A program made the position numbers and the translations under genes. 64,000 bases of DNA from an uncultured Ruminococcus sp. (GTDB taxonomy: Bacteria; Bacillota; Clostridia; Oscillospirales; Ruminococcaceae). This document shows positions 1 to 64,000 of the stretch, in pieces (the stretch's first letter is position 1; each line of letters opens with the position of its first letter). The notes beneath the pieces are model-generated. The model was not told the DNA's origin. It worked only from the letters and a program-made list of their open reading frames with translations, and searched no databases. The stretch spans positions 1,900 through 65,899 of the forward strand of contig CAMWQI010000001.1 in NCBI GenBank assembly GCA_947176345.1. The letters run 5' to 3'.

Positions 1-292
1 GAGCAGCACCTGTAATCATGTTCTTAACATAGTCAGCGTGACCAGGGCAGTCAACGTGTGCATAGTGACGAGCATCTGTTTCATACTCAACGTGAGCTGT
101 ATTGATTGTGATACCACGCTCTCTCTCTTCCGGAGCCTTATCAATCATGTCATAAGCCTCATACTTTGCCTGACCCTTCATAGCGAGAGTCTTTGTGATA
201 GCAGCAGTAAGAGTTGTCTTACCATGGTCAACGTGACCAATAGTACCAATGTTTACGTGGGGTTTAGTTCTTTCAAATTTAGCCTTTGCCAT
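1..292 (-). CDS. tuf: Elongation factor Tu, N-terminal ~97 codons (gene continues past window start)
   Basis: Hand translation of the minus strand from ATG (292-290) gives [33 protein letters not shown]...[17 protein letters not shown] (GTPase G1/G3 motifs). AGGAGG lies ~9 nt upstream. Absent from the ORF track because it runs off the window. Confidence 0.95.
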
Positions 293-337
293 TGGAATTT
301 TCCTCCTTAAATAGAAAATACAGTAATCTGTATATAT

Positions 338-366
338 ATTATAACAGATTATTTTAATAAATGCAA
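338..366 (-). promoter_or_regulatory. Putative sigma-A promoter for tuf inside the str operon
   Basis: Minus strand reads TTGCAT (366-361), 17 nt, TATAAT (343-338), between the fusA stop and the tuf RBS. An imperfect hairpin sits just upstream at ~372-402. Confidence 0.5.
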
Positions 367-408
367 GTGTTTCGGAGAAAAAAATTCTCCGGAACACGAG
401 ATTTTTTA

Positions 409-2487
409 TTAGTTTTTGCTTCGAGATGCCATAATCTTTTCAGCAATGCTCTTAGGAACTTCCTGATAGCTGTGGGGTTCCATAGTATACTGACCACGAC
501 CCTGTGTATTTGAACGGAGGTCGCTTGTATAACCGAACATTTCTGAAAGCGGAACGAGTGCATCAACCTGAACAGTACCTGTTCTTGATTCCTGTCCCTG
601 AATCTGTCCACGACGTGAACTGAGGTCACCTATAACAGTACCTGTGTATTCGTCCGGAACGATAACAGCAACTTTCATAACAGGTTCCATAAGGATAGCA
701 TTTGCCTGCTTGAGAGCTTCTTTGAATGCAATAGAACCAGCAATCTTGAATGCCATTTCGGAAGAGTCAACTTCATGGTAAGAACCATCATAAAGTTCAA
801 CCTTAACGTCAACAACTTCATAGCCGGCAAGAATACCAGCTTTCATAGCACCCTGAATACCAGCGTCAACAGCAGGGATATATTCCTTAGGAATAGAACC
901 GCCGACAACTGCATTCTTGAACTCATAGCCCTTGCCTGATTCGTTAGGCTCAACACGGATTTTAACGTGACCGTACTGACCAGAACCACCGGACTGTTTC
1001 TTGTACTTGTAATCAACATCAGCATTGCTCTTGATAGTTTCCTTATAAGCAACCTGAGGTGCGCCGACATTAGCTTCCACCTTAAATTCACGGAGAAGTC
1101 TGTCAACGATAATATCAAGGTGAAGTTCGCCCATACCTGCAATGATAGTCTGACCAGTTTCCTCATCAGTCCATGTCTTGAAAGTCGGGTCTTCTTCAGC
1201 GAGCTTAGCGAGAGCAATACCCATTTTTTCCTGACCAGCCTTAGTTTTCGGCTCAATAGCGAGCTGAATAACAGGCTCAGGGAACTCCATAGATTCAAGA
1301 ATAATCGGGTGCTTTTCGTCACAAAGAGTATCACCAGTTGTGGTGTTCTTAAGACCAACAGCAGCGGCGATGTCACCGGAATAAACTGTTGTGAGGTCTT
1401 TTCTGTGGTTAGCGTGCATCTGAACGATACGACCGAAACGCTCACGGTTATCCTTAGTAGCATTAAGAACTGTATCGCCCTGATTGATTACACCGGAATA
1501 AACACGGAAGAATGCAAGCTTACCAACAAACGGGTCAGTAGCAATCTTGAATGCGAGAGCGGAGAACGGCTCTTCGTCGGAAGATGGTCTGTCTTCTTCT
1601 TCGTCAGTATCAGGGTTAACGCCCTTGATAGCAGGAACGTCAAGCGGTGATGGCATATAGTCAATGATAGCGTCGAGAAGTTTCTGAACGCCCTTATTTT
1701 TATATGAAGTACCGCAAGTAACAGGAACCATGTGGTTAGCTATAGTAGCCTTACGGATAACAGTCTTGATTTCCTCAATTGTGAGTTCCTCACCACTGAA
1801 ATACTTTTCCATAAGTTCGTCGTCCTGTTCAACGACGTGTTCAATCATAGCCTCGTGATATTCCTGTGCCTTTTCCTTCATATCTTCCGGAATTTCTTCA
1901 ACACGGATATCTTTTCCGAGGTCATCATAATAAATGTAAGCTTTCATTTCAACGAGGTCAATAATACCCTTGAAAGTGTCTTCAGCACCGATAGGAAGCT
2001 GAATCGGAACAGCATTACACTTAAGTCTGTCTTTCATCATGTCAATGACACGATAGAAATTAGCACCCATAATGTCCATCTTATTTACATAAGCCATACG
2101 GGGTACTTTGTAGTTGTCAGCCTGTCTCCAAACGGTTTCAGACTGTGGCTCAACACCGCCCTTAGCACAAAGAACTGTTACAGAGCCGTCGAGTACACGG
2201 AGTGAACGTTCAACCTCAACAGTGAAGTCAACGTGACCAGGTGTATCAATGATGTTGAGTCGATGACCAGCCCAATAGCAAGTAGTAGCAGCAGAAGTAA
2301 TTGTGATACCTCTTTCCTGTTCCTGAGCCATCCAGTCCATAGTTGCACTACCCTCATGAGTTTCACCGATTTTATGGTTAACACCAGTATAATAGAGGAT
2401 ACGTTCTGTGGTGGTGGTCTTACCTGCGTCGATATGAGCCATTATGCCGATATTTCTTGTATTTTCAAGTGAACAATCTCTTGACAT
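409..2487 (-). CDS. fusA: Elongation factor G
   Basis: 692-aa ORF with [23 protein letters not shown] and NKMD GTPase motifs. Position between rpsG and tuf. Confidence 0.97.
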
Positions 2488-2508
2488 AATAATCCTCCTT
2501 CAGAACTC

Positions 2509-2979
2509 TTACCAACGGTAGTGAGCAAACGCCTTGTTTGCTTCTGCCATTTTGTGAGTATCATCACGCTTCTTGCAAGCACCACCTGTGCCGTTAAGAG
2601 CGTCGAGGATTTCACCGGCAAGTCTTTCTTTCATAGTCTTTTCGTTTCTCTCTCTGGAGTACTTAGTAATCCATCTGAGACCTAAAGTCTGTCTTCTTTC
2701 GGGTCTTACTTCCATAGGTACCTGATAAGTTGCACCACCGAGACGACGAGCCTTTACTTCGAGCTGTGGCATGATATTTTCCATAGCCTGTTCAAAAACT
2801 TCAAGAGCGTCCTTGCCTGTCTTTTCTGCTACGATTTCAAAAGCACCGTAAACAATTTTCTGCGCAACGCCCTTTTTACCGTCAAGCATTATATTGTTAA
2901 TGAGACGTGTAACGAGCTTTGAGTTGTATACAGGGTCCTGTAATACATCACGCTTTGCGATATTACCTCTTCTTGGCAT
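2509..2979 (-). CDS. rpsG: 30S ribosomal protein S7
   Basis: 156-aa [31 protein letters not shown]...; GAAGGAGGG RBS upstream; str-operon context. Confidence 0.97.
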
Positions 2980-3202
2980 TTTCGCTTCCCTCCTTCACAT
3001 AGATTCATGAATTCATAGGTACTCAAACCCTACCGATTACTGCTCCCGACGGGGAGCGTATGCTTCACCGGTCAGGTGTGCCAGAGCCAATGCAGAGGAT
3101 TTTTATATATATAAAATCTCCGCATTATCCAGCGGTAGTAGTTATCCTATTTTTAAATGTACAGTTTTATGACTTGTGTAGGTCATGAGCAGAATTAATA
3201 AA
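2980..3202 (-). promoter_or_regulatory. Structured intercistronic spacer between rpsL and rpsG (candidate cis-regulatory RNA)
   Basis: 223 nt with no ORF and visibly more GC than other spacers. Perfect hairpin GCTCCC-GACG-GGGAGC (3042-3057). Hairpin GCAGAGGATTTT/AAAATCTCCGC (3092-3123). Enclosing pairing CTACCG (3030-3035) with CGGTAG (3133-3138). Confidence 0.4.
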
Positions 3203-3619
3203 TTACTTCTGCTTAGGTCTCTTAGCACCGTATTTTGAACGAGCCTGACCACGATTAGCAACGCCCTGTGCATCAAGAGTACCTCTTATGATGTGATAAC
3301 GCACACCAGGTAAATCCTTAACACGTCCGCCTCTTATAAGAACAACGCTGTGTTCCTGAAGATTATGACCGATACCAGGAATATAAGAAGTTACTTCATA
3401 GCCGTTAGTGAGTTTAACTCTGGCAATCTTTCTCATAGCTGAGTTAGGCTTTTTAGGTGTAGCTGTTCTTACAGCAGTACAAACGCCTCTTTTCTGCGGT
3501 GAGCTCTGATTAATCTGAACTTTCTTCTTAGCATTGTAACCTTTCTGAAGTGCAGGAGCTGTGGACTTAACCTCCAGGTCTTTTCTGCCCTTACGCACGA
3601 GCTGGTTAAATGTAGGCAT
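3203..3619 (-). CDS. rpsL: 30S ribosomal protein S12
   Basis: The ORF contains [13 protein letters not shown]... Start moved to the ATG at 3619, which has GGAGGAAG upstream. The track's longer N-terminus lacks an RBS. Confidence 0.95.
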
Positions 3620-3670
3620 ATTCTTCCTCCTTTTCCAAAAAATTATGCACTTATTAAAGTACACTTATAT

Positions 3671-3699
3671 ATTATAACCAAAAAAATACGGCTTGTCAA
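3671..3699 (-). promoter_or_regulatory. str operon sigma-A promoter
   Basis: Minus strand: TTGACA (3699-3694), 17 nt, TATAAT (3676-3671), ~50 nt upstream of the rpsL start. Confidence 0.7.
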
Positions 3700-3790
3700 G
3701 TGTTTCTATGAAAAAAAGGGGATTTTTTTTTGAATTTGTTATTTTTCCCATTAAACAGGTTTATTCTGGTGCATAACTTATGCATTATTC

Positions 3791-3828
3791 AAAAAAACAC
3801 CTGTAATTTTCATTACAGGTGTTAAAAA
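3791..3828 (-). terminator. Intrinsic terminator after the cohesin-like/dockerin gene
   Basis: Perfect 11-bp stem ACACCTGTAAT/ATTACAGGTGT (3797-3822) with a 4-nt loop. On the minus strand it is followed by a 7-U run (A-run 3791-3797 on plus). Confidence 0.8.
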
Positions 3829-3834
3829 ATCATA

Positions 3835-5298
3835 TTATTCTGTCAAGGAGTAGGAAAGCCATATATCTATTGAATCTTTTGGCTTTTCGATTTCGGTTGA
3901 GAGATAAGCATAATACATAGCAATTAAACTTGCGTCAACGGCATTTATTTTACCGTCTTTGTTGAGGTCTGCAATAGTATTTTGTTCGGGTGTAAATTCA
4001 CCTATGCCGTCACCGGTTGAAAGTAGTGCATATTCTATACTTACAATACTTGCGTCAACGGCATTTATAAGACCGTCGTTATTTATATCGCCGAGATTAA
4101 GAGTTTCAGTATTATCAGTTACAGTTACTTCAAAGTATTTTTCATCTGACATATTTTCATAACTCATTCTTATGTAAATTCTGTAAGTTCCTGCTTTAGT
4201 GCTGTCAAATTCAGAAGTATCAACATTTTCATCGTCAGGCATAGAGTGCATAAAGCTCGGAATTCTTCCGTATGCGGTTGCGCCTGCAAAATGGAATTTA
4301 CCGCCTGAAAGGTCTAACTCCTCGCCGACTGTATAAGCAGTTTTTGTCGGATATGAGTCAATGAATATTTCAAAATATGTGGATACTGTGGTTGTAGTAG
4401 TTGTTGTTGCGGTAGTCATTGTTGTTTCTGTGGTTGTAGTATTTTCAGCCTTGCGGAGATATACTGTCAAATCGGGATTTTCAGCGGAGAGTTCCCAGCG
4501 TTCAGCACCGTCGGAAGTGTAGTAGCCGTCCGGTAAAGCGTTTTCGAGTGTTATGAGTTCAACATATGCGGTATCGGATATAAATTCAAATGACTTAGGA
4601 TTTTCGCCGGAAGTCTGTACAACGTGGGCGGGGTCAAGTGCATAGTATGATACTATGTTATATCTTACACCGGAAACACCCTGATTTGTTTCTTCATCAA
4701 CAAAGTTAATGCTGTATATATATTTTTTAGCGGTAGTAGTTGTGGTTGTCGTTGTGGTCGTTGATGTAGTAGCAGAAGTTGTAGTATTTTGTACGCTTCC
4801 GGTGTCACCAACTCTTATAATACCGAAATTAAACTGTGGTGTATAACTGTTTCCGTCTGCAAGGATACAAGAAACTGCATTAGTTGTCCACTGAAACATA
4901 TAATTTTTTTGTTCACAGTTTTCATTAACGTGCATATAGATTGAGGCTACAACGTCACTGTCGCCGACTATTCCGTTACTTGCAATGGAAAAATTGAGAT
5001 AATTTCCGCTTACACTGTGAGTTACTGTGCCGTTGAATGCCGGTGAAGTATCGGACATACCAGTTACTGTAAAGCCGTCCGGAATGGTAATAACAGCATT
5101 TGTAATTTTCTTTATTGCTTTTACATCACCTGCTGTAATTATGTCAAATTGTATATCCTGTCCGGCTGAAACGTCAATGGTATTAAACTTTAATATCATT
5201 TTTTGTACTACCGCCTGTACGCTTGCCGATGTTATGCACGTAAACACCATAAGCATACTCATGAAAATAGATAATATTCTGTTTGGTTTTGTTTTCAT
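3835..5298 (-). CDS. Secreted modular protein: cohesin-like N-terminal module, Thr linker, CnaB/prealbumin-like module, Thr linker, Ig-like module, C-terminal dockerin
   Basis: Signal peptide MKTKPNRILSIFMSMLMVFTCITSASVQA. C-terminal duplicated dockerin repeats GDINNDGLINAVDAS... and DLNKDGKINAVDAS... The N-terminal ~135 aa shows cohesin-like strand patterning (IDVSAGQDIQFDII...AVITIPDGFTVTG). Poly-T linkers. The cohesin call is by eye only. Confidence 0.8.
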   Translation of the reverse strand: MKTKPNRILSIFMSMLMVFTCITSASVQAVVQKMILKFNTIDVSAGQDIQFDIITAGDVKAIKKITNAVITIPDGFTVTGMSDTSPAFNGTVTHSVSGNYLNFSIASNGIVGDSDVVASIYMHVNENCEQKNYMFQWTTNAVSCILADGNSYTPQFNFGIIRVGDTGSVQNTTTSATTSTTTTTTTTTTAKKYIYSINFVDEETNQGVSGVRYNIVSYYALDPAHVVQTSGENPKSFEFISDTAYVELITLENALPDGYYTSDGAERWELSAENPDLTVYLRKAENTTTTETTMTTATTTTTTTVSTYFEIFIDSYPTKTAYTVGEELDLSGGKFHFAGATAYGRIPSFMHSMPDDENVDTSEFDSTKAGTYRIYIRMSYENMSDEKYFEVTVTDNTETLNLGDINNDGLINAVDASIVSIEYALLSTGDGIGEFTPEQNTIADLNKDGKINAVDASLIAMYYAYLSTEIEKPKDSIDIWLSYSLTE

Positions 5299-5331
5299 AA
5301 AAACCTCCTTTAAGAAATTAAGATTTTAAAA

Positions 5332-6768
5332 TCAATGCTTTTTCACAGCGAAAAGCATGATAAGCGGATATATTTCAAGTCTGCCTATAAGCATATCAAA
5401 TGACAGGACTATTTTTGAAAAAGTATTTAGATCACCTAAATTTCCGGCTGTACTGAAACGTCCCACACCGAAACCGATATTATTCATGCACGTTATGACG
5501 GCTGATGCAGATTCTTCAATTGAATAGTTGTCAAGTGTGATAAGCAGAAGTGAAAATGCAAGTATCATCATGAAAAGTATAAAATACGACGAAACACCAC
5601 GTACAACGTCATTTTCAACGGGTTTTCCGTCCATTTTAACGGTGGCAACCGCACGGGGATTTACTATATATTTTAATTCTTTTATGCCTGTTTTGAAAAG
5701 TATCAATATTCTTGAAACTTTCATACCGCCACCGGTTGAGCCGGCACAAGAACCCACAAACATAAGCAGTGTAAGAATTGTCTGTGAAAATATCGGAAAC
5801 TGTGAAGTATCAGTTGTGGCAAATCCGGCTGATGTTATAGTTGATGCCACCATAAAGAATGAATGTCTTAAAGCCTCACTGGTTGTATTAAAGATTTTCA
5901 TTGTATTAAGTGTGATTATGACTGTTGCAGTAATTATTACACCGAAATAGGTTCTTACTTCCTCATTTTTGAAGGCAAGCGAAAACTTTTTTATTAAAAT
6001 ATAATAATATAAGTTGAAATTAATGCCGAAAAGTATTATGAATACTGCAATGACCATTTCAATGTATAAGCTGTTGTAATGTGCTATGCTGTCTCCCCAT
6101 ATGGAAAATCCACCTGTACCGGCAGAGGAGCAGGCATGAATTATGGCATCATAGAGAGGCATTCCGCCTAAAAGAAGCATTATCATTTCAAGTACTGTAA
6201 GCGATATATATATACCATAAAGAATACGTGCGGAAAATCTTGATTTTGAGACAAGTTTTCCGGCTTTTGGTCCAGCACATTCAGCTCTCATCATATGCAT
6301 GGTTCTGGCATCATTGCTTGACATGATGGCAAGCACAAACATAAGTATTCCCATACCGCCTATCCAGTGGGTAAAAGCTCTCCAGAAAAGGCATGATTTT
6401 GACATTGATTCAACGTCACTTAATATTGTAGCACCTGTTGTTGTAAATCCGGAAACTGTTTCAAACAGTGCGTCCGTAAAATCCGGTATTTCACCGGATA
6501 TGACAAACGGCACAGCACCTATCACTGACATCATAATCCATGACGCCGCAACGCTTACAAAACCCTCCATTGAAAAAATTGAATTGTCTTTAGGTTTTTT
6601 TATTGTAAGGGCAAATGAAATAATCATGATTATTGCAAATGGTATTCCGAATGACGAAACAACGTGTTCTTCATTATAAATGAATCCCACTACTATGGGT
6701 AAAAGCATGAAAAGTCCCACGCCTTTTAGAATTTGTCCCATGATATATAAAATCATTCTGTAGTTCAT
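5332..6768 (-). CDS. trkH: TrkH/KtrB-family potassium uptake membrane protein
   Basis: 478 aa, multi-pass membrane protein with repeated selectivity-filter-like TTTGAT/SAGTGG/SAGFAT/STGGG segments. Adjacent to trkA. Confidence 0.9.
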   Translation of the reverse strand: MNYRMILYIMGQILKGVGLFMLLPIVVGFIYNEEHVVSSFGIPFAIIMIISFALTIKKPKDNSIFSMEGFVSVAASWIMMSVIGAVPFVISGEIPDFTDALFETVSGFTTTGATILSDVESMSKSCLFWRAFTHWIGGMGILMFVLAIMSSNDARTMHMMRAECAGPKAGKLVSKSRFSARILYGIYISLTVLEMIMLLLGGMPLYDAIIHACSSAGTGGFSIWGDSIAHYNSLYIEMVIAVFIILFGINFNLYYYILIKKFSLAFKNEEVRTYFGVIITATVIITLNTMKIFNTTSEALRHSFFMVASTITSAGFATTDTSQFPIFSQTILTLLMFVGSCAGSTGGGMKVSRILILFKTGIKELKYIVNPRAVATVKMDGKPVENDVVRGVSSYFILFMMILAFSLLLITLDNYSIEESASAVITCMNNIGFGVGRFSTAGNLGDLNTFSKIVLSFDMLIGRLEIYPLIMLFAVKKH

Positions 6769-6789
6769 ATCTTTGTACTGAAACTCCCT

Positions 6790-8148
6790 TTATTCAAAAA
6801 TATTTTTAAGGTCACTGAAACCCTTTGTTGTTGTGATTATAACAACACTGTCATTGAGTTTCAGACAGTCATCACCCTTAGGGATAATTAATTCATTGCC
6901 TCTTACTATGCTTGCAATGAGTATACCCTTTTTGAGTTTAAGTTTTTTCAGGGGAGTATTGAGATATGGTTTGTCATCACGGATAACAAATTCAATAGCC
7001 TCCAGTCTGTCATTTACAAGGCGGTAAAGTGTAGTTATATTGTTTCCTTTGGCATTCTGTTTTGCACGGACATACTGTAAAATCTGATTGACAGTTATTG
7101 ATTTTGGTGAAATAATGCTGTCAAGTGAAAGTGTGTCGGAAAGCTGTATTAAATTCATTCTGTTTACTTTAGTAACGACTTTTTCAACGCCGTTATTTTT
7201 GGCAAGCAGTGAAAGTAAAATATTTTCCTCGTCAATTCCCGTAAGCGTAACAACAGCATCGGCATCGTAAACACGTTCTTCAACAAGTACATCATGGTCT
7301 GTACCGTCGGCACATGAAATATTTACCTTGTTAAGTTTCTGACTTAATTCAAGACACCTGTTATAGTCGATTTCAATAATCTTTACTTTTATGCCCATTT
7401 CAATTAACTGCTGTGCAAGGTGATATGCTACACGTCCGCCACCTATGAGTACAGCAGACTTGACACGCTTTTCACGATAAGCGGCACTGATACTCTTGAA
7501 AAATTTAACCATAGCACTATGTGAGGCAGTCATATGGATTTTGTCGCCTGCTTTAAGCATGAAATTACCATCCGGAATAATAATCTCCTTGTCACGCTGT
7601 ACCGCACATATAAGAACGTCAAGGCGGAGCCGTCTGGAAAGATGATTTAATACAACACCATCAAGAATACTTCCGCTTGTTATTCTGATTTCAGCCAAAT
7701 CAACACGACCCTTTGCGAATGATTCGATATTGATAGCCTCCGGATAACGCAAGACTTTTGCTATTTCGTTGGCGGCATTGTAGTCGGGATTAACCATCAT
7801 GCTGATTTTTAGATTTTCACGCATGAATACAAGTTGTTTATCAAACTCCGGATTACGCACACGCGCTATGCAGTGACGGGCTTTCAGTTCCTTTGCAATA
7901 AGACAAGAAAGTATATTCACCTCATCAGAATTTGTCACGGCAATAAAAATATCCGTCTTGTCAACGTTTGCCTCTTTCAGAATACTTGTCTGTAGACAGT
8001 TTCCGGTAATTCCCATAACATCATGGTCATTCACAACGCTTTCAATAGTTCCCTCATTAGTATCAATTACTGTAACATTGTGTTCGTCGCTGAGAACGTC
8101 CGCAAGGGTGCTGCCGACTTTTCCGCAGCCTACAATGATAATGTCCAT
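6790..8148 (-). CDS. trkA: Trk system potassium uptake protein TrkA (two RCK/NAD-binding modules)
   Basis: 452 aa. N-terminal MDIIIVGCGKVG and a second VLIGGGRVA Rossmann motif, the typical TrkA duplication. Confidence 0.9.
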   Translation of the reverse strand: MDIIIVGCGKVGSTLADVLSDEHNVTVIDTNEGTIESVVNDHDVMGITGNCLQTSILKEANVDKTDIFIAVTNSDEVNILSCLIAKELKARHCIARVRNPEFDKQLVFMRENLKISMMVNPDYNAANEIAKVLRYPEAINIESFAKGRVDLAEIRITSGSILDGVVLNHLSRRLRLDVLICAVQRDKEIIIPDGNFMLKAGDKIHMTASHSAMVKFFKSISAAYREKRVKSAVLIGGGRVAYHLAQQLIEMGIKVKIIEIDYNRCLELSQKLNKVNISCADGTDHDVLVEERVYDADAVVTLTGIDEENILLSLLAKNNGVEKVVTKVNRMNLIQLSDTLSLDSIISPKSITVNQILQYVRAKQNAKGNNITTLYRLVNDRLEAIEFVIRDDKPYLNTPLKKLKLKKGILIASIVRGNELIIPKGDDCLKLNDSVVIITTTKGFSDLKNIFE

Positions 8149-8208
8149 AATTCCTCCATTAAATATAGAATTAAAATAAAGAGTATGAATTTATAATACT
8201 CCAACTTA

Positions 8209-8237
8209 ATTATAACCCCGATGTTATATTTTGTCAA
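8209..8237 (-). promoter_or_regulatory. Sigma-A promoter of trkA-trkH
   Basis: Minus strand TTGACA (8237-8232), 17 nt, TATAAT (8214-8209). The 5' UTR holds a weak AT-rich hairpin GAGTAT/ATACTC followed by TTTATTTT. Confidence 0.65.
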
Positions 8238-8267
8238 TAGAAAAATTATCTGTATAGTCTGATAAAA

Positions 8268-8501
8268 TTATTCCGGAATACTGAAAATTTCTTCATATGA
8301 GACGTTGAGAATTTTTTTGATAAGGATTATTTCGTCCGGATATAAATGGCGTTGTCCGACTTCAATTTTTGCTACTGCACTTCTTGTAATGTCGCACCCG
8401 TTAAGCTGTAACTGTCCGGCAAGATATTCCTGTGTTTTTCCGCTTTTTTCACGTAAATGACGTATATTATTTCCTACCTGTAATTCAATTTTTTTATTCA
8501 T
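8268..8501 (-). CDS. XRE-family helix-turn-helix transcriptional regulator
   Basis: MNKKIELQVGNNIRHLREKSGKTQEYLAGQLQLNGCDITRSAVAKIEVGQR is an HTH_3 pattern. Start set at the ATG (8501) downstream of AGAGAGGA. Confidence 0.8.
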   Translation of the reverse strand: MNKKIELQVGNNIRHLREKSGKTQEYLAGQLQLNGCDITRSAVAKIEVGQRHLYPDEIILIKKILNVSYEEIFSIPE

Positions 8502-8553
8502 TATAAACAAATCCTCTCTTGTAATCTCTTTACTTTTTAAATCAAAAAAAGTA

Positions 8554-8582
8554 TTGACATTATTATAAATTTGTTTTATAAT
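8554..8582 (+). promoter_or_regulatory. Consensus sigma-A promoter P1 (drives the orphan short transcript)
   Basis: TTGACA 8554-8559, 17-nt spacer, TATAAT 8577-8582. Confidence 0.6.
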
Positions 8583-8588
8583 ATAATT

Positions 8589-8706
8589 GCACCTATATGA
8601 GTGCAGAAATCTGCTTGTTTGGTAAGGGAAAAAATTGACAGCAGAAAGTGAATAAACAGTTTTCGGGCAATATAAAAAACCGTACTATTATGAGTGCGGT
8701 TTTTTA
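8589..8706 (+). ncRNA. Candidate small RNA or terminated leader (~115 nt), family unknown
   Basis: Bounded by consensus promoter P1 and an intrinsic terminator. No RBS-preceded ORF inside. The 5' segment TATGAGTGCAG repeats the terminator 3' arm (TATGAGTGCGG). Confidence 0.35.
8674..8706 (+). terminator. Intrinsic terminator
   Basis: Stem AACCGTACT (8678-8686) / AGTGCGGTT (8693-8701) with one G-U pair and a 6-nt loop, then a T-run to 8705. A-run upstream. Confidence 0.6.
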
Positions 8707-8714
8707 TGCGTATA

Positions 8715-8743
8715 TTGACATTTAGTAAAATATACATTATAAT
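8715..8743 (+). promoter_or_regulatory. Consensus sigma-A promoter P2 (drives the 58-aa ORF)
   Basis: TTGACA 8715-8720, 17-nt spacer, TATAAT 8738-8743. Confidence 0.6.
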
Positions 8744-8774
8744 ATAGTTATCAATTACTTTGGAGGGAAGATAC

Positions 8775-8951
8775 ATGGCAAAGTTACCAGATATTCCATT
8801 AGATAAGGTTGTAAAAGCAGGTCAGAAGGCTCTTAATGAACTTGAAAAAAGCGGTCAGGAAAAGAAAGTAGTAGAAGTCGTTTCAAAAAAGACCGGAATA
8901 AAAGAAGAAACTATCAATTCCGCACTGAAAATGGTACATGACATCAAGTAA
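8775..8951 (+). CDS. Small hypothetical protein (58 aa, Lys/Glu-rich)
   Basis: The ATG at 8775 is preceded by GGAGGGAAG. Sequence MAKLPDIPLDKVVKAGQKALNELEKSGQEKK... Followed directly by a terminator. No family recognised. Confidence 0.6.
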   Translation: MAKLPDIPLDKVVKAGQKALNELEKSGQEKKVVEVVSKKTGIKEETINSALKMVHDIK

Positions 8952-8988
8952 AAAAATTTCCGGCTGAACGTATCAGCCGGATTTTTTC
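8951..8988. terminator. Bidirectional intrinsic terminator (small ORF and spoIVA converge)
   Basis: 9-bp stem TCCGGCTGA/TCAGCCGGA (8959-8981), flanked by an A-run and a T-run. Confidence 0.75.
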
Positions 8989-8995
8989 ATGCAAT

Positions 8996-10471
8996 TCATA
9001 GTATAAAACATATTAGTCCCGAACAACCCTCATTTATTACACGTTCGAGTGTTTCCTGTAATTTAAGTCTTGCATCAACAGGCATCTTGAAAAGCTTGTT
9101 ATGCAGACCCTCATTTACTAATTCATGAAGAGATTTTCCGAAAATATTACTCTCCCATATTTTAGCGGGATTATCGTCGAAACCGTCAAGCAGATACATA
9201 ATAAGCTCCTCCGACTGTTTTTCTGTGCCAACAATTGGACTTACAGTAGTATTAATATTTGCTTTCATGATGTGCAGTGACGGTGCAGTTGCTTTGAGTT
9301 TAACACCATATTTTCCACCCTGTTTTATTATTTTAGGTTCTTCCAGTGTGAGTTCCTCAATTTCTGGCATAACTATTCCATAGCCAGTAGCCTCTACTTC
9401 CGCAAGTGCCGGCTCTATCCGCTGATATTTTCGGCGAATGTCATTCAGTTCCATAAGCAAGGGCATTAAATCGCTTTCACTTTCGATTTCAATTCCGGTT
9501 GCCTCACCGAGAATTTTATAAAAAAGACTGCTGTCGAGTTCGGCGGTAATGGTAACTGAACCACTTCCTAAATCCATAGCGGAAATTTCAGCATTTATGA
9601 TATGTGGACACTGTGACATTGCTTCAACTGCCATCTTAACTTCACGGACAAGCTTTATATCTTTTGCAGAATTTCTTATACAATCAAGAATTTCAGTTTT
9701 CAACCAGTGACCTTTTTCAAGGGAATTTATCCACCGTGCAGTCCGGATATTTATTTCCTTTATAGGAAACGAGAATAATATTTCCTGCATTATTTCCCTT
9801 ATGTCGTTTTCGTCGAGGTCAAGACAGCTTACCGGAATAACTTTAGTATCATATCTGTCTGTAAGGCGTGATGCTAAATTTTTAGCCTCTTGTGACGACG
9901 GATTGACAGTATTCATTATTACTACAAACGGCTTGCCTAATTCTTTGAGTTCGCGAATAACACGTTCTTCACATTCTTCATATTCGGCACGTGGTATATC
10001 CGAAATTGTACCGTCAGTAGTTACAACAAGACCTATAGTTGAATGGTCGGTGATAACTTTCTGTGTGCCTATTTCAGCAGCCATATTAAAAGGTATTTCC
10101 TCATCAAACCATGATGTCATGACCATACGGGGCATTTCATTCTCTATGTAGCCTAAAGAACTCGGCACGATATAGCCCACACAGTCTATCAGGCGTACAT
10201 TCATTGTTGCACCGTTGCCTATACTTACTTCAACGGCATCTTCCGGAATGAATTTCGGTTCAGTAGTCATGATAGTTTTTCCGGCGGCGGACTGTGGCAG
10301 TTCGTCAACGGCACGTTCACGTTTAAATTCGCTTGTTATATTCGGAATTACAAGCGATTCCATAAAACGTTTTATAAAAGTAGATTTTCCGGTACGTACA
10401 GGTCCTACAACGCCTATATAAATATCACCATTAGTTCTTTCGGCGATATTAGTGTAAATATCTTTAACCAT
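8996..10471 (-). CDS. spoIVA: Stage IV sporulation protein A (spore coat morphogenetic ATPase)
   Basis: DIYTNIAERTNGDIYIGVVGPVRTGKSTFIKRFME is the Walker A N-terminus typical of SpoIVA. Start set at the ATG at 10471 (AAGGAG 6 nt upstream). An alternative ATG at 10489 overlaps the upstream stop. Confidence 0.9.
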   Translation of the reverse strand: MVKDIYTNIAERTNGDIYIGVVGPVRTGKSTFIKRFMESLVIPNITSEFKRERAVDELPQSAAGKTIMTTEPKFIPEDAVEVSIGNGATMNVRLIDCVGYIVPSSLGYIENEMPRMVMTSWFDEEIPFNMAAEIGTQKVITDHSTIGLVVTTDGTISDIPRAEYEECEERVIRELKELGKPFVVIMNTVNPSSQEAKNLASRLTDRYDTKVIPVSCLDLDENDIREIMQEILFSFPIKEINIRTARWINSLEKGHWLKTEILDCIRNSAKDIKLVREVKMAVEAMSQCPHIINAEISAMDLGSGSVTITAELDSSLFYKILGEATGIEIESESDLMPLLMELNDIRRKYQRIEPALAEVEATGYGIVMPEIEELTLEEPKIIKQGGKYGVKLKATAPSLHIMKANINTTVSPIVGTEKQSEELIMYLLDGFDDNPAKIWESNIFGKSLHELVNEGLHNKLFKMPVDARLKLQETLERVINEGCSGLICFIL

Positions 10472-10485
10472 GCTATTCTCCTTTA

Positions 10486-12036
10486 TCATGTGACAATCGG
10501 TATCAGCAACATTCCGCCGGATTCAAGGCGTTCACCGGAAAGGTCATTTTCCTCTATCACGGCATTGACACTTGTGCTGTAGCGTTTTGCAATATCCCAT
10601 ACTTCTTCATTTTCGACACCAAAATATAACTTTATGGCATAATCCCCGTCACGCTGTTTTTTTACAGACTCATCAACTGTTATATCTGTGAGTGCATTTA
10701 TTGATGAACAACTATAAACTGAAATTTTTGCAGATATATCGGACTTTGCGGACAATATACCTTCTGATGATATATTATATGAAACGTCCCTTATAGCAAT
10801 TTCAGCGGATACGGTACAGCCAGCTATATTGTCGGGAAGATTTATAGTTTCCTCAAAAGCCTCATCTTTATCCGGCATGATAATCATTCCGGCATTGTCA
10901 CGTGAAGCCATTGAATAAGACAGCATACCACTTATAATTACTGCTTTTCCGTCGTCGGAAAGTCTCGTGTTTATATTTTTAGGAGTACACCACATTGAAT
11001 ATATAGTCTGTGGAACGCTGTCACCCTCGCTGATTTTTGCGGAATGCCTGAAACTTTCTTCATAAATAACAGGTATCTGTTCAGCCTTTACCTGCGATAC
11101 TGTAACACTGCATGGATATACAGTTGAAAAAGCGTCCGTGCCAAGCATGACAGAGGCTGTCTTGACGGCACAGCATATAAGCCTTAACTCTATCTCGCAT
11201 TTTATAATACGGTTTTCGGAGTTCTTATCGGCGGTGGGGGTGATGTCACAGCTTACGACTTCCGGAGTTATAGTGCAGTCGAAAGTATCATCTATGCCAT
11301 CAATGTCAATAATCTGACTGAATGGCATTGAAAATGAAATCGGTTCTATAGCACCACCGTCCTTGTCACAGGAGTATAATATTTTAAGTTCTGCTGAACC
11401 TTTTGCAAGCAGTTTGCCGGAAATCATTTTCTTTTCACACTCCGGAACAGTACAGCGTATATTTATTATGCTGTTTACCGTCGGTTGTGTCGGGGAAATT
11501 TCTATATCCTCACTTAGCTGTAAAGTTTTTTCAGCAGTTATTTTTTTCGATGCAAAACGCACAGGAGTTTTTTTAATCTGAATATTCATTCCGAATGCAT
11601 CAGAAATAACTTCCTGATTTGTTTCACCGTTCACGGAAATTTTTACAGAAACTGCACCTCTTACATCAAGACGGCGTTTGTTTACCGCACGGAAATTTAT
11701 ATGGTCTGTCTTAGGTGTAAGCCTTGCGGTAAGATTTTCACCGCTTCTGCCTAACTCAACAGTCTTTGAAAAATTCTGTCTTTGTGTCACACACTGTAGG
11801 GAATTGCCGGATTCACTGCAATAGAGAATTTTTATGTCGCATCTGATTTCATAGGAAAGTTTATCACCATTTATTGAGTAACCACAGATTACCGGAATGA
11901 CCTCACAGCGTACAAGTCTGAAAATATCGGGGTAGTAGTCGGGGAGAATATAATCAAGTTCCACACCCTGTTCCTGTACACCGTCAAAGATGTTTTCGCT
12001 GACGGGTACTGTTTCCCTGTTTATTCTTAAATCCAT
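10486..12036 (-). CDS. SipL-like sporulation protein (DUF3794/SPOCS-type repeats plus C-terminal LysM)
   Basis: 516 aa. The C-terminus YAIKLYFGVENEEVWDIAKRYSTSVNAVIEENDL...GGMLLIP looks like LysM. Sits immediately upstream of, and is coupled to, spoIVA. Domain names are from memory of the family. Confidence 0.7.
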   Translation of the reverse strand: MDLRINRETVPVSENIFDGVQEQGVELDYILPDYYPDIFRLVRCEVIPVICGYSINGDKLSYEIRCDIKILYCSESGNSLQCVTQRQNFSKTVELGRSGENLTARLTPKTDHINFRAVNKRRLDVRGAVSVKISVNGETNQEVISDAFGMNIQIKKTPVRFASKKITAEKTLQLSEDIEISPTQPTVNSIINIRCTVPECEKKMISGKLLAKGSAELKILYSCDKDGGAIEPISFSMPFSQIIDIDGIDDTFDCTITPEVVSCDITPTADKNSENRIIKCEIELRLICCAVKTASVMLGTDAFSTVYPCSVTVSQVKAEQIPVIYEESFRHSAKISEGDSVPQTIYSMWCTPKNINTRLSDDGKAVIISGMLSYSMASRDNAGMIIMPDKDEAFEETINLPDNIAGCTVSAEIAIRDVSYNISSEGILSAKSDISAKISVYSCSSINALTDITVDESVKKQRDGDYAIKLYFGVENEEVWDIAKRYSTSVNAVIEENDLSGERLESGGMLLIPIVT

Positions 12037-12098
12037 ATACAGCCTCCTTGAAAATAGCTTTATGAAATTATATTCAGCTTTAAGTACAAGTATTCCGC

Positions 12099-12127
12099 TT
12101 GCAATTTTTTTGTAAATGAGTTATAAT
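12099..12127 (+). promoter_or_regulatory. Putative sigma-A promoter
   Basis: TTGCAA 12099-12104, 17 nt, TATAAT 12122-12127, upstream of the 12159 ORF. Confidence 0.55.
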
Positions 12128-12158
12128 ATATATACATCTGTAAAGAAAGGAAATTGCT

Positions 12159-13289
12159 ATGAATAAAAAAGAAACAGCAGAAATCAAAAAGAATTTTTCC
12201 GACAAGAGCGGTTTTTTCGTAATGGAAAGGGTGCTTACGGCTTTTGTTGATGCAGAAAAAAACGTCCGTTACAATAATGTGAGTTCCTGTCTCACTATGG
12301 AGCAGGAAGAACATGATGTCTACACAGAAACACTGAAAAAAGTTCTCAATACCAACGTGGGCAAGGCTTTTGTGGAGTATGAGTTTCCGAATGAAGCCTA
12401 CAATGAGGGCAAGCCACAGGATATATTATACAAGCTCCTTAAATCTGAACTCAAAGATGAGCAGGCGTGTGAAAATTATGTAAATCATATTGCTGAAAAT
12501 CTTGTCTATGCCGGAAATTATGCACTTATTACCGCATACTGCTGTTATACTGTAAGGCGTAAGGATAAAAACGATGATTTCGCCGATGGTGAAGACGAAA
12601 TCTACAGATACATATTAACCGCTATATGTCCCGTGACTACAGGCACAGACGGCTTTGTGTTTGATTCTTTCAATAACGAAATTGTCAAGAAACTTAACAC
12701 GGAACTTATTATAAGCAAGTCCGCAAGCGACGGCTTTTTATATCCGGTTTTCAGCAACAGAAGTACAGACGTTAATCACATTATGTATTATGCGAAAAAA
12801 TCCAGTGACCCTAATATTTCTATGATTGAAAATGTTTTAGGCTGTACGTTTGTTATGTCCGCCGAAAACGAAAAGGCAAGTTTTCAGTCTATATTAAAAG
12901 ATGTAGTCGGTGACGATTTGGATTATATGGTTATAAAAACCGTGAATGAAAAAATTCAGGAAGTCGTTGAGGAAAATAAGGACGAAACAGACACAGCAGT
13001 TATTGATAACTCAAAACTGAAAGATATTCTTACAGATATAGGTATTCCAGAAGAACGTGTTAAAATGGTTGAGCCTGTATATCAGAAAGTGTGCGGTGAT
13101 GCTACACTTACAGCCTCAAATCTTGTTGAGACAAAGACTGTTGTTGCTTCTGCCGGAATAACTATCAACATAAAGCCCGATGCAAGCGATAAAATCCGGA
13201 CAAGTGTTGTTAACGGCAGACGTTGTCTGCTTATTGACATTGACGACCCTACCATAGAAATAAACGGTCTGCCGGTAACTCTTGAATGA
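12159..13289 (+). CDS. Hypothetical cytoplasmic protein (size and N-terminus reminiscent of DUF4317 family)
   Basis: 376-aa ORF with AAGGAAA RBS. The N-terminus MNKKETAEIKKNFSDKSGFFVMERV resembles my memory of DUF4317. Not verified. Confidence 0.7.
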   Translation: MNKKETAEIKKNFSDKSGFFVMERVLTAFVDAEKNVRYNNVSSCLTMEQEEHDVYTETLKKVLNTNVGKAFVEYEFPNEAYNEGKPQDILYKLLKSELKDEQACENYVNHIAENLVYAGNYALITAYCCYTVRRKDKNDDFADGEDEIYRYILTAICPVTTGTDGFVFDSFNNEIVKKLNTELIISKSASDGFLYPVFSNRSTDVNHIMYYAKKSSDPNISMIENVLGCTFVMSAENEKASFQSILKDVVGDDLDYMVIKTVNEKIQEVVEENKDETDTAVIDNSKLKDILTDIGIPEERVKMVEPVYQKVCGDATLTASNLVETKTVVASAGITINIKPDASDKIRTSVVNGRRCLLIDIDDPTIEINGLPVTLE

Positions 13290-13377
13290 TGTTTAACAGT
13301 TCCGAACTTCCGAACCCGTAAATTTTTAAAAACAAAAAAAATCCCGCTCACTTAGGTCAATACCCATATAGAAGTTT

Positions 13378-13420
13378 AAGCCCCAAAGCAATTATTAACT
13401 GCTTCGGGGCTTATTGTTAA
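13378..13420 (+). terminator. Intrinsic terminator-like hairpin
   Basis: AAGCCCCAAAGC / GCTTCGGGGCTT arms (11 of 12 paired), 11-nt loop, followed by TTATTGTT. Confidence 0.5.
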
Positions 13421-13447
13421 TATTCGATTATTCGTATAAATCAGAAT

Positions 13448-13975
13448 TTACTTGCTCTCATTACACAATTTGCAACCCAAAAATGACATAAGCAAACCGT
13501 GTTTTGGACATTTCGGATAACCACAGTAAACAGGGTCGTCTTTCTCTTTGTCAGAGAGCCATTCCTGCAAATTGTTGTCATCAATATCATTTACTGTCAT
13601 TCGATTTATTAGTGCATTAAAGCTATTCAACGCATAGTCAATATTTTCTTTATTTGGCTTATACCAAAGTTTATCCCAAACACTTTCTTGTAATGTTAAT
13701 TCTCGTGCATACTCTATTACTTTTAATAAAAACGATTTGTCTGCTTCAAAAGAATCTCTATGCCACGGCATTTCAATTATCTCAAATCCGACTGTTCCAC
13801 TTCCGATTATATATTGCTGTTTTTCAGACAGAAAAGCAATCATTCTTTTTTCACTTTCGGAATCAGCCAGTTCAGAACCGCTGATAAGTAAATAGTCAAT
13901 CAGTACATCTGTAAGTCCGTTAGACATAGAGAACAAATCGTTCTCTGCATAATTAAAAGCGATTATATTTCCCAT
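13448..13975 (-). CDS. Hypothetical protein with a C-terminal Cys cluster
   Basis: The track ORF extends to 14098, but the ATG at 13975 has GGAG 8 nt upstream and the upstream part overlaps a strong hairpin. The C-terminus is YCGYPKCPKHG...GCKLCNESK. No family recognised; AT-rich. Confidence 0.6.
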   Translation of the reverse strand: MGNIIAFNYAENDLFSMSNGLTDVLIDYLLISGSELADSESEKRMIAFLSEKQQYIIGSGTVGFEIIEMPWHRDSFEADKSFLLKVIEYARELTLQESVWDKLWYKPNKENIDYALNSFNALINRMTVNDIDDNNLQEWLSDKEKDDPVYCGYPKCPKHGLLMSFLGCKLCNESK

Positions 13976-14071
13976 TTTAGTTTCTCCATTATCACAAAAA
14001 GATATTCGATTATATTCCAATTTATCTTTGTAATAATTGTACATCAAAGCCGTTACATTGTCAATAGAAAC

Positions 14072-14110
14072 GCCATAGCACTTTTGACCGAAAATCATAA
14101 GTGCTATGGC
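14072..14110 (-). terminator. Strong hairpin downstream of serA (probable terminator)
   Basis: Perfect 12-bp inverted repeat GCCATAGCACTT (14072-14083) / AAGTGCTATGGC (14099-14110) with a 15-nt loop. On the minus strand it is followed by GTTTCTATT. Confidence 0.5.
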
Positions 14111-14163
14111 GAAAACTTCTTTATGAGCGACAGTCTTTACGAACCGGATTTTTATTTATTTAA

Positions 14164-15324
14164 TTACTTTATAACTCTTACTCTTATAATGCCGTTGATA
14201 GCTTTAATGTCATTTACGACAGCTTCAGTAACATCACCGGCAACGTCCATCATGGTATATGCAAAATCTTTTCTGCTTGCGTTTACCATATTTTCAATAT
14301 TAAGACCATCATCACCGACAGCCTTTGTGATAGCTGAAATAAGTGATGGTACATTCTTATGAATAACACAAACCTTAGTACCTGTTGCAACCATTGAGGC
14401 ATTAGGAAGATTTACACTGTTCTTGATATTGCCGTTTTCGATATAGTCAATGAGTTCATTGGCGGCCATAACAGCACAATTGTCCTCACTTTCCGGAGTA
14501 GACGCACCAAGATGTGGGAGAACGATTACATTTTCCACACCTAAAACAACATCGTCTGCAAAGTCTGTTACATACTTTGCAACTTTTCCGTCTGCAATAG
14601 CCTTTACTACTGCTTCACTGTTAATGAGTTCACCTCTTGCAAGGTTAATAAGACGTACACCGTCTTTCATTATGGAAATCTGTTCAGCATCTATAGTATT
14701 CTTAGTCTGCGGAGTGTACGGCATATGAATTGAAATATAGTCACTGTTCCTGTAAATATCGTCGATTTCTGTAACAACCTTAACGGAAGAATCAAGCAGT
14801 ACAGCGTTATTTACAGAAAGATACGGGTCATAGCCGATAACTTTCATGCCAAGTGCAACGGCAGTATTAGCAATTTTTCCGCCGATAGCACCAAGACCGA
14901 TAATTCCAAGTGTCTTGCCCATGATTTCAGGACCTGCAAATTTGGATTTACCACCCTCAACAGTCTTAGGAGCGTCCGGAGTTCCTTTAAGAGATGCAGC
15001 CCATGCAGCAGCCTCCGTTATTTTTCTTGATGCAAGCAGTAATGCACATATAGCTAATTCCTTAACGGCATTTGAGTTAGCACCAGGGGTATTGAATACG
15101 CATATACCCTCTTCGGCACAGCGTTCAACGGGAATATTGTTTACACCTGCTCCGGCTCTTGCGATTGCAAGTAGATTTTCATTGAACTGCATATCGTGCA
15201 TTTTAGCACTTCTTACCATGATAGCATCGGGATTTTCCGGAGCGTCGGAAACTGCATACTTGCTCTTGTCGAAAATATCCGTACCGATAGCGGAAATCTT
15301 ATTGAGTGTCTGTATATTGTACAT
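14164..15324 (-). CDS. serA: D-3-phosphoglycerate dehydrogenase
   Basis: 386 aa. GIIGLGAIGGKIA NAD-binding motif, 2-hydroxyacid dehydrogenase pattern, C-terminal ACT-like tail. Adjacent to serC. Confidence 0.9.
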   Translation of the reverse strand: MYNIQTLNKISAIGTDIFDKSKYAVSDAPENPDAIMVRSAKMHDMQFNENLLAIARAGAGVNNIPVERCAEEGICVFNTPGANSNAVKELAICALLLASRKITEAAAWAASLKGTPDAPKTVEGGKSKFAGPEIMGKTLGIIGLGAIGGKIANTAVALGMKVIGYDPYLSVNNAVLLDSSVKVVTEIDDIYRNSDYISIHMPYTPQTKNTIDAEQISIMKDGVRLINLARGELINSEAVVKAIADGKVAKYVTDFADDVVLGVENVIVLPHLGASTPESEDNCAVMAANELIDYIENGNIKNSVNLPNASMVATGTKVCVIHKNVPSLISAITKAVGDDGLNIENMVNASRKDFAYTMMDVAGDVTEAVVNDIKAINGIIRVRVIK

Positions 15325-15350
15325 TGTAAAATAACCTCTTTTCAGTTAAA

Positions 15351-16436
15351 TCAAGCATTTTCAGCTTCAAATTTCTTCATGAACTCAACGAGTTTTTCAA
15401 CGCCTTCAATTGGCATAGCGTTGTAGATAGATGCTCTCATACCACCGACAGTTCTGTGACCTTTGAGGTTTTCAAAACCAGCAGCCTTAGCTTCTGCTAC
15501 AAACTTCTTGTCAAGTTCCTCATTGCCTGTAACAAACGGTACATTCATAAGTGAACGGTCTTCAGGAGCAACAGTACCCTTGAAAAGCTTGCTGTTGTCA
15601 AGGAAATCATAGAGGATAGCAGCTTTCTTTTCATTATGAGCTTTCATAGCTTCAAGACCACCCATTTTCTTAATCCACTTGAATACCTTGCCACAGATAT
15701 AAATTCCATAGCACGGAGGTGTGTTATAAAGTGAATCGTTATCAGCCTGAATTTTCCAGTCCATCATTGTAGGTGTGTAGGGCTTTGCAGGACCATCAGC
15801 TATTAAGTCTTCACGTACAATAACAATCTGTACACCGGAAGGACCTACATTTTTTTGTACACCACCGTAAATAACGCCATACTTTGTAACGTCAACGGGT
15901 TCAGAAAGGAAACAAGATGAAACATCAGCAACAAGTTCCTTGCCTTTTGTGTTCGGGAGAGTCTTGAATTTTGTGCCGTAAATTGTGTTATTCTCACAGA
16001 TGTAAACATAGTCAGCATCTTCCGGAATATCAAGGTCTGAACAGTCCGGAATGTATGAGAATGTCTTATCAGCAGAAGATGCTACTGCAACAACCTCACC
16101 GTATTTCTGTGCTTCCTGATAGGCTTTTTTAGCCCACTGACCAGTGATAATATAAGCACCCTTGCCGTTCTTCATGAGGTTCATGGGAACACCGGCAAAA
16201 AGCAGTGATGCACCACCCTGTAAAAAGATAACCTTATAGTTATCAGGAATGTTCATGAGGTCACGCAAATCCTGTTCAGCCTCTTTTATGATTGTGTCAT
16301 AGGCTTTTGAACGGTGCGACATCTCCATAACGGACATACCTGTACCTTTGTAGTCAAGCATTTCGTCCCTTGCTTCTTCCAGAACTTCTTCCGGAAGTAC
16401 AGCAGGACCAGCACTGAAGTTATAAACTCTGCTCAT
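15351..16436 (-). CDS. serC: Phosphoserine aminotransferase
   Basis: MSRVYNFSAGPAVLPEEVLEEA... is the canonical SerC N-terminus. Start set at the ATG at 16436, with GGAGG 9 nt upstream. Confidence 0.92.
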   Translation of the reverse strand: MSRVYNFSAGPAVLPEEVLEEARDEMLDYKGTGMSVMEMSHRSKAYDTIIKEAEQDLRDLMNIPDNYKVIFLQGGASLLFAGVPMNLMKNGKGAYIITGQWAKKAYQEAQKYGEVVAVASSADKTFSYIPDCSDLDIPEDADYVYICENNTIYGTKFKTLPNTKGKELVADVSSCFLSEPVDVTKYGVIYGGVQKNVGPSGVQIVIVREDLIADGPAKPYTPTMMDWKIQADNDSLYNTPPCYGIYICGKVFKWIKKMGGLEAMKAHNEKKAAILYDFLDNSKLFKGTVAPEDRSLMNVPFVTGNEELDKKFVAEAKAAGFENLKGHRTVGGMRASIYNAMPIEGVEKLVEFMKKFEAENA

Positions 16437-16490
16437 TTTAAAAACCTCCAAAATATTATATAAAATGAATTTGTATTGTCATACATATAA

Positions 16491-16519
16491 ATTATACTAT
16501 TTCCGGAAAGAAAAGTCAA
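16491..16519 (-). promoter_or_regulatory. Sigma-A promoter of serC-serA
   Basis: Minus strand TTGACT (16519-16514), 17 nt, TATAAT (16496-16491). Confidence 0.65.
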
Positions 16520-16565
16520 TATATACCGGAGATTTTTTAATAAAAGTTTCCTATGGTTTACCGAA

Positions 16566-16596
16566 ATGAAAAAGGCGTGTCCGGAAACACGCCCTT
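16566..16596 (-). terminator. Intrinsic terminator after ilvE
   Basis: Stem GGCGTGT/ACACGCC (16574-16593), 6-nt loop, U-run on the minus strand (A-run 16569-16573). Confidence 0.7.
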
Positions 16597-16602
16597 TATT
16601 AA

Positions 16603-17670
16603 TTATTTTACTTCAACAGTCCAGTTGAAAGTATCTTCGATTTTGCCCCACTGAATGCCTGTCATTGTATCATAAAGCATTTGTGATATTGTACCTATCT
16701 TGTTGTCGTTGATTTCCATGATTTTGTCATTCCATTTAAGGTGACCTACAGGGGAAATAACTGCTGCTGTACCTGTTCCGAAAACTTCATTTAGTTTTCC
16801 GGCATCGTAAGCGTCGGCAATTTCCTGAATAGTAATTCTTCTTTCCTCTACTTCAATGCCCTTTGAACGACAGACTTCAATAGCAGATTTTCTTGTTATT
16901 CCGGGGAGAATACTTCCCTGTAGCATAGGTGTTACAACTTTTCCGTCAATAACAAAGAAAATATTCATAGCACCGACTTCTTCAATGTATTTCTGTTCCA
17001 CGCCGTCAAGCCATAGAACTTGTGAATAATTCTGTTTGTGTGCTTCGTCTTGACCTATAAGAGATGCCGCATAGTTACCGCCTGTCTTTGCGTAACCCAT
17101 ACCACCACGTACAGCACGTACATATTTGCTCTCAACGTAAATATTTACCGGATTGAGACCGCTTTCATAGTAAGCACCAGATGGTGAAAGAATTATCATG
17201 AAATAATACTGTGCACCGGGTTTAACGCCTAAAAATGGGTCAACGGCAAAAATAAACGGTCTTATGTAAAGTGACTCACCGTCCTTTGAGGGTACCCAGT
17301 CTTTTTCGATTTCAAGGAGTTTCATGAGACATTCCATGCCAAGTTCTTCAGGGAGTTCCGGAATAACAAGTCTTTCGTTAGACCTGTTGAGACGTTTGAA
17401 ATTTTCGTCCGGTCTGAAAAGCTGTACTTTGTTATCAGCTGTTCTGTAGGCTTTGAGACCTTCAAATACTGTCTGTCCATAGTGGAGACACATAGCAGCA
17501 GGGGAGAGTTCAATAGTGCCATAAGGTTTTATTTCAGGGTCATGCCAGCCTTGTCCCTCGTCGTAAGGCATGATAAGCATATAATCTGTGAAGATATGAC
17601 CGAAACCGAGTTTAGCATCTGGAGCAGGTTTAGCTTTAAGAGTTTCAGCCTTTGTGAATTTGATTTCCAT
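16603..17670 (-). CDS. ilvE: Branched-chain amino acid aminotransferase
   Basis: 355 aa, class IV aminotransferase pattern ([35 protein letters not shown]). Confidence 0.92.
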
Positions 17671-17702
17671 TTTATATAACCAGCTTTCTTTTAGAATGAT
17701 TA

Positions 17703-17834
17703 TCAGTCACCGACTATGAAATAGTGTTTTTCATAGACGCGTCTGCAAATAATAACTGTTGCCACTGCCGTACCGACAGCAAATGCCGTCGCTGTAATTC
17801 CTACAGCGATAATGATTTTACCTTTTTTTCCCAT
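17703..17834 (-). CDS. Small predicted membrane protein, 43 aa (below ORF-track cutoff)
   Basis: Hand translation gives [49 protein letters not shown] lies 9 nt upstream of the ATG (17834). One hydrophobic helix flanked by basic residues. Ends 32 nt before the ilvE start. Confidence 0.5.
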
Positions 17835-17890
17835 AGGTACAGACTCCTTAATTTTACTGTCGGCAAACATAACAGTTCTACCAACAATAT

Positions 17891-17899
17891 ATTATATCA
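17891..17899 (-). promoter_or_regulatory. Extended -10 element (TGaTATAAT) upstream of the micro-ORF/ilvE
   Basis: Minus strand reads TGATATAAT. The -35 is weak (TGGAAA). Confidence 0.4.
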
Positions 17900-17979
17900 T
17901 ATTACGGTGAATTTTTCCATAGGGTATTTGAAAAAAATCTGCACAAATAGTGATACTTAAAACAGTGCATATTGCATAA

Positions 17980-18594
17980 TTATTCTTCAAAATCACGTAT
18001 ACGGAGTACAGCACCGAGTTTTTCAGCTATTTCCCGTGATGCCTGAATCTGTTCCGGTGGTATAACGTCTACTACAGACATTATCACCTGTGCGGATTTT
18101 GTCTTTACACAGTCGGAAGTAAATTTCTGCATAGCCTCAAAAGCCTCCGGATATTTAGGACGTGTTACTTTCATATATTCGTCTTTTGTACCGGCGTTGA
18201 GACTTATTGAAATTATATCCATTACATTACAAAGACTTTCAGCAGTGAACTTGCCGTTTATCAGGTCAGAAAGACCATTTGTATTTATGCGGAGCAGAGG
18301 ACATGACGGACGGGCTTTGAGTTCGTCTGCAACTGCAATTACAGTATCAAGTCTGCACGTCGGCTCACCGTAACCACAGAAAACTATTTCCGTGTATTTA
18401 TCAAGGTCACGGCTGTTAAGGTCTTCCATGATTTCTTCAATAGTTGGTTCGTGTTCAAGCCATAACGGGTCTGAACCATATGCACCATCTGCTGAATTTC
18501 TTATGCAGAATGTACAGGCACAGGGACACTTATTTGTGAGATTTAAATAAAGATTGTTTCCTACTTCATAGGAAATTGTCATTGCTTTTTTCAT
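17980..18594 (-). CDS. Small radical SAM protein (resembles the TatD-associated radical SAM family)
   Basis: 204 aa. NLTNKCPCACTFCIR carries the CxxxCxxC cluster motif. Size and N-terminus match my memory of the TatD-linked rSAM family. Unverified. Confidence 0.8.
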   Translation of the reverse strand: MKKAMTISYEVGNNLYLNLTNKCPCACTFCIRNSADGAYGSDPLWLEHEPTIEEIMEDLNSRDLDKYTEIVFCGYGEPTCRLDTVIAVADELKARPSCPLLRINTNGLSDLINGKFTAESLCNVMDIISISLNAGTKDEYMKVTRPKYPEAFEAMQKFTSDCVKTKSAQVIMSVVDVIPPEQIQASREIAEKLGAVLRIRDFEE

Positions 18595-18621
18595 AATTAA
18601 ATAACCTCTTTTTTAAATAAT

Positions 18622-19755
18622 TTAATATTTGTATATTCTTGGCACTCTTTTTGAAATTCCGCATACTACTTCATAGCCGATAGTGCCATAAAGTGAGGCA
18701 AGTTCGTCGGCTGTGATAGAGTCGTTTCCGTCCGTGCCGATAAGAGTTACTATATCTCCGGCTTGTGCCTCAATTTCGCTGACATCAATCATAAGCTGGT
18801 CCATGCAGACACGACCGATTATTTTACAGCGTTTTCCATGTACAAGTATTTCACCTTTTGAGGATAAAAGCCTTGAATAGCCGTCGGCATAACCTACCGT
18901 TACAGTGGCTATTTTCATTTCATGGTCTGCTGTGAAAGTCCGTCCATAACTTACACAGTCGCCATTTTCAATGGTCTTTACATGGGATATGACGGCTTTT
19001 ACAGACATTACGGGTTCTATGCCCTCTGGAATTTCAAGACTTATATCAGGGTGAAGCCCATACATTATAATTCCGGCACGTGAAAGAGTGCTTTTCGGAT
19101 TGTTTCTGTAACAGGTAGATGCACTGTTCATGAAATGCATATGTTTAAGTTTTATACCATGACTTACAAGAAGATTATATGTATCACATATGAATTTTTC
19201 CTGTTTATCGGTATATGCTATATTATCGGGGGTGTCGCTGTCCGCAACGGCAAAATGCGTATATATGCCTTCAACGGAAAGTTTTTCAATTTTCATGATA
19301 TTTTCTATTTCGTCAGCACACGATTCAGGTGTATCATGTTTCAGACCTATTCTTCCCATACCTGTATCAATCTTGATATGACATCTTATGGGTACAGGAG
19401 TATTATGTGCAAGTTTACGGGCATATTCCGTTGAAATAACACCCTGAATGATATTATATTGTGATATTTCATGGGCATATTCCGGCGGAGTATATCCTAA
19501 AATAAGTATTTCCGATTCAGGACAGAAATTTCTTACAGCTATTGCCTCATCAAGATTTGATACAGCAAAATATCTTATCTGACATTCATTGTAAAGACAT
19601 TTACAGATATGTTCATCTCCGTGACCGTAAGCGTCCGCCTTGACTACAGCCATTATTTCAGTAGCGGGAGAGTTAAGGTTTTTTATGATTTCAATGTTAT
19701 GTTTCAGGTGGTCAAGGGAAACTTCAGCCCATGCCCTTTTTAAATATGGTTTCAT
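18622..19755 (-). CDS. alr: Alanine racemase
   Basis: AVVKADAYGHG PLP-lysine motif and a C-terminal beta domain. Start chosen at the third Met of MMKMKP (AAGGAA upstream). Start is uncertain by up to 11 codons. Confidence 0.9.
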   Translation of the reverse strand: MKPYLKRAWAEVSLDHLKHNIEIIKNLNSPATEIMAVVKADAYGHGDEHICKCLYNECQIRYFAVSNLDEAIAVRNFCPESEILILGYTPPEYAHEISQYNIIQGVISTEYARKLAHNTPVPIRCHIKIDTGMGRIGLKHDTPESCADEIENIMKIEKLSVEGIYTHFAVADSDTPDNIAYTDKQEKFICDTYNLLVSHGIKLKHMHFMNSASTCYRNNPKSTLSRAGIIMYGLHPDISLEIPEGIEPVMSVKAVISHVKTIENGDCVSYGRTFTADHEMKIATVTVGYADGYSRLLSSKGEILVHGKRCKIIGRVCMDQLMIDVSEIEAQAGDIVTLIGTDGNDSITADELASLYGTIGYEVVCGISKRVPRIYKY

Positions 19756-19943
19756 TTTCATCATTTCCTTTCTTGCTTTTTTGTGCAAAGTTCACTAAAA
19801 TTTACCGTATACTTGAAAATGTCTTGAAATAAATAATAGGATATGTTATAATCTGAAATATTGATAGAAATTATCGGAGGGTGGTTGTTTTTTTGAAGTC
19901 GCTTGTTTCAGGCGTGGAAGTTCTTCCAGCGTCTTCTGTGAGC

Positions 19944-20582
19944 ATGGATATAAAAAAGACCATATGTATAACAGGTCACCGTGCCAGCAGAATAGCCCCA
20001 TATAAGAATAATCCGGCGTACAGCAGTATAACGTATTCAGCAGTAAAGCTGATGCTTTATAGATATATTGATATGGCGGTTGAGGCAGGATATGAGAATT
20101 TTATCAGCGGACTTGCTGGTGGTACGGATTTATGGTCAGCGGATTATGTTCTTATGAAAAAACGCCGTAATGACCGCATAAAGCTTATAGCAGTAATGCC
20201 GTTTATTCGTCATGCTGATTGTATGTCTGAAAAAGAAGTCTATACGCTTGCCGACGTTGAAAGAAAAGCCGATTATCTGCTTACTGTGAATACTAATCCT
20301 GATATTGTCTATGGGAAAAATTCTTCTGCCGGCTGTTCAAAAAACCTGTATCGTGACCGGAATTATTACATGGTTGACCATTCGTCAGCAGTGATAGCTT
20401 TTATTGATAATAAATTAAGGTACTCCGGAACTTTCCAGACAATAAACTATGCATATAAAAACGGGCATAAAATATGCAGTTTCAGCATGGAAAAGATATA
20501 CAGTATTATTGAAAAGTCAGATTTGGATATCCGCACTATTGGCTATGAGATAGCACATTCAGAAAATATTTTCCGTACCTGA
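19944..20582 (+). CDS. DUF1273 / SLOG-superfamily protein (YoqJ-like)
   Basis: ICITGHRASRI...FISGLAGGTDLWSADYVL...LIAVMPF pattern. Start ambiguous: ATG 19944 has no clear SD, and TTG 19893 lies 12 nt after GGAGG. Confidence 0.7.
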   Translation: MDIKKTICITGHRASRIAPYKNNPAYSSITYSAVKLMLYRYIDMAVEAGYENFISGLAGGTDLWSADYVLMKKRRNDRIKLIAVMPFIRHADCMSEKEVYTLADVERKADYLLTVNTNPDIVYGKNSSAGCSKNLYRDRNYYMVDHSSAVIAFIDNKLRYSGTFQTINYAYKNGHKICSFSMEKIYSIIEKSDLDIRTIGYEIAHSENIFRT

Positions 20583-20693
20583 TAATATTATATCACACTT
20601 GCGGAATTTTGCAAGTGAAAAAATTTTAATTTATTTTCCGCCGGAAATTTCTGTCGTTTAAAATCTTATTTATTTGAAAGGAGCTGTTTTTTT

Positions 20694-21560
20694 ATGGCAA
20701 AAAAGAAAAGCGGTCATATAGCCGTACCGTTTTTGCTTACTATTTTTTTCGGTCTGCTTATCGTCGGAGGGGGAGCATACGGAATATACAGATATTTCGG
20801 ATTTGGTCAGTCAGACCCGCTTGATGAACCAACACCCCGTGCAGCCGCTACTGTAACCGCTGAAGATAATCACACAATACTGCTTATTCTTGACGAACCT
20901 GAACAGAAATGCACATCTACATTTGTGCTGATGCGTTCAAAACCGCTTGAAAAGAGAGTGCTTTTTATCGGTATTCCTACAAATACAATTTCAATAATCG
21001 ACGGTCAGCAGGAGCATATAAAAAATTCCTATGACAGAGGTGGCGCACAGGCGGCTGTAAATTTTGTCAATCAGACTTTCGGAATAACTGTTGACAGATA
21101 TATAAAATTCACTCCGGAGGCATTCAGAAAAGTATGTGACGTTTTAGGTGGTGTTACATACTATGTTGAGCCTGATATTGCCGGTTTCAAGAAAAATGGT
21201 GGTGAAGAATATCTTAACAGCAATCAGATTGAAACTCTTATAACGTATCCTATGTTCAATGGAAGGGAAGTACAGCGTGCCTATATGGCAAGTTCCGTCC
21301 TTTCCTCAATGATAAACCAGACAGACGGAAAACGTGTAGCTGATAATTTCAAGGCAAGTTTTGACTCAATAATAAATATGGTATCAACCGATATTACAGC
21401 TGTTGACTATAAAAACCGTCAGTATGCTATAAGAAATATGCTTGAAAACGGTACTTCAATAGCTAATTTCATTATCATTGATGGTGAAACTTCAAATGAT
21501 GACTTTATTCCGTCGGAGACTTTCATTAATGATATGAGGAACGCTTACTTTAAGGAATGA
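20694..21560 (+). CDS. LytR-CpsA-Psr (LCP) family cell-envelope phosphotransferase
   Basis: N-terminal TM helix, then an LCP-like core (ILLILDEP...FVLMRSKP...IGIPTNT...FGITVDRYIKF). Confidence 0.85.
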   Translation: MAKKKSGHIAVPFLLTIFFGLLIVGGGAYGIYRYFGFGQSDPLDEPTPRAAATVTAEDNHTILLILDEPEQKCTSTFVLMRSKPLEKRVLFIGIPTNTISIIDGQQEHIKNSYDRGGAQAAVNFVNQTFGITVDRYIKFTPEAFRKVCDVLGGVTYYVEPDIAGFKKNGGEEYLNSNQIETLITYPMFNGREVQRAYMASSVLSSMINQTDGKRVADNFKASFDSIINMVSTDITAVDYKNRQYAIRNMLENGTSIANFIIIDGETSNDDFIPSETFINDMRNAYFKE

Positions 21561-22339
21561 TTTTTATGCAGAATATTTTTGATACACATTCACATTATAC
21601 GGATAATTCTTTTGACAGTGACCGTGATGAAATTCTTTCAGCATTTCAAGCTAAAGGCGTAAAGTATATCATGCTTGCTTCAACCTGTACAGAAGATATT
21701 AAAGGAAATGCGGAACTTGCGGAAAAATATAGCTATATATATACGTCTGCCGGTTTTCACCCTGAAAACATTGATGGTCTGCCGGAAAACTACATTGATA
21801 TAGTCAGAAATGCAGTAACTGAAAATCCTAAAACTATGGCTATAGGTGAAATAGGTCTTGACTATCACTATGACGGCTATGACCGTGAAAAACAGATTGA
21901 AGTATTTGAAAATCAGATTATACTTGCGAATGAACTTAAAAAACCCGTAATTGTACACAGCAGAGATGCCAGTGAGGACACTTTGAATATCCTGAAAAAA
22001 CATCGCCCGTCCGGAGTACTTCATTGTTTCAGCGGTTCGGCAGAAATGGCAAGGGAAATTATAAAACTTGATATGTATATAGGCTTTACCGGCGTAATAA
22101 CATTTAAGAATGCCAAAAAAGCCATACGGGCTTTAGAGACAATACCACTGGACAGACTTGTACTGGAAACTGACTGTCCGTATATGTCACCTGAGCCTTT
22201 CCGCGGAAAACGTTGTGATAGTTCAATGATAGCATATACTGCTGAAAAAGCTTCGGAAATAAAAGGTATATCAGTTCAGGAAATGCTTGATATTACGTGC
22301 CGTAATGGTATGGAGCTTTATGGAATACAAGGTGATTGA
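21557..22339 (+). CDS. tatD: TatD-family metal-dependent hydrolase/DNase
   Basis: FDTHSHY...GEIGLDYHY...VHSRDA...HCFSG...ETDCPYMSP motifs. The start overlaps the LCP stop (ATGA). Confidence 0.9.
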   Translation: MIFMQNIFDTHSHYTDNSFDSDRDEILSAFQAKGVKYIMLASTCTEDIKGNAELAEKYSYIYTSAGFHPENIDGLPENYIDIVRNAVTENPKTMAIGEIGLDYHYDGYDREKQIEVFENQIILANELKKPVIVHSRDASEDTLNILKKHRPSGVLHCFSGSAEMAREIIKLDMYIGFTGVITFKNAKKAIRALETIPLDRLVLETDCPYMSPEPFRGKRCDSSMIAYTAEKASEIKGISVQEMLDITCRNGMELYGIQGD

Positions 22340-22341
22340 TT

Positions 22342-23082
22342 ATGTATTACTGCTGTGGAATTACCGATAAAGGCATAGCACCACATAATGAAGACGCTTT
22401 TATGATAGGAAATTTTGTGTCTGATAACGGAGTTTCGGAACAGAAACTGAATGCACCTTTTATAGTAGCTGTATCAGACGGCGTTTCTGGTGAAAAATCA
22501 GGGGAATTTGCCTCACGTATGTGTCTTGAATACGTCCGTGATATTGATTTTTCGGCAGATTTGAATAATTCACTTATGAAAGTACACAACAGGCTTACAG
22601 AATATAGTATCAGTAATCCCGATATGCATAATATGCAGACTACTTTATGCGGAATGTTTTTCAGCGGAGACGAAAGTATAACTGTTTTCAATGCCGGAGA
22701 CTCAAGGCTTTACCGTTTCAGGAATGGTCACATAAATCAGATTTCACGTGACCAGTCACTTGTACAGCTTATGTATGAGGAGGGTTCTATAACTCCGGAA
22801 CAGCGTAAAACTCATGTCCGCCGGAATATTATATTTCCAGTTTTCGGAAACGTAGATACAGTCCCTGAAATAGACCTGCTCCGGATAGACGGCATGAAGT
22901 ACGGTGATATATTGTTATTATGTACGGACGGTTTTTCTGATTATGTCTCCTCACTTGAAATTGAAGAGATACTTGAAATGCCCATAAGTCTCCATAAGCG
23001 TTTAAGTCTTATGGTACGCAAGGCACTTGCCAATAAAAGCAATGATAATATAACTATTATTGCAGTCGTTTACTGTGACTGA
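22342..23082 (+). CDS. PP2C-family Ser/Thr protein phosphatase
   Basis: HNEDAF...AVSDGVSG...NAGDSRLY...CTDGFSD...DNITIIAV motifs. The ATG at 22342 follows AAGGTGA. It begins 3 nt after the tatD stop codon (22337-22339). Confidence 0.85.
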   Translation: MYYCCGITDKGIAPHNEDAFMIGNFVSDNGVSEQKLNAPFIVAVSDGVSGEKSGEFASRMCLEYVRDIDFSADLNNSLMKVHNRLTEYSISNPDMHNMQTTLCGMFFSGDESITVFNAGDSRLYRFRNGHINQISRDQSLVQLMYEEGSITPEQRKTHVRRNIIFPVFGNVDTVPEIDLLRIDGMKYGDILLLCTDGFSDYVSSLEIEEILEMPISLHKRLSLMVRKALANKSNDNITIIAVVYCD

Positions 23083-23100
23083 ATGTAACACGCGAAACGC

Positions 23101-23138
23101 AAAAAAATACCATTCTTTTTACAGAATGGTATTTTTTA
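23101..23138. terminator. Bidirectional intrinsic terminator (PP2C and GH5 genes converge)
   Basis: Stem TACCATTCT/AGAATGGTA (23108-23131), flanked by A7 and T6 runs. Confidence 0.8.
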
Positions 23139-23148
23139 TTTAAATTTT

Positions 23149-25212
23149 TCAGGATTTTGACCCTGATATTATACCATCAAGAATTTCATTATTCCACGAA
23201 AGATTATTCCTGTTGAAAAGTCCGAAACTTGACTCACCAGAAGATTTTCCGTTATCCCATACAAAGCACTTAATGCCATTAGCCTTTGCGGAGGATATAT
23301 AATAATTGTAATATTCATTTCTTGTGGCATTATCGGAGGCATTTACACAACCAAATTCACCTATAATAACCGGTGTTCCCTTATCAATGAATTTTTCTTT
23401 TAATTCAGAGAATTTGTTTGTTATTTCGGTTTTGCCGTCGTCCGTAAAAGTAATATCTATACCCTCAGAGAATTTCCATGGTGCATAGTAGTGTACGGAA
23501 ACTATAATATTTTTGTCATCGGGAATGGCTATATCATCTATAGCAGACGTTTCAGCGGAAGCCGCATATGATGTTATAACAAGAGTTCTGTTTGAATTAT
23601 TACCACCTGTGGAACGTACAGTATCTATGAAATCCTGTTCATACTTGTTAATTACGGCTCTTTCCTCCGGAGTACCACCTTGCCATTCAAGCTCACTGTC
23701 AATGGTACGTGGTTCATTCATGCCCTCAAATAAAAGCCTGTCACCGTAATCAATAAATCTTTCAGAAATCTGTTTCCATATAGCCTTAAGTTTTTCGCTG
23801 TCATGTTCGTATTCCTCTTCTGTCGGATTGAACCATATATAATCATCATGATGCATATTGAGAATTACGAACATATCATTATTGTATGCATAGTCAACGA
23901 CTTCTTGTACACGGTCAAGCCATTCTGTATTTATAATATTGTTGTCGTCCATGTGTTCGCCCCACGTTACAGGGATTCTTATTGCATTGAATCCGGAATT
24001 TTTCACGCCCATAATCATTTCTTCAGTAATTTTTGAATTTCCCCACGAAGTTTCAGTTGAAACTTTAGTGAAAGTATTGTCATAGCAATCAAGGGAATTG
24101 CCGATATTCCAGCCTACACTTATAGACTGTACAATCTGAGCAGGTGTCCGGAACTGTCCGTCAATTTCAGGTGCTACAGGGTCTTCATTGTCAAGTACGG
24201 TACTTTCAGTAGTAATAGGCTGTGTGCCGTTTCCGATACTGTATTTTACTTCAATTGAATCAAGTGTAATCTGTGGTTGTTCGCTCCACCAGTATCCCAG
24301 AAGTATTTCGCCGTTATCGGCAGAAAGATTTTTTGCTTTTTCCGGCACAAACCATGTCAGCGACAGACTGGAATTGTCTGTAAATAATGCCATGTCCGGT
24401 GATTGATACCGTCCGGCAGAAGATTTATAGCCGAAAGCTCCCGTGAATTTTCCCATACTGCCAGAGGAACTTATATTAAAAGTTACGGCTTGCGGAATGG
24501 TATTCTCCGGCATGAAATCAGCAGTTTTTATTTTCAGCATATTGTCGGCATCATTAAAGCCTATACTCTCACTGATTTCCGTTGATACAGTATCATCAAC
24601 AGGAATTTCCCGTGTACGTGTATAGGTGCATACTACATTTTCAATCTTTACACTGGAACAATTACCCCACCAGTAACCGAAAAGCACTTCACCGTCAGCA
24701 GATACTGCTTTGCTGACATCTGCCGGAACGTCCCATGTTATTTCACCGTAAGTTCCCTGTGTAGATACTGTAAAGTCCGGTGACTGATACCAGCCTTTGT
24801 CTTCTGAGGGATAGTCTTCCGTAACGGAAATACCACAACCACCTTTAAACTGTCCTATGTTCAGACCATCACCGGAATATATTATAAATGTAAATGATGA
24901 TATAATATCTCCGTCCTCTATAAATTCAGAAAGCGGGATTTTTATTGTATTCAGACCATCGGTTTTAGGAATAGTCTTGTCAACAGTATACTGTGAACCG
25001 CATTCCGCTGTAAGAGTTTCCGTCGGGCTTACATGAACGGTAGTGGGTTCAGCAGTAGTTTCAGTCGGAGTGTTTTTCTTTACGGATTTTGTATATGCCT
25101 GTGTGTTGAAAGTAGACTGTATATATTCGTTGGATTTACTGTTTTTTTCACAGGCTGTGAAAGTTGTTGTAATTGTTGCCACTGTGAAAAGGGCTGTTAT
25201 TTTTTTTATCAT
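23149..25212 (-). CDS. GH5 endoglucanase lipoprotein with two N-terminal copies of an uncharacterised module
   Basis: GH5 motifs NAIRIPVTW, VILNMHHD, FEGMNEPR, IIGEFG. Start moved to MIKKITALFTVATITTTFTAC (lipobox Cys, AAGGA RBS). No dockerin. Confidence 0.9.
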   Translation of the reverse strand: MIKKITALFTVATITTTFTACEKNSKSNEYIQSTFNTQAYTKSVKKNTPTETTAEPTTVHVSPTETLTAECGSQYTVDKTIPKTDGLNTIKIPLSEFIEDGDIISSFTFIIYSGDGLNIGQFKGGCGISVTEDYPSEDKGWYQSPDFTVSTQGTYGEITWDVPADVSKAVSADGEVLFGYWWGNCSSVKIENVVCTYTRTREIPVDDTVSTEISESIGFNDADNMLKIKTADFMPENTIPQAVTFNISSSGSMGKFTGAFGYKSSAGRYQSPDMALFTDNSSLSLTWFVPEKAKNLSADNGEILLGYWWSEQPQITLDSIEVKYSIGNGTQPITTESTVLDNEDPVAPEIDGQFRTPAQIVQSISVGWNIGNSLDCYDNTFTKVSTETSWGNSKITEEMIMGVKNSGFNAIRIPVTWGEHMDDNNIINTEWLDRVQEVVDYAYNNDMFVILNMHHDDYIWFNPTEEEYEHDSEKLKAIWKQISERFIDYGDRLLFEGMNEPRTIDSELEWQGGTPEERAVINKYEQDFIDTVRSTGGNNSNRTLVITSYAASAETSAIDDIAIPDDKNIIVSVHYYAPWKFSEGIDITFTDDGKTEITNKFSELKEKFIDKGTPVIIGEFGCVNASDNATRNEYYNYYISSAKANGIKCFVWDNGKSSGESSFGLFNRNNLSWNNEILDGIISGSKS

Positions 25213-25336
25213 GACAATATGTCCTTTCCGTTTTTTGTGTATATTTATAATTATTATAACATTATTTTCTGGAAATTTCAATATTATATTTTATTGTTTT
25301 AATTTTGCATTGGAATTTTTTTATATTTAAAAATAA

Positions 25337-25358
25337 TCGTATAATAAAAATTATACGA
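25337..25358. repeat. Perfect 9-bp inverted repeat (TCGTATAAT-4-ATTATACGA)
   Basis: Read directly from the sequence. Lies in the divergent intergenic region between the GH5 gene and the DUF2975 operon. Confidence 0.6.
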
Positions 25359-25392
25359 ATAAAATTTCATTCAGGACTTTTGTTTAATGATA

Positions 25393-25412
25393 AACGATAA
25401 AAATTTATCGTT
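25393..25412. repeat. Perfect 9-bp inverted repeat (AACGATAAA-2-TTTATCGTT)
   Basis: Read directly. Overlaps the first copy of the 13-nt direct repeat TTTAATGATAAAC (25383-25395; second copy 25468-25480). Confidence 0.6.
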
Positions 25413-25492
25413 ACTTGTGCATATAGAAAATAATTCCGGACAGGCATTTTTTGTACGGATATACAAATTTAATGATAAACATTAAATTTCTA

Positions 25493-25521
25493 TTGACAAA
25501 CGTAAAACTTCCTGCTATAAT
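25493..25521 (+). promoter_or_regulatory. Sigma-A promoter of the DUF2975/HTH operon
   Basis: TTGACA 25493-25498, 17 nt, TATAAT 25516-25521. Confidence 0.6.
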
Positions 25522-25573
25522 ATAAACATCACATGAGACGAATAAAACAATAATCAAACGGAGGAAATTAGTT

Positions 25574-26218
25574 ATGAAAAATGAAACTATCGGAAAAATC
25601 AACTCAATAGGCAAGATGAGCCGTATTGTTGCAAAAATTGCACAGGTTGTAGCTCTTATAGGAGCAATAGCCTGTCTGGTGGTTGGAGTTGTCGGACTTT
25701 TCATTCCGAAAAACGCCATGCAGTTCAACGGCACAGCTTCGGGAAAACTTTCACTTAATACAAAGTTTGTGGAAGATGCCGATATTGACGAAGGCAATGA
25801 TAAACATAGTTTTTTGGGTGCGGACTTTGAAATAAACGCTGAAGAATCAAGAGACGGTGATATTCAGCATGTTGAAATTGAGGCTTCCGCAAGCAACGTA
25901 AACGGAAATATATTGAAACTTTTTGTATCTTCAGTAGGTTTTGTCGCAGCGGTATTCTGTGGGTTACTGTGGATTGTGATGAGATTTGCGGTCAGATTTT
26001 CCAAAACCCTTGAAATATGTAATTCACCATTTGAAGAAAACGTCCTTGCGGATATGAAAAAACTTGGAATATCGCTTATACCTTTCGGAATTTTCACGCT
26101 CGTAACAACAGGAGTATCGGGTCTGGTATTGGTTCTTATAATTATGCTTGTAATACTGTTTATAAATATTTTCAAGTACGGTGCGGAATTACAGCAGGAA
26201 TCTGACGATATGGTATGA
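25574..26218 (+). CDS. DUF2975-like multi-pass membrane protein
   Basis: 214 aa with about 4 TM helices. Classic pairing with a downstream YozG-type small HTH regulator. Confidence 0.7.
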   Translation: MKNETIGKINSIGKMSRIVAKIAQVVALIGAIACLVVGVVGLFIPKNAMQFNGTASGKLSLNTKFVEDADIDEGNDKHSFLGADFEINAEESRDGDIQHVEIEASASNVNGNILKLFVSSVGFVAAVFCGLLWIVMRFAVRFSKTLEICNSPFEENVLADMKKLGISLIPFGIFTLVTTGVSGLVLVLIIMLVILFINIFKYGAELQQESDDMV

Positions 26219-26228
26219 GGTGCATATT

Positions 26229-26441
26229 ATGGCTATAATTTCAAGACTTGACAGAATTATGGCAGACAGAAAAATTTCCCTTAACGAATTAAGTGAACGT
26301 GTAGGTGTAAGCAATGTCAATCTTTCCAAACTAAAAACCGGCAAGGTAAGTGCTATAAGATTTTCCACCCTCAATGCTATATGCCGTGAGCTGAAATGTC
26401 AGCCGGCGGACATTCTAGAGTATGTGGAAGACAAAGAATAA
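26229..26441 (+). CDS. Small HTH transcriptional regulator (YozG-like, XRE superfamily)
   Basis: MAIISRLDRIMADRKISLNELSERVGVSNVNLSKLKTGKVSAIRFSTLNAICRELKCQPADILEY. The ATG at 26229 follows GAGGTG. Confidence 0.85.
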   Translation: MAIISRLDRIMADRKISLNELSERVGVSNVNLSKLKTGKVSAIRFSTLNAICRELKCQPADILEYVEDKE

Positions 26442-26446
26442 TTCAG

Positions 26447-26478
26447 AAAAAACGGTACTTAGTGTGCCGTTTTTTTAT
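26447..26478 (+). terminator. Intrinsic terminator
   Basis: Stem AACGGTAC/GTGCCGTT (one G-U pair), 5-nt loop, T7 run. Confidence 0.7.
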
Positions 26479-26602
26479 TTGGGCATAACATACATTATAT
26501 TGTACTTATTTTTGTGAGATGTCACAAAAAAATCGGACAATTTCCACAAATACTTTATTTTATTAAAAATATATGCTATAATAGCCTTATTGCTATCCGG
26601 AG

Positions 26603-27436
26603 GTGATAATTATTAAACGTCTTTATATTACAGACCTTGACGGAACATTACTGAACAGCAAAGGTGAAGTTTCTGAAAATACCATTAAGAAAATTAATTC
26701 CCTGACAGAAAAGGGAATATATTTTACATTTGCAACGGCAAGGTCGGTATATTCAGCAAAGCCCATTACTGCCGGACTGAATATAAATATTCCATATATA
26801 CTCATGAACGGTGTGAGCATATATGACCCTGTTTGCAATACGTATATAAAAAATGAATACATAAATCCGGAAATTTCCGCACAGATAATAGAAGTTTTCA
26901 AGGAAAATAATCTGAAATGTTTCATGTACAGGATAGAAAATAATATACTTACAGCATATTTCACGGAGATTAATTCATATGTCATGAGGAGTTTTGCGGA
27001 GTCACGGAAAAATAACTATAACAAGCCGTTTGTGCAGTGCAGTGATTTGTTTGATATGGCTGATGATAAGACTGTTTACTTTACAGTGACCGGAGACTAT
27101 GAAAGACTTTTACCCGTAAAGAATGCCTTATCCGGCATAAGAGACATTGACTATGCTTTTTATCGTGATACTTATACAGGAAAATATTATCTTGAAATTT
27201 TTTCCGAAAACGCTTCAAAAGCAAATGGTATAAAGTATCTCCGGAATGAATACGAATTTGACGAGGTTATATGTTTCGGGGATAATCTAAATGACATAAA
27301 GATGTTTTCCGAATCAGATATAAAAATAGCTGTCGGAAATGCCGTGCCGGAACTTAAAGAAATGGCTGATTTTATCACGTTGGAAAATGACCGTGACGGT
27401 GTTGCAGAATGGCTCACTCAAAACTATAGGAGATAA
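26603..27436 (+). CDS. Cof-type HAD-IIB phosphatase
   Basis: ITDLDGTLL motif I, TFATARS, and GDNLNDIKMF motif IV. The only canonical start (GTG 26603) abuts GGAG with no spacing, so the true start may be a non-canonical ATT at 26612. Confidence 0.85.
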   Translation: MIIIKRLYITDLDGTLLNSKGEVSENTIKKINSLTEKGIYFTFATARSVYSAKPITAGLNINIPYILMNGVSIYDPVCNTYIKNEYINPEISAQIIEVFKENNLKCFMYRIENNILTAYFTEINSYVMRSFAESRKNNYNKPFVQCSDLFDMADDKTVYFTVTGDYERLLPVKNALSGIRDIDYAFYRDTYTGKYYLEIFSENASKANGIKYLRNEYEFDEVICFGDNLNDIKMFSESDIKIAVGNAVPELKEMADFITLENDRDGVAEWLTQNYRR

Positions 27437-27439
27437 TTT

Positions 27440-28156
27440 ATGGACTTTTCATATAAAAACGTTTACAACAGTAAAAAGCACAAAGAATTTATGGACAGTC
27501 AGCGATATGTCATAGATGATAAATTTCTTTCTGAAACGGAAATTTATGAGTTGTCAGACGGTTTTTCACTTGAAATCAGTACCTATGAGGAAGAAAAACA
27601 AAGTAAAGGTCATACAGTACGCATTTCTGCACAGAAATCAACTTTGAAAAATGCAGACAGTACAATATATGAATACTATTGTTTTTATGACCATACAAGA
27701 CCGTTTACAGAAATTATACATCATAAAAATGGTCACAGATATTATGCGTTTCATATTGACCTGTATGGAATAAGTTATCTTGACGTTGATACTTTGGAAG
27801 TATACCATTATATTCCGGAGGGCTATAAACACGAAGAAAAACATATGTGTGGAGAGAGTTTTATAATAACAGATATTCACTATGACGAAAAATCAAATCT
27901 TATTGCATACGGCGGTTGTTACTGGGCTACTCCTTATGGTGTAATGGTCGGGGATTTTTCAGACCCTCTTAATTTCAATCCGCACCTTGTAAGTCTGCTT
28001 GATATTTTAGGCTTCGGATATTATTTGTATGATGATGTTGATTTCAAGGAATGGAAAGACAATAAACTATATATTATGTGTGACAGTGAAGAAAAATCTT
28101 TGAGTGCTGAAGAAATCAGAAAATCAATAAACGAATTAACAGAAAGGAATTTATGA
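27440..28156 (+). CDS. Hypothetical protein, tandem paralog 1 (238 aa)
   Basis: Begins 3 nt after the HAD stop. Shares blocks IIHHKNGHRYY, LDVDTLEVYHYIPEGYKH, VMVGDFSxPLNFNPHLVSL and DFKEWKDNKLY with the next ORF. No signal peptide or TM. No family recognised. Confidence 0.75.
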   Translation: MDFSYKNVYNSKKHKEFMDSQRYVIDDKFLSETEIYELSDGFSLEISTYEEEKQSKGHTVRISAQKSTLKNADSTIYEYYCFYDHTRPFTEIIHHKNGHRYYAFHIDLYGISYLDVDTLEVYHYIPEGYKHEEKHMCGESFIITDIHYDEKSNLIAYGGCYWATPYGVMVGDFSDPLNFNPHLVSLLDILGFGYYLYDDVDFKEWKDNKLYIMCDSEEKSLSAEEIRKSINELTERNL

Positions 28157-28887
28157 CTAAATTTTCATATAAAAATATTTATGGCAGTAAAAAATATAAT
28201 GAATTTATTGAAAGACAGCGTTATGTGATAAATGATAATTATTTTTACCAAACTGGAAAATGTGAGTTATCAGACGGATTTTCAGTTGAATATACTATTT
28301 ACGATGACAAAGAACAGAAAGAAAAGGGTTTTAGCATTACAAAAGCTGTCGGAGCAAAAATAATTCTTAGAAATAAAAAAAGAAAAGTATATGAATATTA
28401 TCGTTTCAATAGTTATGCTTACGGATTTAATGATATTATCCACCATAAAAATGGTCACAGATATTATCCGTTTCATGTTTATATGTACGGAATAAGTTTT
28501 CTTGATGTTGACACTTTGGAAGTATACCATTATATTCCCGAGGGCTATAAACATAATGATGACCGTATATGCGGAGTGTCTTTTTATATATATGATGTTC
28601 ACTATGACAGAAAATCAAATCTTATTGCTTATTATGGCAGTCATGTAGGAATGGTTTATGATGTTATGGTAGGTGATTTTTCAGAACCTCTTAACTTCAA
28701 TCCGCATCTTGTAAGCCTATATGATATTTTTAATAATGAATATGATGAGTTTGATTTCAAGGAATGGAAAGACAATAAATTATATGTTATGTGCCACGAT
28801 GAAGAAAAATCTTTGAGTGTTGAAAAAACTTTGAGTATCGATGAACTCAAAACTCTTATAAATGAATTAATCACGAAAGGAAAATAA
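28153..28887 (+). CDS. Hypothetical protein, tandem paralog 2 (244 aa)
   Basis: ATGA overlap with paralog 1. Roughly half-identical by eye, with invariant blocks. Confidence 0.75.
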   Translation: MTKFSYKNIYGSKKYNEFIERQRYVINDNYFYQTGKCELSDGFSVEYTIYDDKEQKEKGFSITKAVGAKIILRNKKRKVYEYYRFNSYAYGFNDIIHHKNGHRYYPFHVYMYGISFLDVDTLEVYHYIPEGYKHNDDRICGVSFYIYDVHYDRKSNLIAYYGSHVGMVYDVMVGDFSEPLNFNPHLVSLYDIFNNEYDEFDFKEWKDNKLYVMCHDEEKSLSVEKTLSIDELKTLINELITKGK

Positions 28888-28889
28888 AA

Positions 28890-30620
28890 ATGAAAAAATT
28901 AATGTTAGGAAATGAAGCTTTTGCAAGAGGACTTTATGAGGCAGGATGCAGGATAGTATCAAGTTATCCTGGTACGCCGTCAACCGAAATTACAGAAGAA
29001 ATTGCTAAATATGATGAAGTTTATGCCGAATGGTCACCGAATGAAAAAGTAGCTCTGGAAGTTGCATTAGGTGCGTCAATAGCCGGTGCAAGAAGTTTCT
29101 GTGGTATGAAACACGTCGGTTTGAATGTAGCTGCTGACCCGTTATATACAGCGTCATACAGCGGAGTTAATGCCGGACTTGTTATAGCCGTTGCAGATGA
29201 CCAGGGTATGCACTCATCACAGAATGAACAGGACAGCAGACATCATGCTATAGCCTCAAAAGTTCCCATGCTTGAACCTTCCGACAGTGCAGAATGTAAG
29301 GATTTTGTAAAACTGGCGTTTGAAATTTCCGAAAATTTTGATACTCCGGTTATCGTGAGAATGTCAACCCGTGTGGCACATTCACAAAGTATAGTTGAGG
29401 CGTTGGAACGTCAGGAACTTGAGCTAAAAGAATACACCAAAAATCCACAGAAATATGTCATGATGCCGGCTTATGCAAAGGGAAGACACGTTTTTGTTGA
29501 GGAACGTACAAAAAAACTTACTGAATATGCTGAAACTTCACCACTGAACAGGGTTGAAATTTCCGAAAATGCAAAGTTTGGTGTAATAACCAACGGTGCG
29601 TGTTATCAGTATACTAAAGAGGCACTTGGAGACAAGGCATCTGTTTTAAAACTTGGTATGGTTAATCCAATGCCTGTTAAACTTATTCAGGACTTTGCAG
29701 AAAAATATGAAAAAATTTACATAATAGAAGAACTTGATGGCATTATTGAAAATCACTGTCGGAATATAGGTGTGAATAATATTCAGGGTAAGGAAATTTT
29801 CGGCTATATAGGAGAACTTCCGCAGTCTGTCATTGCTGAAAAACTTCTCAATGAAAAGAAAGATTATTCTGAATTTTCTGAAAATATTCCAATGAGACCG
29901 CCTGTTATGTGTGCAGGCTGTCCGCATCGTGGCTTGTTCTACTGTCTGAAAAAACTGGGTGTGACAGTTTCCGGAGATATAGGGTGCTATACACTGGGTG
30001 CGGTTGCACCACTCAACGCTATGGATACTACTATCTGTATGGGTGCATCAATATCGGCACTTCACGGATTTAATAAGGCACGTGGTTCGGAATCTGAACA
30101 CAAAAGTGTTGCAGTTATTGGAGACTCAACTTTCATGCACAGCGGAATGACCGGTCTTGTAAATATAGCCTATAATAATTCAAATTCGACTGTTATTATC
30201 CTTGACAACTCAATCACCGGCATGACGGGTCACCAGCAGAACCCCACAACCGGCAAGAACTTAAAAGGTGACCCTGCATATGCCGTAAATCTTGAGGAAC
30301 TCTGTAAATCTTTAGGCATAAAACGTGTTCGGGTGGTTGACCCTTATTGTCTTGCCGAAACTGAAAAAGCCATAAAAGAGGAACTTGTCTCAGATGAAGC
30401 ATCTGTAATTATATCACGCCGTCCGTGTGCATTGCTAAAATATGTCAAGCATAATCCGCCGTTTGCGGTTGACAGTGAAAAGTGCATAGGCTGTAAGGCT
30501 TGCATGAAGTTAGGCTGTCCGGCAATTTCAATCAAGGACAAAAAAGCTGTTATAGACCATACACAGTGCGTGGGTTGCGGTATATGTCAGGAACAGTGCA
30601 AATTTAATGCTATCAAATGA
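28890..30620 (+). CDS. iorA: Indolepyruvate:ferredoxin oxidoreductase alpha subunit
   Basis: 576 aa. N-terminus MLGNEAFARGLYEAG...SSYPGTPSTEI, TPP-binding GDSTFMHSG, and C-terminal 2x[4Fe-4S] motifs CIGCKAC...CP and CVGCGICQEQC. Confidence 0.9.
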   Translation: MKKLMLGNEAFARGLYEAGCRIVSSYPGTPSTEITEEIAKYDEVYAEWSPNEKVALEVALGASIAGARSFCGMKHVGLNVAADPLYTASYSGVNAGLVIAVADDQGMHSSQNEQDSRHHAIASKVPMLEPSDSAECKDFVKLAFEISENFDTPVIVRMSTRVAHSQSIVEALERQELELKEYTKNPQKYVMMPAYAKGRHVFVEERTKKLTEYAETSPLNRVEISENAKFGVITNGACYQYTKEALGDKASVLKLGMVNPMPVKLIQDFAEKYEKIYIIEELDGIIENHCRNIGVNNIQGKEIFGYIGELPQSVIAEKLLNEKKDYSEFSENIPMRPPVMCAGCPHRGLFYCLKKLGVTVSGDIGCYTLGAVAPLNAMDTTICMGASISALHGFNKARGSESEHKSVAVIGDSTFMHSGMTGLVNIAYNNSNSTVIILDNSITGMTGHQQNPTTGKNLKGDPAYAVNLEELCKSLGIKRVRVVDPYCLAETEKAIKEELVSDEASVIISRRPCALLKYVKHNPPFAVDSEKCIGCKACMKLGCPAISIKDKKAVIDHTQCVGCGICQEQCKFNAIK

Positions 30621-31129
30621 TGAACGGAAATATTATAGAGTTAAGTTATTCGTATTATTTTGGTGACAGTTCGCATTTTCTTATCTGGTATGAAGATGAG
30701 AATAACGAAAATCGTGTATATAATTCTGGCGGAAAGGTAATAAGTTTTTATTCGGATGAAACGGCACGGCAGAAAGCAGGAGAACTTAATATTAATATAA
30801 CAGATACCTGTTATTACGACGTGGAAAGGCTTATTTATTGGTTCTCAATGCACCAGAAAGAAATAGATTGTTGTTTTCTGATTGACTTCTGGAATATGTT
30901 TTCGGACATTGCGAACTCCGTCGGAAAAGAACTTGAACCCGTAAAAACAAGGCGTATTAACCGGTGTTATAATAAACTTTTCTGGGGACTTAATCTACCT
31001 GTCGTTACTCCGGAGGACTGCGAATATGAACCGATTTTCACGAAAAGGGAAAGAAAATTAATCAGGGAAATTATGCGTACTGGACTTGAAATCTTTGAAA
31101 AAAATTATGAATGGGAGAAAGATATATGA
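30617..31129 (+). CDS. Hypothetical protein (170 aa) inserted between iorA and iorB
   Basis: ATGA overlap with the iorA stop. Cytoplasmic, aromatic-rich, AT-rich coding sequence. No family recognised. Confidence 0.7.
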   Translation: MMNGNIIELSYSYYFGDSSHFLIWYEDENNENRVYNSGGKVISFYSDETARQKAGELNINITDTCYYDVERLIYWFSMHQKEIDCCFLIDFWNMFSDIANSVGKELEPVKTRRINRCYNKLFWGLNLPVVTPEDCEYEPIFTKRERKLIREIMRTGLEIFEKNYEWEKDI

Positions 31130-31515
31130 CTGAAAATTATGACGAAATTTACAGCAGTTTTAAAGAATGGCTTGACAATCTGCTTGAAAATAACGATATG
31201 CCGGCTGATACAAAGGCTTTTAACTTCAATCTCTATGATGAGGGAGACGAAGTTTTCAGCGTACAGCTTATAGCGTCGGATAGATTTGCCCCTGACGACG
31301 AAGACTGGGCTTGTTGTGAAATATGGTCATCGAAAGAAGATATTTTCTGTATAAGTGCTTCTGACGAGGAGGACAAGAGCGGTGAAACTTTTCAAAATTT
31401 TGTATCTGATATGGTTATAGATTATATTGCAAAAAGCGATATTCTCAGCAGTGTGCCTGTCGGCATAGGATTTGTTGACGGAGATTTAAATATTATCTTC
31501 ATACCTGAAAATTAA
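31126..31515 (+). CDS. Hypothetical acidic protein (129 aa) inserted between iorA and iorB
   Basis: The ATG at 31126 follows GGGAGAAAG and makes an ATGA overlap with the preceding stop. Sequence MTENYDEIYSSFKEWLDNLLENNDMP... No family recognised. Confidence 0.7.
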   Translation: MTENYDEIYSSFKEWLDNLLENNDMPADTKAFNFNLYDEGDEVFSVQLIASDRFAPDDEDWACCEIWSSKEDIFCISASDEEDKSGETFQNFVSDMVIDYIAKSDILSSVPVGIGFVDGDLNIIFIPEN

Positions 31516-31528
31516 GGAGTTTTATTAT

Positions 31529-32104
31529 ATGGAAACAAAATCAATTATGATAGTCGGCGTGGGCGGACAAGGTTCATTGCTTGCATCAAGAATTATAGGA
31601 AATGTACTTCTTTCACAGGGGTACGATGTTAAAGTAAGCGAAGTACATGGAATGTCACAGCGTGGGGGTTCTGTCGTAACGTATGTAAAATATGGTGAAA
31701 AAGTCTATTCACCGATTGTTGAAAAGGGTGAGGCGGATATAATTATATCTTTTGAAATGCTTGAATCAGCAAGAGCCTTGCCGTATCTCAAAAAAGGCGG
31801 ACACCTGATAACGTCTGTCCAAAGGATAGACCCCATGCCCGTTATAACTGGTATGGCTGAATATCCGGAAAATATCGTTGAAAAACTTACCGGAGCAGGT
31901 GCGGACGTTACGGCGGTTGACGCCTTAAGTCTTGCGGAACAGGCAGGAACTTCAAAGGCATCAAATGTTGTACTTATGGGTGTGCTTGCATCAAAGATGG
32001 ATTTTCCGGAAGAAGTTTGGCAGAATGCACTTGAAAAGTGTGTACCACCTAAATTCCTTGAACTCAATAAAAAGGCTTTTGCACTTGGTTTGCAGAATGT
32101 ATGA
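31529..32104 (+). CDS. iorB: Indolepyruvate:ferredoxin oxidoreductase beta subunit
   Basis: 191 aa. IMIVGVGGQGSLLASRIIG motif typical of the IorB/gamma-type subunit. TAAGGAG RBS. Confidence 0.9.
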   Translation: METKSIMIVGVGGQGSLLASRIIGNVLLSQGYDVKVSEVHGMSQRGGSVVTYVKYGEKVYSPIVEKGEADIIISFEMLESARALPYLKKGGHLITSVQRIDPMPVITGMAEYPENIVEKLTGAGADVTAVDALSLAEQAGTSKASNVVLMGVLASKMDFPEEVWQNALEKCVPPKFLELNKKAFALGLQNV

Positions 32105-32571
32105 TTACACCTTTTGATAGTATTATAGCATTGGAAATCATTGACATGATAAACAATATTTCATACAGTGAGATTATTATTTCTGTCACACAGCAATGCT
32201 TTACTGATAATACTTTCAGAGCTGATACTGTCTTTGAAATCAGTTCCGCTTATGAATTGTGGGTTTATGCCTGTATATATGATGATATTTTGAATAATAA
32301 TGATTATTCGACTTACTGTTCATACAACGGAGAGGGTTATTCTGACGAATATATTTCAGCCCGTTTGCTTATGAAATGCGAACTTCTTACGGGAACATCA
32401 GTTTATAATATTCAGGAAATTATCCCGAATATAGTTAAATCCCTTGAATATATGATGGGAATTGAATGTCATTCTGAGCTTATGGAATATATGAAATCAA
32501 AGAATATTGAAGAAGAATTTAAAAGTACTGTAATTAATTTACAGAATAATCTAAAAAAACGTATAAAATAA
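32101..32571 (+). CDS. Hypothetical protein (156 aa) inserted between iorB and paaK
   Basis: ATGA overlap with the iorB stop. Cytoplasmic, acidic. No family recognised. Confidence 0.7.
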   Translation: MITPFDSIIALEIIDMINNISYSEIIISVTQQCFTDNTFRADTVFEISSAYELWVYACIYDDILNNNDYSTYCSYNGEGYSDEYISARLLMKCELLTGTSVYNIQEIIPNIVKSLEYMMGIECHSELMEYMKSKNIEEEFKSTVINLQNNLKKRIK

Positions 32572-32590
32572 AAGGAGGTCTTTTTTAGCA

Positions 32591-33892
32591 ATGGAAAGAT
32601 ACTGGAATGGAGAAATTGAATGTATGTCCCGTGAGAACATGAAGAAGTTACAGGACGAAAGACTTGTGGCACAGGTAAAGCACGTCTATGAAAATGTGCC
32701 TTATTACCGCAATCTTATGGACGAAAAGGGTGTAACTCCGGACGATATAAAGTCCACAGAGGATTTGCATAAACTGCCGTTTTTAAGTAAGGCTGATTTG
32801 CGTGATGCTTACCCATACGGACTTCTTGCAAAACCCTTGTCCGAATGTGTGAGAATACAGTCCACAAGCGGTACAACCGGCAGACGTGTTGTAGCATTCT
32901 ATACACAGCACGATATTGATTTATGGGAAGACTGCTGTGCAAGAGCCATTACAGCGGCTGGCGGTACTAATGAAGATGTATGTCAGGTGTGCTATGGTTA
33001 CGGACTTTTCACGGGTGGTCCTGGACTGAATGGCGGTTCACATAAAGTAGGCTGTCTCACACTGCCCATGTCGTCGGGAAATACCGAAAGACAGATACAA
33101 TTCATGCGTGATTTAGGCTCAACAATTCTGTGCTGTACACCGTCATATGCCGCATATATCGGAGAAACTCTCCATGATATGGGCTTTACTCCCGACGATA
33201 TAAAGCTGAAAGCCGGCATTTTCGGTGCTGAACCATGGACAGAAGAAATGCGACGTTCTATTGAAAAATCTTTAGGCATAAAGGCTTATGATATTTACGG
33301 ACTTACCGAAACAAGCGGTCCTGGTGTATCGTTTGAGTGTTCCGAACAGACAGGTATGCACATAAATGAAGACCATTTTATTCCCGAAATAATAAATCCT
33401 GAAACTGAAGAAGTTTTACCGGACGGCGAAGTGGGCGAACTTGTTTTCACAAGTATAACTAAAGAGGCATTCCCACTCTTGAGATACAGAACACGTGATT
33501 TATGCGTACTCTCACGGAAAAAGTGTTCATGCGGACGTACTCTTATTAAGATGTCGAAACCAATGGGCAGAAGTGATGATATGCTTATTATCAGGGGTGT
33601 TAATGTTTTTCCCAGCCAGATAGAAACAGTCCTTATTGAACAGGGCTATACACCAAACTATCTTATAGAGGTTGACCGTGTGAATAATTCCGATACTCTT
33701 GATATAAGCGTTGAAATGAATCCAGAACAGATTTCCGACAATGATATTCAGGACAAGGAAAGAAAACTTGCCGGAGCTATCAGGACTATGTTAGGAATAA
33801 GCCCGAAAGTACATCTTGTTCCGCCTAAATCTATCACAAGAAGTGAGGGAAAGGCTGTACGTGTTATTGATAAGCGGAAATTACACGACTAA
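32591..33892 (+). CDS. paaK: Phenylacetate-CoA ligase
   Basis: 433 aa. MERYWNGEIECMSRENMKKLQDERL, STSGTTGRRVV (AMP-binding P-loop), YGLTETSGPGV and RYRTRD motifs. Confidence 0.9.
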   Translation: MERYWNGEIECMSRENMKKLQDERLVAQVKHVYENVPYYRNLMDEKGVTPDDIKSTEDLHKLPFLSKADLRDAYPYGLLAKPLSECVRIQSTSGTTGRRVVAFYTQHDIDLWEDCCARAITAAGGTNEDVCQVCYGYGLFTGGPGLNGGSHKVGCLTLPMSSGNTERQIQFMRDLGSTILCCTPSYAAYIGETLHDMGFTPDDIKLKAGIFGAEPWTEEMRRSIEKSLGIKAYDIYGLTETSGPGVSFECSEQTGMHINEDHFIPEIINPETEEVLPDGEVGELVFTSITKEAFPLLRYRTRDLCVLSRKKCSCGRTLIKMSKPMGRSDDMLIIRGVNVFPSQIETVLIEQGYTPNYLIEVDRVNNSDTLDISVEMNPEQISDNDIQDKERKLAGAIRTMLGISPKVHLVPPKSITRSEGKAVRVIDKRKLHD

Positions 33893-33904
33893 GAGAGATT
33901 TATT

Positions 33905-34681
33905 GTGAAAGTAAAATTATTTTCGTCGAAAACAATTAATACTATTATTCCTTTATTAGCTGTTATGATGTTTTTTTTGGAGGGCTGTTCGTTTCTCAAA
34001 CTTAAAAAAGATGAATATCCAGATTATAATTCAGAGCTTGCAAAAGAAGTGATATTGTCATATCTTACTGAAAAATACGATAAAGAGTTCTCAATAATTA
34101 ATGAGCCAAAAAAAATGACAGATACAATTCTTTTCGGAAATGTTTGGTATACATATGAAATTATGGTGAAAGATGACAAGAATAATGAAAATTCAGATAT
34201 ATATGAAGTTCATGTTGAATATGAAAATGGAGAATACAATGTTTTAGGTGATACATTTTTAAATTATTATTACGAAAAATTATTTCATGAATATACAGAC
34301 CCTATTATAGCAGACTGCATGGGAGAAATACCCTATTTTACCATTTTTGTTTCAGCAACAACAAATGAGAAAGATTTTGCTCCAACAGAAAAAATTCCAG
34401 AAAGCAAGAATGATTTATCAAATTGTTTTAGCAATATAAATTTTCATATACTGATTCCACAAACTTATGATAATGATAAAATACCATCAATATGTAGTTC
34501 TTTGTATACAGCACTTGAAAATGAATATTTCAATGTCTTTATGGGTAGGGTAACGATATATTCAGATGATAACTTTAATGATATTGTTTCGGCTGAAAAT
34601 CCATATAGTGTTTATATTGAAAAGCCATGGTTGAATTCTTATAATATTGAACTTCGGAGGTGTTTTTATGGAAAATCCTAA
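33905..34681 (+). CDS. Hypothetical lipoprotein (258 aa)
   Basis: GTG start 12 nt after the paaK stop. Signal peptide with lipobox FFLEGC. AT-rich. No family recognised. Confidence 0.65.
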   Translation: MKVKLFSSKTINTIIPLLAVMMFFLEGCSFLKLKKDEYPDYNSELAKEVILSYLTEKYDKEFSIINEPKKMTDTILFGNVWYTYEIMVKDDKNNENSDIYEVHVEYENGEYNVLGDTFLNYYYEKLFHEYTDPIIADCMGEIPYFTIFVSATTNEKDFAPTEKIPESKNDLSNCFSNINFHILIPQTYDNDKIPSICSSLYTALENEYFNVFMGRVTIYSDDNFNDIVSAENPYSVYIEKPWLNSYNIELRRCFYGKS

Positions 34682-35381
34682 CAAATCAAGTATGGAAATA
34701 ACCCTTACCGACACAAAACCGTCAATTTTTGAAAGTAAAGTCGGTGGTATAGGCTATATTCCGCATGACAAAAATTTCCCGACAGACAGCAACGGCAATC
34801 AGTTGAGACTTCTTGCACAGATAGACTGTTCAGAAATTCAGCTTGATGAGTTTCCGAAAAAGGGACTTTTGCAGTTCTGGCTTGCCGGTGATGACCTTTA
34901 TGGTTGTGACTTTGATAATCCTACAAAACAGGACGATTTCAGGGTGATATACTATCCGGAAATCGATACAACAGTTACAGAGGAAGAAATAAAAAGCAAG
35001 TTTGTACATAATGAAACAGATGATGACGATTTTTACACACCGGTATGTTCTGAATGTGGTATGAGTTTTGAGCCGTCCGAAGACCGATATATTGACTATG
35101 ACGCTATCGAAGAAGATTATGATGAAGAAGAAGACTCATATGACGACGAAAGATGGACGGAAAATTTCTATTCCAAAGTCGGCGGTTATCCAACATTCAC
35201 ACAGTACGAACCACGAAACGAAGAACAGCAGGAAAAATATGATTTTCTCTTACTCCAGCTTGATTCAAAATGGGAAAAAATTCTGTGGGGCGATATGGGT
35301 ATAGGCAACTTCTTTATCAGTTCTGAAAAACTTAAAAAGTGTGATTTCAGCGACGTTCTCTATAACTGGGATTGCGGTTAA
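34668..35381 (+). CDS. DUF1963 / YwqG-family protein
   Basis: The ATG at 34668 follows CGGAGGTG and overlaps the upstream ORF by 14 nt. Contains SKVGGIGYIP...LLAQIDC...LLQFW...SKVGGYPTFTQ...WGDMGIGNFFIS, the typical DUF1963 pattern as I remember it. Confidence 0.8.
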   Translation: MENPNKSSMEITLTDTKPSIFESKVGGIGYIPHDKNFPTDSNGNQLRLLAQIDCSEIQLDEFPKKGLLQFWLAGDDLYGCDFDNPTKQDDFRVIYYPEIDTTVTEEEIKSKFVHNETDDDDFYTPVCSECGMSFEPSEDRYIDYDAIEEDYDEEEDSYDDERWTENFYSKVGGYPTFTQYEPRNEEQQEKYDFLLLQLDSKWEKILWGDMGIGNFFISSEKLKKCDFSDVLYNWDCG

Positions 35382-35479
35382 TCCGGAGCAGGTATTATTC
35401 AGCTTACCGAAAATGACATTGCAGAAATGTGACAAATGCACAAATAACTTTATGTTTTATGAAAATTTTCTGAAAACAC

Positions 35480-35509
35480 TTGACAAAGTATGTAGTTATA
35501 GTGTATAAT
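35480..35509 (+). promoter_or_regulatory. Putative sigma-A promoter
   Basis: TTGACA 35480-35485, 18-nt spacer ending in TG, TATAAT 35504-35509. Confidence 0.5.
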
Positions 35510-35555
35510 TATAAATACAATAATTTAAAAAAATTTTTTGTAGGAGTGATATGAC

Positions 35556-35987
35556 ATGGGTATTATCGATAAATTCAACGACGCTCAGAGAGTTGTCGCT
35601 GAAAAATCGAAAACTGCTGCGGAGGTAAGCAACCTTAAAAGAAAAATTCTTTATGAGGAAGAGAGAATTGTAGAAATCTTTGCCGACATCGGTAAGAAAT
35701 ACTATAAAAATCCTAATGATGACCCCGCAAGCTTTAAAATTCTTTGCGACGACATCGATACAAGAAGAAGAAGAATCAAGAGAATGAGATATGAACTCAA
35801 CAACATCAAGGGCTATAAAATCTGCCCGAAATGTGATGCAGAAGTCAATGACCGTTTCCAGTTCTGCGGACGTTGCGGTGCAAGACTTCCTGAAATTGAC
35901 GATACTGATTTCACTTCCCTTGAACCTAATGACTACTACACAGAAAGCAGTAATAATGTATTTAATGCCGACTCTACTATAAAGTGA
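35556..35987 (+). CDS. Zinc-ribbon domain protein with N-terminal coiled-coil-like region
   Basis: 143 aa with CPKCDAEVNDRFQFCGRCGARL (CxxC...CxxC). GGAG RBS. Confidence 0.7.
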   Translation: MGIIDKFNDAQRVVAEKSKTAAEVSNLKRKILYEEERIVEIFADIGKKYYKNPNDDPASFKILCDDIDTRRRRIKRMRYELNNIKGYKICPKCDAEVNDRFQFCGRCGARLPEIDDTDFTSLEPNDYYTESSNNVFNADSTIK

Positions 35988-36020
35988 GCCTCAAAAACGA
36001 CAAAGTAAATTAACATTATA

Positions 36021-36058
36021 AAAGGCTGTCCTGATATAATCGGAACAGCCTGTTTTTT
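36021..36058 (+). terminator. Intrinsic terminator
   Basis: Stem GGCTGTCC/GGAACAGCC (one bulge), followed by TGTTTTTT. Confidence 0.6.
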
Positions 36059-36064
36059 AGGATA

Positions 36065-36460
36065 TTATGAAATTTGTTCTCCGGTGGTGAATTTCCGGTG
36101 AATGATACGGCAAAGATAATATGCAGGTATGCAAAGCAGAAACCAGTAACACGAAAATAAAAGGCATATCTGTCCGGAAACATTGAACGGCATACCGGAG
36201 TAATCCCATACATTCCAGTGCATAATAATATTATCAAATACTCCCACTGTAAACTCTATCGCCGTTATTATCACAGACCCGATAAAACAGCTTTTTATAA
36301 GAGTCATTGTTTTGCGGTTATTGAGTGTATACAGTATCATCAGTATCAGACCGCCGGTAAGCGACATAGTCCAGTGGGTGTAGCCACGATTGATTATTTC
36401 GATAAGGCTATAGATAAAATACCCCATCAGAAACGAAAAAAAATGCTGGGCAAATTTCAT
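36065..36460 (-). CDS. Small multi-pass membrane protein (CmpB / 'putative ABC-transporter type IV' family-like)
   Basis: 131 aa with 4 TM helices and a WNVWDYSGMPFNVSGQICL motif that I associate with that family. Unverified. Confidence 0.65.
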   Translation of the reverse strand: MKFAQHFFSFLMGYFIYSLIEIINRGYTHWTMSLTGGLILMILYTLNNRKTMTLIKSCFIGSVIITAIEFTVGVFDNIIMHWNVWDYSGMPFNVSGQICLLFSCYWFLLCIPAYYLCRIIHRKFTTGEQIS

Positions 36461-36554
36461 TATTAAGTAACCTCGTTTCGTTTTTATGGTATTATATACA
36501 GGTTATGGCTGAATTATACAGATTATCAGAATATAAAAATGAAAGGTGAATTTT

Positions 36555-38027
36555 ATGCGAAAAAGTTGCATATTGATGCACATATCAAGTCTGCCGTCCG
36601 AATACGGCATAGGCAAAATGGGAAGACACGCTTTTGAATTTGTGGACTTCCTGAAAAAAAGTAAAACAAAATGCTGGCAGATACTGCCGTTATCTCCGAC
36701 AAGTTATGGTGACTCACCATATCAGTCATTTTCGGTAAATGCCGGAAATCCCTATTTTATAGATTTTGAAATCCTTGAATCAGACGGATTACTTGAAAAA
36801 CATGAATATTCCTCATTTGACTGGGAAAGTTCCCCTGATAAAGTCGATTACAGCATTATCTATGACCATTGCTTTGATGTTCTGAGAATAGCACACTCAC
36901 GTTTCAAGCCGTCAAAATTTCCGGACTATAAGAAATTCTGTGATAAAAACAGGTCATGGCTTGAAGAATATGCTTTATTCATGGCACTAAAATTCAAGAA
37001 CGACGGAAAAGCATGGTATGAATGGGAGGAAGATATTTCACTGCACAAACCCAAAGCAGTGTCTGAAGCCAAAAAGTTCCTTAAAAAAGATATTAATTTC
37101 TTTAAATTCATACAGTTTGAGTTTAGCAGACAGTGGAAGGAATTAAAAAAATATGCCAACAGCAACGGCATTGAAATTATCGGTGATATTCCGATATACT
37201 GTGCTTTAGACAGCGTGGAGGCATGGGCTTCACCTAAGCTTTTCTGGCTTGATAAAAAGCATATGCCCGTATCGGTTGCAGGCTGTCCGCCTGATGATTT
37301 TTCACCGACAGGTCAGTTATGGGGAAATCCGCTCTATGATTGGAATTATCATAAAAAAAATGACTATTCATGGTGGATTAACCGCATAAAAAATGCCACT
37401 GAACTCTATGATATAGTCAGAATTGACCATTTCAGAGGATTTGAAAGTTATTATACTATTCCTTATGGTAGTGAGGACGCTACTGTGGGTGAATGGAAAA
37501 AAGGTCCTAATTATGAACTTTTCAGAATGGCTGAAGAAAAATTAGGAAAACTTAATATTATTGCTGAAGATTTAGGCTTTATTACATCGGAAGTCCGTCA
37601 ACTCCTTGATGACTGTGGCTATCCTGGAATGAAAGTATTGCAGTTTGGATTTGATAACGGCGAAAATGAACACTTACCGCATAATTTCGCAAATACAAAC
37701 TGTTTTGCTTATACCGGAACTCATGACAATGAAACACTTATAGGCTGGGTTGAGTCCATGTCACCGGAATCGCTTAAATTCGCTAAAAAATACCTGAATG
37801 TCAAAAAGAAAAAAGATATTCCGGAAGCTGTAATCCGCTGTGCATGGTCAAGCGTTGCAATGGTTGCAACGGCACAAATGCAGGATTTCCTTGACATCGG
37901 CAAGGACGGCAGAATGAATACACCGTCTGTCCTTGGCGGTAACTGGCAGTTCCGCACGAAAGAAAGTGATTTCACACCTAAACTGGCAAAGAAAATAAAA
38001 AAATTAAATAAATTATACAACAGATAA
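36555..38027 (+). CDS. malQ: 4-alpha-glucanotransferase (amylomaltase, GH77)
   Basis: ILMHISSLPSEYGIGKMG, GDIPIY, VRIDHFRGF and TGTHDN motifs. The ATG at 36555 follows AAAGGTGA. Confidence 0.9.
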   Translation: MRKSCILMHISSLPSEYGIGKMGRHAFEFVDFLKKSKTKCWQILPLSPTSYGDSPYQSFSVNAGNPYFIDFEILESDGLLEKHEYSSFDWESSPDKVDYSIIYDHCFDVLRIAHSRFKPSKFPDYKKFCDKNRSWLEEYALFMALKFKNDGKAWYEWEEDISLHKPKAVSEAKKFLKKDINFFKFIQFEFSRQWKELKKYANSNGIEIIGDIPIYCALDSVEAWASPKLFWLDKKHMPVSVAGCPPDDFSPTGQLWGNPLYDWNYHKKNDYSWWINRIKNATELYDIVRIDHFRGFESYYTIPYGSEDATVGEWKKGPNYELFRMAEEKLGKLNIIAEDLGFITSEVRQLLDDCGYPGMKVLQFGFDNGENEHLPHNFANTNCFAYTGTHDNETLIGWVESMSPESLKFAKKYLNVKKKKDIPEAVIRCAWSSVAMVATAQMQDFLDIGKDGRMNTPSVLGGNWQFRTKESDFTPKLAKKIKKLNKLYNR

Positions 38028-38050
38028 ATATATAATGGAGGAAAAAACCA

Positions 38051-40396
38051 ATGGATAAAAAAATTTTTATGGAAAAATTCACAGGCAGACTTCCTAAAGA
38101 TATAAAGTCCGCCACACCACAGGAAATTCATAACGCACTCGGCGATACTGTAATGGAACTTTATGCTGACCGCTGGAACGTAAGCCGTGAAGAACACCTC
38201 TCAAAGAGATGTGCCGCATATCTTTCTATGGAATTTCTTGTGGGACGTGCTGTATATAATAATCTTCTTTGTCTCGGAATTTATAATGATGTTCAGGAAG
38301 TTTTTTCCGAACTCGGCATATCTCTTGCAGATTTGGAAGTAATTGAAGACGCTGCACTTGGTAATGGTGGTCTCGGCAGACTTGCAGCGTGTTTCCTTGA
38401 CAGTGCCGCATCACTTTCATTGCCACTCGATGGATATGGCATACGATACAAATATGGACTTTTCAAGCAGTCTATCGTTGACGGCTATCAGTGTGAGGAC
38501 ATTGACGACTGGACTAAATATGGTGACTGCTGGTCAAAGAGATGCGAAGAAGATACGGTTTTAATCAATTACAACGGTCAGACAGTCAAAGCCGTTCCGT
38601 ATGATATGCCGGTTTTTGGCTGTAAAACCGAAAATGTCGGCACACTCCGTCTGTGGCAGGCTGAACCTGTCAAGGAATTTGATTTTGATACTTTCAATCG
38701 TCAGAATTATCTTGAAGCCTCTAAAGAAAAAATCTATGCAGAGGATATTTCACGTGTTCTGTACCCTAACGACGATACCAATGAGGGAAAGAAACTCCGT
38801 CTTAAACAGCAGTATTTCTTTAGCTGTGCGTCATTGACCGATATTCTTAAAAAGCACAAGGTACGTTATGGCACACTTGACAATCTTGCTGATTATATTT
38901 CCGTTCAGCTGAATGACACACACCCTGTAATTTCCATTCCGGAACTTATCAGACAGCTTGTTGACAATGAGGGTTATACATTCGATAAAGCTCTTGAAAT
39001 AGCTAAAAAAGTATTCAACTATACAAACCATACCGTTATGCAGGAGGCACTTGAAAAATGGTGGGTAGGTCTTGTTGAGGAAGTACTTCCGCGAATTTAT
39101 GCTATAATTATTCAGATTAATGAGGCTCTTATAGCTGAACTCTACAATAAGGGCGTTGAAAAGTCAAAAATCAATGAAATGAAAATTATCAAGGGTGAAC
39201 TCATTCACATGGCTGATATGGCTTGTTATGCATCAAGCCACATTAATGGTGTTGCAGAAATCCACACACAGATTTTAAAAGATACTGTTCTTTCAGACTG
39301 GTATAGTCTCTATCCGGAACGTTTCCGCAACGAAACAAACGGCATTACTCAAAGACGTTGGCTTGCACTCTGTAATATGGAACTTTCTGCACTTATCACT
39401 GAACTGCTTGGCACAGACGAATGGGTTGTAAACCTTGATATGTTGAAAGAACTTGAAAAATACGCCGATAATGAGGAAATTTTAAATAAATTCATTTCAA
39501 TAAAGCAGACAAAGAAAAATCAGCTTGCAGATTTCATAAAAGCCCATGACGGAATAGAAGTAAATCCGGAGTCAATTTTTGATATTCAGATTAAGAGACT
39601 TCACGAATACAAGAGACAGCTTCTAAATGCATTTTCTATTCTCTGGATTTATTACGGAATCAAGGACGGTACTATAAAGAACTTTATTCCTACAACTTTT
39701 ATTTTCGGTGCAAAATCCGCCCCTGGTTACAGACGTGCAAAGGCTATTATTAAATATATTAATGAAATAGCAAATATAGTATCTTCCGACCCTGAAACAA
39801 AAGATTTGCTTAAAGTTGTTTTCGTTCAGAATTATAACGTTTCCTATGCTGAAAAACTTGTTGCCGGTGCTGATATATCGGAACAGATTTCCACAGCCGG
39901 CACGGAGGCAAGCGGTACAGGAAACATGAAACTCATGCTGAATGGTGCTGTTACACTCGGAACTTATGACGGTGCTAATATTGAAATCGTTCAGGAGGCT
40001 GGTGAGGAAAATAACTATATCTTTGGTGCAAAGGTTGAGGAACTCGAAAAAATCGTACCTGAATACGACAGCAGAAAAGTCTTTGCAGAAAATCCAATGA
40101 TTAAGAAAGTTGTTTCGTCACTTATTGACGGTACTGTTTCCGACGGCGGAAGTGGTGATTTCCGTGAACTTTATACCTCACTGCTTGATGGTGCAAGCTG
40201 GCATACACCCGACCATTATTATCTGCTTGGTGACCTTGTAAGTTATGTTGAAACAAAGTTGAAGTCTAACAGTGACTATAGCTCCGACAGACTTGCTTTT
40301 GCAAAGAAACAGTGGCTCAATATGTGCAATGCCGGAAAATTCAGTTCCGACCGCACCATTGCCGACTATGCAGAAAATATCTGGAATATAAAGTAA
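38051..40396 (+). CDS. glgP: Glycogen/maltodextrin phosphorylase (GT35)
   Basis: 781 aa. LGNGGLGRLAACFLDS, and EASGTGNMKLMLNGA containing the PLP lysine motif. Confidence 0.93.
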   Translation: MDKKIFMEKFTGRLPKDIKSATPQEIHNALGDTVMELYADRWNVSREEHLSKRCAAYLSMEFLVGRAVYNNLLCLGIYNDVQEVFSELGISLADLEVIEDAALGNGGLGRLAACFLDSAASLSLPLDGYGIRYKYGLFKQSIVDGYQCEDIDDWTKYGDCWSKRCEEDTVLINYNGQTVKAVPYDMPVFGCKTENVGTLRLWQAEPVKEFDFDTFNRQNYLEASKEKIYAEDISRVLYPNDDTNEGKKLRLKQQYFFSCASLTDILKKHKVRYGTLDNLADYISVQLNDTHPVISIPELIRQLVDNEGYTFDKALEIAKKVFNYTNHTVMQEALEKWWVGLVEEVLPRIYAIIIQINEALIAELYNKGVEKSKINEMKIIKGELIHMADMACYASSHINGVAEIHTQILKDTVLSDWYSLYPERFRNETNGITQRRWLALCNMELSALITELLGTDEWVVNLDMLKELEKYADNEEILNKFISIKQTKKNQLADFIKAHDGIEVNPESIFDIQIKRLHEYKRQLLNAFSILWIYYGIKDGTIKNFIPTTFIFGAKSAPGYRRAKAIIKYINEIANIVSSDPETKDLLKVVFVQNYNVSYAEKLVAGADISEQISTAGTEASGTGNMKLMLNGAVTLGTYDGANIEIVQEAGEENNYIFGAKVEELEKIVPEYDSRKVFAENPMIKKVVSSLIDGTVSDGGSGDFRELYTSLLDGASWHTPDHYYLLGDLVSYVETKLKSNSDYSSDRLAFAKKQWLNMCNAGKFSSDRTIADYAENIWNIK

Positions 40397-40402
40397 TATA
40401 TA

Positions 40403-40433
40403 ACCGCAGTCTTTTACAGACTGCGGTATTTTA
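40403..40433 (+). terminator. Intrinsic terminator after glgP
   Basis: Perfect 10-bp stem ACCGCAGTCT/AGACTGCGGT, 5-nt loop, ATTTT tail. Confidence 0.75.
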
Positions 40434-40625
40434 ATATATTGTATAATATGTAAATTTATAGATATATAACATTTGTATATAATACGCTTGTTATCAGACA
40501 ATATTTTAGGTAATATGTAAAAATTTTCCAGAAAGTCTTTTAATTGTGTTGCTTTTGTGATATAATATTATTCAAATCAGAAAAGATAATATATTTTTTC
40601 GGGTAATAAAGAAAAAGGGGTTATT

Positions 40626-42464
40626 ATGGACATAAAAATAATTACAATGTCGGTTATTGTCGGATTAAGTACTGTTACGGCTATCGGCATGAATACAACA
40701 GAAAATTTTAATACAATGGCTGAAAATAATGTTGGCTGGACTCTTGGTGACGTGAACAATGACGGCTGGGTTAATGCTGTGGACTCATCTATTGTACTTA
40801 TGGAATATTCAAATCTTTCAACACATGGTGGAACTTTCACTGAAGAACAGAAAAAAGTTGCCGACGTAAACGGCGATGGCTGGATTAATGCTGTAGATGC
40901 GTCAAATATCCTTTCATATTATGCATATTGTTCCACTGGAGGTACTATTTCTTTTTCAGAATGGATGAAAAATCCGGAAGAAATCACTACAACTACTACC
41001 ACTATAGCAACAACTGTTACGACATCTACAACCGTTTCAGGTTATGTAGTATCTACTGATAATTCGTCATCTTCAACACAAACTACATCTACTGTATCGT
41101 CAGTTGAAACAACAACTACTACAACTTCAACAGTGCAGAAAATCTCTGAAATAAAACTTACAAAATACGATATTAACCTTAAAGTCGGGGAAAAAGATAT
41201 ATCATATGTCACAATGTTACCTGAAAGTGTAGCCAATAAGGACGAAATATGGACAAGTTCCGACGAAAAAGTAGCTACAGTAGATAAGTGGGGAAATATT
41301 ACCGGAATAGCAGACGGTAAGTGTATAGTTACAGTCACAAGCGTTGACAATCCGGAAGTAAAAGCTGATATAAAGGTTACTGTCGGAGAACCCTCCACAG
41401 AAAACAAGATAACTGAAATAAAACTTTCAAAAACTGAAATGAATTTGGAAGTCGGAAAAAAAGATATATCATATGTCACCATGATTCCCGACAATGTAGA
41501 AAATAAAGATGAAATCTGGACAAGTTCAGATGAAAAGATTGCTACAGTGGATAGGTGGGGAAATGTTACAGCAGTTTCAGACGGCACTTGCACTATTACA
41601 GTAACAAGTGTTGATAATCCGAAAGTAAAAGCTGATATAAAGGTTACTGTCGGCAAACCGTCCACCACGGAAAACAAGATAACTGAAATAAAACTTTCAA
41701 AAACTGAAATGAATTTAAACATAGGCGAAAAAGATATATCATACGTTACTATGCTCCCCGAAAGTGTAGCAAATAAAGATGAAATATGGACAAGTTCCGA
41801 TGAAAAAATAGCTACAGTCGATAAGTGGGGAAATGTTACAGCTGTTTCAGCCGGTACTTGTACTGTTACTGTCACAAGCGTTGATAATTCGGAAGTAAAA
41901 GCCGATATAAAAGTTACTATCAAGGAAAAATCAGATTTTCAGCAGTTAAACGGTCTTACATATATAAACGGTATTCTCATAGCGAATAAAAGTTATTCTC
42001 TACCGTCAACATATGACCCTGGAATGGACATTACCACTATAAAGCAGTTTGGTGAACTTTCCAACGCTGCTGCAAAAGACGGCATAAATATATATCTTTC
42101 GTCGGGTTACCGTTCATATTCGTATCAGAATACAATTTACAATAATTATGTTTCATGGTACGGAAAAGCTTCAGCAGATACTTTTTCAGCACGTGCCGGA
42201 CATTCTGAACATCAGACGGGACTTGCAATAGACGTGAACACAATTGATGATTCATTCGCAGATACTCCGGAGGCTGAATGGCTTGAAAAACACGCCCATG
42301 AATACGGTTTTATAATCCGTTATCCGAAAGGCAAGGAAAGTATTACCGGATATAAGTATGAGCCATGGCATATACGCTATTTAGGCGTGGAAAAGGCTAC
42401 TGATGTATATAATAGTGGTCTTACTTTAGAAGAATATTTAGGCATTGATTCATATTATCATTAA
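40626..42464 (+). CDS. Secreted protein: N-terminal dockerin, Thr/Ser linker, 3x Big_2-like Ig repeats, C-terminal VanY/M15B D-Ala-D-Ala carboxypeptidase
   Basis: Signal peptide. Dockerin repeats GDVNNDGWVNAVDSS and DVNGDGWINAVDAS. Three 90-aa repeats. VanY motifs SGYRSYSYQ, HSEHQTGLAIDV, EPWHIRYLG. Confidence 0.85.
   Translation: MDIKIITMSVIVGLSTVTAIGMNTTENFNTMAENNVGWTLGDVNNDGWVNAVDSSIVLMEYSNLSTHGGTFTEEQKKVADVNGDGWINAVDASNILSYYAYCSTGGTISFSEWMKNPEEITTTTTTIATTVTTSTTVSGYVVSTDNSSSSTQTTSTVSSVETTTTTTSTVQKISEIKLTKYDINLKVGEKDISYVTMLPESVANKDEIWTSSDEKVATVDKWGNITGIADGKCIVTVTSVDNPEVKADIKVTVGEPSTENKITEIKLSKTEMNLEVGKKDISYVTMIPDNVENKDEIWTSSDEKIATVDRWGNVTAVSDGTCTITVTSVDNPKVKADIKVTVGKPSTTENKITEIKLSKTEMNLNIGEKDISYVTMLPESVANKDEIWTSSDEKIATVDKWGNVTAVSAGTCTVTVTSVDNSEVKADIKVTIKEKSDFQQLNGLTYINGILIANKSYSLPSTYDPGMDITTIKQFGELSNAAAKDGINIYLSSGYRSYSYQNTIYNNYVSWYGKASADTFSARAGHSEHQTGLAIDVNTIDDSFADTPEAEWLEKHAHEYGFIIRYPKGKESITGYKYEPWHIRYLGVEKATDVYNSGLTLEEYLGIDSYYH
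41133..41930 (+). repeat. Three tandem 270-bp coding repeats (Ig-like modules)
   Basis: Repeat units start at 41133, 41403 and 41673 (period exactly 270 bp). There are long stretches of near-identical DNA, e.g. AACAAGATAACTGAAATAAAACTTTCAAAAACTGAAATGAATTT in units 2 and 3. Confidence 0.9.
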
Positions 42465-42472
42465 ATTAAAAT

Positions 42473-42510
42473 ACGGGAACTGTTTTTTATGCAGTTCCCG
42501 TAATATTTTT
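42473..42510. terminator. Bidirectional terminator hairpin (convergent genes)
   Basis: Perfect 10-bp stem ACGGGAACTG/CAGTTCCCGT with a T-rich loop. AT/T-rich flanks on both sides. Confidence 0.7.
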
Positions 42511-43705
42511 ACTGGATTTTTTCCACAGTATAGCCCATTTCAGCAAGGAGGTCATCAACGCCTCTGTCGCCGGCATAGTGTGCCGAACCTACCATGAAAA
42601 GATAATTTTTTCCGTCTTTCAGAAATTCGGAGGCTTTTTCAGCCATGCCCTGATTTCTGTTGTAAAGCATAATGTCCATATAATCGTTGTAATCATCTAC
42701 GAGGTCTTCCGGCAGTTCATCTATTTCATCTAATTCATCGTCAAGCATAGGGTCAACATCTCCTACAGCCCATAAGTTATAGAGTTCAGCAAGTTCTTCA
42801 GCATAATCGTCTATTTCGTCCATATCGTCTAACATTTTATTTATTACAAAGTCCACAAGTTCATCACTCATACCACTGATAGCGTCCGCCTGAATATCAA
42901 GTGTTTCAATGCTTATGACTTCTTTTCCGTCGTTCTGTGCCTCTTCAATGGCTTGAGCATCAATGCCCTCTGTGCTGAGATTTTCAAGACGGAGTATCAT
43001 AGCACTTTCAAGCTGATTATACCAGTAGCCAGCGGAATACTGGTCTAAAAGTTCACTGTAAGCCCCTATACTCTCAAAATATGCTTTAGCTTTCTGGTAT
43101 GTTTCATCTGAAATATGGTCGGTAATGGTTGTGCCGTCATCATAGACAAATTTTTCCTGAAAAGCCATTAAAGCCCTTATATCGCTTGTAAGTTTACTTG
43201 TGTCGTATTCAACTGCAATACCGTCGGAATTTTCATAAATATCTCTTATATAATCGGGGAAACCATCAAAATCAGACGGCAGAACATGGATAGTACCCAT
43301 TATATACAATTCATTTTGTGTTTCAGGGTCTGTGACTTTCCATAACGGCGGATTTATTGTTGTGGCTGTAATATATTCATTTATATCAGCGGTTGTGCCG
43401 TATGCGGAAACATTTCCGGTATTGGATTTTGTTTCTTTTTCCGGTTCTGTTTCGTCTACAACATCAGATTCAGTTTTCAACTGCGTTTCTTCTTCCGGCT
43501 GTGTTTCTTCTGTAGTTTCCTGTTCAGTTTCGTCCGGAGTTTCTTTTTCCGGAGTTTCAGCCTGTTGTGTATCGGGTTCTGTTTCGATTTCGGATACTGA
43601 AGAGTCTGAATTTTCCGTTGATGTTTCTTCCGTATCACCACACGAAACAGCGGTTACGCAAAGAAAAGCGGTTAGGAATGCACATAAAATTTTTTTAGTT
43701 TTCAT
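42509..43705 (-). CDS. TraB/GumN-family lipoprotein with acidic low-complexity N-terminal region
   Basis: Lipobox VTAVSCG. Glu/Thr/Pro-rich spacer. MGTIHVLP and FMVGSAHYAGDRGVDDLL motifs of the TraB/GumN family. Confidence 0.8.
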   Translation of the reverse strand: MKTKKILCAFLTAFLCVTAVSCGDTEETSTENSDSSVSEIETEPDTQQAETPEKETPDETEQETTEETQPEEETQLKTESDVVDETEPEKETKSNTGNVSAYGTTADINEYITATTINPPLWKVTDPETQNELYIMGTIHVLPSDFDGFPDYIRDIYENSDGIAVEYDTSKLTSDIRALMAFQEKFVYDDGTTITDHISDETYQKAKAYFESIGAYSELLDQYSAGYWYNQLESAMILRLENLSTEGIDAQAIEEAQNDGKEVISIETLDIQADAISGMSDELVDFVINKMLDDMDEIDDYAEELAELYNLWAVGDVDPMLDDELDEIDELPEDLVDDYNDYMDIMLYNRNQGMAEKASEFLKDGKNYLFMVGSAHYAGDRGVDDLLAEMGYTVEKIQ

Positions 43706-43743
43706 TTTGTTTGCCTTTCTTAAATTAAAATTTTACAGATAAG

Positions 43744-43772
43744 ATTATAACATATTTTTTTTATTTTGTCAA
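43744..43772 (-). promoter_or_regulatory. Sigma-A promoter for the TraB/GumN gene
   Basis: Minus strand TTGACA (43772-43767), 17 nt, TATAAT (43749-43744). It abuts the cdaR stop codon. Confidence 0.6.
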
Positions 43773-45125
43773 CTATTCGGAAACAGTAGTGGTAGTTGTT
43801 GTCGAAACTGTCATTTCTTCCGCTGAAGTAGTAGTTTCCTTAGGTGTTCTCTGAATAGATACTTTATAGTCGGTAATTGCCCATACATCAGGATATTTAG
43901 GAAATGAGAATATGACATCATAAGTAAACTGGTCTTCCGTTATATTGGAATTAAGTAAATTTACATCAGCTACTATGTCATTAGGAGTAATTTTTTCTAT
44001 AGTTTCGGCATCACCGGCTATTTCAAGATTAATATTTTGCGTGATAACTTTGTAATCATATTCATCAGGTGCATTGCTTATATTCACACGGCTCTGGTCA
44101 ATAGTAATCTCTCTTTTTGAAATATTTTCAGAGTTCATTGTGACGGTTATGCTTTTTGTATCGGACATATTTATGCAGTTTTTATCTTCAAGTGTTTGGT
44201 CTATATTGAAAGTCTTTGAATAATCAGGCGTTATGGCACTAAGGTATATTTTTCCTATTTCCAGCTTATCCGGAATTTCGGTCTGACTGTTCTTTGAGGC
44301 AATTTTTATTTTATTTGTTGACATCTGTAAATTAAGTGAGTTCTGGTCAAAAGTTGCCGGAGCGTTTACAATCTGAACATATACACCAACTTCCTTTACC
44401 GTAAGAACGGGAATATTTATAAGGAAACTGGTAGTATCAAAACTTACTGATGACTGGTCAATAATTGTATTGTCCTCCGAAAAAAGCTGTATTTCGTCAC
44501 TGCTAAGTACGTGTGAGGAATCAAGGGTCATTTCGCGGTTTGAGACAGCGTATACAGTACTTATTTTTTTAATCTGTGACGAAGGACCTGTAATTGTAAC
44601 TATATTAGGCTCACATGAAAATTCATTAGGGTTCAGGGTTTTGTTTTTGTCAAAAGTCACATTAGGGATTTTTGGCTGTACCGGAAACTGTACAGATTCG
44701 TATTTATCAAAAACCACCTCAGCGGTTGCTGGCTTGATTGAATCAACTTCAAATTCTATGCCGTTTGTGCTTTTCACCTTTATAGGAAGATTTTTTCTGC
44801 CGGTTGTGTATATATTGTCTGTATCGACATATGCGGTAAGTGTATCGCTATCAATATTGGCTATTTGTGTACGGCTACCTATCACCTTTACTTTTACATT
44901 CTGAACATCACACGAAATGACACTTAATGTGCTGTCTGATGTGGCTGTACTTCCTATAGCTAAATCAAGAGTTACTTTTTCTATGGTTTTCGGCACTGAC
45001 GGATAAAGAGTCAATGACACAATAAACCATACAAGTATTGCTATAAATACAGAATATATGGCGAGTGAAAAATTTGTCTGACTTTTCCGGCGGAAAATTT
45101 CACGTATGGTATCAGGAATTTTCAT
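43773..45125 (-). CDS. cdaR: YbbR-domain protein (CdaA regulator CdaR-like)
   Basis: 450 aa. N-terminal TM helix, repeated beta-rich YbbR-like units. Overlaps the cdaA stop (ATGA), the canonical cdaA-cdaR arrangement. Confidence 0.8.
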   Translation of the reverse strand: MKIPDTIREIFRRKSQTNFSLAIYSVFIAILVWFIVSLTLYPSVPKTIEKVTLDLAIGSTATSDSTLSVISCDVQNVKVKVIGSRTQIANIDSDTLTAYVDTDNIYTTGRKNLPIKVKSTNGIEFEVDSIKPATAEVVFDKYESVQFPVQPKIPNVTFDKNKTLNPNEFSCEPNIVTITGPSSQIKKISTVYAVSNREMTLDSSHVLSSDEIQLFSEDNTIIDQSSVSFDTTSFLINIPVLTVKEVGVYVQIVNAPATFDQNSLNLQMSTNKIKIASKNSQTEIPDKLEIGKIYLSAITPDYSKTFNIDQTLEDKNCINMSDTKSITVTMNSENISKREITIDQSRVNISNAPDEYDYKVITQNINLEIAGDAETIEKITPNDIVADVNLLNSNITEDQFTYDVIFSFPKYPDVWAITDYKVSIQRTPKETTTSAEEMTVSTTTTTTVSE

Positions 45126-45985
45126 TTGTCCGTCTTGCTCCTTTCACCGTCTGCTGAATTTTTAGAGTTTTGTTTTTCGTCGGTTACTTCCTTATAGAGA
45201 AGTCTTTTAAGTTTTTCACGGGTATAGTCACGGGTGAGAACACCATTCATAGCAACAGAAATCTGTCCAGTTTCCTCTGAAACGACAATAATTACAGCGT
45301 CGGAATTTTCACTCATACCGATAGCAGCTCTATGCCGTGAACCAAGTTTTTTGTTTATTATAGCATCATTCTGTGGTTTAGGGAGGAAACACGCTGCTGC
45401 TAATATAATGCCATCACGCATAATAACCGCACCATCATGGAGTGGAGTTTTAGGGTAGAAAATGTTTCCGAAAACCTCTTTACTGGGAGTTGCATTCATT
45501 ATAGTTCCTGTTTCAATCTGTTCACCTAAACGTACCTGTCTCTCCACGACTATCAAAGCACCGGTACACGTTGCGGAGAGTTCCACGCATGAATCACATA
45601 TGGCATCAATAGCCGTTTCCCATTTTTTAGTGAGTGTATCAGAACCTTGTCCGAAACCGAAACTAAGTATATCGAATTTTGTACGCCCGAATTTTTCCAA
45701 TGCACGCCTTAATTCAGGCTGGAAAAGTATAATCATGGCAATAAGTCCTATATCAAGTGCAGATTTAAGAAGATACTCTATTATTTTTAACTCAAAGAAT
45801 TTGCTAAAAAAATATCCGGCAACAAGAAACAGAATACCCTTTACAAGCTGACCAGCACGGGTTTCGCGGATAAGTTTAAGGGCTATATAGATTATGTAGG
45901 CAAGAATGGCAACGTCAATAAAATCTTTGAACTCCAGTGTGCTGAGAATACTGAAAAATGCATCTTTTATATCATGAAAGTTCAT
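45122..45985 (-). CDS. cdaA: Diadenylate cyclase (membrane-anchored, DisA_N/DAC domain)
   Basis: Three N-terminal TM helices. DGAVIM, RHRAAIG and VIIVVSEETG motifs. The ATG at 45985 lies 7 nt after GGAGG. Confidence 0.9.
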   Translation of the reverse strand: MNFHDIKDAFFSILSTLEFKDFIDVAILAYIIYIALKLIRETRAGQLVKGILFLVAGYFFSKFFELKIIEYLLKSALDIGLIAMIILFQPELRRALEKFGRTKFDILSFGFGQGSDTLTKKWETAIDAICDSCVELSATCTGALIVVERQVRLGEQIETGTIMNATPSKEVFGNIFYPKTPLHDGAVIMRDGIILAAACFLPKPQNDAIINKKLGSRHRAAIGMSENSDAVIIVVSEETGQISVAMNGVLTRDYTREKLKRLLYKEVTDEKQNSKNSADGERSKTDK

Positions 45986-46073
45986 CTGCACACCTCCTTT
46001 TGTTATGTAAAGAGGGCATAGCCCTCTGTTTTTTTCTGTATGTGCATACCTATATTATTATTGTACCACAAAT

Positions 46074-47234
46074 TCAGATAATTTCAATAGTTTTTTTGGA
46101 TTTTTCTGAAACTCTTACATTTTTGACAAATTCAGCCAGTTTAACAGCATCATTTTCACGACTGAATACCGATGGTGCAAATCTTATTGTTCCGTTTTCT
46201 GTGCCTAACTGTGTGTGAGCAAGTGCTGAACAGTGATAGCCAGCACGGAGACAATAGCCCTGTTTTGCCAGAATATCAGCGACTTTTTCCGGCATTACAC
46301 CTTTTAAATTGAACGATACTATAGGAACGTATGATGATTCCGGATTACGATAAATTATTATATTTTTATCTTTCCGCAAAGAATTTATAAAAATTCTGCA
46401 TATTCTGTCTTCATGTGCAAAAATTTTTTCAATTCCGGTTTTCTGAATAAATTCTATACCGGCTTTTATGGTCATAACACCCGTGACATTAAGTGTACCG
46501 CTTTCAAGACCGTCCGGCAGAAAGTCCGGCTGATACAAACTTGATGACGTACTTCCTGTACCACCCTGAATAATCGGTTTTATTTTATATTTTCCGTCAG
46601 TGACAAGGAGACCAGTTCCGGTTATGCCGTAAAGTCCTTTATGACCAGCCGTACAGAGAATATTTATTCCGTCGCTTAGCTTTATATCAAGCATTCCGCA
46701 AGCCTGCGCACCATCAGCAATAAAGCAGATATTTCTTTCACTGCATAATTTTGCTATTTCACGATAAGGCAAAATCTGTCCTGTCACATTGCTTGCAATT
46801 GTACAGACTATAGCTTTTGTATCTTTGTGGATAAGTGACCGGAAACTTTCAACAGTCCGGCGGTCGTCGGGATATACTTGTGCTATTGAAAGAGTTATTT
46901 TTTTATTACGGGCAAGTTCGGCAGCCGGACGTGCTGAGGAATTGTGTTCCATTCCACTTATAATCATATGCCCACCGTCAGTCATGATGCCCTGTATAGC
47001 CATATTGAGAGACTGAGTGCAGTTCATTGTAAAGATGACGTTTTCAGGCTCTGCACCGAAAAACTTCGCCACAGTTTCACGGGCTGAAAAAACCGCTTCA
47101 GAAGTCCTCATAGCAAGGGCGTGACCGCCACGTCCAGCATTTCCGCCGAAATTTTCTATAGCATTCAGGGCAGCTTTTCTTACACTGTCGGGTTTCGGGA
47201 AAGTCGTGGCGGCGTTGTCAAAATTTATAATCAT
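46074..47234 (-). CDS. Class V aminotransferase-fold cysteine desulfurase family protein
   Basis: 386 aa. NFDNAATTFP N-terminus, TAGHKGLYG (PLP-Lys region), and a C-terminal RAGYHCSALAH containing the catalytic-type Cys. Confidence 0.85.
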   Translation of the reverse strand: MIINFDNAATTFPKPDSVRKAALNAIENFGGNAGRGGHALAMRTSEAVFSARETVAKFFGAEPENVIFTMNCTQSLNMAIQGIMTDGGHMIISGMEHNSSARPAAELARNKKITLSIAQVYPDDRRTVESFRSLIHKDTKAIVCTIASNVTGQILPYREIAKLCSERNICFIADGAQACGMLDIKLSDGINILCTAGHKGLYGITGTGLLVTDGKYKIKPIIQGGTGSTSSSLYQPDFLPDGLESGTLNVTGVMTIKAGIEFIQKTGIEKIFAHEDRICRIFINSLRKDKNIIIYRNPESSYVPIVSFNLKGVMPEKVADILAKQGYCLRAGYHCSALAHTQLGTENGTIRFAPSVFSRENDAVKLAEFVKNVRVSEKSKKTIEII

Positions 47235-47455
47235 TATACACCTCCGTATTCTTTCACAGTATACGGAATTGAATATCTGTTCAGTATTTCAGTAGCTTTC
47301 CGGCATTCGCTGAAAATATACAGTGAGTAGCCACAGCCGTCTTTTGATGTGACTTCATTTCTTCTGATTTCGCATGGATACCCTCTTGATTTCAGGAGCT
47401 TCTCACCTTTAATAACATAGGTGTAAGAGGGCATTGCCACAATACAATTTTTCAA
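47234..47455 (-). CDS. DUF3343-like small protein (putative S/Se carrier-like)
   Basis: 73 aa. TTG start after a GGGGGGAA RBS. TAATG overlap with the desulfurase start. This pairing with desulfurases is typical of DUF3343 as I recall. Confidence 0.65.
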   Translation of the reverse strand: MKNCIVAMPSYTYVIKGEKLLKSRGYPCEIRRNEVTSKDGCGYSLYIFSECRKATEILNRYSIPYTVKEYGGV

Positions 47456-47570
47456 AAAGTATTCCCCCCCTGAATAGTCTGCACTTACAGAGGAATTTGT
47501 GATACACTTTATTATATGATATTTTTGGTCATTATGTGAGACACACTTTTATGATTTCTGAATAAATATA

Positions 47571-47606
47571 AAAAAAGGGGCAGACCTTTTTTCAAGTCCG
47601 CCCTGA
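47571..47606 (-). terminator. Intrinsic terminator after the dockerin protein gene
   Basis: Stem GGGCGGAC/GTCTGCCC on the minus-strand RNA (one G-U pair), followed by CTTTTTTT. Confidence 0.55.
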
Positions 47607-47617
47607 ATGGTTATGAA

Positions 47618-49765
47618 TTATACAAATTTTTCATTTAACTGTTCAGTTGTAACAGGGAAATCAGTCTGTTTAATAAGGTTGATGCCTATAACCTGAATAG
47701 CGAGTGCATCCGTAGCGGTTACACCGTCGCCGTTATCAACAACATCGGCATTCAGCTTGCCCTGTTCAGACAATTTATAATCGTTCGGATTTGACAATGT
47801 CTGCATGATAAATACAGCATCGGAAACATTTACCTGATTATCTACATTTGCATCGCCCCACATTGTAACGCTAAGTGTGGTAGGTTCAATAGTAGTAGTT
47901 GTTGTTGTTGTGGGTTCAGTTGTTGTTGTCGTTGTGGTAGTAGTCGTTGATGTAGTTGTGGTTGTTGATGATGTAGTTCTGGTAGTAGTAGTTGAAGTGG
48001 TAGTTGTTGTTTGAACATCATAATAAACTTCAACATTATCAATGGAGATAGCATCAGCCTCACCATAGTAGTAGCCGAAGTAAACTTCACCTGTCGGGTC
48101 AACAAAGTTAGTCTTGCTGTCAACTCCGGCGGCTGCTGTCGGGATTATCCACATAATTTCAGCCTTGTCACCGGCTTCAAGAACACAGTAGTCACCGTTT
48201 TCCTGATACCAGTATTCCTGTTCTGTATTGGCATCAGCAGTAACACTTGTTCCAGTATTGTAAACGAGCTTATCAACGTCGGATTTTGCAGAAATGTCAA
48301 AGCGGATTGCATAAACGTCCATAGTTTCGTCAATGCCTAAATCTTCATATGACATATGGAGTGCGTTTTTATCTTTGTTGGCGTGTTCAAGCATTTCGCC
48401 TACTTTTTTGCTGATTGATGCAGTATAAGGTACAGTAACTTCCTTTGTATATGTGAGAACAGCACCAGTAAGATTTACAGTTTCAGCGATTTCAGGTTCT
48501 GTAGTATCTTCAGATTGTTCAGCCTTAGTGCCATACCAGTACTGGAATGAAATTTCATCCTCAACTTTAGTATTGGTGTATGGCTGTACTTCAGCCGGAA
48601 CTTCCCAGTAAGCCTTGATATAAGTTCCTGCACCGGTCATTGTTGCGCCACCAGATGGGGTTATTTCAAACTTTACTCCAGCGTCTATAAATTCTTTTAC
48701 CTGGTCTTCGCCACAGTCATTGTACCAGTAACCAGCAGTTTCCTTGCCCTCTATTCCTGCCAATTTCTTAGCATATTCTGTATCAGCCGGAGAACCCTGT
48801 TTAACGTTCAGACCGCCACCATACATGAATGTATCAACAGCCTCATCAGTTTCAATAATAGCTGTAAGAGACTCAATAGTAACGCCGTCCATATCGGTTA
48901 TGCCGAAATCAGAATATTTGAATTTATGGCTGTTAATCGGGTCGCCCTCTTCGGGTGTTTTTCCCTGTGATGCATAAGTATCTTCATCAAAGCCCTGTGT
49001 AAGAACAATCGGCTCTTCAAATGAAACCTGTCTTGCAACAGTTGAACGGATAGTAGCAGTGCCGTCGCCGTTATCCTTGAAAGACCAGTTATCACCATTA
49101 GTGGTCTTGTTGTTATGCGGAACATTTTCAACAGGTTTATCAGGATTATCGGGCTTATCCGGATTATCCGGCTTATCGGGCTTTTCCGGTACAACGACAG
49201 TTCCGTTAGCCTCAACTTTATCTACAGTGATTGAACCTTTTGTCTCACCTGCGTAGTAGTTTCTAAATTCAAATTTTCCGGGGTATTCGCTGGTTTTAGC
49301 GTCATACTTGAGGTCGAGTTTTGAAAGGTCAAAACCTATTGTGACAGGTTCACCGGCTGTACAAGCTATTTCAGTAGCATTAACATCAATTTTACCGCCC
49401 TTTGAGTCAATAAAGCCTTTTACAGAGTCATATTCAAGCCAGTATGGGTCTTTGGTAATGCCAATACCGAAACCGCATGAAAAATTACCAGTGAAATCAG
49501 GAGTGAAAGTTATATTTACAGTTTTAAGACCGCTTTTAGCCAAATCAGCAGTGTAGCCGACATACTTATCGCCCACGCCTATGCCTTTGCCGAGTTCTTC
49601 AATTTCAGCTTCTGCTTTTTTATTGGCAGTTATACTGATAACAGGTGATGCCACATTTACAGCTCCGGCAGAAATTGACACCATAGCAGCCGGCACACAT
49701 GATGCAGTCATAACAAAACTCATCATAGATGCCTTTAAACGTCTGGAAAAGTTTCTTTTCTTCAT
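47618..49765 (-). CDS. Secreted dockerin-containing protein of unknown function with three copies of an uncharacterised module
   Basis: Signal peptide. (PDK/PDN)n and poly-Thr linkers. C-terminal dockerin (GDANVDNQVNVSDA... and DVVDNGDGVTATDA...). The modules end in a GE[IV]xFGY[WY][WY]-type motif shared with the GH5 protein. Confidence 0.85.
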   Translation of the reverse strand: MKKRNFSRRLKASMMSFVMTASCVPAAMVSISAGAVNVASPVISITANKKAEAEIEELGKGIGVGDKYVGYTADLAKSGLKTVNITFTPDFTGNFSCGFGIGITKDPYWLEYDSVKGFIDSKGGKIDVNATEIACTAGEPVTIGFDLSKLDLKYDAKTSEYPGKFEFRNYYAGETKGSITVDKVEANGTVVVPEKPDKPDNPDKPDNPDKPVENVPHNNKTTNGDNWSFKDNGDGTATIRSTVARQVSFEEPIVLTQGFDEDTYASQGKTPEEGDPINSHKFKYSDFGITDMDGVTIESLTAIIETDEAVDTFMYGGGLNVKQGSPADTEYAKKLAGIEGKETAGYWYNDCGEDQVKEFIDAGVKFEITPSGGATMTGAGTYIKAYWEVPAEVQPYTNTKVEDEISFQYWYGTKAEQSEDTTEPEIAETVNLTGAVLTYTKEVTVPYTASISKKVGEMLEHANKDKNALHMSYEDLGIDETMDVYAIRFDISAKSDVDKLVYNTGTSVTADANTEQEYWYQENGDYCVLEAGDKAEIMWIIPTAAAGVDSKTNFVDPTGEVYFGYYYGEADAISIDNVEVYYDVQTTTTTSTTTTRTTSSTTTTTSTTTTTTTTTTEPTTTTTTTIEPTTLSVTMWGDANVDNQVNVSDAVFIMQTLSNPNDYKLSEQGKLNADVVDNGDGVTATDALAIQVIGINLIKQTDFPVTTEQLNEKFV

Positions 49766-49987
49766 TACAAATCAATCCTCTCTCAAAAATATTCAATATC
49801 AGTTAACAACTCTTGTCTAACTTCATTATAGCACAGTTTTTAACCAAAATTGTTACTAAACTATTAACATTAAGTGATTGTTCAATGAAAATTCATAATT
49901 TGTACAAAGCTTATGTATACTATATATTTATAATTACTCAAAGTATACGAAAAATCAACACATTGGAAAATTTTGTTCCTGCCTGTA

Positions 49988-50016
49988 TTGACTTTACAGG
50001 CGAAATAATATATAAT
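49988..50016 (+). promoter_or_regulatory. Sigma-A promoter of the tepA-like gene
   Basis: TTGACT 49988-49993, 17 nt, TATAAT 50011-50016. Confidence 0.65.
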
Positions 50017-50084
50017 TATAATGTATATCCTCTGAAAAAATCCCTATAATAAAACGTGAGTATTTTTACACGGAGGATATACTT

Positions 50085-50786
50085 ATGGAAAATGATAATA
50101 AAAAGACTATTGTTGAAGAAAAAATCGATGAGGCAAAACTTGCCTCTGAAAACGGTCAGAGTATTTCACAGAATGCAAAACATCTTATTCATTGCCTTAC
50201 TGTAATAGGACAGATTGAGGGACATTATGTCCTTGCGGAGCAGAACAAAACGACAAAATATGAGCATATAATACCGGCACTTGTGGCAATTGAACAGGAC
50301 AGGAGCGTTGAAGGTCTGCTTATAATATTGAATACCGTCGGCGGAGATGTTGAAGCCGGTCTTGCTATAGCTGAACTTATTGCCGGCATGAAAACCCCTA
50401 CAGTTTCGCTTGTGGTAGGTGGTGGACATTCAATAGGTGTACCGCTTGCAGTCAGTGCAAAACATTCATTTATAGTGCCATCAGCTTCAATGACAATTCA
50501 CCCTGTCCGCATGAATGGCACAGTATTAGGCGTACCGCAGACATTATCGTATTTTGACAAGATGCAGGACAGAATTATTAATTTCGTTACTGGAAACAGC
50601 CGTATCAGTGAGGAAGATTTCCGCCGTCTCATGATGAATACACAGGAACTTGTTCTTGATGTAGGGAGCGTACTGGAGGGCGGAAAAGCTGTTGAAATCG
50701 GTCTTATTGACGAACTGGGCGGTTTAAGTGATGCTATGGAATGTTTGTATGATTTGATTGAAAAATCAGAAAAAAGATATATGTAA
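50085..50786 (+). CDS. ClpP-fold serine protease family protein (TepA-like)
   Basis: 233 aa. [10 protein letters not shown]...[19 protein letters not shown]...GGGHSIG...MTIHPVR resembles TepA/SDH-type Clp-fold proteins. Confidence 0.8.
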
Positions 50787-50841
50787 AAATTTAAGGGCGG
50801 ACGGTGTTCGCCCATAAAATTCCCTGTCAGGAGGATTTAAA

Positions 50842-53340
50842 ATGGCAGATGCAAAAAAAAACAAGAAAAAAAATCAGCCTGAAAACCCGTTACTGAAATT
50901 TCTGCCACCTATAAATGACAAGAATTATTTCTGGTCTGTTGTGCTTTTTGCATTAGGTGTGCTATCATTTTTTATGACATTCGTAAAGGGAAGTGAGGGC
51001 TGGCTGAAAGTACATAATTTTTTATTAGGAGTATTCGGTTTTGCAGTTATATTCGTGCCGGTTATACTGATATATGTATCAGTACAGATGGGCATGAAAA
51101 CAAATCACAAAGATATTTTTGATAAAACAATGTGGGGTGTACTGCTGACGTTTCTTGTGAGTGGTACTGTACAGATTTTTGTTGCCGGTTCGCTTATCGG
51201 TGATGGATTTGAAGAACATATAAAAAATCTTTACAAGGACGGTGTGGAACTTACCGGCGGAGGTGTGGCAAGTTATCTTGTTGCAGGACCATTGTTGAGT
51301 TTTTTCGGCGGTACTGGTGCAAAGATAATTATAATAATGCTTTTTTTCGTGGCAGGAATGTTTTTCACGCATAAAAGCCTTATTGATTTTCTTGACCTGA
51401 TAACAAAGCCGTTCCGGAATATAGGAAAAATTTGCTACACTATGCTTATGGGTGGAGGTTTAAGTGATATATTTGATGAAGATGACATCAACGACGATAT
51501 AGAAAGAGAGTCTTTTAATGCTGATTTGGAGGCAATAAATATAGTAAATAACCGCCCTGAAGTACCACCTAAACGGGATTTCGTGGAGATTTCAGTTCCG
51601 GTTAAAAATAATCCCGAACCGGAAGAGGAATTTTGGTTTGATGTTCCGCTTGAATCAGATAATATTACTGAACAGAATGAATCAGTTAACACATCTGAAC
51701 CGGAAACTCCGGAGAATACCATAACAGAAACTTCCGAAACTGAAAAAAATGATACAAACATTGAAATAATTGAAAATAACATAAAACGTGCAACTGAAAA
51801 TAAGCGTAAAAAGAAAGTCGCACATAAAGAAAATGAACCGGAGCAGGAAATTATAAATACTTATAAATTGCCCTCACTTGAATTGCTAGAACTTCCGAAT
51901 AATAAATCAGACATTAAAAAAGAAAAAGCTGAAATAGAAGCCAAAGCTCAGAAAATAGTCGATACACTGAAAAGCTTTAAAGTGGAAGTTACAATAAAAG
52001 ATAAGTTAAGAGGACCTTCTATAACACGTTATGAAGTACAGCCAGGTGTGGGAGTTCAGGTAAAAAAAATAAAGAACCTTGAAGACGATATAGCCCTTAA
52101 TCTTGCGGCACAGGGTGTAAGAATTGAAGCCCCCGTGCCGGGAAAATCAGTTGTGGGAATAGAAGTCCCTAACGAAAACAAGGATACTGTAACTATCCGT
52201 GAAATATTTTCAACATCGGCTTTCAGAAATTCTGAAAGTAAACTTACTTTTGCAGTAGGAAAGGATATAGCCGGAAATATAATTTTAGGTGATATTGCTA
52301 AAATGCCACACGTAATTATAGCCGGCACTACCGGTTCGGGTAAGTCCGTGTGTACGCGTTCCATAATAATGAGTATTTTATATAATGCCACACCGGAAGA
52401 AGTGAGGGTTATTCTAATTGACCCGAAAATAGTTGAATTTAAAGTCTTTGAGGGCATACCTCATCTGCTTATACCGATAGTTACAGAATGCAAAAAAGCC
52501 GCCGGTGCTTTGAATTGGGCAGTAAATGAAATGATGAGACGTTATCAGATTTTCGCTGATGCCGGTGCAAATGACCTTAAATCATATAATTCATATGCTA
52601 AACAGAATAAAGATATTAAAAAAATGCCACAGATTGTTGTATTTATTGATGAGTTAGCGGATATGATGCTTGTTGCCGGAAAAGAAGTTGAGGATTATAT
52701 ATGCCGTCTTGCACAGATGGGACGTGCTGCCGGAATGCATCTTGTTATAGCCACACAAAGACCTACAACAGATGTCATAACCGGTCTTATCAAGGCAAAT
52801 ATTCCAAGCCGTATAGCACTTTCTGTAATGTCACAGGTTGACTCACGGACTATTATAGATATGGCTGGTGCGGACAAACTTCTTGGCAACGGCGATATGC
52901 TTTATATGCCTATAGGAACAAACAAACCCGTGCGTGTTCAGGGGTGTTTTGCCTCACAGACGGATATAGATGCCACTATTGATTTTATCAAGTCACAGGT
53001 TCAGGGTGAATACGATGACAATATTATTCAGGCTGTAGAAAACTTTGTGCCACAGACTAAAGGTTCATCTAATTCAAATGACGATTACAGCAGTGGTTCG
53101 TTGCTTACAGATGAGGATTTCATAGAAAAGGCTATTGAACTTGCCGTAAATAACGGACAGATTTCTACATCTACAATTCAGAGGAAATTAAAATTAGGCT
53201 ATGCAAGAGCAGGTAGGATTATGGACGAACTTGAGGAAATGGGTATTGTCGGTGCAAAAGACGGTGCAAAACCCCGTAAAGTTCTTATGTCAAAAATGCA
53301 GTTTGACGAAAGAAAATTAAGACGACAGGAGGGAAATTAA
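50842..53340 (+). CDS. ftsK: DNA translocase FtsK/SpoIIIE
   Basis: 832 aa. N-terminal TM helices, acidic linker, Walker A GTTGSGKSV, IDELADMM, and a C-terminal winged-helix gamma domain (ISTSTIQRKLKLGYARAGRIMDELEEMGIV). Confidence 0.93.
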   Translation: MADAKKNKKKNQPENPLLKFLPPINDKNYFWSVVLFALGVLSFFMTFVKGSEGWLKVHNFLLGVFGFAVIFVPVILIYVSVQMGMKTNHKDIFDKTMWGVLLTFLVSGTVQIFVAGSLIGDGFEEHIKNLYKDGVELTGGGVASYLVAGPLLSFFGGTGAKIIIIMLFFVAGMFFTHKSLIDFLDLITKPFRNIGKICYTMLMGGGLSDIFDEDDINDDIERESFNADLEAINIVNNRPEVPPKRDFVEISVPVKNNPEPEEEFWFDVPLESDNITEQNESVNTSEPETPENTITETSETEKNDTNIEIIENNIKRATENKRKKKVAHKENEPEQEIINTYKLPSLELLELPNNKSDIKKEKAEIEAKAQKIVDTLKSFKVEVTIKDKLRGPSITRYEVQPGVGVQVKKIKNLEDDIALNLAAQGVRIEAPVPGKSVVGIEVPNENKDTVTIREIFSTSAFRNSESKLTFAVGKDIAGNIILGDIAKMPHVIIAGTTGSGKSVCTRSIIMSILYNATPEEVRVILIDPKIVEFKVFEGIPHLLIPIVTECKKAAGALNWAVNEMMRRYQIFADAGANDLKSYNSYAKQNKDIKKMPQIVVFIDELADMMLVAGKEVEDYICRLAQMGRAAGMHLVIATQRPTTDVITGLIKANIPSRIALSVMSQVDSRTIIDMAGADKLLGNGDMLYMPIGTNKPVRVQGCFASQTDIDATIDFIKSQVQGEYDDNIIQAVENFVPQTKGSSNSNDDYSSGSLLTDEDFIEKAIELAVNNGQISTSTIQRKLKLGYARAGRIMDELEEMGIVGAKDGAKPRKVLMSKMQFDERKLRRQEGN

Positions 53341-55283
53341 TGGAATATGATAAATTTCTGCCGATAACTAAAAAAGAAATGGACGAAATCGGCATAGAAC
53401 AGTTTGACTTCATATACGTGACTGGCGACGCTTATGTTGACCACCCCAGTTTTGGCGTGGCTATAATAACAAGGCTTATTGAGGCTATGGGCCTTACTGT
53501 CGGGATTATCTCACAGCCTGACTGGCATACAGACAGGGATTTTAAAAAATTCGGCAGTCCGAAATATGCTTTTCTTGTTACGTCCGGTAATATAGACTCA
53601 ATGGTGGCACATTATACATCCGCCAAAAGAAAACGTTCCGACGATGCGTACACAGCCGGAGGTGTTGCCGGAAAACGTCCTGACCGTGCAGTGATAGTAT
53701 ACTGCCAGAAAATACGGGAGTATTTCGGAGATATTCCAATAGCAATAGGCGGACTGGAAGCATCATTGAGACGTTTTGCACATTATGACTACTGGGACGA
53801 TGCTGTACGTCCGTCAATACTTGTTGACAGCGGTGCGGATTTACTCATGTATGGCATGGGCGAACATCAGATACAGGAACTTTGCACATGTCTTTCCGCC
53901 GGTGAGGATATAAAAAATATACATGATATCCGTGGCACTTGCTATCTTACAGAACCCGTAAATACGCCGATAGGTTCGGCACAGTGTCCGTCGTTTGAAC
54001 AGGTAAGAGACAATAAAAAAGAATACGCAAAGGCGACTAAAATTCAGTATGACTGGCAAGACGAAGTTTATGGCAAAACCGTAATTCAGCGACACGGAAA
54101 TGTTATGTTAGTACAAAATCCGCCGGCATATAGTCTCACGACAGAAGAACTTGACTATATTTACTCATTGCCATATACAAGGACTTATCACCCGTCATAT
54201 GAGGCGGTGGGCGGTGTTCCGGGAATTGAGGAAGTACGTTTTTCAATAACTCATAACCGCGGTTGTTTCGGATATTGTAATTTCTGTTCAATTGCATTGC
54301 ACCAGGGACGGCGTGTGACGTGCAGAAGTGAAAAATCAATACTTGAGGAAGCCGAAAAAATTACTCATATGCCGGATTTCAAGGGATATATACACGATGT
54401 CGGAGGACCTACTGCTAATTTCCGGAGTACTTCATGTGAAAAGCAACTTAGTAAAGGTCTTTGTATGGGTAAAAAATGCCTTGCTCCGAAACCTTGTCCG
54501 GCACTCAAAGTTGACCATACGGAATATATGGAAATTCTCCGCAAGATACGCAAAATCAAAGGCATAAAACGTGTTTTTATACGTTCCGGAATAAGATATG
54601 ATTATCTTATGGAAGACCAAAGCGGTGAATTTATGCGTGAACTGATAAAATATCACGTAAGCGGACAATTGAAAGTCGCTCCGGAACACTGTTCGGCGGT
54701 GGTACTTGACAAAATGGGCAAGCCTCATATAGAGGCATACAAGGCATTTCAAAAAAGATTTTATGAAATCACAAAGGGTATCGGAAAGGAACAGTATTTA
54801 GTGCCATATTTAATGTCGTCGCACCCCGGAAGTACACTGAATGAGGCTATAGAACTTGCTGTATTCCTGAAGGAAAATAAAATCCGTCCGGAGCAGGTAC
54901 AGGACTTTTATCCGACACCGGGGACTATTTCAACGTGTATGTTTTATACGGAGCTTGACCCCTACACTATGGAAAAAGTATACGTTCCGAAAACTCCGGA
55001 GGAAAAGGCACAGCAAAGGGCTTTGTTGCAGTATTTCCGCCCACAAAATAAGGAAATAGTTTTAAAGGCACTCAGAAAAGCTGGAAGATATGACCTTATA
55101 GGCAAATCACCAGAATGCCTTGTTGATGACAATCAAAATAATAGAAAGTCAGGTGAAAAAAATTGGCAGACAAAAAGAAATTCAGACTCTCAGACGAACA
55201 GAAAAAAAATCTCACAAGCTATGCCAAAAAAGCAAAAAAACAATATGACAGCCAGTCACCGAAACAGAAAAAGAAAACCTTGA
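53340..55283 (+). CDS. ygiQ: YgiQ-family radical SAM protein with Lys/Arg-rich C-terminal tail
   Basis: 647 aa. HNRGCFGYCNFCSI radical SAM cluster. N-terminal YVDHPSFG pattern typical of the family. TAATG overlap with ftsK. Confidence 0.9.
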   Translation: MEYDKFLPITKKEMDEIGIEQFDFIYVTGDAYVDHPSFGVAIITRLIEAMGLTVGIISQPDWHTDRDFKKFGSPKYAFLVTSGNIDSMVAHYTSAKRKRSDDAYTAGGVAGKRPDRAVIVYCQKIREYFGDIPIAIGGLEASLRRFAHYDYWDDAVRPSILVDSGADLLMYGMGEHQIQELCTCLSAGEDIKNIHDIRGTCYLTEPVNTPIGSAQCPSFEQVRDNKKEYAKATKIQYDWQDEVYGKTVIQRHGNVMLVQNPPAYSLTTEELDYIYSLPYTRTYHPSYEAVGGVPGIEEVRFSITHNRGCFGYCNFCSIALHQGRRVTCRSEKSILEEAEKITHMPDFKGYIHDVGGPTANFRSTSCEKQLSKGLCMGKKCLAPKPCPALKVDHTEYMEILRKIRKIKGIKRVFIRSGIRYDYLMEDQSGEFMRELIKYHVSGQLKVAPEHCSAVVLDKMGKPHIEAYKAFQKRFYEITKGIGKEQYLVPYLMSSHPGSTLNEAIELAVFLKENKIRPEQVQDFYPTPGTISTCMFYTELDPYTMEKVYVPKTPEEKAQQRALLQYFRPQNKEIVLKALRKAGRYDLIGKSPECLVDDNQNNRKSGEKNWQTKRNSDSQTNRKKISQAMPKKQKNNMTASHRNRKRKP

Positions 55284-56137
55284 AGACAGCTATTCCGGTT
55301 ATACTGCTTATGGTGGTAGGATTTCTTGTATGGAATATTTCAGGGTGTGAATTTCTGTCGGGTGACGTTGAGGAACTAACCGTACATTATATAGATGTCG
55401 GGCAAGGTGACAGCATTTACATAAAATCCGGTGATGAGGATATGCTTATTGACTGCGGAGAGTCAGGCGATTGTGAAAACGTTCTTTCATATCTTGACAG
55501 TATGGGAATTACTGATATTGATTATGTTGTGGGTACACATCCACATTCCGACCACATGGGTGGTATGAGTAAAATTGTTGAACATTTCAATATAGGTGAG
55601 ATGATTATTCCGCATATCGATGACAGTGACACTCCGACAACAAAGTACTTTGAAAAATTTCTTAATGCCTGCTCTGCAAAAAATCTCTCACTCACGGAGG
55701 CGGAATTAGGCAGAAAAATAACTATCGGTGATGCTGAACTTGAAATAATTGCTCCATGCAGTGAGGATTACAGCAATGTGAATAATTATTCAGTAACTTT
55801 CATAATGCATCATGGTGACAATAGTTTCATATTCAGTGGTGATGCTGAAAAACTTGCCGAAAATGAAATGATTGAAAGTGGAAAACTTGAGGATATAGAC
55901 GTTTACAAGGTAGGACATCACGGCAGTGATACATCATCTTCTGAAGATTTTCTTAATGTTATAAAGCCGGATTATGCGGTTATTTCGTGTGGTGAGGGAA
56001 ATTCCTACGGACACCCTTGTGATATAACAATTGAGAATTTAAGTAAATTTACAGATAAAATTTACCGCACAGACCTTGTCGGAACTGTAGTATTTACTTC
56101 CGACGGAAAAAATCTTGATGTCAGAACAGAAAGGTAA
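55163..56137 (+). CDS. ComEC/Rec2-related metallo-beta-lactamase-fold hydrolase, membrane anchored
   Basis: HYIDVGQGDS, GTHPHSDHMGG and KVGHHGS motifs. Start ambiguous: TTG 55163 (AGGTGA RBS, 121-nt overlap with ygiQ) or TTG 55280 (overlaps the ygiQ stop). Confidence 0.8.
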   Translation: MADKKKFRLSDEQKKNLTSYAKKAKKQYDSQSPKQKKKTLKTAIPVILLMVVGFLVWNISGCEFLSGDVEELTVHYIDVGQGDSIYIKSGDEDMLIDCGESGDCENVLSYLDSMGITDIDYVVGTHPHSDHMGGMSKIVEHFNIGEMIIPHIDDSDTPTTKYFEKFLNACSAKNLSLTEAELGRKITIGDAELEIIAPCSEDYSNVNNYSVTFIMHHGDNSFIFSGDAEKLAENEMIESGKLEDIDVYKVGHHGSDTSSSEDFLNVIKPDYAVISCGEGNSYGHPCDITIENLSKFTDKIYRTDLVGTVVFTSDGKNLDVRTER

Positions 56138-56142
56138 TAATT

Positions 56143-56352
56143 ATGACGATTATTGACCGTTTTGAAAATAATAAAGCCGTCCTTGAAACCGACGGCGGAA
56201 TGATTGAAATTGAACGCTCACAGTTACCAGAAAATGCCCATGAAGGTGATGTCCTTGTGGAAAATAATGGTGTATGGTCTGTTGATATTCCGTCAACTGA
56301 AAAAAGGCGTTCTGATATGCGTGAATTAATGAAAAGGCTGATGAAAAAATGA
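56143..56352 (+). CDS. DUF3006-like small protein
   Basis: 69 aa. IDRFENNKAVLETDGG...EGDVL pattern. Usual partner of ComEC-like MBL genes, as I recall. Confidence 0.7.
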   Translation: MTIIDRFENNKAVLETDGGMIEIERSQLPENAHEGDVLVENNGVWSVDIPSTEKRRSDMRELMKRLMKK

Positions 56353-57566
56353 CTGATATAATTATAATCGGTGGTGGAGCGTCCGGCTGTTTCGGAGCAG
56401 TACAGGCGACACGTTTCGGGAAAAGCGTTACACTTTTTGAGCCTAACGAAAAGTTAGGTCGGAAACTCCGCATTACCGGCAAGGGAAGATGTAACTTAAC
56501 AAATAATTCCGATGTTCAGGAGCATATGAAAAATATCCCCGTGAATAATAGATTTATGTATAGTGCGTTTTCTGTTTTCAACGCTTATGATACTATGAAT
56601 TTCTTTGAAGAATTAGGTGTACCACTCAAAACTGAACGTGGAAACAGAGTTTTTCCGGTAAGCGACAACGCAAACGATATAGCAGATGCACTTGTACATG
56701 AAATGAAAAAATCAGGCGTGAAGATTATTCATAAGCGTGTGACGGAAATAATTACAGAAAACAATATCTGTAAAGGCGTTAAAGTCAGAAATGAAACTTA
56801 TTATGCAAAATCCGTTCTTATAGCCTGTGGCGGAAAGTCTTATCAAGGAACAGGCTCTACCGGTGACGGTTACAGGCTTGCCGAATCAGTAGGACATACA
56901 ATAACGGAAATAAAACCAAGTCTTGTACCGCTTGTATCTCCGGATAAATATTGTGCCGATATGATGGGACTTTCTTTAAGAAATGTAACACTCAATCTCT
57001 ATGACCGTGAAAAACTTATATATTCTGAATTAGGCGAAATGCTTTTCACACACTTTGGTGTTTCCGGACCATTAGTGCTTAGTGCAAGCTCACATATTCG
57101 GGAAATGCAGTCCGGACGGTATAAAATTCTCATAGACCTTAAACCTGCTCTCACTCCGGAACAGCTTGATGCAAGAATACAGCGTGACTTTGCAGAAAAT
57201 TTAAACCGTGATTTCATAAATGGTATAAGGAAATTACTTCCGGCAAAATTAATTCCGGTAGCCGTAAGACTTTCCGGAATAAGTCCGGAACAGAAAGTCA
57301 ATAGCATAACCAAAGAACAGAGACATAAATTCGGTGAACTGATAAAGGCTTTTCCGGTGAGAATATCGGGCTTTCGTCCGGTAGAGGAGGCTATTATAAC
57401 AAGTGGTGGAATTTCCGTTAAGGAAATAAACCCTAAAACTATGGAGTCAAAAATCATTAAGGGACTTTTCTTTGCCGGTGAGGTAATAGATGTTGATGCC
57501 TACACAGGCGGATTTAATTTACAGATAGCTTTTTCAACGGCATATTCAGCCGTACTATATATGTAA
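56349..57566 (+). CDS. NAD(P)/FAD-dependent oxidoreductase, HI0933/BaiN-like family
   Basis: IIIIGGGASGCF dinucleotide motif, GKGRCNLTN, and C-terminal GGISVKEINPKTMESK...FAGEVIDVDAYTGGFNLQ. Confidence 0.85.
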   Translation: MTDIIIIGGGASGCFGAVQATRFGKSVTLFEPNEKLGRKLRITGKGRCNLTNNSDVQEHMKNIPVNNRFMYSAFSVFNAYDTMNFFEELGVPLKTERGNRVFPVSDNANDIADALVHEMKKSGVKIIHKRVTEIITENNICKGVKVRNETYYAKSVLIACGGKSYQGTGSTGDGYRLAESVGHTITEIKPSLVPLVSPDKYCADMMGLSLRNVTLNLYDREKLIYSELGEMLFTHFGVSGPLVLSASSHIREMQSGRYKILIDLKPALTPEQLDARIQRDFAENLNRDFINGIRKLLPAKLIPVAVRLSGISPEQKVNSITKEQRHKFGELIKAFPVRISGFRPVEEAIITSGGISVKEINPKTMESKIIKGLFFAGEVIDVDAYTGGFNLQIAFSTAYSAVLYM

Positions 57567-57579
57567 AGGAGTTTTTATT

Positions 57580-58242
57580 ATGAGTATAAATATTGCAATC
57601 GACGGACCAGCCGGAGCAGGCAAAAGTACCATTGCAAAAATGGTCTCCGCTGAACTGGGGTATATATACGTTGATACGGGGGCATTATACAGGACTATCG
57701 CTCTTTTTATAAAGGAGAATAATATTTCTGACGAAAATATCCCTACAGAAATCAAAAAGGCAGACGTTTCACTTAAATTCGTTGACGGCACACAGAAAGT
57801 CTTTTTAGGTGACAGGGACGTTTCTGGTTTTATACGTACACCGGAAATTTCCATGGAGGCTTCAAGGACTTCTGCTATGCCGGTTGTCCGTGAATATCTT
57901 TTTGATACACAGCAGAAAATAGCCCGTGAAAACAATGTCATCATGGACGGAAGAGACATCGGAACAGTTGTACTCCCGAATGCAGATGTTAAAATTTTCC
58001 TCACTGCCACACCGGAAGAACGTGCAAACCGTCGTTATAAGGAACTTGCCGAAAAGCCAAACTGTCCGTGCTATGAGGAAATTTTAAGTGATATTATAGA
58101 ACGTGACCACAATGATATGAATCGTTCTGTTGCTCCGCTGAAACAGGCTGATGATGCTGTACTTGTTGATACAACATATCTTACATTACAGCAGTCGGCA
58201 AACGAAATAATAAGAATTATTAATGAAAAGACAGGCAGGTGA
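57580..58242 (+). CDS. cmk: Cytidylate kinase
   Basis: IAIDGPAGAGKSTIAK and DTGALYR motifs. 220 aa. Confidence 0.93.
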   Translation: MSINIAIDGPAGAGKSTIAKMVSAELGYIYVDTGALYRTIALFIKENNISDENIPTEIKKADVSLKFVDGTQKVFLGDRDVSGFIRTPEISMEASRTSAMPVVREYLFDTQQKIARENNVIMDGRDIGTVVLPNADVKIFLTATPEERANRRYKELAEKPNCPCYEEILSDIIERDHNDMNRSVAPLKQADDAVLVDTTYLTLQQSANEIIRIINEKTGR

Positions 58243-58246
58243 TAAT

Positions 58247-58861
58247 ATGCTTTATACTTTGGAAAAGGGACTTGTAAGGCTTGTAATGAGTATAGCTTTT
58301 AATCTGCATTTTGAGGGCAGGGAAAATATTCCGAAAGATACAACGGTAATATTTGCCTCCAATCACCGCACCAATGCCGACCCACCATTTGTGGGCTGTG
58401 CATTGCGTGGAAAACACGCTTTTATGGCTAAGGAAGAATTATTCAGAAATAAATTTTTCGGGGCTTTGATACGCAGTGTAGGGGCTTTTCCAGTATCTCG
58501 TGGAAAAGGCGATACAGCAGTTATTGATAAATCTGTTGAAGCACTCAACAATAACAGAAGTCTTATGATTTTTCCGGAGGGTACACGTTCCAAAGACGGT
58601 AAAGTACATAAGGGTCATTCAGGTGCGGCACTTATTGCGGCACGCTCCGGAAAACCTATAGTTCCGGTAGGAATAGTTTTTGGTGAAAAACTTAAATTCC
58701 GCACAAAAGTTACTGTAAAATACGGCAAACCAATAAATCCGGCTGATTATTGTGAGATATGCGACACACCTAATCCACGACAGATTGTTAAACTTAAAAA
58801 TCGTTATATGGCTGATATAAAATTACTTGCTGAAGGAGAACCGGAGGCGAAAAATGAGTAA
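58247..58861 (+). CDS. plsC: 1-acyl-sn-glycerol-3-phosphate acyltransferase
   Basis: NHRTNADP (HX4D variant) and FPEGTRS motifs. The ATG at 58247 follows AGGTGA. Confidence 0.88.
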   Translation: MLYTLEKGLVRLVMSIAFNLHFEGRENIPKDTTVIFASNHRTNADPPFVGCALRGKHAFMAKEELFRNKFFGALIRSVGAFPVSRGKGDTAVIDKSVEALNNNRSLMIFPEGTRSKDGKVHKGHSGAALIAARSGKPIVPVGIVFGEKLKFRTKVTVKYGKPINPADYCEICDTPNPRQIVKLKNRYMADIKLLAEGEPEAKNE

Positions 58862-60788
58862 AATTACTGTTGCAAAGTCGGCAGGTTTTTGTTTCGGGGT
58901 TGACAGGGCTGTAAAAATGGTGTATAATGAACTTGATAAGGGCGTTAAGGTGGCTACTTTCGGGGCTATCATACACAATAAGGACGTTGTGAACGATATG
59001 ACCGCACGGGGTGTGAGAATTGTTAATTCTGTTGACGAACTCCAGCCCGGCGAAACTGTTGTTATACGTTCTCACGGTGTGGGCAGGGAAGTATATGAAC
59101 AAATAAGGAAAAAAGGAAACAGACTGCTTGATGCTACTTGCCCGTTTGTTTCCAAAATTCATAAAATAGTTGCTGAAAAAACAAAAGAGGGGTGCTTTAT
59201 TCTCATTGCCGGCGATTCTGAACACCCTGAAGTGCGTGGAATTGTTGGTCATTGTGACCAAAATTACTTTGTTTTTAAAGATAATTTTGAACTAAAACAC
59301 TTTTTTGAAAATCTGGACGAAAATTTCAAAAAAACTATTGCTTTTGTCGCTCAAACGACGTATAATATATTAGTATGGGAAAAGTGTTTAAAGGAAATTC
59401 CGGAGGACGTGCCTGTTGTTATATCAGATACAATATGCAACGCTACTGATAAGAGACAGTCTGATGCCCGTGAACTTGCACAGCGGTCTGACATTATGTT
59501 TGTTGTCGGGGGCAAGCACAGTTCAAATACTGTCAAGCTTTATGATGTATGCAGTAAGTATTGCAAAACGTATCACATAGAAAATGTGCAGGAACTCGAA
59601 ACTTTAGATATTCCCGTTGCTGAAAATATCGGCATTACTGCCGGAGCGTCAACTCCGGCTTATATAATTAAGGAGGTACTAACCAAAATGGCAGAAATTG
59701 AAAAGGAAACAATTCAGGAAGAGGAAAATTTTCAGGAGTTGCTTGACCAGTCATTCAAAAAAATACATACAGGAGAAAAAGTTAAGGCTATAGTTGTTTC
59801 TGTAAATAATGCAGAAGTTGTCGTTGACCTCGGCACAAAGCACACCGGCTATGTTGCACTCGAAGACCTTACAGATGATGTTACTAAAAAGCCTGAAGAC
59901 ATTGTAAATGTTGGTGATGAAATTGAACTTGTTGTTATTAAAGTGAATGATGCAGAGGGCGTGGCTCATCTTTCAAAGAAAAAGGTTGACGAGCAGGCTG
60001 GCTATGAAAAAATTCTTAAGGCTAAGGAAGAAGGCACTATACTTGAAGGCACTATACAGCACGTTGTAAACAGGGGTGTTACACTTAATGTTAACGGTGT
60101 GAGAGTATTTATTCCGGCTTCACATACTGGTCTCCCGATAGGTGCAGAACTTGAACAGCTCCTCAAGAAAAAAGTTGAATTTATGATTATTGAAGTTACT
60201 GAGGGCAGAAAGAGAGCAGTAGGCTCTATCAAGGCTGTACAGAACGCACGTAAGGAAGAAATCAAGGCTAAATTCTGGGAAACAACAAGCATCGGAGATA
60301 CTTTCACTGGTAAGGTTAAGTCACTTACAAACTTTGGTGCATTCGTTGACCTTGGCGGTATTGACGGAATGGTTCATATTTCCGAACTCTCATGGAAGAG
60401 ACTTAAACACCCGAGCGAAGTTGTAAGCGTTGGTGATACTCTTGAAGTTTACATCAAAGACCTTGACAAAGAAAGCGGAAGAATTTCACTTGGCTACAAA
60501 AATTCAGAAGATAATCCGTGGAAAATCTTCATGGATAACTACAAAGTTGGCGACGTTGTAAAGGCTACAGTTGTTTCTATCACTGCTTATGGTGCATTCG
60601 CACAGATTATTGATGGTGTAGACGGTCTTATTCATATCTCAAAAATTGCAGACAGAAAGGTTGAAAATGTAAAGGATGTTCTTTCTGTAGGTGATGAAGT
60701 TACTGTCAAGATTACAAATATTGAGGAAGACAGAAAGAGAGTAAGCATTTCTATGCGTGACGTTGAGGAAACTGAAGACGCTGAATAA
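58854..60788 (+). CDS. ispH: Bifunctional 4-hydroxy-3-methylbut-2-enyl diphosphate reductase / ribosomal protein S1-like (IspH fused to four S1 domains)
   Basis: The N-terminus MSKITVAKSAGFCFGVDRAV...DATCPFV...SSNT is IspH. The C-terminal half has four S1 motifs (GxxVxGxV...GAFVDLGG.DGMVHISE). The ATG at 58854 follows GGAGG. Confidence 0.9.
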   Translation: MSKITVAKSAGFCFGVDRAVKMVYNELDKGVKVATFGAIIHNKDVVNDMTARGVRIVNSVDELQPGETVVIRSHGVGREVYEQIRKKGNRLLDATCPFVSKIHKIVAEKTKEGCFILIAGDSEHPEVRGIVGHCDQNYFVFKDNFELKHFFENLDENFKKTIAFVAQTTYNILVWEKCLKEIPEDVPVVISDTICNATDKRQSDARELAQRSDIMFVVGGKHSSNTVKLYDVCSKYCKTYHIENVQELETLDIPVAENIGITAGASTPAYIIKEVLTKMAEIEKETIQEEENFQELLDQSFKKIHTGEKVKAIVVSVNNAEVVVDLGTKHTGYVALEDLTDDVTKKPEDIVNVGDEIELVVIKVNDAEGVAHLSKKKVDEQAGYEKILKAKEEGTILEGTIQHVVNRGVTLNVNGVRVFIPASHTGLPIGAELEQLLKKKVEFMIIEVTEGRKRAVGSIKAVQNARKEEIKAKFWETTSIGDTFTGKVKSLTNFGAFVDLGGIDGMVHISELSWKRLKHPSEVVSVGDTLEVYIKDLDKESGRISLGYKNSEDNPWKIFMDNYKVGDVVKATVVSITAYGAFAQIIDGVDGLIHISKIADRKVENVKDVLSVGDEVTVKITNIEEDRKRVSISMRDVEETEDAE

Positions 60789-60808
60789 TTATTCATTCTG
60801 ACAAACAA

Positions 60809-60841
60809 GGGACTGTGCATTACTGTGCAGTTCCTTTTTTT
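60809..60841 (+). terminator. Intrinsic terminator after ispH-S1
   Basis: 11-bp stem GGGACTGTGCA/TGTGCAGTTCC (with G-U pairs), 4-nt loop, T7 run. Confidence 0.7.
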
Positions 60842-60857
60842 AGAAAGCAGGTTCTTT

Positions 60858-61268
60858 ATGGAAAGATTTTTAAAGGCACAGGAAAGTTCCTATCCCATAG
60901 TTTTGAACGAAATAAAAAACGGGAAGAAATGTTCTCATTGGATATGGTATATATTTCCACAGCTTGCGGAGTTGGGAAGAAGTTCTACAGCTAAATATTA
61001 TGGAATAAAAGATATTAATGAAGCAAAACAATATCTTGAAAATGATACTCTCCGTGAAAGACTTATTGAAATTTCAGAGACTTTACTTTCAGTAGATGAT
61101 ACAGCAGTTAATATATTAGGTTATATTAATGCAATGAAAGTTAAATCATGCATGACTTTATTTCATGAAGCTGACCCCTCAATAGAAATTTTCACAAAGG
61201 TTATTGATAAATTCTATGATGGAAAATACGATAACAGAACACTTGCGGTTTTAAGGAGGCAACTATGA
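60858..61268 (+). CDS. DUF1810-family protein
   Basis: MERFLKAQESSYPIVLNEIKNGKKCSHWIWYIFPQLAELGRSSTAKYYGI is the typical DUF1810 N-terminus as I recall. Confidence 0.8.
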   Translation: MERFLKAQESSYPIVLNEIKNGKKCSHWIWYIFPQLAELGRSSTAKYYGIKDINEAKQYLENDTLRERLIEISETLLSVDDTAVNILGYINAMKVKSCMTLFHEADPSIEIFTKVIDKFYDGKYDNRTLAVLRRQL

Positions 61269-61807
61269 GCTGGCTAAAATGCAGATGTGGTAATATTATC
61301 CGGGATAATTCGGATTATATCGACTATAAGGGGCATATTATGCCAGACCAAGACGAAGGGGATTATTTTGACAGAGCGGAGGAAATAATAAAGTCAGATA
61401 ATCCGGATAAAAACAGTCTGATGTTTGATTTTTTATGTGAAATAAATGACAAAATTATTTATCAGTGTACGGAATGCGGAAGATTATACATTGAGGGGGA
61501 GGAACAATATTACTGTTTCATGCCGGAAAACCATGATAACAAAAACATTCTGAAATCCGTTCACGGCGAAAAATGGAAAGGTTTTCTGCACGCCGAATGG
61601 AACGAAAAAAAATATGAATGGCAAGAATATAAAGGTTATGTATGTGCAAATGTAAATTACCCGTGTGAAAGTATTCATTCAGACGACAGACAGGAAATTA
61701 TTGACGGTTATTACAGACTTCTTGACGAACTGAAACAAGTCGGAGTTATACGTTATGCTACTTTGAGAATAAACGAAAAACTCATTCATGAATGGAATAA
61801 TTCATAA
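61265..61807 (+). CDS. Hypothetical protein with two Cys pairs (180 aa)
   Basis: ATGA overlap with the DUF1810 gene. CRCG...CTECG is a possible zinc ribbon. No family recognised. Confidence 0.65.
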   Translation: MSWLKCRCGNIIRDNSDYIDYKGHIMPDQDEGDYFDRAEEIIKSDNPDKNSLMFDFLCEINDKIIYQCTECGRLYIEGEEQYYCFMPENHDNKNILKSVHGEKWKGFLHAEWNEKKYEWQEYKGYVCANVNYPCESIHSDDRQEIIDGYYRLLDELKQVGVIRYATLRINEKLIHEWNNS

Positions 61808-61890
61808 AATTTTCCGGAATATTATTGACAAATTAAAATAAATAATGTATATTTAAATTATACTAATTTAACAGAGAGGGGTTAAAATTT

Positions 61891-64000
61891 ATGATTTTGA
61901 AAAAAATCACTGCTATGGCATCTGCACTGGCACTTTCCGCAGGAATGATGACTTATATTCCGACGGGAAAAGCCGTCAATGCAAAGGCAGAAGTTGAAGT
62001 TAATTATGCTGAGGCTCTACAGAAATCAATGTTTTTCTATGAGGTTCAGCAGGCTGGCACTTTGCCGGAATGGAACTCTGTTTCATGGCGTGCCGACACC
62101 ATGAAAAAAGAAGACGGCACATCTTCGGATATTATTGACGGAGGTTGGTTCGATGCAGGTGACCACCTTAAATTTGCTCTCACTAATGCCTATACTGCTT
62201 CTGTTCTTTCGTGGGGACTTATTGAATATAAAGATGCAGTCAAGAAAGCAGGTTTATATGACTTGTATCTTAGAAATCTCAAGTGGGGACTGGATTATGT
62301 TGTTGCCTGTGATTTAGGTGATAAAGTTATCGGTACTATCGGTGAAGATGGTTTTGACCATGTATGGTACGGAAGTCCGGAAGTATATATAAGGAAATTC
62401 AATCTTAAGAACGATACGGAAGAAAGACCATATGATACAATAACAAACTGCACTACAGTTGCAGAAATGGCGGCGGCTATGGCTGGCGGATATATTGTTT
62501 TTAAGGACGAAGACCCGAAAGCTGCCAAAGAATATCTTGAACACGCTGAAAGTCTTTTCAAGCTTGCAAATGATGTATGGGCTGAAAACGGTGCTGACGC
62601 TAACAAAGACCAAGGCGTACAGGGAAAATATTACAATACTATAAACAATCAGGGTACGGATAACTTTATTGATGAGCTTATGTACGCTGCCAACTGGATG
62701 TATATGGCTACCGGCGACCAGTCATATCTTGACAAGTGCGAAAAGGAATATATTCCGCTGTTTCCTAAGGAAAGCCAGTCTACAGACAAAAAATATACAT
62801 GGGGTTTCTGCTGGGACGATACCACTCAGGCGGCAGCACTTCTTTATGCTATAAATACAGGTAAGCAGGAATGGATTGACCATGTTTCCCATCATCTTGA
62901 TTATATGATTAGTGGCTACAACGGCAAAAAGCCTGTAGGTGGCTGGACTCCTGATGGCATGACTATCGTTGACGGTGCAGGCTGGGGAACTCTCAGATAT
63001 ACGGAAAATGCGGGTTGGCTGGCAAAACTTGCAAGTGATACTATTTTCAAGGACAATGCACAGCTTTCCGAAAAGTATAATACATGGGCAAAGAAAATGA
63101 TGGATTATGCTTTCGGGGACAATGACCTCGGACTTAGCTATGTTGTCGGAATGGGTGAAAAGAATCCTGTTAATATCCACCATAGAGGCGCTTCGGGAAT
63201 TCACGATGACTACTGGCAGGAACTGGGTAAAGAAGAGCCTGAAGAAGATGACGGTTGGCAGAGAGAATATGCACATGTTCTTTATGGTGCTTTGGAGGGT
63301 GGACCTAATCCGGACGGAACTTTCAAGGACGATAACGGCTCATATGTTAATACAGAAGTAGCTATTGACTACAACGCCGGATATACCGCCGCATTGTGTG
63401 CGTTCATTGACGATTACGGCGGTGAAAAACTCGCTGATTTCCCACAGCCTGAAACTCCTAAGTGGGCAGAATGGAAAATAGCTGCATCTCTCAACGGTCA
63501 CGGAGACAGCTACACTGAAATAAAGACATGGGCTATGAATCACACTGCATGGCCTACAAGAGTAGCAAAAAATATCAAGTACAGATATTATTTTGACATT
63601 TCAGAAGTGCTTGAAGCTGGTTTGTCTGTTGATGACATTACTATAAAAATCGGCTCACAGCAGTATCAGGAGGGAAAACAGGGTTATGCTACAACTACAG
63701 GCAAACCGATAAAATATGAGGGTGACCCGTCAGGCAACACTTATTACGCTGAAATCGTATTTGAGGACGGCAGGGCTATTATGCCAACAGGTCAGAGCGA
63801 ACACAGAGATGAAGTGCAGTTCAGAATTTCAATTCCGGACGCTATTGACGGCAAATCTACAAAAGGTGCATGGAATCCAGCAAATGACTGGTCCTATGAC
63901 GGTGTTGAAGATGCTCCGATAAAAATGGAACTTGAGGCGGCACTTAATGACCATATCACTATGTATGTTGATGATGTTCTTGTATGGGGTACTGAACCGG
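61891..64000 (+). CDS. GH9 endoglucanase fused to a CBM3c-like module (partial; continues past window end)
   Basis: Hand-checked open frame 1 from ATG 61891 (GAGAGGGG RBS) to the window end. Signal peptide. DGGWFDAGDHLKF, HHRGASG and YVNTEVAIDYNAG are GH9 motifs, followed by a CBM3c-like YRYYFDISE...VQFRISIP...WNPANDWSY. Missing from the ORF track because it has no stop in the window. Confidence 0.92.
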   Translation, partial: MILKKITAMASALALSAGMMTYIPTGKAVNAKAEVEVNYAEALQKSMFFYEVQQAGTLPEWNSVSWRADTMKKEDGTSSDIIDGGWFDAGDHLKFALTNAYTASVLSWGLIEYKDAVKKAGLYDLYLRNLKWGLDYVVACDLGDKVIGTIGEDGFDHVWYGSPEVYIRKFNLKNDTEERPYDTITNCTTVAEMAAAMAGGYIVFKDEDPKAAKEYLEHAESLFKLANDVWAENGADANKDQGVQGKYYNTINNQGTDNFIDELMYAANWMYMATGDQSYLDKCEKEYIPLFPKESQSTDKKYTWGFCWDDTTQAAALLYAINTGKQEWIDHVSHHLDYMISGYNGKKPVGGWTPDGMTIVDGAGWGTLRYTENAGWLAKLASDTIFKDNAQLSEKYNTWAKKMMDYAFGDNDLGLSYVVGMGEKNPVNIHHRGASGIHDDYWQELGKEEPEEDDGWQREYAHVLYGALEGGPNPDGTFKDDNGSYVNTEVAIDYNAGYTAALCAFIDDYGGEKLADFPQPETPKWAEWKIAASLNGHGDSYTEIKTWAMNHTAWPTRVAKNIKYRYYFDISEVLEAGLSVDDITIKIGSQQYQEGKQGYATTTGKPIKYEGDPSGNTYYAEIVFEDGRAIMPTGQSEHRDEVQFRISIPDAIDGKSTKGAWNPANDWSYDGVEDAPIKMELEAALNDHITMYVDDVLVWGTEP

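Follow-up and report, generated by a model that had tools for sequence, protein, structure and literature searches.

Passenger genes interleaved with the iorA-iorB-paaK operon in a clade of gut Ruminococcus

Gut Bacteroidales have acquired interbacterial defence clusters in which orphan immunity genes are carried by mobile elements with recombinases, the targets being T6SS effectors. The operon described here is likewise found in gut bacteria, holds putative immunity-type genes without cognate toxins and shows exchange between lineages; unlike those clusters, it is chromosomal, its passengers are embedded in an operon of Gram-positive hosts, and they spread by homologous recombination with enzyme genes as flanks. 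A second point of comparison is offered by polyimmunity proteins and polyimmunity loci, concepts from Zhang et al. 2012 (PMC3482391). As in polyimmunity loci (PMC3482391), small unrelated genes lie on the same strand at tight spacing, probably on one transcript, and gene content varies between close strains. Here, however, there is no dedicated array: one or two genes at a time are slotted between those encoding the subunits of a metabolic enzyme, and some are clearly not immunity genes. Neither a toxin nor an adjacent recombinase accompanies them, which distinguishes the locus from polymorphic toxin loci. The enzyme genes share their identity, order and strong purifying selection with the canonical iorA-iorB-paaK(-ACT) operon of Clostridia. 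In the 45 more distant relatives (IorA 68–72%), iorA, iorB and paaK are directly adjacent in nearly all cases, with gaps of 10–60 nt; in contrast to such abutting operons (IorA ≤72%), those of the clade studied here contain 1 to 7 inserted genes, and the operon analysed has lost its ACT-domain gene.

The window, a stretch of 64,000 nt from an uncultured Ruminococcus sp., contains intact genes for IorA, IorB and a PaaK-like ligase, interleaved with three small open reading frames (O1, O2 and O3, of 170, 129 and 156 aa) whose coordinates and lengths are those given in the first-pass annotation. The tight string recognized there, spanning 26603–35381, is indeed unusually compact, with all 10 junctions ≤19 nt:

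25493–25521, + strand: sigma-70-like promoter consensus upstream of the string, 12/12 matches (consensus match only)
26603–27436, + strand: Cof-type HAD-IIB phosphatase gene (PF08282, E 7e-56; TIGR00099, 173 bits)
27440–28887, + strand: tandem paralogues parA' (27440–28156) and parB' (28153–28887), cytoplasmic orphans
28890–30620, + strand: iorA, indolepyruvate:ferredoxin oxidoreductase (IOR) alpha subunit (TIGR03336, 729 bits, cutoff 651)
30617–31129, + strand: O1, orphan of 169–170 aa, start probably ATG 30620, no family match
31126–31515, + strand: O2, 129 aa, very acidic, between iorA and iorB, member of an uncurated superfamily
31529–32104, + strand: iorB, IOR beta subunit, intact (NF005325, 278 bits, cutoff 230)
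32101–32571, + strand: O3, AT-rich orphan of 156 aa, 4-nt ATGA overlap with the iorB stop
32591–33892, + strand: PaaK-like phenylacetate-CoA ligase (TIGR02155, PF14535, PF00501)
33905–34681, + strand: predicted lipoprotein passenger, signal/TM segment at residues 10–33 followed by Cys
34647–35381, + strand: full-length DUF1963 (TYPP/YwqG-family) protein (PF09234, E 1.6e-59)
35391–35432, + strand: 3' remnant (14 codons) of an ACT-domain gene, by alignment to relative L097 and to the ACT gene of relative L081
35480–35509: second sigma-70-like promoter consensus past the string end, 12/12 matches (consensus match only)

The three enzyme genes are intact. IorA is full-length (residues 1–575 match TIGR03336 model positions 1–595), both subunits score above their cutoffs, as expected from the earlier claim that they are intact, and the ligase is full-length against TIGR02155, at 525 bits under the equivalog cutoff of 646. 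Their dN/dS values are low (iorA, 0.04–0.06; iorB, 0.06–0.11; enzymes overall, 0.03–0.14), and the synteny matrix places the HAD gene, first in the string, ahead of iorA across the whole clade. A perfect promoter consensus was seen solely outside the string, and a scan of 26603–35381 for terminators returned no convincing one; a single transcript presumably covers the whole interval. Start/stop overlaps of 1 to 4 nt occur at the O1, O2 and O3 junctions. The ATGA motifs annotated at 30617, 31126 and 32101 are all present, but O1 homologues begin with MNGNIIEL, so that the O1 start is more likely ATG 30620, which shares a single base with the stop of iorA (TGATG). O2 overlaps O1 by 4 nt and is preceded by a GGGAG site. 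Termination-reinitiation is the probable mode of translation for O1 and O3, each of which lacks a Shine-Dalgarno sequence and overlaps the stop codon of the gene before it. iorB (AAGGAG) and the paaK-like gene (AAGGAGG) retain strong ribosome-binding sites of their own, which would leave enzyme synthesis undisturbed. Overlaps of 4 nt are found in 8 of 42 same-strand gene pairs in this genome and are thus not unusual by themselves. Elsewhere in the window, an ispH-rpsA fusion gene carries behind it, at an overlap of 4 nt, a DUF1810 gene and an orphan of 180 aa.

None of the three inserts matches a family in Pfam, NCBIfam, PADLOC or PHROGs, in line with their description as orphans, and they are mutually unrelated (hhalign probability 0.2 for O1 vs O2; no links in BLAST clustering). 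They are also acidic and aromatic-rich, as had been noted (D+E, 15–24%; F+W+Y, 11.5–16% vs 6–7% in the enzymes). The accompanying claim that they are more AT-rich applies to O3 (GC 0.29, GC3 0.26) but not to O1 (GC 0.35) or O2 (GC 0.37), which deviate by no more than 1 SD from the mean of the window's genes (0.385 ± 0.036) and whose GC3 (0.35 each) equals that of the enzymes; O2 has native codon composition. All three are genuine genes, with dN/dS of 0.22–0.25 for O1, 0.18–0.31 for O2 and 0.48 for O3 (0.18–0.48 overall). The suggestion that they are spurious, or that the arrangement is a chimera of metagenome assembly, draws on the absence of database annotation and nothing else, and is refuted by the recurrence of the interleaved order in >20 independent assemblies, dN/dS well under 1, full-length homologues in the hundreds and a confident structure model of O2 (pLDDT 87.7).

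Comparison across relatives reveals extensive turnover. About ten other passenger families occupy the same five junctions in relatives. Approximately 12 families, each at one junction only, form a presence/absence mosaic in which one relative (L001) has seven; in a sister clade, the same two junctions have received different genes. O1 (27 homologue clusters, Ruminococcus exclusively) is always found at the iorA/O2 junction and O3 (7 clusters, with an invariant MITPF N-terminus) always at the iorB/paaK junction. Both are clade-restricted, with no relatives beyond this operon, and their distribution is patchy: the lineages from which each is missing include close relatives with intact iorA, iorB and paaK. 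The structure model of O1 (pLDDT 72) has a weak fold match, to SatS-C. The parA'/parB' pair (57% identical to each other, neither matching a family; dN/dS 0.11–0.44) is a variable passenger of the HAD/iorA junction, confined to the window, L097, L098, L081, L001 and L002. The very AT-rich lipoprotein gene (GC 0.27) is limited to the window, L097 and L098, and the DUF1963 gene to these and L081.

Several scars record how passengers come and go. L081 retains a 13-codon remnant of deleted O1 (MNGSIIE|KNYERE*), the first 8 codons of the lipoprotein gene stem from a deleted 72-aa gene (s72) kept in relatives, leaving an in-frame fusion, and the window has lost the ACT-domain gene that most relatives have next after paaK. 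L097, 99% identical to the window, has a cassette of 115 aa that is missing here. The O1 tract differs from that of L097 at dS 0.24, while the backbone dS is 0.04–0.07; conversely, the O3 tract has dS = 0 relative to L098 against a backbone dS of 0.38–0.51, and hence was exchanged recently between lineages. The orphan passengers are held under relaxed purifying selection and disappear through in-frame deletions, and homologous recombination, in which the conserved enzyme genes serve as flanks, swaps them between lineages.

Such a mosaic could also arise if the passengers had no common function and, in these compact genomes, an operon transcribed constitutively simply offered permissive landing sites at its junctions, where unrelated genes of any kind collect, are inherited vertically and disappear at random. 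The heterogeneity of the passengers (2-TM and 4-TM proteins, lipoproteins, CrcB and an HD protein in relatives, besides the cytoplasmic acidic orphans), the different genes of the sister clade, the similar habit behind the ispH-rpsA fusion gene and the string's lack of attC-like repeats, integrase and transposase are consistent with this scenario. Yet every passenger tested is under purifying selection, O2 is retained in every lineage of the clade, and the spread of the O3 tract between lineages at dS ~0.4 suggests selection; we regard indifferent landing sites as a plausible but unlikely explanation. The same heterogeneity shows that an interpretation of all inserts as immunity genes is too narrow, CrcB and the HD-domain protein being plainly nothing of the kind.

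O2 behaves differently from the other passengers. It is present in single copy at the iorA/iorB junction in 20/20 clade lineages (19 loci and the window; IorA ≥82% identical) and has never been lost, whereas every other passenger is missing from some lineage; relatives with IorA ≤78% identical all lack it, and taxa outside the clade carry none of O1, O2 or O3. O2 is the oldest passenger, and neither a recent nor a strain-specific insert, in contrast to the strain-variable content of polyimmunity loci. It is a small alpha/beta acidic protein whose model has no match among PDB folds. Under purifying selection, it evolves about as fast as the neighbouring HAD gene; 22 columns of its alignment are invariant, among them those of an acidic patch specific to the clade (WSSEEDIF...SDE).

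These properties raise the alternative that, in this clade alone, O2 has been domesticated as a partner of IOR, be it a small accessory subunit, a factor in assembly or protection, or a regulator, with O1 and O3 as possible lineage-specific modulators of the same pathway. Lying between the genes of IorA and IorB, O2 would be made in step with both; its presence in one copy at exactly this junction, purifying selection and native codon composition fit such a role, its pairwise identities correlate with those of IorA about as well as PaaK's do (r = 0.48 vs 0.45), and O1 and O3 are each confined to their own junction. Retention, the acidic patch and dN/dS of 0.2–0.3 fit a stable, conserved partner at least equally as well as immunity shaped by an arms race. 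On the other hand, IOR operons dispense with O2 in all relatives with IorA ≤78%, and the set of known IOR components is complete without it, the ferredoxin domain being part of IorA and IorB serving as the gamma-like subunit. As for O1 and O3, each is lacking from close relatives that keep the enzymes intact; for these two, this weakens the proposal of the first-pass annotation that the inserts are accessories of the pathway, which keeps some plausibility for O2. Overall, a partnership with IOR seems to us doubtful.

The wider family of O2 points elsewhere. O2 has over 207 homologue clusters and belongs to an uncurated superfamily of 697 representative clusters, without a match to curated Imm families. 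Among 20 multidomain proteins tested, the O2-superfamily domain is fused to Imm11 in 5 and to DUF1963 in 2; further partners are DUF4241, ankyrin and, weakly, SUKH. One member (L134, a metagenome locus; 36% identical to O2 of the window, E 7e-20) takes an immunity slot in a PT-HINT/Ntox21 toxin-cassette array, and another (L113, also a metagenome locus; 33%, E 3e-21) lies downstream of a PT-HINT+AHH toxin plus Imm11. The fusions to Imm11, ankyrin and weakly SUKH, and the PT-HINT array, recall polyimmunity proteins (PMC3482391). The window has no toxin gene, and most members likewise have none adjoining: a PT toxin is nearby in just 2 of 60 non-redundant metagenome loci. Members are mostly solitary and embedded in unrelated housekeeping operons, and all 10 genome or plasmid contexts examined individually consist of housekeeping or hypothetical genes (members lie, among other places, after ADI, NUDIX, ParA-like and topoisomerase genes, between RimK genes, and on a 5-kb plasmid). 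Varied contexts and fusions indicate that the O2 domain has no intrinsic link to IOR.

DUF1963 connects the string to the same family, and in L126 it neighbours an O2-like gene. For this domain (TYPP, YwqG), the passages of Burroughs and Aravind 2014 (PMC4275035) on the searched terms propose a chaperone-like, protein-binding role rather than that of an immunity protein and report ankyrin fusions; those passages make no mention of fusion to or adjacency with the O2 superfamily, which were found in the present analysis. In unrelated bacteria, O2, DUF1963 and Imm11 domains are repeatedly found together, whether fused or side by side, which is not what random landing would produce, and the DUF1963 gene of the string belongs to the same association network.

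Collectively, these observations lead us to propose, at roughly even chances, that the operon is a long-standing harbour of co-transcribed passengers that are at least partly of immunity or protein-binding type, with O2 most likely a toxin-neutralising binder. The HAD-iorA-iorB-paaK operon of a genus-level clade of cellulolytic gut Ruminococcus would host promoter-less passengers at five fixed junctions, and O2 would act stoichiometrically on incoming toxins, as an orphan immunity protein. The earlier reading of the inserts as immunity-like cassettes is accordingly retained for O2 at the family level, through the Imm11 fusions and the two toxin loci, tempered by its clade-wide fixation at one junction; O1 and O3 show no evidence of immunity function. 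Nevertheless, we would guess that the other orphans (O1, O3, the paralogue pair and the lipoprotein) are broadly the same sort of protein as O2. Given that the O2 family is found elsewhere in toxin-immunity loci, a housekeeping operon can host immunity-type passenger genes over long periods of time.

Eleven open reading frames, all on one strand and spaced by -14 to +19 nt at their junctions, occupy positions 26603-35381, bearing out the tight gene string described in the first-pass annotation.

Genes of the string, all on the same strand (window positions)
26603-27436, Cof-type HAD phosphatase
27440-28156, parA', orphan paralogue, 57% identical to parB'
28153-28887, parB', orphan paralogue
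28890-30620, iorA
30617/30620-31129, small interleaved ORF O1
31126-31515, small interleaved ORF O2
31529-32104, iorB
32101-32571, small interleaved ORF O3
32591-33892, PaaK-like ligase
33905-34681, lipoprotein
34647-35381, DUF1963 protein

The ATGA overlaps reported at 30617, 31126 and 32101 are all present, and O1 probably starts at ATG 30620, sharing one base with the iorA stop codon, since its homologues open with MNGNIIEL. Strong Shine-Dalgarno sites were found for iorB (AAGGAG) and paaK (AAGGAGG), and GGGAG for O2; none was found for O1 or O3, which may be translated by reinitiation. There is no convincing terminator within the string, perfect sigma-70 consensus sites occur solely outside it (at 25493 and 35480), and the eleven genes would be transcribed as one unit. 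An Rfam search of the whole window returned no RNA family and hence no riboswitch or T-box leader.

Both oxidoreductase genes are intact, as had been proposed from their motifs: IorA and IorB match TIGR03336 (729 bits, cutoff 651) and NF005325 (278 bits, cutoff 230), respectively, over their full length and above the NCBIfam equivalog cutoffs, and the domain matches of the enzyme comprise PF02775, PF01855 and two Fer4 domains. The adjacency of the two subunit genes fails in the window, where O1 and O2 (908 nt) separate iorA from iorB, which bears on gene order and not on enzyme identity. The ligase, aligned over the full length of TIGR02155 at 525 bits, below the equivalog cutoff of 646, belongs to the PaaK family and is a putative phenylacetate-CoA ligase, and the DUF1963 (TYPP) protein is a full-length match to PF09234 (E 1.6e-59; residues 30-243 of the protein align with 1-216 of the model). 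For O1, O2 and O3, Pfam and NCBIfam gave no match at E < 1, so that no curated Imm, SUKH or SuFu family is represented among them, and the PHROGs and PADLOC models gave no significant match; the same four collections returned nothing for the paralogues or the lipoprotein. The inserts match no curated family, in keeping with their first description as orphans, and O1 and O2 are indeed unrelated to each other (hhalign probability 0.2). All three are acidic and aromatic-rich, again as described. The accompanying claim that they are more AT-rich than the enzyme genes holds for O3 but not for O1 or O2: against a window mean gene GC of 0.385 +/- 0.036, the clear low-GC outliers are O3 (0.29), parB' (0.28) and the lipoprotein gene (0.27), whereas O1 (0.35) and O2 (0.37) are no outliers and share the GC3 of iorA/iorB (0.35).

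The host is a cellulolytic, cellulosomal Ruminococcus, given that homologues carry the name Ruminococcus sp. or R. flavefaciens and that the window encodes cellulosome-type proteins.

Cellulosome-type proteins of the window
23149-25281, minus strand, GH5 cellulase with DUF5620 repeats
40626-42464, plus strand, dockerin + Big_2 + VanY carboxypeptidase
47618-49765, minus strand, DUF5620/mucin-like protein

The same habit of orphans being appended to a housekeeping gene recurs elsewhere in this genome, at 58827-61807, where two genes stand behind an ispH (LytB)-S1 fusion gene on its strand: a DUF1810 gene (60825-61268) and then a 180-aa acidic orphan (61265-61807) that overlaps the DUF1810 gene by 4 nt.

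Comparison across 80 species-level genomes retrieved with an IorA query (68-89% identity) places the O2 insertion within a single clade. In nearly all of the 45 loci with IorA at ~72% identity or below, iorA and iorB (gap 10-60 nt) as well as iorB and paaK abut, in line with the assertion that the subunit genes are normally adjacent. Every locus with IorA at least 82% identical to that of the window carries an O2 homologue between iorA and iorB, as do six more loci found by exact-protein look-ups, with IorA identities from 89% (L084) to 99% (L097). Each locus has exactly one copy of O2, with no second copy in its flanks or in the window. Reduced to its minimum, the operon of the clade reads HAD-iorA-O2-iorB-paaK-(72-aa gene)-(ACT)-DZR, on top of which come about twelve other families of passengers, the extra genes at the operon junctions, each limited to one junction; the locus L001 has seven extra genes. 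The clade operon is a stable, vertically inherited mosaic of enzyme and passenger genes. A literature search found nothing describing interleaved ior operons.

Passenger families by operon junction
HAD/iorA: the two paralogues (parA', parB')
iorA/O2: O1
O2/iorB: 2-TM protein family; 104-aa family (in L081, continuous in frame with iorB)
iorB/paaK: O3; 4-TM protein; 503-aa lipoprotein; PepSY-like lipoprotein
after paaK: 72-aa gene; lipoprotein; DUF1963; 115-aa gene; ACT

The sister clade (IorA 73-78%) is devoid of O2, but other genes are inserted at the same two junctions, among them the fluoride channel gene crcB between iorA and iorB (L017:12427-12816, L019) and an HD-domain gene between iorB and paaK (L017:13420-13917, L019, L024). 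The same junctions therefore take quite different genes. That the passengers have no shared function and represent functionless heterogeneity is the second of two rival readings, which we consider rather unlikely. The dN/dS values, computed against L097, L098 and L081, are 0.03-0.14 for the enzymes, 0.22-0.25 for O1, 0.18-0.31 for O2 and 0.48 for O3. The passengers look expressed and are real genes under selection. In its rate of divergence O2 resembles the HAD gene (mean identities of 60% and 53%, respectively), and its pairwise identities track those of IorA about as closely as do those of PaaK (r = 0.48 and 0.45, respectively).

Two further features of the relatives were observed at these junctions. 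In L081 (5117-6004), the iorB frame has a 104-aa in-frame N-terminal extension, which in L001 (4894-5160) forms a small gene family of its own; in L081, either that gene was fused to IorB or a stop codon was lost. In relatives with IorA at 94-99% identity, a 127-143-nt spacer lies between iorA and O1 (L097:4246-4374, L098:2637-2781, also L081) and forms a long hairpin with a 14-bp perfect stem (z = -2.7). The spacer is missing from the window (at 30620) and from L084, is no repeated element in the window or the other loci and may be a site of internal regulation or processing.

In-frame deletions that leave the contexts of start and stop untouched remove passengers, and recombination exchanges them between lineages. 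In L081 (IorA 94%; GCA_965316505.1, 4520-4712), O1 is reduced to a 13-codon in-frame scar, MNGSIIE|KNYERE*, which joins its first 7 and last 6 codons and keeps the start and the stop/overlap context. In the window (33905-33930) and L097, an in-frame fusion makes the lipoprotein gene open with the 8 initial codons (MKVKLFSS) of the 72-aa gene, which relatives keep as a gene in its own right; L098 retains both genes. Of the ACT-domain gene, the window (35391-35432) and L097 retain 14 codons from the 3' end, located after DUF1963. L097, which is 99% identical to the window, has in this region a 115-aa gene (9157-9504) that the window lacks. As for exchange, nucleotide identity between the window and L097 is 0.97-1.0 except in the 5' half of O1 (0.84) and at the 5' end of parA' (0.87), with a dS of 0.24 for O1 and of 0.04-0.07 for the backbone. 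Conversely, the O3 tract (~31850-32600) is 98-100% identical at the nucleotide level between the window and L098 (dS = 0), whereas the backbone dS is 0.38-0.51, which indicates that O3 was recently transferred by recombination or recently swept. No repeats flank the cassettes and neither an integrase nor a transposase is present, so exchange probably ran through homologous recombination within the conserved enzyme genes. Integron-type or transposon-like cassettes were rejected on the same grounds, together with the lack of attC-like repeats in the string, where the only repeats found are the parA'/parB' duplication. Upstream of the O1 scar, L081 carries an AT-rich piece of ~150 nt with inverted repeats (TGATGTATGAT...ATCATACATCA).

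O1 comprises 27 clusters at 72-89% identity and a 37% homologue in L001; its model (pLDDT 72) has a disordered loop at 112-139, and the sole fold lead, the SatS C-domain, is weak (E 6e-3, TM ~0.5) and not relied upon. O3 comprises 7 clusters with an invariant N-terminus, MITPF, and a 29-36% homologue in L002. All 220 retrieved loci were searched by jackhmmer with O1, O3, both paralogues and the remaining passengers; no member was found outside the ior operon, nor any relative of O1 or O3 away from its own junction. Because O1 and O3 are absent from close relatives with intact enzymes, their distribution argues against an essential pathway role. Thus, the proposal that the inserts are accessory proteins of the aryl-acetate pathway is opposed as regards an essential role of O1 and O3 and is retained as a rival for O2, as a partner of the IorA/IorB enzyme (IOR).

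The domestication of O2 as an IOR partner, the main rival, is suggested by the fact that O2 alone is never lost and by its clade-specific conserved acidic patch; set beside the superfamily-wide associations described below, we regard it as unlikely. If O2 was domesticated, it might shield or regulate an oxygen- and toxin-sensitive oxidoreductase. Doubtful, too, is the fuller scenario in which, at the root of the clade, the space between iorA and iorB took up an immunity-type binder that then became a stoichiometric partner of the oxidoreductase, or the related one in which the ior-paaK operon is a distributed "polyimmunity locus", so that transcription of an essential pathway for aromatic amino acids would purposely drive interbacterial defence genes as well.

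The superfamily to which O2 belongs is new and is repeatedly linked, physically and genomically, to polymorphic-toxin immunity modules. An alignment of 63 homologues has 22 invariant columns and the motifs FxxWLDxLLENNxMP, AFNFNLYE, DWACxExWSSEEDIF and GIGFVDGD, and the AlphaFold model is a confident alpha-beta4-alpha-beta2 fold (pLDDT 87.7, pTM 0.82). Foldseek found nothing significant for this model, the best matches being E 0.15 with TM < 0.4 in the PDB and E 0.011 with TM 0.44 in BFVD (viral), and a profile search for PDB sequence relatives gave solely spurious matches to designed TIM barrels. A phage origin was likewise rejected, with no tblastn match in 50,697 phage records. Exhaustive profile searching recovered 697 representative clusters (50% identity) at E <= 1e-3, 322 of them at <= 1e-10, from Firmicutes, Bacteroidota and Proteobacteria, with the common signature F..W...A..FNLYE...L.G..FD..D.DWAC.E...W...Y...GFVDGD. 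Stand-alone proteins of 115-150 aa make up most of the superfamily, and every annotation seen for its members reads "hypothetical protein". Among 20 multidomain members scanned, the O2 domain is fused to Imm11 (5), DUF1963 (2, one with TPR), DUF4241 (1), ankyrin repeats (1), DUF3298 (1) and a weak SUKH-1 match (1). Fusions between immunity domains define polyimmunity proteins, and Imm11 is listed with AHH, HNH and SHH nuclease toxins (Zhang et al. 2012, PMC3482391); such fusions exist at the level of the superfamily and not in the window O2, which is a single domain.

A scan of metagenomes with a two-motif DNA pattern yielded 97 true O2-like loci in 60 clusters, at GC 0.33-0.67 and always in single copy. 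The 123 same-strand neighbours in a Pfam census fall into 118 different families, with PT-HINT the most recurrent apart from the IorA domains. A toxin gene or cassette lies directly upstream of two superfamily members, those of L134 and L113 (36% and 33% identical to the window O2, respectively), and not of the window O2 or at 58 of the 60 loci. L134 (OGQR01002905.1, 1500-8600) is a textbook, complete polymorphic-toxin array, in which a PT-HINT+Ntox21 toxin is followed by three orphan PT-HINT cassettes with small genes after each, the O2-like gene (6008-6361) coming after the cassette at 5164-5565; the small downstream genes have no Pfam match and are several candidate new immunity families. 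In L113, the order is PT-HINT+AHH, Imm11, O2-like gene. In all ten other settings inspected singly, the O2-like gene is solitary, runs in the same direction as the housekeeping or hypothetical genes around it and often overlaps the stop codon upstream, with positions that include those after ADI, between RimK genes and after NUDIX, a ParA-like gene, an epimerase or a topoisomerase. In unrelated bacteria, DUF1963 (TYPP) recurs either fused to the O2 domain or directly beside it (L126:1013-2216; proteins P0258 and P0277). DUF1963 genes adjoin O2-like genes in L126 and are near them in L174, and that of the window lies ~3 kb downstream of O2, a recurrent association that may reflect functional pairing. 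On pYAN-1 of Sphingobium yanoikuyae (NC_008246.1), a 5.2-kb mobilisable plasmid that also has a RelE/ParE-CopG pair, a superfamily gene (4791-5177) sits just downstream of mobQ; the family thus also travels on small plasmids in Proteobacteria.

O2 would accordingly be viewed as a toxin-binding orphan immunity protein, and the reading of the operon as a harbour for immunity-type genes has, in our estimate, about an even chance of being correct. Its target toxin might, speculatively, be basic and possibly a nuclease, as O2 is strongly acidic and Imm11 and AHH occur in the company of the superfamily. The string shares with heterogeneous polyimmunity loci its same-strand, compact layout; however, those loci are defined by mostly immunity genes, often with a recombinase nearby, whereas half of the string consists of enzymes, immunity-type associations are limited to O2 and DUF1963, and there is no recombinase, for which reasons that classification was rejected.

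Precedents exist for orphan immunity genes, for polyimmunity loci and for the canonical ior-paaK operon. New, and described in none of the papers searched, are the O2 superfamily, missing from Pfam, NCBIfam and the PDB, its habit of single residence in housekeeping operons, and the clade-wide fixed insertion between two enzyme subunit genes, amid other passengers prone to turnover. Widespread and uncatalogued, the superfamily is a ready target for structural and toxin-neutralisation work, and the locus, with its in-frame deletion scars and cassette exchange via conserved flanks, offers a clean natural case of operon remodelling. Island- or neighbourhood-based surveys of interbacterial defence in the gut and rumen would overlook such single genes: immunity-type genes need no toxin locus or dedicated island and can persist singly in housekeeping operons over long evolution. 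Through the IOR/PaaK route, Ruminococcus makes aromatic amino acids from phenylacetate and indoleacetate, and extra proteins coupled to the ior-paaK operon could affect a growth-limiting pathway.
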